Below are positions 1 to 58,876 of a stretch of 58,876 nucleotides of DNA, piece by piece. Below the pieces are notes generated by a model. The model was given only the letters and a program-made list of their open reading frames with translations, was not told the DNA's origin and ran no database searches. The position numbers were made by a program, and so were the translations under genes. Origin of the DNA: an uncultured Alphaproteobacteria bacterium (GTDB lineage Bacteria; Pseudomonadota; Alphaproteobacteria; RF32; CAG-239); NCBI GenBank assembly GCA_934271195.1, contig CAKQRB010000070.1, positions 1-58,876 on the forward strand, in the 5' to 3' direction. Numbering within the stretch: the stretch's first letter is position 1; every line of letters starts with the position of its first letter.

Positions 1-9066: not shown

Positions 9067-10323
9067 ATGGTTAAATATTTGAAAATTTGTTTGATTATGG
9101 CAGCGCTCACAGTCTTTTCCGGCTGTGACATGACTCGCTACAATACCGTGGTCTTGAAAGACAACAAAATCAGCGCAGAAATCGTGCCGCCGCAAAAAGA
9201 AATTATCCGAACGACAAAAGGCGCAAATGCCTTGGATTTGGAAGCGCCGCTCAGATGTTATGTCAACTGGCAGACTCAGCAGATGATTACGACCATTCCA
9301 TATAACATCAAGGCTTTTAACATGGTGAAAAACGGCAAGAATGATATGATGCCGCGTTATGAAGTGACCGGTTTTTCTTTTGATACCATGCCGGCAGAAC
9401 GAGCCCTGCACAAACTGGTTAAAGAAGCCGGAATCCGGTTGGTGGCAAAAGACGCGCCTTATGCCAGCATAGCGGCAGAAAACCTGCGCGGAGAACTATC
9501 GGAAGTCGTGGCGATGATTGCCGATGCGGCAGAGATTTTTTATTCTTATGACGATGCAACCAAGACATTGAGAATCCAGCGAAAAGCTAACTTCAGTCTT
9601 TATGTGCCGAAGTCGCGTCCGATATTGCTCGGGTTTCTTGATGTGCTGCGCGGCGCCGGTATTACCGATATTACCACTGACTGGGAGGATTATTCAATTT
9701 CGTTTGACGCCGATGCCGAGCTGAGAGAAAAAATCAGCAAGCTGGTATCTTATTTTGAAGAAAATCCGACACTGATTACCTATGATGTCAGCGTTTTCAG
9801 AATTTATCCGGGAAGCCCAGACAAAGAAATCGACTGGCAGAATCTGCTCAACTTTTTTGACTACGGCACAATCCGCACTGCTAAAACCGGCGTTATCGGC
9901 AGGATTATTACAACCTCAGACGAGCTTAACATTAATCGTTTGAACGCTTATTTAAGGCAACAGGCGACGGTTGAGAAGATTTCGGAAGGGAAATTCGTGG
10001 TACCCAACCTCTGGATGTCGCGTTTTGACATCGGCAAATGCGGAGAGATCAGTACGCCGGGAGCAGACCTTTCGCTTATGACCAAGGCTTCTTTGGAACA
10101 AGAGCACAAAATCTTTTCGCATATTACTTTAGAAGCGAAGGACGGGCAGATTACACAGTTTAATATTCGCAGCAAGTTCGGCGATAATATTGTGATTCTG
10201 GGACTGCCGAACGAAATTTTTGGCATCAAATCGCCTAAGTCTGAAACAATGGTATTTTTGGTTCCGAGAATCATCAGGACGACCAAGACGACCAAACATT
10301 TGGAAAACAACTTGCTGAAATAG
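9067..10323 (+). CDS. Lipoprotein with secretin-like N0 and C-terminal segments: a short paralog of the PilN-type secretin at 40176
   Basis: Lipobox LTVFSG-C. ENLRGELSEVVAMIADAAEIFYSYDDATKTLRIQRKANFSLYVP parallels VSYRGPLSGLLDEISSRFGIWWKYDKKEIHFYKYITKTFVLYSLP in the 540-aa secretin. C-terminal GDNIVILGLPNEIFG...SETMVFLVPRIIRT parallels GESLILTGYERV...ERSVLVIILTPVVLE. Confidence 0.55.
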   Translation: MVKYLKICLIMAALTVFSGCDMTRYNTVVLKDNKISAEIVPPQKEIIRTTKGANALDLEAPLRCYVNWQTQQMITTIPYNIKAFNMVKNGKNDMMPRYEVTGFSFDTMPAERALHKLVKEAGIRLVAKDAPYASIAAENLRGELSEVVAMIADAAEIFYSYDDATKTLRIQRKANFSLYVPKSRPILLGFLDVLRGAGITDITTDWEDYSISFDADAELREKISKLVSYFEENPTLITYDVSVFRIYPGSPDKEIDWQNLLNFFDYGTIRTAKTGVIGRIITTSDELNINRLNAYLRQQATVEKISEGKFVVPNLWMSRFDIGKCGEISTPGADLSLMTKASLEQEHKIFSHITLEAKDGQITQFNIRSKFGDNIVILGLPNEIFGIKSPKSETMVFLVPRIIRTTKTTKHLENNLLK

Positions 10324-10344
10324 TTATTGAGGGTAATTGTCATT

Positions 10345-11139
10345 ATGGATGAACAGAACACAAACAGCAGCAATCAATCTCAGGATTTGAACCGGCCGCG
10401 CCTGAAAAAAGTAAAGCGTCCGATTCGGCGTATTGTGCCGCAATCTCCGGTTATGTCTGAAACTTCATCTTTGCAGGAAACACCGGCAACATCATCTGTA
10501 CAGGCGGTTTCCGCGCCGACGGACGTTTCGGCAACAAATCCGTTTGCCGGCGGCAGCAGTATTCTTCCGGGAGGATCTTTTGACAATGGCGGCGATGATA
10601 TTTATGAGGCTTTCAGCAATAAGGACATTATTACCGAAGAAGAAAATCTGCCCAGTCTGACAAATTATGGACAGCAAAGTGCTTTTGCCCCGCAACATCC
10701 GCAGTTTTTAGGGGTCGTTCCGCCAAAATCCAATGGTATGGCGGCACCTGCAGGCGAAGGCTTTTACATGAATGGCGAACATGTTTCAAAAAACGTGTTG
10801 TTTTTGATTTTTATTGCGGTCTTTATGGTTGGTTTTATTATTGCCAAGCTTTTTTTTGCCGAGGAGAAAATTGTAAAAGGCGGTTTGCAAGGCGTGGTTG
10901 TTAATGCAGAAGTTCCGAAAGGTCGGGCACGATGCGGCACAACGGACAAAAATCAGGGTTGTGTCTTGTATTTGATGAATCCGCAAAGGAATGAGCTGTT
11001 AGCACGTGATTTTTATGATTTGGCGTCACAGCTTACCGGTCGTCAACGTTTTATTATTGAAACAGGTAATATGCGTTATTCGATGACGAGAATCAAACCG
11101 GGGCAATTCGGACAATTTAATATTCCGCCATTGCAATAG
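10345..11139 (+). CDS. Bitopic membrane protein: disordered N-terminus, one TM helix, conserved-looking C-terminal domain. Function unknown
   Basis: ATG 10345 is preceded by GAGGG (10329-10333); the listed TTG 10327 is less likely. TM helix VLFLIFIAVFMVGFIIAKLFF. Confidence 0.55.
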   Translation: MDEQNTNSSNQSQDLNRPRLKKVKRPIRRIVPQSPVMSETSSLQETPATSSVQAVSAPTDVSATNPFAGGSSILPGGSFDNGGDDIYEAFSNKDIITEEENLPSLTNYGQQSAFAPQHPQFLGVVPPKSNGMAAPAGEGFYMNGEHVSKNVLFLIFIAVFMVGFIIAKLFFAEEKIVKGGLQGVVVNAEVPKGRARCGTTDKNQGCVLYLMNPQRNELLARDFYDLASQLTGRQRFIIETGNMRYSMTRIKPGQFGQFNIPPLQ

Positions 11140-11234
11140 CCGAACGTCGGCGGCGGTCGTTTTGTACGGTGCCTTGTGACCCGCGATGCTCTGATATTTT
11201 TTGTGAATGGCATTGTTCTTTGAATGGAGAAAAT

Positions 11235-11265
11235 GAAAAAAGCGGGAGAGAATCCCGCTTTTTTG
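11235..11265. terminator. Bidirectional rho-independent terminator between convergent genes
   Basis: Stem AGCGGGA (11241-11247) / TCCCGCT (11253-11259), flanked by an A6 run on the left and a T6 run on the right. Confidence 0.6.
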
Positions 11266-11526
11266 TTATTGCCAAGGATAATCCTTGGCGTCGACAAGTT
11301 TTATTTCAAACACCTTATCCAAAAATGAAAACAGATAAACATATTCTTCCATTCTCACGTGGCTGGTATTTCTTCTTAATTTTTCTATCCGCCCTTCCAT
11401 AAAATCTATATGGTCGGCGAGTTCCGTACTTGTTAAGCCCTGTTCCGTCATTATCCGGTTTAATTCTTTATTGCAATAACTCCGGAAGGTCTTATACCAC
11501 TCTTTTCTATATTTTCTTGATAACAT
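11266..11526 (-). CDS. Small HTH (XRE-like) DNA-binding protein
   Basis: 86 aa; NRIMTEQGLTSTELADHIDFMEGRIEKLRRN looks like a helix-turn-helix. GGAG lies 7 nt upstream of the ATG. Confidence 0.5.
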   Translation of the reverse strand: MLSRKYRKEWYKTFRSYCNKELNRIMTEQGLTSTELADHIDFMEGRIEKLRRNTSHVRMEEYVYLFSFLDKVFEIKLVDAKDYPWQ

Positions 11527-11548
11527 TTTTTAGCTCCACTATTTTGTT

Positions 11549-11580
11549 AAAACAAAACCGCCTTCAAAATAAAGGCGGGG
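11549..11580 (-). terminator. Rho-independent terminator closing the T4SS operon after virB11
   Basis: On the minus strand, CCGCCTT-loop-AAGGCGG is followed by TTTTGTTTT (plus-strand stem arms at 11558-11564 and 11572-11578). Confidence 0.5.
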
Positions 11581-11754
11581 AGCTCAAAAACTGTCAAGTT
11601 ACAGTCGCCATGATTCGTCCGCAAAGCGGCTTATTTCCGGCACTCCCCATAACGAGGAACTAAACTTGAGATGTTTTTGAGACACCGCAATCCGTCTCCG
11701 GACTGCGAGGTTTATATTAAACAAATCTGTGACTTTTGCAAGCTGATTTTTAAA

Positions 11755-12726
11755 TTAACGGACTTCGGTAACCGCGCGCAGGTTGCCGTCGCGGTTGATT
11801 TGGACGACACGCAGTTTTTGCCGCATCTCTTCAATAACTTTCTTTCTGTCCATGGTCGGATAAGAGTGCAGAATACGGTCGGCAAAAGCGGCATAAGCTG
11901 CCTCGGAGCTTTCGGCGTGGATAGTGGCCAGACAGTTATCGTGACCTGAGCCCATAAGTTCCCAAATCGCGCCGGCGTTGCCGGTTGAAATCTCACCGCC
12001 GATAATGGCATCCGGCGTAAAGCGCACAACCAGGTCAATAACTTTGGCATAGGTCAGTTCGTTGGTCTGGGCGGTACGGGAAAGAACAAGGTGAACCCGA
12101 TTAGGGTGCGGTACCATCAGCTCGCGTGTGTCTTCAATGGTTAAAATACGTTTATGAATGTCCAAAATTTTGAGCAAATTGTTCAAAAACGTGGTTTTAC
12201 CGGTTGAGGTTGCACCGCTGACCAGAATATGGTCACCGCGTTTGATACTGACCAGCAAGCGTTCATACGGATCTTCCGGATCTTTAATATCTTTCAGCGG
12301 GTTAATTTTATGCAGTTTTTCACCTTGTGCCAAGCCATAGTCTTTCAGTCCCCAAGCCACGTCTTCACTATGGACACGGATTGTCAGCGCAATACCACCA
12401 GTCAGGTCTTCATCATCATACATAATGTTCCGACCGGCGATGGCAGAAAAACGATGTTCGCCCGGAATGGCGGCATAAACAACCGGCGTTCCGCTGACCG
12501 GATCAAAAGGAAGCTCATAAGTATTGGCAATGATATAAAGCAAATCCGTCAGATATTCTTTGGTCAGCTTTTCATCTTTATACATTACCCAAGGATAAGC
12601 CCTTTTTCCGCGCAGACGCAGCCAAATCTGTTTGGAGCGGTTGATGGCAACTTCCTCAATATTGTCTTGCGTGTACCAATAAGAAAGCGGTCTTAACACT
12701 GATTCAAGTACTTTAAAGCTCATCAA
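11755..12726 (-). CDS. virB11: VirB11-family T4SS traffic ATPase
   Basis: Walker A GATSTGKTT, TIEDTREL, and His box GSGHDNCLATIHA. It is 323 aa and the last gene of the virB-ordered operon. Confidence 0.93.
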   Translation of the reverse strand: MMSFKVLESVLRPLSYWYTQDNIEEVAINRSKQIWLRLRGKRAYPWVMYKDEKLTKEYLTDLLYIIANTYELPFDPVSGTPVVYAAIPGEHRFSAIAGRNIMYDDEDLTGGIALTIRVHSEDVAWGLKDYGLAQGEKLHKINPLKDIKDPEDPYERLLVSIKRGDHILVSGATSTGKTTFLNNLLKILDIHKRILTIEDTRELMVPHPNRVHLVLSRTAQTNELTYAKVIDLVVRFTPDAIIGGEISTGNAGAIWELMGSGHDNCLATIHAESSEAAYAAFADRILHSYPTMDRKKVIEEMRQKLRVVQINRDGNLRAVTEVR

Positions 12727-12734
12727 CTTTCTCC

Positions 12735-15700
12735 TTAAAACAACTGCGGAACACCGGCGGCGGGTTCTGTATTGTCGTTCTTTTTAGTGACGCTGTCCGT
12801 TTTTTGCGGTGTTGTTGCCGTTACGACTGCCGGACGGTTGGAAGTCGGTGTATTAGATGTGCCGACACCTGTTCCCGGCGGCGCGACAACCGGAGCTCCG
12901 CCCGGACGAACCGGAGGCTGATAGTATGCCGGAGGCTGGTAGGCTTCTTTCTTACGACGGGCACTTTCTCCGCCATCATCCATCAAAGGCATTTCTTCGA
13001 CTTCGGCATCGTTCTGCGTATTTTTGTATTGAACATTATTGGCTGCCGGATAGTTGGCTTTGAAACGTTCTTCATTCGTACTGTCTACCTGTAACGGAAT
13101 ATCACCATCAATACGACGGACGCTTTCATCTTTGGCGCGATCCTGCGTTCTCAGCCAGAGGTCAACCTGCGGATATACAATAATTCTTGTGCCTGCCGGA
13201 ACATAAGTCATCGGCTGAATACTCGCCTTATCTGTCAGTATCTGGTTGAAAATGCTGTTCATCGAGTTCAGGAAGTTCTGACGCGCATCATTGGCAGCTT
13301 CCTGTTTGGAGTTTTCGGTTTCACCGTTATTCTTCTCATCCGTAGCAATGTAATAAGCCGCCGTCGAGCTTAAGAGCGTTGTCATTAACGGCAAAGAATA
13401 GCGTTTGAACAGCTGTTGGTCCAAATAGCCCAAAGCACCGCCGCGTCCCTGAGCGTCACCGGTCAGGCCGTTGAAGACAAAGATTGAGCCGTCCGGACGA
13501 ATCAGGCGACCCCAGCTGATCTGAATTTTGGCCGAGGTAGAAGTTCTTTCACCATTAGTACTAGTCACACCGTCGATCGTGCCAATCAATCTTGAACCGG
13601 CCGGAATCAGAATATTACGACCTTCCTCCGCATAGACGTTGCGTTCAACAATTGCCGTTACCGGCGTCGGGTTGCTGGAATCTATTGAGCGGGCGATGAC
13701 TGCCGGAATCGGCTTATCGGCCAGTATCATCTCATCCATTTTAACACGCCAAGACGAGATAACCTGCTCAATCCCCTGTTCTGTCCAGTCTTTTTGCATA
13801 CCGTCAAAATCTTCACGATTAAAACCGCTGGAGATTTTGCCGACCGAAATATTTTTGCGGCGTTCATTCATTGCAACCCCAAGAGCATACTGACGCTGCG
13901 GATCATAACGCTCACCGGGACCGAACCCACCGCCCGGCCCGAGATTGGTTCCGGGGCCGACACCTACACCATAAGCCGCGCCGGGGCCGAATTCTCCGGC
14001 CGGAACAAAGATATCTCCGCCTTGCGGCTTTTTGATTTCTTCAATACCGATCATTGTCCCGTTATCATCAATCACAATACCGTCAGGGAGTTTGCGCCCC
14101 AGAACATTGCCTTTTTTATCGACAACGCGGCCGTCTTCCAGAATATCTCCCAAATAATCACCGTCCGGCGTTAACGCAATATTAAAAGATTTGCGGTACT
14201 CGCCGCCGTCAGCCAAACCGAGTTTGTTTTCATCAATGGCACCGACTTTTATATCCGTTTTGTTGCCGTTTTTTTGCGCTTGCCTTCTCTCTTCCGGCGT
14301 TTTTTCATACCAGTTGACACCGATACCGCCTAAAATATTACCGCTGGCATCTAATACCGTCCCGTCTTTATCCAATTTGCCGATGATTTTTCCATCAATG
14401 TCTTCAACCGTCCCGTCCGAGTTGACATAGCCGACGAAATTGCCGTTGGCATCATAGGCCTTTTCTTTTTCGGGCACTTTGCCGATGACCTCATTGTTCA
14501 AGCCGATAATTTCACCGTTTTTATTACGATGGCCGACAATTTTGCCGTATTCATCCACCAGTTCGCCGTTATCATTCAAATAACCGATAACACGGCCCTC
14601 TTTGTCAACAACAATCTGATGGCTGCCGGGGCTGTAAAATTGCAACGGATTGGCATAAGCCAGAACTTCTTTATTTTCATCTTTCAGCTGTCCGAGCCGG
14701 TCTATTTTTCCTAAACTTTTATGATTAAGATCATAAACAGTCCCATCCATGGCAAGTTCGCCGACAACAACACGATCCTGATTGCGCAGCAGGTAACTGC
14801 GATTGCCGCGGGCGATGACTTTATCATCGTTATCGACCAGAAAGCCGCGGTTAATCCGTCCCAGTTTGCGGTTGGAAAAGTTCATAACCTCGCCGCTGTT
14901 GCTAATGTAGCCGACAGTCTCAAAATTTGCGCCATAAACATAAAAATCATACAGCGCATAGCCTGCTTTTTGTTCATTGTGCCAAACATAGCCATCATGC
15001 GCAACCTGACCGACAACCTCGTTCCGACTGTTTAAGACTTCGCCTTTGGCATTGACCCGTCCGAGATACTGGTTGGCATTGTCAAAAGCAACCTGATAAC
15101 GGAAAAGTTCACCAATCGGATTGCCGGTTTTGGAATTGACATTCTCATTGCCCTGAACATAGCCGATAAACTGGTTGTCTTCATCTACCACACGCCCGTC
15201 TAAAATAGAGCGGCCGATGATTTTGTCATTAAAGCTCATTACCGGATAATACGGAATCAGCCGGCCGGCAATTTCTCCGTCTTTTTTAACTAAACGTTCC
15301 TGAGCATTAACACAGCCGATGTTTTCATTATTATAATTTATCGCCGCACCATTAACAGATGTTACGCCAATGACATTGCCGGTATTATCGACAATACCGT
15401 TTAGTTTCACCATGTGTCCGCTGATTTTGCCGTTTGAACCGATTATCTGGCCGTTTGCCAGGACACGGCCGATTTGAACACCGCGAAAATTGCGAATTTC
15501 GGCCGACGGCGTCAAAACGCCAAGGCTTGCGCATCTATCCGTCACGGCGCCACCATAGTTTATAATCCGCCCCGACAAGATATTTACGGTATCAATAACG
15601 CCGCCGTTTTCTACGACTCGACCGACAGCAGAGCCGTCTTTATCTCTGACGACGCCGTCCAAACCGGCATAGCCCATCAGTTCACCATCTACGGAAACAG

Positions 15701-17363
15701 CCGGAAGAAAAGGATAGGCCGTTCCCGACTGAGGCATGAGTTCCGGAGAGTTGTCAGAATTTGTTTTGACAGCAGACGTGTCCGGAAGCAGCTTTGCAAT
15801 AATATTGGCATTTTTATCCAATACAAAGTTATCGGCGGTCAACAAGCCCAGACTTTCACCGTTTCCTTCTACAGCAAAAGAAGCCGTGATATTTTTTCCG
15901 AGAATGCGGTTGCGTTCATCCAAGACGATACCGGACTGGGTCATGCTGCCCAGACGAGTGCCGCCGGCGTTGGTCACATCTCCGTTCAGTCCGAGACGGG
16001 CGACAACTGCGCCGTTAAAACTGTATAAATTTTCCAGCGGGCGGGTTTGGCCGACAACCGTTTCAGAATTGTCAAAAACATATCCGTAAGGAGAAACCAC
16101 AATATCACGTTCGCCTTTTTTAACAGATGACGCGATTGAAACCATGCCGAGGCTTTTGTTATCCGAACCGATTATCAGAGCCGGCGACAATATGCCGCCG
16201 ACAATTTTGCCGTCAATATCATACCCCTGTGATCCTTTGACATAACCGATACGGCTGCCGCTTAAATCTATCAGCGACGCATTGCTCAAAGCAATGCCAC
16301 GCAAGCTGCCGCGGTAGTCAAACAAAGCCCCAGGTTTCAGAATGCTGCCGACGACGCGGCCTTCGTTATCCTGAATCACGCCGCGCGGGCCGACACGGCC
16401 GATAATTTCTTTGCCCGAGGCAATAAGCCCTTCCGGCATCAGGCGGCCAAGGTATTGTCCTTTCAAATCAGATGCTGTGGCTGCAAAGTCAAGCATATAG
16501 CCAATAACGGTGTTTTTATCATCGGCAATTGCCCCGTCGGCGCGCAAGCGGCCGACAACTTTTTCGCCATTCAATACTTTTCCGTTATAAGACACAAAGC
16601 CCAGATATTTGCCATGATTGTCAAAAGCATAACCGGTACGGACTATCCGGCCGATAATCTCGTTTTTATCATTATACACAAAACCGCCGGCGTGTACGCT
16701 GCCAATGATTTTGCCGTCAAAGTCCGAAACTTCACCGCCGGGGGCAACACTGCCGATAAAAGCTCCGTCCGGAGAAACAACCATTTTTGAAGAGATCAGG
16801 CGGCCAGCCAAAATATAATCATTAACCGCCTTGCGATAAGCATCGCCGGTAGGGGAAACAAAGCCGACCTGCTGACCATCCAGCGTTGTAAAATTGCCGT
16901 CTCCGGTAAAACGTCCGATCGTCTTGCCGGTATCGGAATAAATCAGCCCCGGAAAGAGCACAGCTCCGATAATGTTATACGAATCGTCAATAACCAGACC
17001 ATTGGGCAGGGTTTTGCCGATGATTTTGCCGGAAGCAAGGCGGACAGAACCGTCATTACTGACTTTTCCGAGCAGTTTGGTATCATTTCCGACTGCAACG
17101 CCCTGCGGAACAACACCACCAATCAATTTGCCGTCAAAATTTACAATAAGACTGTCTGCCGTTACATTACCAATCAACTGATTATCCAAACCGACAACGC
17201 TGCCGTTCGGAATGACCTTACCTATGAGGTCGCCGTTGAAGTCAATTGCGCTGATTTCTTCCGCCGCAGCAGGTTGCAGCATACCAAAAAACAGACCGGC
17301 GGCAAGAACCGCTTTCCAAACCTGACGGAAGAACCGCAAAATTATGTATTCAGACGTCGTCAC
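12735..17363 (-). CDS. virB10: Giant VirB10/TrbI-family protein (1542 aa): signal/anchor, ~1000 aa of 17-residue repeats, Gly/Pro linker, TrbI/VirB10 core domain, Pro-rich C-terminal tail
   Basis: GTG start with GGAGGA 7 nt upstream. The core domain (approx 13150..13760) reads ILADKPIPAVIARSIDSS...VERNVYAEEGRNILIPAGSRLIG...GDAQGRGGALGYLD...YVPAGTRIIVYPQVDLWL. It sits between virB9 and virB11. Confidence 0.88.
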   Translation of the reverse strand: MTTSEYIILRFFRQVWKAVLAAGLFFGMLQPAAAEEISAIDFNGDLIGKVIPNGSVVGLDNQLIGNVTADSLIVNFDGKLIGGVVPQGVAVGNDTKLLGKVSNDGSVRLASGKIIGKTLPNGLVIDDSYNIIGAVLFPGLIYSDTGKTIGRFTGDGNFTTLDGQQVGFVSPTGDAYRKAVNDYILAGRLISSKMVVSPDGAFIGSVAPGGEVSDFDGKIIGSVHAGGFVYNDKNEIIGRIVRTGYAFDNHGKYLGFVSYNGKVLNGEKVVGRLRADGAIADDKNTVIGYMLDFAATASDLKGQYLGRLMPEGLIASGKEIIGRVGPRGVIQDNEGRVVGSILKPGALFDYRGSLRGIALSNASLIDLSGSRIGYVKGSQGYDIDGKIVGGILSPALIIGSDNKSLGMVSIASSVKKGERDIVVSPYGYVFDNSETVVGQTRPLENLYSFNGAVVARLGLNGDVTNAGGTRLGSMTQSGIVLDERNRILGKNITASFAVEGNGESLGLLTADNFVLDKNANIIAKLLPDTSAVKTNSDNSPELMPQSGTAYPFLPAVSVDGELMGYAGLDGVVRDKDGSAVGRVVENGGVIDTVNILSGRIINYGGAVTDRCASLGVLTPSAEIRNFRGVQIGRVLANGQIIGSNGKISGHMVKLNGIVDNTGNVIGVTSVNGAAINYNNENIGCVNAQERLVKKDGEIAGRLIPYYPVMSFNDKIIGRSILDGRVVDEDNQFIGYVQGNENVNSKTGNPIGELFRYQVAFDNANQYLGRVNAKGEVLNSRNEVVGQVAHDGYVWHNEQKAGYALYDFYVYGANFETVGYISNSGEVMNFSNRKLGRINRGFLVDNDDKVIARGNRSYLLRNQDRVVVGELAMDGTVYDLNHKSLGKIDRLGQLKDENKEVLAYANPLQFYSPGSHQIVVDKEGRVIGYLNDNGELVDEYGKIVGHRNKNGEIIGLNNEVIGKVPEKEKAYDANGNFVGYVNSDGTVEDIDGKIIGKLDKDGTVLDASGNILGGIGVNWYEKTPEERRQAQKNGNKTDIKVGAIDENKLGLADGGEYRKSFNIALTPDGDYLGDILEDGRVVDKKGNVLGRKLPDGIVIDDNGTMIGIEEIKKPQGGDIFVPAGEFGPGAAYGVGVGPGTNLGPGGGFGPGERYDPQRQYALGVAMNERRKNISVGKISSGFNREDFDGMQKDWTEQGIEQVISSWRVKMDEMILADKPIPAVIARSIDSSNPTPVTAIVERNVYAEEGRNILIPAGSRLIGTIDGVTSTNGERTSTSAKIQISWGRLIRPDGSIFVFNGLTGDAQGRGGALGYLDQQLFKRYSLPLMTTLLSSTAAYYIATDEKNNGETENSKQEAANDARQNFLNSMNSIFNQILTDKASIQPMTYVPAGTRIIVYPQVDLWLRTQDRAKDESVRRIDGDIPLQVDSTNEERFKANYPAANNVQYKNTQNDAEVEEMPLMDDGGESARRKKEAYQPPAYYQPPVRPGGAPVVAPPGTGVGTSNTPTSNRPAVVTATTPQKTDSVTKKNDNTEPAAGVPQLF

Positions 17364-17365
17364 CT

Positions 17366-20300
17366 TTAATTCCTCCGGTTTTTAGCGACTTCCGGCAAAG
17401 CATAGCCGGCAACCTTTTTATCCAGGTCTATAAAGGAGCCGTTATTCTTCAAATAGCCGATAACCTCCCCTTTGGCATCGACAACTTTGCCATCCGGGTT
17501 CAATCTGCCTTTATATTTACCATCATTTCCTAAAATTGTCGCGCCTATTTTGTAAATTTTACCAAGAATATTATCGGCAGAATCGACAGCCAGACCGCCG
17601 GAAATACTGCGACCGGCAATACGTCCGTCTTTGCCGCGGATACGCCCGTCAAATTCTACAAAACCGACAACATTATCGGTATTGCCGATAACAATATCGC
17701 CCTCAACGACTTCGCCAATCAGTTTTCCGACCTGAGAAATCACGCTGCCGTCAGAAAGCACCCGTCCGATGACTACGTTATTGTTGTCAATCACACTGCC
17801 GTTCGGCATGGCCGCCCCCAGAAGCGCGCCTGAAAAATCAATAACGGCACCGCGCTTGAGCAGGCTCAGGTTTTTATCCGTTGCTCCGCCGGGCAAAATA
17901 GCGGTCAAAATATTGCTTTTGAGATCCAGCACATCGCCAACCGAAGTCATGCGGCCGCGATACCCGCCCCAAATGTCAATCAAAATATTTTCCGGGACGG
18001 TTTCGCCGATAATGGCATTGCTTTTGTTCAGGATTTTGCCATCAGAGCTGACACGTCCGGTTTCTTTTCCTTTCAAGCTGACGACTCTTCCGTCCGGCAA
18101 GACATATCCCAAATAGGCACCGTCATAACCGATGGCGGCACCGCCGCGAATCACAGCCCCGAGATACTCTCCTTTGTTGCCGATAAAATTGCCTTTGGCA
18201 TCAATATTTCCCAAAACATCTCCAAAACGATTCTGAACCCTGCCGTCATAATTGCTGTGCCCGATGACTTTGCCATCAAAGCCCACAATTTGCCCGATAC
18301 GATAGGGGATTCCCAGAAGTTGGTTATAAAAGCTCAGTCCGTCGCCATTAATTTTACCCAGAGATACTCCTTCGGTATTATAAACCTTCCCGTTGGCAAA
18401 GATTGATCCCAGATAATTTCCAGATTTGTCAGAAAAAGAAGTTCTGACATCGGCGGCGATGCCGACAATTTCATTTTTGTCATTCAGTATGAGGTTGTTG
18501 GCAGACAATTTTAACGGCTGCTGACCACGTATGTTTACCTCGGCCTTTTGGTCAACAATATTCAAAAAATTACCGTTCAGATCAAAGGCATACTGCCGCC
18601 CCAGAACCTTGCCGACATAGCCGCCGTCTTTGTTAAAAATATCGCCGTACATTCCGACACAACCGACCGGCAGACCAGCGTCATTGACAACCAGACCGTC
18701 AGCTCCGACGTGTCCAAGATATTTGCCGTCATAATCAACGGCCGCGCCCTGTTTTAAGACTCCGCCGACAAGATTGCCTTTTTCATCAAGAACTGTACCG
18801 TCCGGATTGACACAACCGACATACTGGTTGTTGGAATCTTTAACAATACCGTCATTACCGGCCTCACCGACCAGCATACAGGCATTGTCAAAAACCTTAC
18901 CGGCCTTGGTTACTTCGCCGGCATAAGTTCCGTCTTTATTCATTACAATGCCGCTGGGCAGAACCTTTAAATCCTGTTCTTCATTATTTTTTACAATTTT
19001 GCCGTCTTTATCCAAGAAACCAAGCTGCTTGCAACCAAATCCGACGACAAGTCCGCCACGCACCATTTCAGCCACGACTTCCCCTCCGGACATATCCCGA
19101 ACCAGCAAATTGGCATCCACACGCCCGACAGGCTGGCGCGACTGGTTTTCAATCACGCCGGAATTTGTTATGCTTCCGAGAATCCGCCCCTGCGGCGTTA
19201 TCGGAATATATCCTTCAACAAGCAGTCGGCCGATAACCTTGCCGTCTTTGGTCATTATTACGCCGTTATTATCCACGCGGCCGACGACATTGCCGCTTTT
19301 ATCAACAACTGTGCCGTCCGGCATGACAACACCAATGACATTGCCTTCGTCATCCAGAGCAACACGCCCCGGACGCGTAATATAGCCGATAATTTGGCCA
19401 TTGGCGTCTACAACGTCACCATAGCTGTTCAAACGGCCGATAATCCGGCCTTCCATATCCTCAACGGTACCATCCGCCGTCACACGTCCGATGACCTTGC
19501 CGTCTTTATCATAAATAAAGCCATATTCCGCTTCTCGCCCGATAATATTGCCATTTTCATCCAACACCGTGCCATCAGGCATGACTTTGCCGAGTACCTT
19601 GCCGTCTTTGTCTACGACGGAGCCATTATTATTGGCGAAGCCGATGACGTTGCCGTTTTCATCAACAACTAATTTGCGGTTTTCGGCCACGCCGACAATA
19701 TTACCGTTATTGTCTACGACCATTCCCTGCGCATTAACGCGGCCGATAACACTGTCGTCTTTATCCCGCACATAGCCATCTTCATCAATTACACCAATGA
19801 CATCGCCGTTCGGACCGATGGCATAGCGGGTTACAACGTCCGCTTTATTGATAACGGAATCTCTTCCTCCGGTACCGGAATCGCAAAAATTGCAGTCTTC
19901 TTTACGAATGGCGCTGCCGGTTACAGGAACTTTGGCAGCTTTGGCGTTTTCGTCGCCCAAGCCGACTTCAACCCAAGTGATGATAAAATTGTTCTGGACA
20001 TTTCCGGTGACAACCGGCACCCAGCTAATTTGAATATGGCAAGTTTCGTCACCTTTCAGAATCATTCCGCCGCAACCGTTGGCAAAAGAAAAACCGTCAG
20101 CGGGAGGATCTGCCAGATTGACCGATATAATTTTCACAGAAGCATGGCCGTTTGTTCCCAAGGTCAGAACATTTCGGGCGTTGCTGCCAATAATAACTTG
20201 TCCGAGCGGCACAGGATCCGGCGTCATGGTCAAGGGAACCTCACCTTCTATAATTCCACCGATTTCAATATTTGTCGAGAGCCCGCCTTTACGGTCAATA

Positions 20301-20479
20301 TTAATCCCGTCATCGGTATTTTCAAAGTTCATCGAGGTTTCTTCAACCTCTCCTCCGCTCAGCAGAAGAAGTGAAATTCCGAACAAAAAGATTAATAGGG
20401 AAGTAATACCGACAATCAAGATGATGCGGTTAGTCTTTTTGACATATACTTCCGAATTTGTTAACTGTTCGTCGCTCAT
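17366..20479 (-). CDS. Membrane-anchored repeat protein (1037 aa): N-terminal TM helix, Ig-like beta-sandwich-looking segment, then the same 17-residue repeat family as VirB10
   Basis: The ATG overlaps the virB9 stop (ATGA at 20476-20479), and its own stop lies 2 nt before the virB10 start. TM helix IILIVGITSLLIFLFGISLLLL. Example repeats: DGTVLDENGNIIGRE / DKDGKVIGRVTADGTVED / MEGRIIGRLNSYGDVVD. Confidence 0.8.
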   Translation of the reverse strand: MSDEQLTNSEVYVKKTNRIILIVGITSLLIFLFGISLLLLSGGEVEETSMNFENTDDGINIDRKGGLSTNIEIGGIIEGEVPLTMTPDPVPLGQVIIGSNARNVLTLGTNGHASVKIISVNLADPPADGFSFANGCGGMILKGDETCHIQISWVPVVTGNVQNNFIITWVEVGLGDENAKAAKVPVTGSAIRKEDCNFCDSGTGGRDSVINKADVVTRYAIGPNGDVIGVIDEDGYVRDKDDSVIGRVNAQGMVVDNNGNIVGVAENRKLVVDENGNVIGFANNNGSVVDKDGKVLGKVMPDGTVLDENGNIIGREAEYGFIYDKDGKVIGRVTADGTVEDMEGRIIGRLNSYGDVVDANGQIIGYITRPGRVALDDEGNVIGVVMPDGTVVDKSGNVVGRVDNNGVIMTKDGKVIGRLLVEGYIPITPQGRILGSITNSGVIENQSRQPVGRVDANLLVRDMSGGEVVAEMVRGGLVVGFGCKQLGFLDKDGKIVKNNEEQDLKVLPSGIVMNKDGTYAGEVTKAGKVFDNACMLVGEAGNDGIVKDSNNQYVGCVNPDGTVLDEKGNLVGGVLKQGAAVDYDGKYLGHVGADGLVVNDAGLPVGCVGMYGDIFNKDGGYVGKVLGRQYAFDLNGNFLNIVDQKAEVNIRGQQPLKLSANNLILNDKNEIVGIAADVRTSFSDKSGNYLGSIFANGKVYNTEGVSLGKINGDGLSFYNQLLGIPYRIGQIVGFDGKVIGHSNYDGRVQNRFGDVLGNIDAKGNFIGNKGEYLGAVIRGGAAIGYDGAYLGYVLPDGRVVSLKGKETGRVSSDGKILNKSNAIIGETVPENILIDIWGGYRGRMTSVGDVLDLKSNILTAILPGGATDKNLSLLKRGAVIDFSGALLGAAMPNGSVIDNNNVVIGRVLSDGSVISQVGKLIGEVVEGDIVIGNTDNVVGFVEFDGRIRGKDGRIAGRSISGGLAVDSADNILGKIYKIGATILGNDGKYKGRLNPDGKVVDAKGEVIGYLKNNGSFIDLDKKVAGYALPEVAKNRRN

Positions 20480-22176
20480 TGGGTCCTAACTACACTGCAA
20501 AATACACCGCTGCGTCCGAGTTTTCCGCAAACAGCGTCACCCTCTTCCAGAGAATTGACCGGTCCTACACGCAGGTGGAAAAGCTCTTTGCCTTGTCCGT
20601 CCGCCGGCGCATCAACTGAGAAGAACGGATCATAAATGCTCAGACTGTCTGCGTATTTTTTGGAGAGATTATTCCATAAAACCTCCAATTTTGAAACATC
20701 GGAATCCGTACCGAGTTCAATGGAAATGTTGTTGGAGCCGTCGGACAGAGTATCTCCGTAGGCAAACTTGTCAAGATACTTATATCCCTTGCCGAATCGG
20801 TTATTATTTGTAATCCTTTGCATTTTGGAATAATCAACATTTTCCATGCCTTTGGGCATTTTGCCTGCGGTTTCATAACCGGTTCCGATATTACCGGCGG
20901 CAATATTTTTATATTGAGGATCTATAATCTCGCTGTTGCCGACCTGAATGTCATATTGAGCCGGAGTACCATTTTTTGCATCTTCCAGACTTATGCCGAC
21001 GGAAGAATCGTGTGCTCCACTGCCACCGACACGAACAGAAGCGCCGGGAATTGCATAAGGATTATTGGTTCCTGGAGCCTGACTTTGCGGCATTCCGGAA
21101 CTTGGGAGCGGAGCAGGAACATCCCATTGCGGCGGCAATCCTTCTCCGCCCGGAGCATTCTCCAACCCGACGTCATCTCCGCGGCGCAACTTCAGACAGA
21201 CAATTCTTTTGCCGTTGCGCAGCACAATATCACCAATGCCTTCAACAATAATCAACCGATTGTCAGGTCCTGCCGTCCTAAAGCCAACGGGAACTTCCAT
21301 ACGTTCGACAATCAGGGTGGCAATCGGCCGTTGATTCATGTTCAATGCACGTTTGCCAAAGTCTATATAAGTAAAGATATCATCACGCCAGACGCGTTCC
21401 GGCGCAATTACAACGTCATCAGGATTGGGCACATAGACCTCGACATCAAATTTGAATTTGGACGGATCAACCGGAATTTCCCGCAGCCAGTTATCATCCT
21501 GGAAGCGGCGGAGCTGCGTTGCATCTGCTGATTTTGCTCCAGATGACAAACCGGCGCTTCCTCCGTTAAAATTTCGACCATATCCTCCCGATACACCGCC
21601 AAGCCCCGTCCTTTTGCCATTAGCCCCGCGGCCGGCAATAACCTCAATATCAATAATAGAATTGGTCAGACGCTCGGTATTAACGGCTTCGCTTTTAACA
21701 TAAAAGACATAACGGTTGCCTGACCGGCCAAAGATAATTACATTGGTGTCGACACCGACATTTGCACCCTGACGGGGATACAGAAGAACTGTATTAGGAC
21801 CGGAGATTTGTCCGTCAAACGTAGCATTGTCACCGATAAAGACATCTTCAACCATTTCCCATTCCGGAAAATTCAGCAAAGTCATCATGCCTTCGCGCAG
21901 GCGCACCGGCAAGACCAAATCCGGTGTCCAATAATATTTGGAGTAAGCAGGACGGGACTGCCCTTCACCAAGATTTTGCATTGGATCTAGCCAGGCACTT
22001 TGCGTCATTCCCAAAGAATTGAAGCCGGCATAACCGAGGTTCATGGGCTGATAGTTTCCGTTGACTTCATCCGCGCTGTTATTAACCTGATCTACAGTCT
22101 GAGCCCTAAGGAACGGAGCCCCGGCAACAAAAAACAGCAGGGCAGCGAGGCTGAATTTTACGACTTTGCAAAACAT
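20476..22176 (-). CDS. virB9: VirB9-family outer-membrane core protein with a ~230-aa C-terminal extension ending in a SPOR-like domain
   Basis: Signal peptide ...APFLRA-Q. VirB9/CagX N-domain (VLPVRLREGMMTLLNF...NRYVFYVKSE) and C-domain (FTYIDFG...LIVEGIGDIVLRNGKRIVCLKL). The tail reads ISIELGTDSDVSKLEVLWNNL...ELFHLRVGPVNSLEEGDAVCGKLGRSGVFCSVV. Confidence 0.88.
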   Translation of the reverse strand: MFCKVVKFSLAALLFFVAGAPFLRAQTVDQVNNSADEVNGNYQPMNLGYAGFNSLGMTQSAWLDPMQNLGEGQSRPAYSKYYWTPDLVLPVRLREGMMTLLNFPEWEMVEDVFIGDNATFDGQISGPNTVLLYPRQGANVGVDTNVIIFGRSGNRYVFYVKSEAVNTERLTNSIIDIEVIAGRGANGKRTGLGGVSGGYGRNFNGGSAGLSSGAKSADATQLRRFQDDNWLREIPVDPSKFKFDVEVYVPNPDDVVIAPERVWRDDIFTYIDFGKRALNMNQRPIATLIVERMEVPVGFRTAGPDNRLIIVEGIGDIVLRNGKRIVCLKLRRGDDVGLENAPGGEGLPPQWDVPAPLPSSGMPQSQAPGTNNPYAIPGASVRVGGSGAHDSSVGISLEDAKNGTPAQYDIQVGNSEIIDPQYKNIAAGNIGTGYETAGKMPKGMENVDYSKMQRITNNNRFGKGYKYLDKFAYGDTLSDGSNNISIELGTDSDVSKLEVLWNNLSKKYADSLSIYDPFFSVDAPADGQGKELFHLRVGPVNSLEEGDAVCGKLGRSGVFCSVVRTQ

Positions 22177-22190
22177 TATAGACTGAACTC

Positions 22191-22934
22191 CTAATCCTTA
22201 TTTACTTTATTATGGGTCAAAGCATAGCGGTCAACAGTAAAGCCGACCGGATTATTTAACCTTTCTGAATATTTTACCGTTTTCTGGCGATAGAGCACGC
22301 GAAGCGTGGCTGTCCAGTAATTAACCGTCGGACTTTTGGAATCCGGAAACATATCTCGGGTTTCATACTCGACTTGCCACAAGCCGCGGCCGATTTCATT
22401 GACGGACAAAATCCGAACTTCCCGCGCAAGGGCTTTGGTTCTGATAATTTCAAGCGCCCGCTTGGCCGTCCGCTGAATAAACTCTTCATAAACAGGAACT
22501 GAAGACATTTCCTGAATCGGCCCATTAGGCATCCAGCGCGCTTCCATTTCCTGAATATCGCGCGTAAAGGAACTGCGCATCAAAATATACTGGCGGACAA
22601 AAACCTCCGTTACCGTTTTATGGTCTTCCATATTGCCGCGAATGCGCTTGATATTATAAACCTGTTCCTGCTTGTTTTGAAAAGTCAGCAAAAACGGCTC
22701 AACGCGAAACAGCGGAATAACCTGCATAATGGCAATAATCAGCACGATATTGCAACAAATACTGACAGCCGTGATAATGGCAAAGGCACGAGCCGTCCAC
22801 AGGTATTTTTTTTCATTACTGTTGCCGATGAACAATTCGGAATCGGCCGATGCGGAATAGTAATCATTACGACGAGCGCCTTGATTACCAATCAGCTTGG
22901 TTTCAGAATTGCCAGACCCCAGAATACGCGCCAT
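22191..22934 (-). CDS. virB8: VirB8-family protein (copy 2)
   Basis: Single N-terminal TM helix and an NTF2-like periplasmic domain, with C-terminal motif NPVGFTVDRY. Directly upstream of virB9. Confidence 0.88.
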   Translation of the reverse strand: MARILGSGNSETKLIGNQGARRNDYYSASADSELFIGNSNEKKYLWTARAFAIITAVSICCNIVLIIAIMQVIPLFRVEPFLLTFQNKQEQVYNIKRIRGNMEDHKTVTEVFVRQYILMRSSFTRDIQEMEARWMPNGPIQEMSSVPVYEEFIQRTAKRALEIIRTKALAREVRILSVNEIGRGLWQVEYETRDMFPDSKSPTVNYWTATLRVLYRQKTVKYSERLNNPVGFTVDRYALTHNKVNKD

Positions 22935-22948
22935 TTACATAACTCCGC

Positions 22949-23137
22949 TTAAATTGTTGCCACAAACCAATCCGGCAGGTTTTTCGGCAAATCCAGCTGC
23001 AGGCAGGCGCAAGGAGAGAGTTTAAGTTCATCAGAACCTTTACCGACACCGACTGGTTCCGGTTCATAATAAGAACCAAAACAGCCGGACAGCATAAACA
23101 CTACCATTACAGCCAGCAGGAATCTTCCATATTTCAT
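22949..23137 (-). CDS. virB7: Small lipoprotein in the virB7 position
   Basis: 62 aa with lipobox FMLSG-C, sitting immediately upstream of a virB8-virB9 pair. The call rests on position and size only. Confidence 0.5.
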   Translation of the reverse strand: MKYGRFLLAVMVVFMLSGCFGSYYEPEPVGVGKGSDELKLSPCACLQLDLPKNLPDWFVATI

Positions 23138-23326
23138 AGGCTTTCTCCATTACAGATTTTAACGCGACGGCTCCAAAAGGAACCGACAGTTACACTTTTT
23201 TTTCAAAATATACTCTTTTCGTTTAAAAGTCTAATGGCAAGCTGTCGAAATCCCCAACTTATCAACAAGTCGGAATTGCCGATTTCTTTATTATAACAGA
23301 AACACAATAACAATTTGTTAAAAAAG

Positions 23327-24088
23327 TCAGAGAATTTCGACTTCCGTTTGGGAATAGCGGGTAACAGTAAAGCCCATCGGGTTTATCAGGCGACGCCCCA
23401 TAAACATCCGCTCCCGAAAGAAATAGGCCTCAACCGATGCCGTCCAGTATCTTTCGACAAAGACAAGGTCCGTACTGGCCGTTGCCGCATAAAGATCATA
23501 GGTCTTAAAGTCAACCTTCCAAATCGGGCTTTTGTTACCGCCCTGCTGATAGATTTTTATGATTTCCACCTCGCGCGACAGACCTTTTTCAATATTGGAA
23601 TACATGATTGATTCCCGATTGGCATAAAAGGCGTCAAAAACGTTGGGGGCTGACAAAAAGTTTACCATTCCGCCAGGAAACCAACGCGTGCGCATTTCCT
23701 GCGTGTCATTAATCACCGTATTGCGCACAATTACATATTGGCGGATAAACGTTTCCATCAATTGCGTTTTTGAGGCCATTTTATCCGTTATGGCCTCCTG
23801 CCGGACAATGCCTTTGGACGTGTTCTGGTTGATAATCAAAAAAGGCTCGACGCTTACGGCCGGCGCCAGACGAAACAAAGAGAGGCTGGCCAGAACCATA
23901 AACAGGCAGGACAAGACGGCAAAAAAGATAAAGAGGCGGGAAAGCCAGGTATAATACCGCAGCTTGAGGCTTTCGTTTTTTTGCTCTATGCTTTGCAGAA
24001 ACTCGACGTTTTGTTTGCCGCCCGTTCCTTCAATGGCAAGGATTTTGCTGCCGCCGATGGCCTTGTTTTGCCCTCCCGCATTTATCAT
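23327..24088 (-). CDS. virB8: VirB8-family protein (copy 1)
   Basis: TM helix LFIFFAVLSCLFMVLASLSLF and C-terminal motif NPMGFTVTRY. Clear paralog of 22191..22934. Confidence 0.88.
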   Translation of the reverse strand: MINAGGQNKAIGGSKILAIEGTGGKQNVEFLQSIEQKNESLKLRYYTWLSRLFIFFAVLSCLFMVLASLSLFRLAPAVSVEPFLIINQNTSKGIVRQEAITDKMASKTQLMETFIRQYVIVRNTVINDTQEMRTRWFPGGMVNFLSAPNVFDAFYANRESIMYSNIEKGLSREVEIIKIYQQGGNKSPIWKVDFKTYDLYAATASTDLVFVERYWTASVEAYFFRERMFMGRRLINPMGFTVTRYSQTEVEIL

Positions 24089-24098
24089 CTTTTACTTG

Positions 24099-27000
24099 TT
24101 ACCTTTCTTTTATCGGAAAACGGCACATATTTTTGTCATAGGCTCCTTCATTGTAGTTGGCACAATAAATATTGCCCAGATCCTTTATGGCCTGTCGAAA
24201 CGCCTCTTCCTCTTTTTTCCGATATTCCTCGCGGACTGCCGCGTTGGCTTCTTCCATTTTTATAATCTCGTCAAAATTCGGTCCGCTGTCAACCCCTTCC
24301 GCAATTGTCACCAGTTCCTGATTATCTTTGTTCAGAGCCATCAGCATGCGGTTGAATTCACGAAGACGGTATTTGACAATTTTATTATCCGTAACTTTGA
24401 CATTTTTAATACGGGTATCAATCTCGGTTAAGAGCTTGTTTTTGGTTTCATCCAGCGTAGACATGGACAGCTTCCAATCAGCAGTATTAAGCAGACTGAA
24501 AGCGTTGGACAACTGGTAGCCGATTTCACCCAACGTCTGAGCCAGATCAAATTCAAGCTGGCGAATATCTTTTTCCAGCTGTTTGCGACTTTCGCGGTAT
24601 TCCCGTTCGGTTTCGGCAATATTCAAAAAGCCTCCGACCTGATTTTGCTGGAACGGGATATAGCCCATAAGTGTCTTTTTGACCTTTTCCACAGAAGAAG
24701 CATCGCGGTTGTCGGACTCTTTCAAAGCGCTTTCATCGCCATTATTTTTGCCGATGATTTCTGTCAGCCGGTCATAAATTTTGGCCATTTCCTTACGGAA
24801 TTTGGTTTCCGTATTGGCATCATCGCCAAGAGCATTGCCTCCGGCCTCCATAAGCGACTTCAGCACGGACATGGCTTTGGCTTTTTCCAAGATATTATTT
24901 GCTCTTGCCAGATTTAAGGAGGCCGTGACAATTTTTGTCAGAGTTCCGGAAGCCGGTGTCTGCAGAAAAATTCCAAGCTCGCTACGCCCCAAAGTCGGGT
25001 CGTTGTCGTCTTTGACCGTTGTAAAACCGGCGCCGGCTGTTTCATTATATAACGACCATTTGTTCCAGATAAGGAATTTGCTCTTGTCGGCACGTTCTCC
25101 GTCTTCCGTCAGGTTGAGCGAATAGTTAATACAAGGGTTAACTTTTCCGCCGGCGTAATCCGCCTCCGTATTGGTCAGGCTGGCAACTGTGTCTTCCATG
25201 GATTTGGCGCGACTGTCCAGACCACCGATAACGGCCGTTCCGAAGTAATCATTGCCACAGTGCAGATTTTTCAGGCACTGACCAGGGGTGTTTCCTGCTG
25301 CCAACGCCCCTTCTGCTGCCGCTGCGCACTCGCGTTTGTGTTCTACATTATAAATTGTATTGTCTATACATTTATCTTCATTGCCGACTAACGATGCTGT
25401 CAGGTTGCAGGGGAACTGTCCGCCACGAAGAAGCGTGTTGGTTCCGATACCGCTGTCAAGAATTTTGGTCAGGTCAATATCCTTTTCAACAAACGGCTTG
25501 TCCGCCAGAATTTCTTTCCAGAGTTCCGGCACTTCGCCGCCATAAGCCACAAAGGATTTCCGGCTGCCGGGGGCGGCGTGTTCATAGTCATAATCGTCAA
25601 AGTGAAAGATTTCCCGAACCGGTGGGTAGCCCATTTGCAACGGCGCGCGCGGCGCTTTGGCTTCACGGTCGGTCAGCGGCTTGACACCGATAAAGGTTTT
25701 GTCGTCTTCCGAAATATCAAGCCGGCTAATAGTAGCTTCCCAAGGCTTCATACTGGCAGAAATCTCCAGTTCGGCGTCAGACACCTCATAGATGACGTCA
25801 GCCAGAGCGCGCATCATGCTTTTGTGCATGGAAGGCGCCGTTCCGACGGAATAATACAAGTTGTCGCCCATGGCACACATGCTTTCACGCGTAGCCTTAA
25901 TCTGAGCCTCCATGCTCTTAATAAAGCCTGCTGTCAAAGACTGGGCATCTTTGATAACACGGCTCATGGTAATAATCGCACCTCCGCCGGAAGCACTGAC
26001 GTTGCCCAATTTCAGCACCCGCTCGGATAAAAGCCCCGGCAGTGTTTCTTCCTTAAATTTATTCAGGATAGTTTTGCTGATAATCGAACCGTCATTTGCC
26101 GGTACGCTGTCACCCAGAACGGATTTTAACGAGCCCGACAGCAATTCGTCTTCATTGGCGTTCAACTCCCACAGATTGGGATAAGTTTTATCACGCGGAA
26201 TGGCAACAACGGAAGGAATTGCTGTGTCATTTGCCGCCTTGTCTTTTTTCAGCTGCTCGATTTTTTTGGCAGTTTCATCTTTCAGACGCTGTATTTCCTT
26301 TGTTTTCTCTTGCGCTTTCATATCCTTATCCGATTTAACATCGGCGATGGCACTTTCCTGCGCCGCTTTGGCCGCGTTTACCTCCGCAATCAGGGCAGCA
26401 GTATTCGCTACCGGTAACGCCATTTCAAAAATCTGCTTTTGCGCTAAAAACTGCAGGTACTGCGCCAAATTTATGTATTTGCCGTCAAGGTACTGGCTGT
26501 AAAAGTTCTTTTGGTCATTCCAAACCGGATAAGGATTGGACAAAGAGCCCCATGTTCCCGGATTTTCAGCCAGCGTTTTGGCGGCAATGGCTCCGATTTC
26601 CCACGGCAGAAGCTGTGATTTGCGAGCTTCAGCCTCGTATTGGGCGGTTTCATCAAGAACGACGCCGGTAATTTTTTCGGCATAGGGGATACCTTCTTTT
26701 TCAACATTATCCAAATCTTTTGTATGAATATCGTCTTCCGTCGGCGCCGGTACGGCACTGATATTATAGTTTTCGCCGCTGCTGATTGCGGCTCTGGCCA
26801 GATCATACTGGTCGAGCGCCCAGCCAGAAACACCGCCACGGGCAGCATAATCAGCAGAAACGTCTTCGCTGCAGTCATCTTCGCTGTTGGCGGACAAATC
26901 TTCAAAGTTCAGAACCGGACAATCCGCATAATCGGCCACAACATTGTCACAGCTGGACTGACCGCACCAAACAGACGAGGCGTCGGAGAAGTTGTTGGAC

Positions 27001-28298
27001 AGCATGGTGACTGCACATTTGTCAACCAGACGAAGCATTCTCAAAGCCTTCTCATGCAAAGCGACTACTCTTTTGTAGCTTTCAAAGTCATCTTGCGCCA
27101 GACGAATCTTCTTAATCAGATTATGGATGTTTATGGCCGCTGTAATCTTGTCATAGATAAATTCCATACGGGTCATTTCATTCATTTTATATTTTGCGTC
27201 AAAGAACGGATGTTTCAAAGTCGGATCATCACTTTGCGAAAAGTTTATGGTACCGCCGGGGGCAATGGTGCTATAACCCTTAAAAGGCTTATACATATCG
27301 GCATCTTCGTTATATTCATAATACTCGCAAGGTTCCTGAGTGCAAAGAGGGTTGACTTTCTTCTTCTCCACATTAACTTCAACAACCGTATTTTCATCAA
27401 TATTTTCAATCACCGTACCGTTGGCCATCGTCACTTTTTGAGGCGAGGTTTCCGACTTTTTGGTAATGTGAGCATCTGCGCCTGCCACCTTTGCATGACC
27501 GGACAAACTAAAAGATCCGTTCAGCGCCAGCTTGGGCAGATTGTCAAAGCTCCGCGCGCTCTGAAGCGTGGGGTCGGGATCCGGATATTCCAGAGGATCG
27601 ACAATATCATTAATTGCACGGGCGGCTTCCAGCTGGGCCTTTATGGCCGTTAGCTCCTGCAAAACGCGGGAAATTGTATCTATGGTCTGATAAGCCAGAT
27701 AGTTGTTATACAACGTTTCGTTCAGAGCCTCAGGCGATGAAGCCCCGTCGCCACCGCTTTCATGCAATCGCGACTGCAAAGCGGCAAATTTGGCGGCAAC
27801 GTCGCTTGAAAGATATTTTTCAACTTCTCTTGCGGCGGAATAGGCTTCCAAAACGCTGTCATCATAAAAGTCCCGCGCCATTTTACGATATTTTACCTGT
27901 GTGGGGATATCATGGCTGGGATAGGTTAAAAACAGTTTGTAAACATATTTTTTGACTTCGCTTTCATTCAGCGGATCAACCGACGGCTCTTTCAGAATTT
28001 TGGCACCGGCAATCGGCTTGTGCTCCAACCGAAGATTGAATTTTGAATTAAAATTTAAGGCCTTGGCCGTAAAGATATTGGCAATCTGCTGTTTGAGCTT
28101 GTCCGCTTCGGCAGAAAGTTCCGTCAATGCCGTGGAGATATTTTTTCCAAGTTCAGCAGCCGTAGACGTCGGTTCAAAGACCGGACCTCCGAAAAAAAGG
28201 CCGAAAAAGGCATCAGCTTTGCCGCTGAACAACAGGGCCGTACCGAAAATTATCGCAAACAGAATATTTCTTTGGGATTTTTGTTGAAATTTTCTCAT
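24099..28298 (-). CDS. Giant secreted Cys-rich coiled-coil protein (1399 aa) in the virB5/virB6 position; function unknown
   Basis: AGGAGGG SD; signal peptide ...LFSGKADA-FF. The mature N-terminus GGPVFEPTSTAAELGKNISTALTELSAEADKLKQQ is like the four upstream paralogs. There are no internal TM helices, but several Cys clusters (CTQEPCEYY, WCGQSSCDNVVADYADCP, FPCNL..KCIDN..ECAAA..QCLKNLHCGNDY, YCANYNEGAYDKNMC). Confidence 0.75.
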   Translation of the reverse strand: MRKFQQKSQRNILFAIIFGTALLFSGKADAFFGLFFGGPVFEPTSTAAELGKNISTALTELSAEADKLKQQIANIFTAKALNFNSKFNLRLEHKPIAGAKILKEPSVDPLNESEVKKYVYKLFLTYPSHDIPTQVKYRKMARDFYDDSVLEAYSAAREVEKYLSSDVAAKFAALQSRLHESGGDGASSPEALNETLYNNYLAYQTIDTISRVLQELTAIKAQLEAARAINDIVDPLEYPDPDPTLQSARSFDNLPKLALNGSFSLSGHAKVAGADAHITKKSETSPQKVTMANGTVIENIDENTVVEVNVEKKKVNPLCTQEPCEYYEYNEDADMYKPFKGYSTIAPGGTINFSQSDDPTLKHPFFDAKYKMNEMTRMEFIYDKITAAINIHNLIKKIRLAQDDFESYKRVVALHEKALRMLRLVDKCAVTMLSNNFSDASSVWCGQSSCDNVVADYADCPVLNFEDLSANSEDDCSEDVSADYAARGGVSGWALDQYDLARAAISSGENYNISAVPAPTEDDIHTKDLDNVEKEGIPYAEKITGVVLDETAQYEAEARKSQLLPWEIGAIAAKTLAENPGTWGSLSNPYPVWNDQKNFYSQYLDGKYINLAQYLQFLAQKQIFEMALPVANTAALIAEVNAAKAAQESAIADVKSDKDMKAQEKTKEIQRLKDETAKKIEQLKKDKAANDTAIPSVVAIPRDKTYPNLWELNANEDELLSGSLKSVLGDSVPANDGSIISKTILNKFKEETLPGLLSERVLKLGNVSASGGGAIITMSRVIKDAQSLTAGFIKSMEAQIKATRESMCAMGDNLYYSVGTAPSMHKSMMRALADVIYEVSDAELEISASMKPWEATISRLDISEDDKTFIGVKPLTDREAKAPRAPLQMGYPPVREIFHFDDYDYEHAAPGSRKSFVAYGGEVPELWKEILADKPFVEKDIDLTKILDSGIGTNTLLRGGQFPCNLTASLVGNEDKCIDNTIYNVEHKRECAAAAEGALAAGNTPGQCLKNLHCGNDYFGTAVIGGLDSRAKSMEDTVASLTNTEADYAGGKVNPCINYSLNLTEDGERADKSKFLIWNKWSLYNETAGAGFTTVKDDNDPTLGRSELGIFLQTPASGTLTKIVTASLNLARANNILEKAKAMSVLKSLMEAGGNALGDDANTETKFRKEMAKIYDRLTEIIGKNNGDESALKESDNRDASSVEKVKKTLMGYIPFQQNQVGGFLNIAETEREYRESRKQLEKDIRQLEFDLAQTLGEIGYQLSNAFSLLNTADWKLSMSTLDETKNKLLTEIDTRIKNVKVTDNKIVKYRLREFNRMLMALNKDNQELVTIAEGVDSGPNFDEIIKMEEANAAVREEYRKKEEEAFRQAIKDLGNIYCANYNEGAYDKNMCRFPIKER

Positions 28299-28309
28299 GG
28301 CTCCCTCCT

Positions 28310-29455
28310 TTAAATATCTTCTTTATCACGCATGACATAGTCGTCAAGATTAAAATTAATCAGGTCATTTTCCGGCTGACGCATTGTATAAAACCGCCGA
28401 TCTCCATATTCATGCGCCGTATATTCGCGCAAATCATTAACCATAAGGTTGGCATATTGCATTAAAAGTTCAATGATTTTGATTTTCATCTGCGTATCCA
28501 TGCCGACCTGTCCGCCCAGCGTTTCCATATTTTCTGCCGTATCGGTAAAGTCCTTAAAGACATCCGGTTCCGTATACATTCTGTATTTTAACTGAATCGC
28601 CTCGGCATAGCTTGACGTGACGGCGTTGCGGCGTTCAATAAACCGTTTTTTGCGAATTTCTTTTACTTTTTCAGCCACTTCTTTGGTTGTATAATTTTGT
28701 TCCTTAGCTTTGCCGAGACCGCCGGACGGATTATCCAGATTGACGGCTTCTTTCAGGATATTTTCAAGTTTTTTCTTGATTTGTTCCTGAAGCTTGCTTT
28801 TTTCGGCATTTAAGGAATCTATCTTGGATTGAACGTCGTCCAGTTTGGCGGCAACGCTGTATTCTTTATCCAGCGCAGACAATTCTTCCCGATATCCATC
28901 AATAAGTTCCTGATTTTCACCGATATAATTTTCCAGTTCCAAGCCTGTGGCAAAATCATCAGACGGCGTGACAGCCAGTTCTTTCTGAGCTTCGGCAATA
29001 TTTTTTTCCGCCGCTTCAATTTTACCGTTTATCTCGGCTTGTTTTATCTTATAGACTTCATTGTTTTCGGCGCTGATATTGGCTTTATCGGCCAGAAGCT
29101 GGGCAATCCGGACATCAACCTGACTCAGGCGGGCGGAATCCATTGAAGAAGAGGCATATACGTCTTTATTACCGCCCAAAGACAAGACTTTATCGGCGTA
29201 TTCGGTTTTCCACCCCTTAATCATCGACAAAATATTTTTGGTTTCTTTATTACCTTCGCCAATCAGTTCGCCAAAAATCTGCTGTTCTTTGGTATCTAGG
29301 TCTTTTTGGGCTTTACGCAGGGCATCACCTACCACCGTACTCAGGCGGCCGGCCATTTCGGCAACGTCAATCGTAAAAAACGCCTGAGCCGGAACGGCGT
29401 GGGTTATGAAAGAAATCCCGATGAGAAAGCTTATATTTTTCAGAAACTTATTCAT
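28310..29455 (-). CDS. Secreted coiled-coil protein, VirB5/TrbJ-like paralog (381 aa)
   Basis: Signal peptide ...HAVPAQA-FF, then TIDVAEMAGRLSTVVGDALRKAQKDL and long heptad-like regions. Lies downstream of virB4. Confidence 0.55.
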   Translation of the reverse strand: MNKFLKNISFLIGISFITHAVPAQAFFTIDVAEMAGRLSTVVGDALRKAQKDLDTKEQQIFGELIGEGNKETKNILSMIKGWKTEYADKVLSLGGNKDVYASSSMDSARLSQVDVRIAQLLADKANISAENNEVYKIKQAEINGKIEAAEKNIAEAQKELAVTPSDDFATGLELENYIGENQELIDGYREELSALDKEYSVAAKLDDVQSKIDSLNAEKSKLQEQIKKKLENILKEAVNLDNPSGGLGKAKEQNYTTKEVAEKVKEIRKKRFIERRNAVTSSYAEAIQLKYRMYTEPDVFKDFTDTAENMETLGGQVGMDTQMKIKIIELLMQYANLMVNDLREYTAHEYGDRRFYTMRQPENDLINFNLDDYVMRDKEDI

Positions 29456-29457
29456 TG

Positions 29458-30165
29458 TTAATCTCCTTCATCCACGGTTGCCAGATCATTTCTCTGAGAC
29501 TTGCTGGCAAAGACGACTTCCGAGCTTTCAAATTCAAGCAGCGCCATTTCCATGGCAATTATGTCCAGAAGGCGGCGATTTGTACTTTCGGCATAAGCCC
29601 TGCCGGCCTGAATCAACTTGCGGCTGTTTTTGAGATCCACCTGCGGGTCAGGTTGTTCCTGACGCGCTTTTTTAAGATAATAGCGAATACTGTAAGCCTT
29701 GGCATAAATTGTTGCCACATTATTATGCTGTACCTCCATATCCTGCCTTTTTTGATGTTTGGACTTGGTTGTATCATTGCCGGAACCGTATTTGGCAATA
29801 TATTCGGTTTTTATGGTTTCTTGTGCAGCATCGACATTGTTGGTTTTGCCTTGCAGATAGCTCGGGACGTCCAGCGGAGAGAGTTTCAAATCACCGGCCA
29901 GTAAATTTCTGCCCATGGTCAGCCGGTCATTAATGTAATTGTAACCTTCCATGGCCTTTTTGCCAAATTCTCCTATTTTTGAATTACGCATTTTTGACTC
30001 GGCATCGGATATTCTTTCCTGCGCCATTTTCAGAATTTCCGTCGTTTCTTCTATTTTATCCTGAGCTTTGGTCAGGGCGTCCGATACCATAAGCGCTCCG
30101 ACCCACCCCGGCAGGAGCAGAGAAAAAGCCAAAAAGCTCAAAGCAAAAGTAATTTGTTTTTTCAT
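29458..30165 (-). CDS. Secreted coiled-coil protein, VirB5/TrbJ-like paralog
   Basis: ATG 30165 with GGGAGA SD (the listed start 30183 is less likely). Signal peptide MKKQITFALSFLAFSLLLPGWVGA. Confidence 0.55.
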   Translation of the reverse strand: MKKQITFALSFLAFSLLLPGWVGALMVSDALTKAQDKIEETTEILKMAQERISDAESKMRNSKIGEFGKKAMEGYNYINDRLTMGRNLLAGDLKLSPLDVPSYLQGKTNNVDAAQETIKTEYIAKYGSGNDTTKSKHQKRQDMEVQHNNVATIYAKAYSIRYYLKKARQEQPDPQVDLKNSRKLIQAGRAYAESTNRRLLDIIAMEMALLEFESSEVVFASKSQRNDLATVDEGD

Positions 30166-30175
30166 GGCCGTCTCC

Positions 30176-31606
30176 CTAATCAATTTTCAGCAGTTGTTCG
30201 CGGATGATTTCATATTCACCGTAATACTGGAAAGTGTCATTAGCAACTTTCATGGTATAAACATTCATAATCCGCGCCAACATATTGGCAATTTCTTTAT
30301 TGGCCTTCAGAACCGTATCATAATCCAATTTGACGGTCGTCGAGTTTATGGCCTTGTTTTCAACCGGCTGAAGAACGTCTTTTTCATAATCTATTGAATA
30401 CAACCGTGCCAGCAGGGCCTCGGCAAAAAAGGCGTAATTCTGCTGTTCTACCGATTTTATGAAAATTTCGCGCGCTTCATGCTTGGCTGACTGTGTCGGC
30501 TGCTCGCGCAGGGCAATCAAAGACTTGAGACATTCCACGACTTTTTCTTTATTTTCCATTTTTCCGGCTGTATCGGCATCCAAGCTGCAAAATTCGGCCA
30601 GCGTCCGCGGGATGATCATAATCTTGTCTTTTGTTCCCTGCGGGTTCGGATCTTCGGGTTTATCTTCAAGTTCTTCCTGAAACGGCTCAAAGTTTCCGTA
30701 TTCAGCAAACATATTATAAGAGAGCTGCATGGCGTAAACATTATAAAGTTTGTTTAAAATACGGGCAATTTCTTTGTTCATAATCATTGTTGTCGCATAG
30801 TCATCTCGCTCGGTTTGAGCTTTGATCGCCTTTTTGGACAGAGGTTTTAAAATTTCTTTTTCATAATAAACGGCAAAATTGCGCATAACCAGCGCTTCGG
30901 CAATATTGGCATAGGCTTCTTCCATCACTGATTTATAAAAAATATTGCGCGCTTCCTGTTGGTCTGATTGGATTGGGCTTATTTGAAAGCGAAACCTCTT
31001 TTTGAGACATTCAATCATCTTCACTTTTTTATCCAGCGTGTTTATGTCGTCAACGTTGATTTTGCAATAATCCGCCATGGCGTCCGGAAAAATAAATTTA
31101 TCGCCGTCTTCGGTTGAATACAAACCGCTATATTCATCATTAACGGCTTTGGCGGAAGCAATGCCCGCGCTTCCGGATATTGTGGCCGCGCCGCTCAATT
31201 CCGCCAACTGGATTTTACTCTTTCGCGGATCAAGCGAGGCGCCGAGGTCTTTTATCAGGTTCATTTTGGCATCTTCGGCACTCGGCACTTTATTGTTTGG
31301 CAGGTGGTCGTAATCCTGATCATATTCGCCATTCGGCTCATTGCCGTCGCCGTGATGTACTCCCGTGTTCAGAAAGTTAAAGAAATTGGATTTGGCTGTT
31401 CCCATCGTGGTATTCATGTTACCTTCGGTATTCATGATATTTACCACAAATTTGGATTCAAGGATTACTTTCAGATTGGTGGCGAGGCACTGCATCATGG
31501 TTCCTTTGTCAAACACCGGTATCAGCGCCTGAGACGCACGGACGGCCATTACGCAGAAAACAACCGCCAAGAGGCTCTGGATTATAATATCTTTAAATAT
31601 TTTCAT
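30176..31606 (-). CDS. Secreted VirB5/TrbJ-like paralog with an internal ~150-aa duplication
   Basis: ATG 31606 with GGGAGGTG SD (the listed start 31702 overlaps the upstream gene). Signal peptide ...VMAVRASQA-LIPVFDKG. VILESKFVVNIMNTEGNMNTTMG matches LVLEAKFTAETMRLAGRMNNTIG of the upstream gene. Two similar modules (..ECLKKRF..EARNIFYKSV..AEALVMRNF..YEKEIL / ..ECLKSLI..EAREIFIKSV..AEALLARLY..YEKDVL). Confidence 0.65.
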   Translation of the reverse strand: MKIFKDIIIQSLLAVVFCVMAVRASQALIPVFDKGTMMQCLATNLKVILESKFVVNIMNTEGNMNTTMGTAKSNFFNFLNTGVHHGDGNEPNGEYDQDYDHLPNNKVPSAEDAKMNLIKDLGASLDPRKSKIQLAELSGAATISGSAGIASAKAVNDEYSGLYSTEDGDKFIFPDAMADYCKINVDDINTLDKKVKMIECLKKRFRFQISPIQSDQQEARNIFYKSVMEEAYANIAEALVMRNFAVYYEKEILKPLSKKAIKAQTERDDYATTMIMNKEIARILNKLYNVYAMQLSYNMFAEYGNFEPFQEELEDKPEDPNPQGTKDKIMIIPRTLAEFCSLDADTAGKMENKEKVVECLKSLIALREQPTQSAKHEAREIFIKSVEQQNYAFFAEALLARLYSIDYEKDVLQPVENKAINSTTVKLDYDTVLKANKEIANMLARIMNVYTMKVANDTFQYYGEYEIIREQLLKID

Positions 31607-31916
31607 CTTGCACCTCCCTGTCCTGACCATACTCGCCTTTATCCTCGCCTTTGCTGATATAGCCATCTTCGAAGAGTTTGTGCGGATCAAAAACCGTTGC
31701 ACCGATAGTATTGTTCATTCTTCCGGCCAGACGCATGGTTTCGGCCGTGAATTTGGCCTCCAATACCAGTTTGATGTCATTAACCACATTTTGTCCTAAA
31801 GTTGCGGCATCAGTTACCGGAACAGGAAAGATAAAAGCATGAGATTTGCGGGAAGCGGCCATATTGAAAATAACCGCAATCATAAGCGCAAGCGCAATGA
31901 TTTTAATTTTTTTCAT
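31593..31916 (-). CDS. Small secreted VirB5/TrbJ-like N-terminal-module protein (107 aa)
   Basis: GGGGAGG SD. Signal peptide ...RKSHA-FIFPVPVTDAATLGQNVVNDIKLVLE, an IPV(T/F)D-type start typical of TrbJ/VirB5 mature N-termini. Directly downstream of virB4. Confidence 0.6.
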   Translation of the reverse strand: MKKIKIIALALMIAVIFNMAASRKSHAFIFPVPVTDAATLGQNVVNDIKLVLEAKFTAETMRLAGRMNNTIGATVFDPHKLFEDGYISKGEDKGEYGQDREVQDENI

Positions 31917-31993
31917 GACATACCTCCCCTGTTAAAGCTTATACCTTCAGTATACCATACAAAATACTACAACAAAAATTAATAATGTCTAAA

Positions 31994-34357
31994 TCAGCCA
32001 ATATTTAAATATTTTGTAACAAAATTCTCTTCTCCGTATTGTTGAATCAGATCCTGAACCAGTAATACGTTCTTACGGCTGGAGTTGTAGAGTTTCAGAT
32101 ACGGACCGAGACCGCTTAAATCAACGTCCAGAATCACAGATTCGCCGGTGGACGGACGGGAAAGCAGAATAGCATAGGGAAAATCACGATATGAACGACC
32201 AAAAATAAAGTCAATCTCGCTGTTGGTAAGGTTCCAGTTGACATAATCTTCCGGCATGGCCTGCGGATTGCGGAAGAAGATAACCGTCTGGCACTGTCCG
32301 CGGACAACCTCGCCCAGACCAAGCTTGTCAATAATATTCGGCTGTTGGAATGCACAGAGGTAAGCCTGACGTTTTTTACGACCTTCCTGCAATCCGATAA
32401 TGAAGTAGTCTTTAAACATCGGGTGTTTTAACATCGGCGCGGTTTCATCTATCATAATCAAAGACGGCACGCCGGTCTCGCCGGTCTCACCCTGAATACG
32501 ATGCATAACGTAGCTGATAACCGCCGGCGCAAGGATTTCGTCTTCAAAAATATGCGTAAAGTCAAAAGCCATAAAACGCTTGGACTTTAAGTCCAGACTG
32601 TCTTCCGTGGCGTTAAATATTTCGCCGTACTGCTCCGGATTTACCCATTTGTACAACTCGCGGCGCATATTGCCGGTCGGAGAAAAGCAGCTCTTGTATA
32701 AGTTGCTCATCACGCGTTCTTCCGGTTTGAGATAATCAAAAGCGGTCGTAACGGCACGGGCGATTTCTTTTTCGGACTGGGCATCGTCAACCATGGTAAT
32801 GGCGCGCATCCAGCGCCGCAGGAAAGCCCGATTATTCGGGCTGTTTGCGCAGTCGAACGGGTTGATTGACACGTTTTTCTCATCACCGTCAAAGCCGACA
32901 TAGGCTCCGCCGATGGCACGGGTAAAGATTTCGGCGCCGCGATAACGATCAAAGAAAAAGACTTTCAAATCGTGGTGGCGCATTGCCTGACCGGCCAAAA
33001 ACGTCAGCAAGGTCGTTTTACCTTGTCCGGTCGGACCGATAATGCAGCAGTGAGCAACAGCGGCCTCTTCGCCGGAAACATGGAACTGGAAGCGGTAAGC
33101 CGAACCGGAAGTGGTCTTGAAGATTGAAATCGGACCGGGACCCCAGTCTGATTTGTCAAAACCGGCAGCCGGCCTGTCAAAGCAAACGGCGCAGGCCACA
33201 ACGCGCGACAGATAGCGATAAGTCCGCGGATAGGTTTCATAAGTTGGAAACTGATTGAAAAAGGTCGCCTGCGCAACCCAACCCTCACGAACCGGCGTTA
33301 CGCTGAACAAACGGCAGATACGCTGGACTTCGCCTTCGGCAAATTCGATTTCGTCTTTGCTTTCGCCGCGGAGAATAATAGTCATGGCGTATTCGGTCAA
33401 TGCCTGATAGTTGGCATCGCTGTCTTCAATATTGGCCAAGACCTCGGAATACTGGTTGACAACCTCGGGCGAGAAGCTGGTAATAGAGGCCATTCTCTGC
33501 TGCTGCATTAACAAGGCACGCGCTTTGGGCTTGAACAAGGTTTTGATATTGTGCAGAAAAGTAAGTTCACAATCGATGGAAAGCAGCGAAACGACCATGG
33601 ATTCATCCATGTAGTCGCCGGAATCGCGAATTCCCATGACAATCGCCCATACTTCTTTTTCTCCAGAAAAATAGCGGATCAGCCCTTCCTCACCGGTAAA
33701 ATGGATATGATCGGCGGTCAGAAGCTCATTCAAATGGTGTCCTTCGGCATGGCCAACTTTAGGCTGCGGCTTGCTAACCGGACTGCACAACTTGGCAAAG
33801 ATTGAAAACGGACTGTCTTCCGCCGGACTGGTCTCGGTTTCATAAAGGGTTTTAACGCCATAATCATTCAAAATCGCCAACAGGGTCTGTGAGGCATAGT
33901 TCAAATCTTTCAGGGCATCGGGGCGGTCTTCCACACTCAAAATGACGTAATGGCTGTTAGTGTAGACACGGTCAAGATTGCCACGCCAGACTTCCGAAAT
34001 ATGTTCAAGCAGCGGGTTATTAAAATCACGAACCTCAGCTTCAAGCGGAATGCGCTCGCGCTGCGTAATGACCCGCACAGTGACAGACAGGCTTGACATA
34101 TTGTCAACCCAGGACTTGCGCGCCTCCAGCATTGACATGACTTTTTCTTCATTTACAAAAGCCAAATCCGCGCCGTCTATCTTAAAAACGCGCGACAAAG
34201 AGCCATTGTAACAGCGAATGGTAATTCCATCCGAAAGGAGCTTGTCAAACGGCAAAAAGTCCGACACGCGGGATTCCCGCGGCTGCGGCAGGACAGAACG
34301 GCCGAATCTGGTTACAAAAAGGCCTGCAAAGGCCGCCGCTGACAGAAAACCCATCAT
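31994..34357 (-). CDS. virB4: VirB4/TrbE-family T4SS ATPase
   Basis: N-terminal FLPFDKLLSDGITIRCYNGSLSRVFKIDGADL; Walker A IIGPTGQGKTTLL; Walker B-like SLIMIDETAPML. The start is uncertain: ATG-ATG at 34357/34354 is preferred, because the listed start 34525 would overlap virB3 by 107 nt. Confidence 0.93.
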   Translation of the reverse strand: MMGFLSAAAFAGLFVTRFGRSVLPQPRESRVSDFLPFDKLLSDGITIRCYNGSLSRVFKIDGADLAFVNEEKVMSMLEARKSWVDNMSSLSVTVRVITQRERIPLEAEVRDFNNPLLEHISEVWRGNLDRVYTNSHYVILSVEDRPDALKDLNYASQTLLAILNDYGVKTLYETETSPAEDSPFSIFAKLCSPVSKPQPKVGHAEGHHLNELLTADHIHFTGEEGLIRYFSGEKEVWAIVMGIRDSGDYMDESMVVSLLSIDCELTFLHNIKTLFKPKARALLMQQQRMASITSFSPEVVNQYSEVLANIEDSDANYQALTEYAMTIILRGESKDEIEFAEGEVQRICRLFSVTPVREGWVAQATFFNQFPTYETYPRTYRYLSRVVACAVCFDRPAAGFDKSDWGPGPISIFKTTSGSAYRFQFHVSGEEAAVAHCCIIGPTGQGKTTLLTFLAGQAMRHHDLKVFFFDRYRGAEIFTRAIGGAYVGFDGDEKNVSINPFDCANSPNNRAFLRRWMRAITMVDDAQSEKEIARAVTTAFDYLKPEERVMSNLYKSCFSPTGNMRRELYKWVNPEQYGEIFNATEDSLDLKSKRFMAFDFTHIFEDEILAPAVISYVMHRIQGETGETGVPSLIMIDETAPMLKHPMFKDYFIIGLQEGRKKRQAYLCAFQQPNIIDKLGLGEVVRGQCQTVIFFRNPQAMPEDYVNWNLTNSEIDFIFGRSYRDFPYAILLSRPSTGESVILDVDLSGLGPYLKLYNSSRKNVLLVQDLIQQYGEENFVTKYLNIG

Positions 34358-34418
34358 CGCCACCAGAATCTCGATATTCGACAGACCCTGCACAAAGATA
34401 GAAAAGAAATCAAAATTA

Positions 34419-34709
34419 CTATGGGGCAAACTTATTTCCTTTTGACGGATAAAGATTGTTTGTAGGCTTATAGCTCTGACCAAAGGCCTGAAGCATATTC
34501 GAAACATGCGGCTCGCGGAAACCAATCAACGCAATGGCAATGTGTCCCGCAAAAACCGAAGCCATAAACAAAATCGGGTTAACATCAAACGTTCCAACAA
34601 TCATGAACATCAGCGGAAACTGAACGCTCAGGTTCAGCAGCACAGGCAAAAACGGCCCCCACAAGATTTTGGGAGGATTTGCCACCGCTTTGAAGATACT
34701 TTCCTTCAT
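34419..34709 (-). CDS. virB3: VirB3/TrbD-family inner-membrane protein
   Basis: 96 aa; KAVANPPKILWGPFLPVLLNLSV followed by two hydrophobic helices. Immediately upstream of virB4. Confidence 0.75.
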   Translation of the reverse strand: MKESIFKAVANPPKILWGPFLPVLLNLSVQFPLMFMIVGTFDVNPILFMASVFAGHIAIALIGFREPHVSNMLQAFGQSYKPTNNLYPSKGNKFAP

Positions 34710-34790
34710 TTTCCGACCTCACAATTGATTTTTATTTAATTATACACCGAAAGTTTACGGCATACAATAAATAAGATGTTTTTTCCACTA

Positions 34791-34830
34791 TAGGAAAAAA
34801 GGCATACCATTCTGATAACAGTATGCCTTT
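34791..34830 (-). terminator. Intra-cluster rho-independent terminator between the pilin-gene block and virB3
   Basis: On the minus strand, AAGGCATAC-13 nt loop-GTATGCCTT is followed by TTTTTT (plus-strand arms at 34799-34807 and 34821-34829). Confidence 0.55.
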
Positions 34831-34859
34831 GGTTTATGAATATATGGTTAATATTATTC

Positions 34860-43090: not shown

Positions 43091-44546
43091 TAAGAAATAT
43101 TTTAGCCGGAGGGCTATGGCGGCGTTCATTTTGGGAATGATGTTTTCCGGAAATGTGATGGCAGCCGAAAAAGACTCAACCATAGATTTGGGATTTGACG
43201 ACGAGTTTGGCATTTCTGCCGACGAACTCGGAGGTTCGACTGCTCTCAAACCTCAGCTCAGCATAGATAAAGGCGGATTGCTGGCGCCGGCGCAGGGAAT
43301 TGTTCCCAAAAATGGCGCTTTGCCTAACGGCATAGTTCCGAAAACCGGTGCCGCGCCGATTGTGCCGAAGACAAGCATTGCGCCGAAAACCGGAGAAGCT
43401 CCCATTGTTCCAAAAACGGGCGCTTTGCCTAACGGCATAGTTCCGAAGACCGGTGCCGCGCCGATTGTGTCAAAGACAGGCATCGTGCCGAAAACGGGCG
43501 GACTTTTGCCTCCGGCACAAGATGCCGCTCCCGTTCTGCCGCAGACAACTGCCGCAATGAACGTTTTAGATGAACTTGATGACGAAATTTTCTCCCAGAT
43601 GACCGACATTGAAAAACAGACGGCAATCTTGTCATTGGAATTGCGCAGAGAAAAACTCAAAAACGAAATTGAAGCAATCAAGGCTCAGCGTCTGAAAGCT
43701 CAGAATGAAGTTTTTGAAAAAGAAGAAGCGGAAAAGCTCAAAAAACAGGAATGGGAAAAAGAACAGGAACGCAAAATCATTGAAGAACAGGTTAAACTGC
43801 GTAAGGTTGAGATTGCATATGAAAAAATGCGACAGGAAGATCTTTTGAACGCTTATAAAGAAGAGATGCTGAAAGAACAGCAGCGGTGGATTGAAAACAA
43901 TGCCGGCATTTATGAGCGGATTGCCCATGAGAAGAAAGACCGTGAGGAATTTACTCAGAATGTTAAAGAAAGACTGACTCGTCTGATGGATGCTCTGAAT
44001 AAAGCCAATCATGTCGCTGAAACAGCCGTTGAAAATCATAAAAAAGAGGTTTCGGAATTGCAGACACAGATTTCTATTCTGAAAGCCCGTCTGGAGGCAG
44101 AAAAGAAGACTAATCCGTTTGCTGACGGACAAGCTTTGGTTAATGCCGCTGCAGAACCTGAAGAAGAAAGTGAAGAAGAAATCAGAGTCAGCGACCTTTA
44201 TATAGTTATGGAAATTACCGGTCAGGGTGAAGAACTGGTTGCAAAATTAATGAACCGTGACGGTCAAACCTTCCTGGCAAGAAACGGCACAATGCTGCAA
44301 ACAGGTCAAAAGGTTGATCAGATTACAACAACACATGTCCGTGTTGACAGAGGCGGCATTAAAGATTATCTCTACTTCTCCGCCGGCGGCGTGATTGACA
44401 AAGAACCTATGAACGGTGCCGCAAAGGCAATTGAAAAAGCTGAGGAAGAAAAAAGCAAAGAAAAAACCGCAACGCAAAAGCCCAAAAAATCGGTTGTTTC
44501 CACCCGAGGGATTCCCGGCGTCAACAAAGACATGATATTGAGGTAA
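43080..44546 (+). CDS. PilP-like pilot/alignment protein with an expanded N-terminus (IVPKTGA repeats plus a long coiled coil)
   Basis: GAAGGAG SD before ATG 43080. Signal peptide ...SGNVMA-AE. The C-terminal beta-rich domain VSDLYIVMEITGQGEELVAKLMNRDGQTFLARNGTMLQTGQKVDQITTTHVRVD resembles PilP-family domains. Confidence 0.55.
   Translation: MCYSKKYFSRRAMAAFILGMMFSGNVMAAEKDSTIDLGFDDEFGISADELGGSTALKPQLSIDKGGLLAPAQGIVPKNGALPNGIVPKTGAAPIVPKTSIAPKTGEAPIVPKTGALPNGIVPKTGAAPIVSKTGIVPKTGGLLPPAQDAAPVLPQTTAAMNVLDELDDEIFSQMTDIEKQTAILSLELRREKLKNEIEAIKAQRLKAQNEVFEKEEAEKLKKQEWEKEQERKIIEEQVKLRKVEIAYEKMRQEDLLNAYKEEMLKEQQRWIENNAGIYERIAHEKKDREEFTQNVKERLTRLMDALNKANHVAETAVENHKKEVSELQTQISILKARLEAEKKTNPFADGQALVNAAAEPEEESEEEIRVSDLYIVMEITGQGEELVAKLMNRDGQTFLARNGTMLQTGQKVDQITTTHVRVDRGGIKDYLYFSAGGVIDKEPMNGAAKAIEKAEEEKSKEKTATQKPKKSVVSTRGIPGVNKDMILR
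43299..43500 (+). repeat. In-frame direct repeats encoding IVPKTGA(L/A)P units
   Basis: GGCGCTTTGCCTAACGGCATAGTTCCGAA(A/G)ACCGGTGCCGCGCCGATTGTG occurs at 43314 and 43419, a 105-nt period. Confidence 0.8.
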
Positions 44547-44555
44547 CTTGAAAAA

Positions 44556-46232
44556 ATGGCAGAAGAGGATGGAACAGGTTTAAGCCCCCAAACTCCCGAA
44601 AAAGTAGTCACCAGCGGCGGCGTTATTGAAGAAGAAGCCAGCAAGAAAGCCGGTAAGCGGGTTGAAGACTACTTCCCTCAGGGAGTTACTCTTTTGACAC
44701 TTCCAAACAGCGAAGACTTTATTATTAATGATGATACCCGTCGACTGTTAGCCTTGTTTTCCAACGGGTTGTTTTTGGTATCGGAAACCCACAAGTTTGA
44801 CGGCCGCGTTTTAAGCTTTGAAGTATTGGCCCGCAAAAAAAAGGTTACCATCAACAAGCCGACTTATGTTTCACAAAACGAGTTGAATGCCATTTATACA
44901 TATGGCGAACGCGCAGCCAATGTAGCGGCGGAGGAAGCTGATACGGTCGACCTGACCGCCGACCAAATGCAAATGCAAAAAGACTTTGTGCAGGTGGTAG
45001 AACGTGCCGCAGTCTTAAAAGTGTCCGATATTCATATCGTGGTGGCGGACAGTACGCAGATTTTGTTCCGTATCAACGGTATGATGCAGACAATGATGGA
45101 ATATAACAAAGACTGGGGCGAGGCTTTTGTACGCGCGGCATTTGCATCTTCTGACATTTCTGACGCAAACTATACGCAAAACGAATTTCAGGCCGCGCAA
45201 AAACTCGGTTCAACACCGCTTCGCGGTTCCAAAGGCAAATTAATGCTGCCGCACAACGTGTTGGCTATTCGTCTGCAGTTTAACCCGATTGCTTTCGGTT
45301 CGCAATATCTGGTTATGCGTCTGTTGTACGCCGATGACAATCCCGACGGTTCCGGCGACTTGCAGGCTTTGGGTTTTGGCGAATATGAAGAAAACCTGTT
45401 TTACAGGCTACGCGCCGTGCCTGTCGGCATTTCGATTATTGCCGGCCCGACCGGTTCCGGAAAATCTACAACCTTGCAAAGAAACATGATCAAGCTTTTG
45501 CAGGAAAAGAACTACGAAATTAACCTTCTGACTGTGGAAGACCCGCCTGAATACCCAATTCCGGGAGCACGGCAAATGCCGGTGACCAACGCCAATACCG
45601 AAGAAGAAAAAGACGAACAGTTTAACAAAGCCCTTGCTGCCGCCCTGCGTTCCGACCCTGACGTTATTATGGTAGGCGAGGTGCGTACTCTGGCTGCGGC
45701 ACAGTTAGCGTTTAAAGGCGCATTGTCCGGACACGGTATGTGGACAACCCTGCACGCCAACTCGGCGCCGGCGATTATCACTCGTCTGATGGATATGGGC
45801 GTGGAGTCATTTAAGCTGACCGATCCAGAAATTATGAAAGGCCTGATTTCGCAACGTCTGTTCCGCAAACTTTGCCCGCACTGCCGCGTTTCGGTAAAAG
45901 AGAGGCTTGACCAGCCTTCGGTCAAGCGTTTGAAGACAGCTTTGGGCGATTTTGGAATTGAAAACACCTACATCCGCGGGCCGGGTTGCAAATATTGCGG
46001 CAACCAAGGGGTTAAAGGCCGAATGAGCGTACCGGAGATTATTCTGCCGGATGCTACTTTTCTGGAGCTGATGACAGCCGGCGAAACCAGAAAGGCCATT
46101 GACTACTGGACAGGAGATTTGGGCGGCAGAACATTGCGCGACGCCGCCATTGAGCGTATGCTCAAAGGATATTTGGATTTGGAAGAAATTGAGCGTTGGT
46201 GCGGTTTGCTTGACCAGCGCCCGTCATACTAA
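44556..46232 (+). CDS. pilQ: GspE/PilB-family assembly ATPase (R64 PilQ equivalent)
   Basis: Walker A GPTGSGKST, Asp box TVEDPPEYPI, Walker B DVIMVGEVR, His box GHGMWTTLHANSA, and the tetracysteine motif CPHC...CKYC. Confidence 0.92.
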   Translation: MAEEDGTGLSPQTPEKVVTSGGVIEEEASKKAGKRVEDYFPQGVTLLTLPNSEDFIINDDTRRLLALFSNGLFLVSETHKFDGRVLSFEVLARKKKVTINKPTYVSQNELNAIYTYGERAANVAAEEADTVDLTADQMQMQKDFVQVVERAAVLKVSDIHIVVADSTQILFRINGMMQTMMEYNKDWGEAFVRAAFASSDISDANYTQNEFQAAQKLGSTPLRGSKGKLMLPHNVLAIRLQFNPIAFGSQYLVMRLLYADDNPDGSGDLQALGFGEYEENLFYRLRAVPVGISIIAGPTGSGKSTTLQRNMIKLLQEKNYEINLLTVEDPPEYPIPGARQMPVTNANTEEEKDEQFNKALAAALRSDPDVIMVGEVRTLAAAQLAFKGALSGHGMWTTLHANSAPAIITRLMDMGVESFKLTDPEIMKGLISQRLFRKLCPHCRVSVKERLDQPSVKRLKTALGDFGIENTYIRGPGCKYCGNQGVKGRMSVPEIILPDATFLELMTAGETRKAIDYWTGDLGGRTLRDAAIERMLKGYLDLEEIERWCGLLDQRPSY

Positions 46233-46250
46233 AAACCGGAGTTTGAAATT

Positions 46251-47375
46251 ATGGCAAGAGATGACAGAAGATCAGCCTCATTACAAAAGGTCATGAACCG
46301 CTTGAATGCTGTTGAGATACAGTATGCAAGGCTGATCGTGAACATGTCCAACGGCGCGCGGCTGAAACTTTATCGTAAAATCGCCTCACTGATGCGCAAC
46401 CGCTTTTCTTTGATGGATGCGCTTGATCGTCTGCATGACGGCATTTCCAACGGCGGAAAAAACGCCGGCGAGCCTTTTGCCATTGCCATTGTCGAGTGGT
46501 CTAAAAAACTGCAAAACGGTATTCCGTTTTCCGACGCGCTGAAAGGCTGGGCACCCGACCGCGAAAGGCTGATGCTTTCGGTCGGTGACGTTTCCGACTT
46601 GGAAATGGCGTTATTAAACCTTATCCGTGTGACCGAAGGTTCTGCCAAGATGATACGTCCGATTATCGGCGCCGTTACTTATCCGAGCTTTTTGTTTATG
46701 ATGGCGGTTTTGATTATTTATGCCATCGGCGCTTATATGGTGCCGCCGATGATTGACGCCGCGCCTGATGTGGTCTGGACAGGTCTGGCCAGAGATTTGG
46801 TTGACGTTTCTTACTGGATTAAAGACTACTGGATTATTGCATTTTCGGCTTTGCCGATTATTATGATTGTGATTTACAGTACTATCGGAATTTGGACCGG
46901 TCCGATACGGGCGTTTTTTGACAAATTGCCGCCGTGGTCTTTGTATAAAGTCTTTACCGGTATCAGCTGGCTTTTGGCGCTTTCGGCTCTGGTAAAAGGC
47001 GGAACGCCGGTTTCGACCGCACTCAGGGCGCTGCGGCGGGATTCCAGCCGTTATCTGAAAGAACGCATTGACAAAACGCTGATTTATATTAACGCCGGTG
47101 AAAACCTCGGACAGGCTCTGGCCAAGACGAATTTGGATTTTCCCGATGTTGAGATTATCGGCGACCTTAAAATTTATTCCGAATTGGATAACTTTGAAGA
47201 AGCTCTGGAAAAACTGGCTAATGACTGGCTGGATGAAAGTGTGTACTTGATTGAACAAAAGGCTTCAATCTTAAACATGGTGGCGTTGCTGTCTATCGGC
47301 GGCGTTATCGCCTGGGCAGTTATGGGCACGTTTGAAATGCAAGACCAGATTACCAGCAACATGGGACGCGGTTAA
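46251..47375 (+). CDS. pilR: GspF/PilC-family inner-membrane platform protein (R64 PilR equivalent)
   Basis: 374 aa. Two soluble helical regions alternate with three hydrophobic helices (AVTYPSFLFMMAVLIIYAIGAYMV, IIAFSALPIIMIVIYSTIGIW, ILNMVALLSIGGVIAWAVMG). Directly follows the ATPase gene. Confidence 0.82.
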   Translation: MARDDRRSASLQKVMNRLNAVEIQYARLIVNMSNGARLKLYRKIASLMRNRFSLMDALDRLHDGISNGGKNAGEPFAIAIVEWSKKLQNGIPFSDALKGWAPDRERLMLSVGDVSDLEMALLNLIRVTEGSAKMIRPIIGAVTYPSFLFMMAVLIIYAIGAYMVPPMIDAAPDVVWTGLARDLVDVSYWIKDYWIIAFSALPIIMIVIYSTIGIWTGPIRAFFDKLPPWSLYKVFTGISWLLALSALVKGGTPVSTALRALRRDSSRYLKERIDKTLIYINAGENLGQALAKTNLDFPDVEIIGDLKIYSELDNFEEALEKLANDWLDESVYLIEQKASILNMVALLSIGGVIAWAVMGTFEMQDQITSNMGRG

Positions 47376-47475
47376 CCCGCACGGCGGCGTACGGCTGGTT
47401 GTCCGCTCACTGCTCCAGAGACCGCGATGCTCCGGCGGGGATATGATAGAGGATGTGCTTTGAAGAAGAAGCACT

Positions 47476-47557
47476 GTCATTCTGAGTGCAACGAAGAATC
47501 CAGTTGATTAATAAGGCTAATTTGTTTGACTGGATCCTTCGCTTCGCTCAGGATGAC
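47476..47557. repeat. Imperfect inverted repeat (REP/MITE-like): GTCATTCTGAGTGCAACGAAGAATCC ... GGATCCTTCGCTTCGCTCAGGATGAC
   Basis: Arms at 47476-47501 and 47532-47557 match at 21 of 26 positions when reverse-complemented. A small hairpin GTGCTT..AAGCAC sits just upstream (47454-47474). Confidence 0.65.
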
Positions 47558-47596
47558 GGAGAAAAAGAAAAGAGGATAACAAAAAAGGAAGGAAAA

Positions 47597-48157
47597 ATGG
47601 CAAGTTTATCAGAAAAAATCAAAAAAGTATCACCACAGCGGTGGGTTTTATCAATTCTGATTGTCACCGGTCTTATCGGGCTGATTATGATGACCTTTAA
47701 GACTAATTCAAAAATTGTTAAAGCTGCCCGACAAGTGCCGCAGCTGGCCGCTTCCATTCGTCAAAAATTTCAGATTCGGAGCGATTACCGCGGACTGAAT
47801 ACGACAGAAGTTCTTACGTTGAAAGCAGCGCCGACAGACATGATTGTCGGAAATGAGTTGATAAACGCTCTTAATTTGCCGGTTTTGGTCGGCAACGGCG
47901 CAGACGGCACACCGTTGATGCCGGGAGCAAGACGTTTTAATATTGTATATAAGGGACTGAACAAAAGCGAATGTATCGGTATTGCCACTTATAACAGCAA
48001 TGAAAAAGACCAGCTCGGACTGAATAATATTGTTATTTTATCAGAAAAACATGAAAAAACTTTTGGCTGGGGCGGCACAAACCCGTTGCCGGTCAGTCCT
48101 TCCGAGGCAAAAGACAGCTGCGGAAAAGAGAATATTTTAATCTTCGGGTATGAATAA
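47597..48157 (+). CDS. Pilin-like paralog 1. It lacks the Gly(-1)/Glu(+5) prepilin signature
   Basis: AAGGAAGGA SD before ATG 47597; the listed start 47486 runs through the inverted-repeat element. Hydrophobic helix WVLSILIVTGLIGLIMM. It shares FNIVYKGLNKSECIGIAT and C-terminal LPVSPSEAKDSCGKENILIFGYE with the two downstream pilins. Confidence 0.6.
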   Translation: MASLSEKIKKVSPQRWVLSILIVTGLIGLIMMTFKTNSKIVKAARQVPQLAASIRQKFQIRSDYRGLNTTEVLTLKAAPTDMIVGNELINALNLPVLVGNGADGTPLMPGARRFNIVYKGLNKSECIGIATYNSNEKDQLGLNNIVILSEKHEKTFGWGGTNPLPVSPSEAKDSCGKENILIFGYE

Positions 48158-48330
48158 AGCCGGAATATTTAGGCTTTATTAACGAATAAGTTATATAACC
48201 ATTATATGACGAAAGTAATAGCGCCTTGGTAAAGTTATATATTTTTTTATGACTAAAGTTAAAATTGAATAAAAATAATAATTTTGCTAAGATAAAATTA
48301 TAAACAGAACGTATTTTGAGGAGATGTGTC

Positions 48331-48933
48331 ATGAAAAAGTTTATGAATAGTGAGCAGAGCGGCCGTTCAATGGTCGAGATGCTCGGTGTGCTGGCGATTA
48401 TCGGCGTGCTGTCTGTAGGCGGTATTTCGGGATATTCAAAAGCGATGGCAAAATTTAAATTGTCCAAGGCGATGGATCAGATGTCTATGATGGTGGCCAA
48501 TATCCGTACGACCTATGCGTCTATGGCGACTTATGACGGATTGGGAACAGTTGTTGCACGTTCTTATGGTTTGGCCTCCCGTGATATGTTTGGCCCGGAT
48601 TCAAAAACGGCAGCTAAGGCTCTTGTTAACGCTTTTGGCGGTAGCGTTTTGGTTGGTGCCGTTCAAAATAACAGCATTGACGGTACTGGATTTGCGGTTG
48701 TTTACAACGGACTTGACCGTGAAGCCTGCATGAGTTTGGCTACTGCTGACTGGGGTTCTGCGGGTTTGATAGGAATTACCGTATCAAATACAGCAAATAG
48801 TACCGAGCCTACTGCTTCGACTGCTGCCTCCCCTACTTATACTACAGATAAAATGCCGGTTTCTCTGGCAAATGCTTCAACCTCTTGTTCGGCAAAGACA
48901 GCCGTCAACTCAATTACCTGGTATTATTACTAA
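48331..48933 (+). CDS. Type IV prepilin (major-pilin candidate; R64 PilS position)
   Basis: GAGGAG SD before ATG 48331. The leader MKKFMNSEQSG-RSMVEMLGVLAIIGVLSV has Gly at -1 and Glu at +5. Two conserved Cys (ACMSLAT ... TSCSA) fit a D-region disulfide. A strong terminator follows. Confidence 0.8.
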   Translation: MKKFMNSEQSGRSMVEMLGVLAIIGVLSVGGISGYSKAMAKFKLSKAMDQMSMMVANIRTTYASMATYDGLGTVVARSYGLASRDMFGPDSKTAAKALVNAFGGSVLVGAVQNNSIDGTGFAVVYNGLDREACMSLATADWGSAGLIGITVSNTANSTEPTASTAASPTYTTDKMPVSLANASTSCSAKTAVNSITWYYY

Positions 48934-48957
48934 GGTATAATGGCACATCAAGCAAAG

Positions 48958-48995
48958 GCGCTTTGGCAGAAGACCAAAGCGCTTTTGTTGTTTTA
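48958..48995 (+). terminator. Rho-independent terminator after the prepilin gene
   Basis: GCGCTTTGG (48958-48966) / CCAAAGCGC (48974-48982), followed by TTTTGTTGTTTT. Confidence 0.7.
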
Positions 48996-49365
48996 TGTTT
49001 CACTTATTATTCTTTGTTTTCTCTCTCTTTTTTTCCATAATTTTCAGGCGCCTTTTTAGCTTTTGTCATTCGTGGGCTTTCTTCTTTTGTCATCCCCTTG
49101 CTGTTTTTTACAGTCATCCCCGGGCCAAGCTCGGCAATGACATAAAAATAAAAGAGTCCGCAATGACAAAAAAGACAGCACGAGAATTACAAAGAGAAAA
49201 AAAGGAAAGCAGAAAATAAAGTTTTTTTAAACTGTTAAATATATTTTATACTTTAAGGGTATTAAAAGCTAAAAATATTCGTTTGTTCTTAACTTGAAAG
49301 TTACCTTTATATTATATAATTCAAGATAATAAACGACATTAGCAGCAAACAAAATGAGGAAGATT

Positions 49366-49947
49366 ATGAGAAAGAAAGGTTATTTTGCTGACAAAAAGCA
49401 CAGATTGATTGCCGAACTGGTCGGGCTTCCGGTTTTGGCGCTGGTAATTTATCTTATGGTTTCTTCTTCAATCAGCAGTTCTGCCGAAAAATTTAAGCTG
49501 TCAAAAGCCATTGAAAACCTGCAGACCTTAAACAACAATATTCACACGGCTTATGCCGCGACACCGGACTATTCCGGCATGGATATTGATTCTCTGCGCG
49601 AAACGGCATTGATTCCGGCAAATATGCTTGACAAAGACGGCAATGTGACAAATTCTTACGGCGGATTGGTTTTTATTGCGCCGACAAAGTACCTGAATGT
49701 GGACAACGGCGCTTTTGCAATTATTTATAACGGCCTGAGCAAAAAAGGCTGTGTTTCTTTGCTGTCTACACCGTTTCAGCTCTCCGGTATTGCCGGCGTG
49801 GACATTAAGCCGATTGAAACAGACATTCCGCAGACGGCAGAAACAAAATATGAGAAGTCTGCCCTGCCGATGTCAGAGGAGCTGGCAAGCACGCTCTGCG
49901 AGGCAGAAAACGACCCTACCAACGCCATCATCTGGATGTTTTATTAG
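49366..49947 (+). CDS. Pilin-like paralog 3: Glu(+5) retained, His in place of Gly(-1)
   Basis: GAGGA precedes ATG 49366 (alternative ATG at 49354). KKH-RLIAELVGLPVLALVI aligns with SG-RSMVEMLGVLAIIGVL. It shares KFKLSKA, FAIIYNGLSKKGCVSLLST and ..STLCEAENDPTNAIIWMFY with the prepilin. Confidence 0.65.
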   Translation: MRKKGYFADKKHRLIAELVGLPVLALVIYLMVSSSISSSAEKFKLSKAIENLQTLNNNIHTAYAATPDYSGMDIDSLRETALIPANMLDKDGNVTNSYGGLVFIAPTKYLNVDNGAFAIIYNGLSKKGCVSLLSTPFQLSGIAGVDIKPIETDIPQTAETKYEKSALPMSEELASTLCEAENDPTNAIIWMFY

Positions 49948-49948
49948 T

Positions 49949-50911
49949 TTAATACTCCTGAAACAGGCTCATACCGCGGGCAAGGCGAGTCATTTGGGTT
50001 TCAATTGACGTACCGAGGTTTAATTTGCCGCTTTTGATAATACCGCGTACCTGATCACCGTGCGAAGAGTTCGGGTTGGCAAAGAGGTAGGTCGCCACCG
50101 GTTTTTTTACGCTCGTGCCCATTAATCCCTGATGCAATACGCCGATAATGCCACGGGAGAACAAGTCATAGGCCAGCTCTTCGCTCATTGACGTAGAGGC
50201 CGCGTATTTGACAACGGAATAAATCGCATCGGTAATGTTATTGGCGTGAATGGTCGAAAGCACCAAGTGGCCGGAAGTGGCGGCGCGCAAGACCTCGCTG
50301 GCGGTATCGGGCGTTCTGATCTCTCCTACCAGAATATAGTTTGGTTTTGAACGCAATGCCGATTTTAACGAAGCCCCCCAGTCATCATTCTGCGGCTGTG
50401 TCTGCTTGCACAAGCCCAAGCCGCCTTTGGTGGATTTGTAAATCCCGTCCAGAGGCATTTCGGTCGGGTCTTCAATGGTATAAGCAAAGCCGCCTTCAAT
50501 TGCCAAAAACTCTTTCAACAGAGAAGAAATGGCCGTGGTTTTGCCGGCGCCGGTCGGACCTGACCACAGAATAAGACCGGAAGCGTTTGACAATGACAGC
50601 AGGAACTTGGTTAATTCGTGCGGAAAACCCAAGCTCCCAAAAGGAGGGATTTTCTTCGGCATTTTACGCGCGCAATATTGGGTGCCGTACAGGCTTTCCG
50701 TTCTTTCCACGCGATAAAAAATGTTTTCATAAAGCAGAGAATAAGACGGGTTATGGCCGTCCCATTTTTCTTCCAGCTGTTTGTAAAAAATATCAAAGTC
50801 TTCGGCATCCAAAATTGTCAGGCCATTTTTGGTCTGTCCGTCCGGAATAAACGCAATCCGATCCGGTGTGATGTAAATGTCAGAGAATTTGACATCATTG
50901 ATTTTTACCAT
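49949..50911 (-). CDS. PilT/DotB(TraJ)-family hexameric secretion/retraction ATPase
   Basis: Walker A GPTGAGKTT, TIEDPTE, Walker B ILVGEIR, His box SGHLVLSTIHA. It is 320 aa and convergent with the pilin genes. Confidence 0.85.
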   Translation of the reverse strand: MVKINDVKFSDIYITPDRIAFIPDGQTKNGLTILDAEDFDIFYKQLEEKWDGHNPSYSLLYENIFYRVERTESLYGTQYCARKMPKKIPPFGSLGFPHELTKFLLSLSNASGLILWSGPTGAGKTTAISSLLKEFLAIEGGFAYTIEDPTEMPLDGIYKSTKGGLGLCKQTQPQNDDWGASLKSALRSKPNYILVGEIRTPDTASEVLRAATSGHLVLSTIHANNITDAIYSVVKYAASTSMSEELAYDLFSRGIIGVLHQGLMGTSVKKPVATYLFANPNSSHGDQVRGIIKSGKLNLGTSIETQMTRLARGMSLFQEY

Positions 50912-50976
50912 ATTCTGTCTGCCTTTTGTATTTGTGTTTTTCCCTTTATTATACGCGGCGGAGCGTAAATTTATGG

Positions 50977-52053
50977 TTAACTGCGGCGCTCAAAATTAAT
51001 GCGCGGATCAACCAAAGAATAGGTGATATCCGAAATCAACTTTAGCACCAGCCCCAACAAGGCAAAAATGTATAACGTGCCGAAGATAACCGGATAGTCG
51101 CGGCTCATAATCGCCTCATAGCCCAGAAGTCCAAGACCGTTGAGCGAGAAGACAACCTCAATCAGCAATGCACCGCTGAACAGCATTTTTATCAGCATGG
51201 CCGGAAATCCGGCAATCACAATCAGCATGGCGTTTCTGAACACATGGCGGTACAAGACTTGACTTTCGCTCAGGCCTTTGGCTCGCGCCGTCAGGACATA
51301 GGGTTTGTTAATCTCGTCAAGAAAAGAATTTTTGGTCAGCATGGTCAGACTGGCAAAGCCGCCAATCACCATGGCCAGCACCGGCAGCGTGATATGCCAG
51401 AAATAGTCTGCAATTTTTGCAAAAAATCCTAACTGCTCCCAGTTATCCGAAGTTATGCCCCTCAGCGGAAACCATTGAAAATACGTACCGCCGGCAAAAA
51501 AGACAATCAGAAAAACGGCAAACAAAAATACCGGAACCGCCGAACCGACGACAACAGCAAAAGATGTCCAAATGTCAAAAGGCGAGCCATCGCGGACTGC
51601 TTTTTTGACGCCCAGCGGAATAGCAATCAGATAAATAATCAATGTTGACCACAAGCCCAGAGAAACAGATACCGGCATTCGTTCGCCAATCAGTTTTATG
51701 ACGCTCTTGTCCTGATAAAAGCTTTTGCCGAAGTCAAACAGCAGATAGTCTTTGACCATTTTCAAAAATCGGATATGCGCCGGCTTGTCAAAGCCAAATT
51801 GCTTTTCCAGCTCTTTGACCAGCTCTTCCGGCACGCCCTGCGCGCCCTGATACTGGCTTCCGGCATTGGACATGTTCATTTGTGCCGTCGATGAAAACTG
51901 CGATTTGCCGTCAACGTTAAATCCGCGGTATTTGGCCAGCGTATGTTCTACCGGCCCGCCGGGGGCGAATTGAACAATAATAAAATTGAGCGCCAGAATC
52001 CCCAGCAAAGTCAGCGGAATAAGCAGCAGGCGCTTGATGATATAGTTTTTCAT
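50977..52053 (-). CDS. yejB: ABC peptide/microcin-type importer permease, YejB-like
   Basis: Strong collinear resemblance to E. coli YejB as I recall it: [134 protein letters not shown]. Confidence 0.88.

Positions 52054-58876: not shown

Follow-up and report, generated by a model that had tools for sequence, protein, structure and literature searches.

Encoded next to virB8, a giant exported protein most probably forms a new structural component of a chromosomal type IV secretion system in gut Alphaproteobacteria

The window, that is, the whole stretch of 58,876 nucleotides that was analysed, carries genes of a type IV secretion system (T4SS) in the order VirB2 (three copies)-B3-B4-...-B8-B7-B8-B9-B10-B11. 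Between VirB4 with several secreted helical proteins on the one side and VirB8-VirB7-VirB8-VirB9 on the other side lies the gene of a protein of 1399 aa, in the following called the giant protein. The features of the locus are:

24099..28298, minus strand: whole gene of the giant protein (P0001), an exported 1399-aa protein and founder of a large uncharacterised family (open reading frame, homologs, 265 clusters)
28303..28310, minus strand: ribosome-binding site AAGGAGGG of the giant gene, which overlaps the preceding gene's stop codon (read from the sequence)
28209..28298, minus strand: Sec signal peptide, residues 1-30, cleavage after ADA (hydropathy; conserved A-x-A in the alignment)
27564..28208, minus strand: N-terminal module, residues 31-245 (AF2 model, split forms in relatives, motif count)
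26439..27563, minus strand: variable linker (246-368) and middle helical domain (369-620) (alignments A1 and A3, AF2, conservation profile)
25794..26438, minus strand: helical hairpin/coiled coil (621-700) and variable helical region (701-835) (AF2, coiled-coil-only PDB profile matches, low conservation)
24954..25793, minus strand: conserved mixed alpha/beta core (836-1115) (invariant residues in alignment A4, AF2 secondary structure, cysteine conservation)
24102..24953, minus strand: C-terminal helical domain (1116-1399), ending in a conserved PYCAxY motif with C1379 (AF2, alignments A1 and A4)
28310..31916, minus strand: four upstream secreted helical proteins of 381, 241, 477 (open reading frame listed as 508) and 107 aa (translations, ortholog alignments A5 and A7-A9)
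23327..24088, minus strand: VirB8 (Pfam; downstream partner in the kept synteny)
22949..23137, minus strand: VirB7-like 62-aa lipoprotein with an LSGC lipobox (translation; downstream partner in the kept synteny)
22191..22934, minus strand: second VirB8 (Pfam; downstream partner in the kept synteny)
591..3677, plus strand: VirB6, a 1028-aa fusion of M23 peptidase and TrbL/VirB6 with six hydrophobic segments (Pfam, whole-genome search, hydropathy)

The open reading frame of the giant protein is genuine as judged by its call and translation. AAGGAGGG is a strong ribosome-binding site 4 nt 5′ of the ATG, which itself follows the stop codon of the upstream gene by 11 nt. In turn, virB8 starts 10 nt past the stop codon of the giant gene. 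The giant gene is translationally coupled and flanked by the secreted helical proteins and virB8, a location which the first-pass annotation had already given and which is seen in the translations and the Pfam matches. The N-terminal signal peptide ends with GKADA and the mature protein begins with FF. This signal peptide contains the only 19-residue Kyte-Doolittle window above 1.6. As the highest internal window reaches just 1.18, the protein has no transmembrane segment. The description as a secreted 1399-aa protein with a signal peptide is therefore confirmed by reading frame, ribosome-binding site and signal peptide alike.

In two halves, the protein was modelled by AF2 as mostly alpha-helical with few and short strands and with predicted helices of 35-66 residues. 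The models show a protein of predicted modular build: a helical N-terminal module (N-module) of about 215 residues comes first, then long helical hairpins and a conserved mixed alpha/beta core, and the C-terminus is again helical. The N-module has a hydrophobic FFGLFFGG-PVFE motif and long predicted helices at residues 43-86, 112-124, 131-180 and 192-232. In the middle domain we find the conserved residues C428 and W444, the block WNDQKNFYxQYxDGKY and clade-specific cysteine loops. Residues 621-700 are modelled at pLDDT >90. The core is marked by D901, D904, P924, W927, C964, C1056 and an SELG motif (E1107), and it also contains a clade-specific cysteine cluster at 977-1014. According to the conservation profile the stretches 251-300, 451-500, 651-800 and 1101-1200 are variable. 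The first-pass annotation had described a mixture of coiled coils and cysteine clusters. The long AF2 helices and the coiled-coil matches in the PDB agree with this, and the 16 cysteines do lie in the quoted clusters; at 1.1% of the residues, however, they are not enriched. The cysteine pattern is for the most part not conserved among the homologs. Only C428, C964, C1056 and C1379 are conserved family-wide, each in 87-91% of 108-111 members, and the remaining 12 are specific to the close clade.

The giant protein is without known relatives or recognised fold and its family is uncharacterised. Pfam and NCBIfam searches with the whole protein and with five segments (E up to 10) gave nothing relevant. 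Pfam did not match five of the longest family members either, and tblastn found no match in 72,556 plasmids. Sequence-profile searches of the PDB with alignments A1, A6 and A4 returned coiled-coil noise only, namely V-ATPase stalk subunits, the tail needle gp26, SMC and tropomyosin. With both AF2 halves, each longer than 400 residues and covering single domains poorly, Foldseek detected nothing in the PDB at E ≤0.001, and shape searches of the ESM Atlas with the same large models gave TM-scores by query of at most 0.22. A feature search of the Atlas with residues 800-1220 gave no usable match. Overall, the fold and profile matches are of the generic helical-hairpin or coiled-coil kind, and the earlier statement that no characterised family is matched stands after Pfam, NCBIfam, profile and fold searches.

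The same holds for the T4SS families which could be expected at this place. The VirB5/TrbJ domain PF07996 was not detected in the whole protein and, with E up to 10, neither in residues 28-250 nor in any of the six frames of the entire genome. Comparison by hhalign of A6 with A10, an alignment of true VirB5 proteins from Rhodobacteraceae, gave a probability of 31% over 21 columns which comprise the end of the signal peptide and a PTFD motif only; since A10 is narrow (mostly ≥58% identical), the sensitivity of this comparison is limited. The VirB6/TrbL model PF04610 has no match in the giant protein. Neither TraN nor TraH (PF06122) nor TraG_N matched at E up to 10, and the TrbI domain of VirB10/CagY (PF03743) was not found in it.

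We then considered the four secreted proteins encoded upstream. The mature N-terminus of the giant protein had been thought to resemble these proteins as paralogs. This we cannot uphold, as BLASTP gave E-values of at least 0.04 and the similarity is gone once the signal peptides are removed. The hhalign probabilities of 68-91% which had pointed to paralogy came from the signal peptides; for the 241-aa family, the only pair re-run without them, the probability is 0.2%. What the giant protein has in common with the 107-aa and 477-aa proteins is limited to a short P-[VT]-x-[DE] motif, which in these two proteins is part of a VirB5-type N-terminal motif IPVxD (IPVxDxGTxxQ). Following the signal peptide, P-[VT]-x-[DE] occurs in 41 of 67 members of the giant family and in 11 of 13 true VirB5 proteins, compared with 6.9% of random 30-aa windows. 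The motif comprises just four residues and is missing from 39% of the giant family.

In some relatives the N-module is a gene of its own, for a secreted protein of about 230 aa (220-262 aa). Genus g168 and the loci L010 and L011 have such an N-module gene of 224-262 aa, followed by a body gene of about 1200 aa, and in family members that lack the N-module the protein begins with a signal peptide of its own. For the core (836-1130), only two contig-end fragments turned up as possible stand-alone forms. With its Sec signal peptide, a helical mature part of about 200 residues and the P-[VT]-x-[DE] motif, the N-module of the giant protein shares these features with the VirB5 class. The nearest neighbours of residues 28-250 in a language-model search are proteins of 245-285 aa, some in clusters with PF07996 or DUF4141; at scores of 0.86-0.88 these neighbours are a lead only.

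Homologs of the giant protein range from 90% down to 27% identity and fall into 265 clusters at 50% identity, with lengths of 1100-1850 residues. Within the order, the family is present in all 151 sampled genomes and in all 20 genera; among 15 other families of the class, it was found in one. Most sampled genomes have one match. In nine of nine divergent contexts examined, down to 27% identity, the gene lies directly upstream of virB8, and the downstream order of 22191..24088 is repeated in these nine. Given this strict tie to T4SS genes (nine contexts, 151/151 genomes), the protein may well be a new T4SS component that is exported, and it is a good candidate for this, as the first-pass annotation had proposed. 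No characterised family from outside T4SSs was matched, and in the contexts examined the homologs are not encoded away from T4SS genes. Its retention beside T4SS genes throughout the sampled genomes of the order makes it most probable that the protein is a new structural component of the T4SS. We infer that it might be located at the outer membrane or outside the cell, possibly with a role as adhesin.

The system itself is chromosomal and VirB-type rather than F-type. The genome encodes a single VirB4 and one VirD4. With a VirB10 of 1542 aa (12735..17363, with a TrbI domain), a 1037-aa protein which like this VirB10 contains beta-flower repeats, and a VirB9 of 566 aa, the T4SS is clearly expanded. 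In the literature, nothing specific on secretion systems turned up for RF32, CAG-239 or beta-flower.

We tentatively prefer the explanation that the giant protein is an expanded, lineage-specific VirB5-class subunit of the stalk or pilus tip of this chromosomal VirB-type T4SS. Its N-module would take the VirB5-class role, first binding to the VirB6 platform and finally residing at the stalk or pilus tip. The body of about 1150 residues would be carried outward as a rigid extension, and its variable regions would contact the target cell. Points for a VirB5-class protein are the export without anchor, the operon position, the synteny, the distribution, the autonomous N-module and the shared motif. 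In addition, the single VirB4 and VirD4 speak for one machine, and the genome has no canonical VirB5 (PF07996). Against it stand the lack of a Pfam match up to E 10, the low hhalign probability and the absence of the motif in over a third of the family. Moreover, the 107-aa and 477-aa proteins, having the more canonical VirB5-type N-terminus, may be the real VirB5 instead, which would leave another role for the giant protein. In R388, VirB5 is a pentamer that sits on VirB6 at the pilus tip (PMC9259494). By analogy five giant proteins could form a tip or stalk complex of about 0.75 MDa on the VirB6 platform, a rigid helical lance whose conserved alpha/beta head touches the target cell first; we regard this picture as speculative and, taken as a whole, unlikely. 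In the same picture, since every sampled member of this genome-reduced order keeps the giant protein, the T4SS would stand at the centre of a lifestyle that obligately depends on contact with host cells or other bacteria.

Other roles have to be weighed. Expanded T4SSs possess system-specific parts such as Cag3/CagM/CagT in Cag or DotF/DotG and others in Dot/Icm. The giant protein could likewise be a periplasmic scaffold unrelated to VirB5, either an enlarged central cylinder or a brace from the inner-membrane complex to the outer-membrane core with the hairpins as spacers. Sec export without an anchor, the invariant place beside VirB8, VirB7 and VirB9, the expanded nature of the system, the long predicted helices and the failure to detect VirB5 homology would all agree with a scaffold. 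Yet the protein resembles no known scaffold subunit, a VirB5-sized autonomous N-module with a VirB5-type N-terminal motif would be left unexplained, and the variable regions fit surface exposure better than a buried position. On balance we find a scaffold rather unlikely. It is quite unlikely that the protein is a cargo, that is, an adhesin or toxin that passes by Sec into the periplasm and leaves through the T4SS, like pertussis toxin and Ptl. Effectors usually vary in presence and location, but the giant protein is universal, mostly one per genome and fixed within a structural operon. No toxin or enzyme domain was found in it, and VirD4 is present here but absent from known two-step systems. 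Its signal peptide, large size and patchy variability would nevertheless suit a cargo, Sec-dependent T4SS substrates are described (PMC12857230), and pertussis toxin has even been proposed as VirB5 stand-in in Ptl (PMC12857230).

The first-pass annotation had drawn an analogy to the cysteine-rich TraN and TraH. A large exported protein with cysteine clusters could indeed be a TraN-like outer-membrane protein for mating-pair stabilisation of the F-type. However, TraN, TraH and TraG_N are not matched by Pfam, conservation is limited to four of the 16 cysteines, alpha-helices dominate the models, and the system is not F-type. We therefore disfavour a TraN-like protein as very improbable. Finally, the gene of VirB6 is normally found between virB5 and virB8, and the giant gene had been assigned to the VirB6 slot. 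This is true of the gene order, the one point in favour of a functional replacement of VirB6, yet VirB6 is not missing. The genome has three VirB6 paralogs, the polytopic one in the window (591..3677) and two on contig C14, and of 41 genomes sampled from its taxonomic family, all with the giant protein, 40 also have VirB6 orthologs. The annotation itself had correctly stated that the protein, having no internal transmembrane helix, is not a VirB6. A substitution of VirB6 thus has next to no probability and is in practice refuted by the missing helix and the VirB6 paralogs elsewhere.

An expanded VirB5-class subunit can be compared with known systems. Like the minor pilins VirB5/TraC/TrwJ (PF07996) the giant protein is Sec-exported and helical, is encoded after virB4 and before virB8, and has P-[VT]-x-[DE] past the cleavage site; its N-module, with about 200 mature residues, matches VirB5 in size and in some relatives has a separate gene. 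Unlike them it is six times longer, shows no HMM, profile-profile or fold match, and contains two parts without counterpart in VirB5, the conserved alpha/beta core and the helical domain at the C-terminus. A VirB5-class protein need not be recognisable from its sequence or fold: TraH of the F plasmid, for which the role of a hidden VirB5-class tip protein was proposed, was found only via its predicted VirB6 interface, and its likeness to VirB5 is confined to a local N-terminal helix-loop-helix (preprint 10.64898/2026.07.31.741991). If so, TraH is an example of VirB5-class function in a protein that looks unrelated. TraH and the giant protein are both exported T4SS proteins without detectable similarity to VirB5 in sequence or global fold, and the giant protein may be functionally analogous to TraH as a VirB5-class protein. 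It differs from TraH in lacking PF06122, in being about three times larger and in belonging to a VirB-type system.

In large T4SSs with enlarged VirB9/VirB10, VirB5 is replaced or accompanied by IcmX (with DotA) or by CagH/CagI/CagL. IcmX is treated as the Dot/Icm counterpart of VirB5 (PMC12857230). These proteins of Dot/Icm and Cag are, like the giant protein, exported and lineage-restricted, but there is no sequence match (NCBIfam, Pfam), and several small proteins stand against a single polypeptide of 1399 aa. The Trw T4SS of Bartonella has multiple variable copies of VirB2 and VirB5 (PMC12857230). It is also alphaproteobacterial, and its several VirB2 paralogs and several secreted helical proteins at the VirB5 position correspond to the three VirB2 and the array here. 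The comparison suggests that VirB2 paralogs and such an array could provide variable surface structures for target binding. In Trw, however, the duplicates are recognisable VirB5 and VirB2 of normal size and VirD4 is lacking, whereas here VirD4 is present and no relationship of the array members among themselves or to VirB5 is detectable.

T4SSs are well mapped in model plasmids and pathogens and far less in uncultured gut commensals. As a VirB5-class tip or stalk subunit, the giant protein would extend the range of size and architecture of this class several-fold and hint at the contact partners of these bacteria; as a new scaffold, it would define a new expanded T4SS architecture. In either case it offers cryo-ET, interface prediction and metaproteomics a concrete target within a gut lineage that is abundant but unstudied. 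The host organisms are uncultured gut Alphaproteobacteria with genomes of about 1.5 Mb, with Candidatus Scatocola among the relatives. The order, whose members have small genomes, occurs in the guts of human, mouse, deer and chicken and as a whole has kept one chromosomal T4SS.

The minus-strand open reading frame 24099..28298 codes for an exported protein of 1399 residues (here called the giant) and is clearly a genuine gene. A consensus ribosome-binding site, AAGGAGGG, lies 4 nt 5′ of the ATG, which follows the stop of the upstream gene by 11 nt, the stop codon is 10 nt from the virB8 start, and homologs range from 90% to 27% identity. The N-terminus is a classical signal peptide (…LLFSGKADA, then FFGLFFGGPVFE). 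Among 19-residue Kyte-Doolittle windows only those in the signal peptide exceed 1.6 and the top internal window reaches 1.18. Thus, the giant has no membrane anchor. This agrees with the first-pass annotation, whose cysteine clusters also account for the 16 cysteines (1.1% of the residues).

The giant belongs to a minus-strand T4SS operon which codes in order for three VirB2/TrbC proteins, a 280-aa protein, a VirB3-like protein, VirB4, four secreted helical proteins (107, 477, 241 and 381 aa), the giant, VirB8, a VirB7-like protein, a further VirB8, VirB9 (566 aa), a 1037-aa protein, VirB10 and, closing the operon, VirB11.

Features of the operon and the VirB6 gene
35935..37412 (-), three paralogous VirB2/TrbC pilins, operon start
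34860..35702 (-), Lys/Glu-rich repeat protein, 280 aa, between the VirB2 genes and VirB3
34419..34709 (-), VirB3-like protein, 96 aa
31994..34525 (-), VirB4, mechanical reading frame of 843 aa with TTG start
22949..23137 (-), lipoprotein, 62 aa, lipobox LSGC, flanked by both VirB8 genes
12735..20479 (-), beta-flower-repeat protein (1037 aa) and VirB10 (1542 aa)
591..3677 (+), VirB6, M23-peptidase-TrbL fusion, 1028 aa, six hydrophobic segments

The third VirB2/TrbC paralog (202 aa) has a long, Gly/Asn-rich C-terminal extension with a cysteine. The 280-aa protein contains the motif (S)ASDFGWNEETSERNGYN four times and has no Pfam match. The VirB4 reading frame overlaps the VirB3-like gene; since its orthologs have 786-811 aa, translation probably begins further downstream. 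A lipoprotein of 57-68 aa is kept between the VirB8 genes in 9/9 contexts examined and is likely the VirB7 equivalent. The TrbI domain of VirB10 spans residues 1213-1404, and 5-fold beta-flower (PF21785) and DUF3659 repeats are numerous in both VirB10 and the preceding 1037-aa protein. Such enlargement by repeats of the outer-membrane core partner is reminiscent of CagY. In the genome, which is 98.9% complete at 1.53 Mb, there is one VirB4 and one VirD4, the latter on contig C49; it therefore has only one T4SS, equipped with a coupling protein.

VirB6 is not missing: besides the TrbL fusion at 591..3677 there are two more VirB6 paralogs on another contig (C14). These probably adjoin the left end of the window, and the resulting tandem array would recall the Rickettsiales rvh system. 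The M23 domain forms the N-terminal part of the fusion and may do cell-wall remodelling, as the operon showed no lytic transglycosylase of the VirB1 type. With three VirB6 paralogs elsewhere in the genome and no membrane anchor in the giant, we reject the giant as a VirB6 replacement.

The giant is conserved across the order, with a fixed place in the structural T4SS operon. With residues 1-620 as query, an exhaustive profile search (clusters at 50% identity) retrieved 265 clusters at E ≤0.001 and 135 at ≤1e-30, nearly all of 1100-1850 aa with both the N- and C-terminal halves. NCBI annotates them as hypothetical proteins of MAG Alphaproteobacteria, and the titles of their sources refer to gut bins from human, mouse, water deer and chicken, Candidatus Scatocola included. 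The family was found in 151/151 sampled genomes of the order (150/150 of high quality; 20/20 genera) and, among 15 other families of the class, in just one. In each of nine divergent contexts, virB8, the 62-aa gene, virB8 and virB9 come directly after the gene. We looked for homologs away from T4SS genes and for a match to a non-T4SS family, and found neither; all nine contexts adjoin virB8.

The protein is Sec-exported, not membrane-embedded, mostly helical and modular. The two halves were modeled with AlphaFold2 from alignments of about 110 sequences (residues 1-620, pLDDT 71, pTM 0.39; residues 621-1399, pLDDT 77, pTM 0.67).

Anatomy of the giant (residues)
1-30, signal peptide
31-42, hydrophobic, Gly-rich linker
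43-86, 112-124, 131-180, 192-232, helices of the N-module (residues 31-245), the last two with pLDDT ~90
246-368, variable stretch of low confidence
369-620, domain of helices, one of them 66 residues long
621-700, helical hairpin, predicted with very high confidence
701-835, variable helices
836-1115, conserved mixed alpha/beta core
1116-1399, helical C-terminal part with PYCAxY at its end

Sequence conservation is highest at 101-250, 401-450, 551-600, 851-950 and 1301-1350 and falls at 251-300, 451-500, 651-800 and 1101-1200. Only C428, C964, C1056 and C1379 are family-wide (87-91% of 108-111 members), the remaining 12 cysteines belonging to the close clade; the earlier description as cysteine-clustered therefore fits the clade, not the family. 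An analogy to TraN is rejected, as only four cysteines are family-wide, Pfam is empty and the protein is mostly helical.

At two loci of relatives (L010 and L011) a 233-aa gene codes for the N-module alone and is followed by a body gene of ~1194 aa. The split recurs in most sampled genomes of the genus g168, and family members lacking the N-module have a signal peptide of their own at the N-terminus. Hence the N-module forms a unit of VirB5 size that is autonomous, is exported on its own and works together with the body.

Pfam and NCBIfam searches with the giant were empty, segments at E up to 10 included, PDB profile searches gave coiled-coil noise only, and Foldseek, VIA-align and Atlas shape searches returned generic helical hairpins only. 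The mature N-terminus had been likened to the upstream genes, but BLASTP was not significant. The hhalign probabilities of 68-91% against these genes rest on the signal peptides; without them the value was 0.2% for the one pair re-run (241-aa family). Judged by these alignments, the apparent paralogy with the 241-aa family came from the signal peptides.

PF07996 (VirB5) has no match anywhere in the genome. Compared by hhalign with aligned true VirB5 proteins, the N-module reached 31% probability, with only the signal-peptide end and the PTFD motif aligning. The pattern P-[VT]-x-[DE] is present after the signal peptide in 41/67 giant family members, 11/13 VirB5 proteins, 4/4 copies of the 107-aa and 4/7 of the 477-aa protein (background, 6.9% of random 30-residue windows). 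A protein-language-model search with residues 28-250 found as nearest neighbours hypothetical proteins of 245-285 aa (scores 0.86-0.88), with PF07996 or DUF4141 in a minority of their clusters; as a pointer to VirB5 this may serve as a lead only. The 107- and 477-aa proteins (30176..31916, -) have in common the VirB5-type N-terminus IPVxDxGTxxQ...LExKF and are encoded by separate, conserved genes in relatives as well; within the 477-aa protein there is an internal duplication. Possibly these two are the true VirB5-like proteins of the system.

We infer that the giant is a structural subunit of the T4SS, most likely a putative VirB5-class stalk or tip protein. Its N-module would dock on VirB6 and the body would project outward from there. 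The VirB5 pentamer sits on the VirB6 pentamer and finishes at the pilus tip (PMC9259494), and VirB5 counterparts vary widely among systems, as IcmX with DotA and the several copies in Trw illustrate (PMC12857230). TraH of the F plasmid escapes detection by sequence or fold and has lately been put forward as a VirB5-class tip protein, solely via its predicted VirB6 interface (preprint 10.64898/2026.07.31.741991). The VirB5-class reading is thus plausible from the literature rather than proven. Its main rival is a periplasmic scaffold of an expanded machine, unrelated to VirB5, for which it speaks that the more canonical VirB5 N-terminus belongs to the 107- and 477-aa proteins and that VirB9 and VirB10 are enlarged. 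A cargo secreted in two steps is less likely because the giant is universally present at a fixed position inside the structural operon and VirD4 is present.

The giant family is uncharacterised and without detectable relatives, within a known kind of machine. New here are its retention throughout the order (151/151 genomes), the N-module split and the four-cysteine core, as well as the tracing of the 241-aa paralogy to signal peptides and two AlphaFold2 models without a known fold.

Between VirB6 and VirB11 lies a reading frame of 1139 aa (4930..8349, +) next to a double-HTH regulator (3802..4782); it has no family match and may be a candidate for an effector or accessory protein. On the opposite strand a type IVb (bundlin/PilS-type) pilus cluster directly adjoins the T4SS operon (37717..50911) and contains TcpQ, secretin, PilO, a T2SSE ATPase, T2SSF and two pilins. 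After it follows a second VirB11-like ATPase (49949..50911, -).
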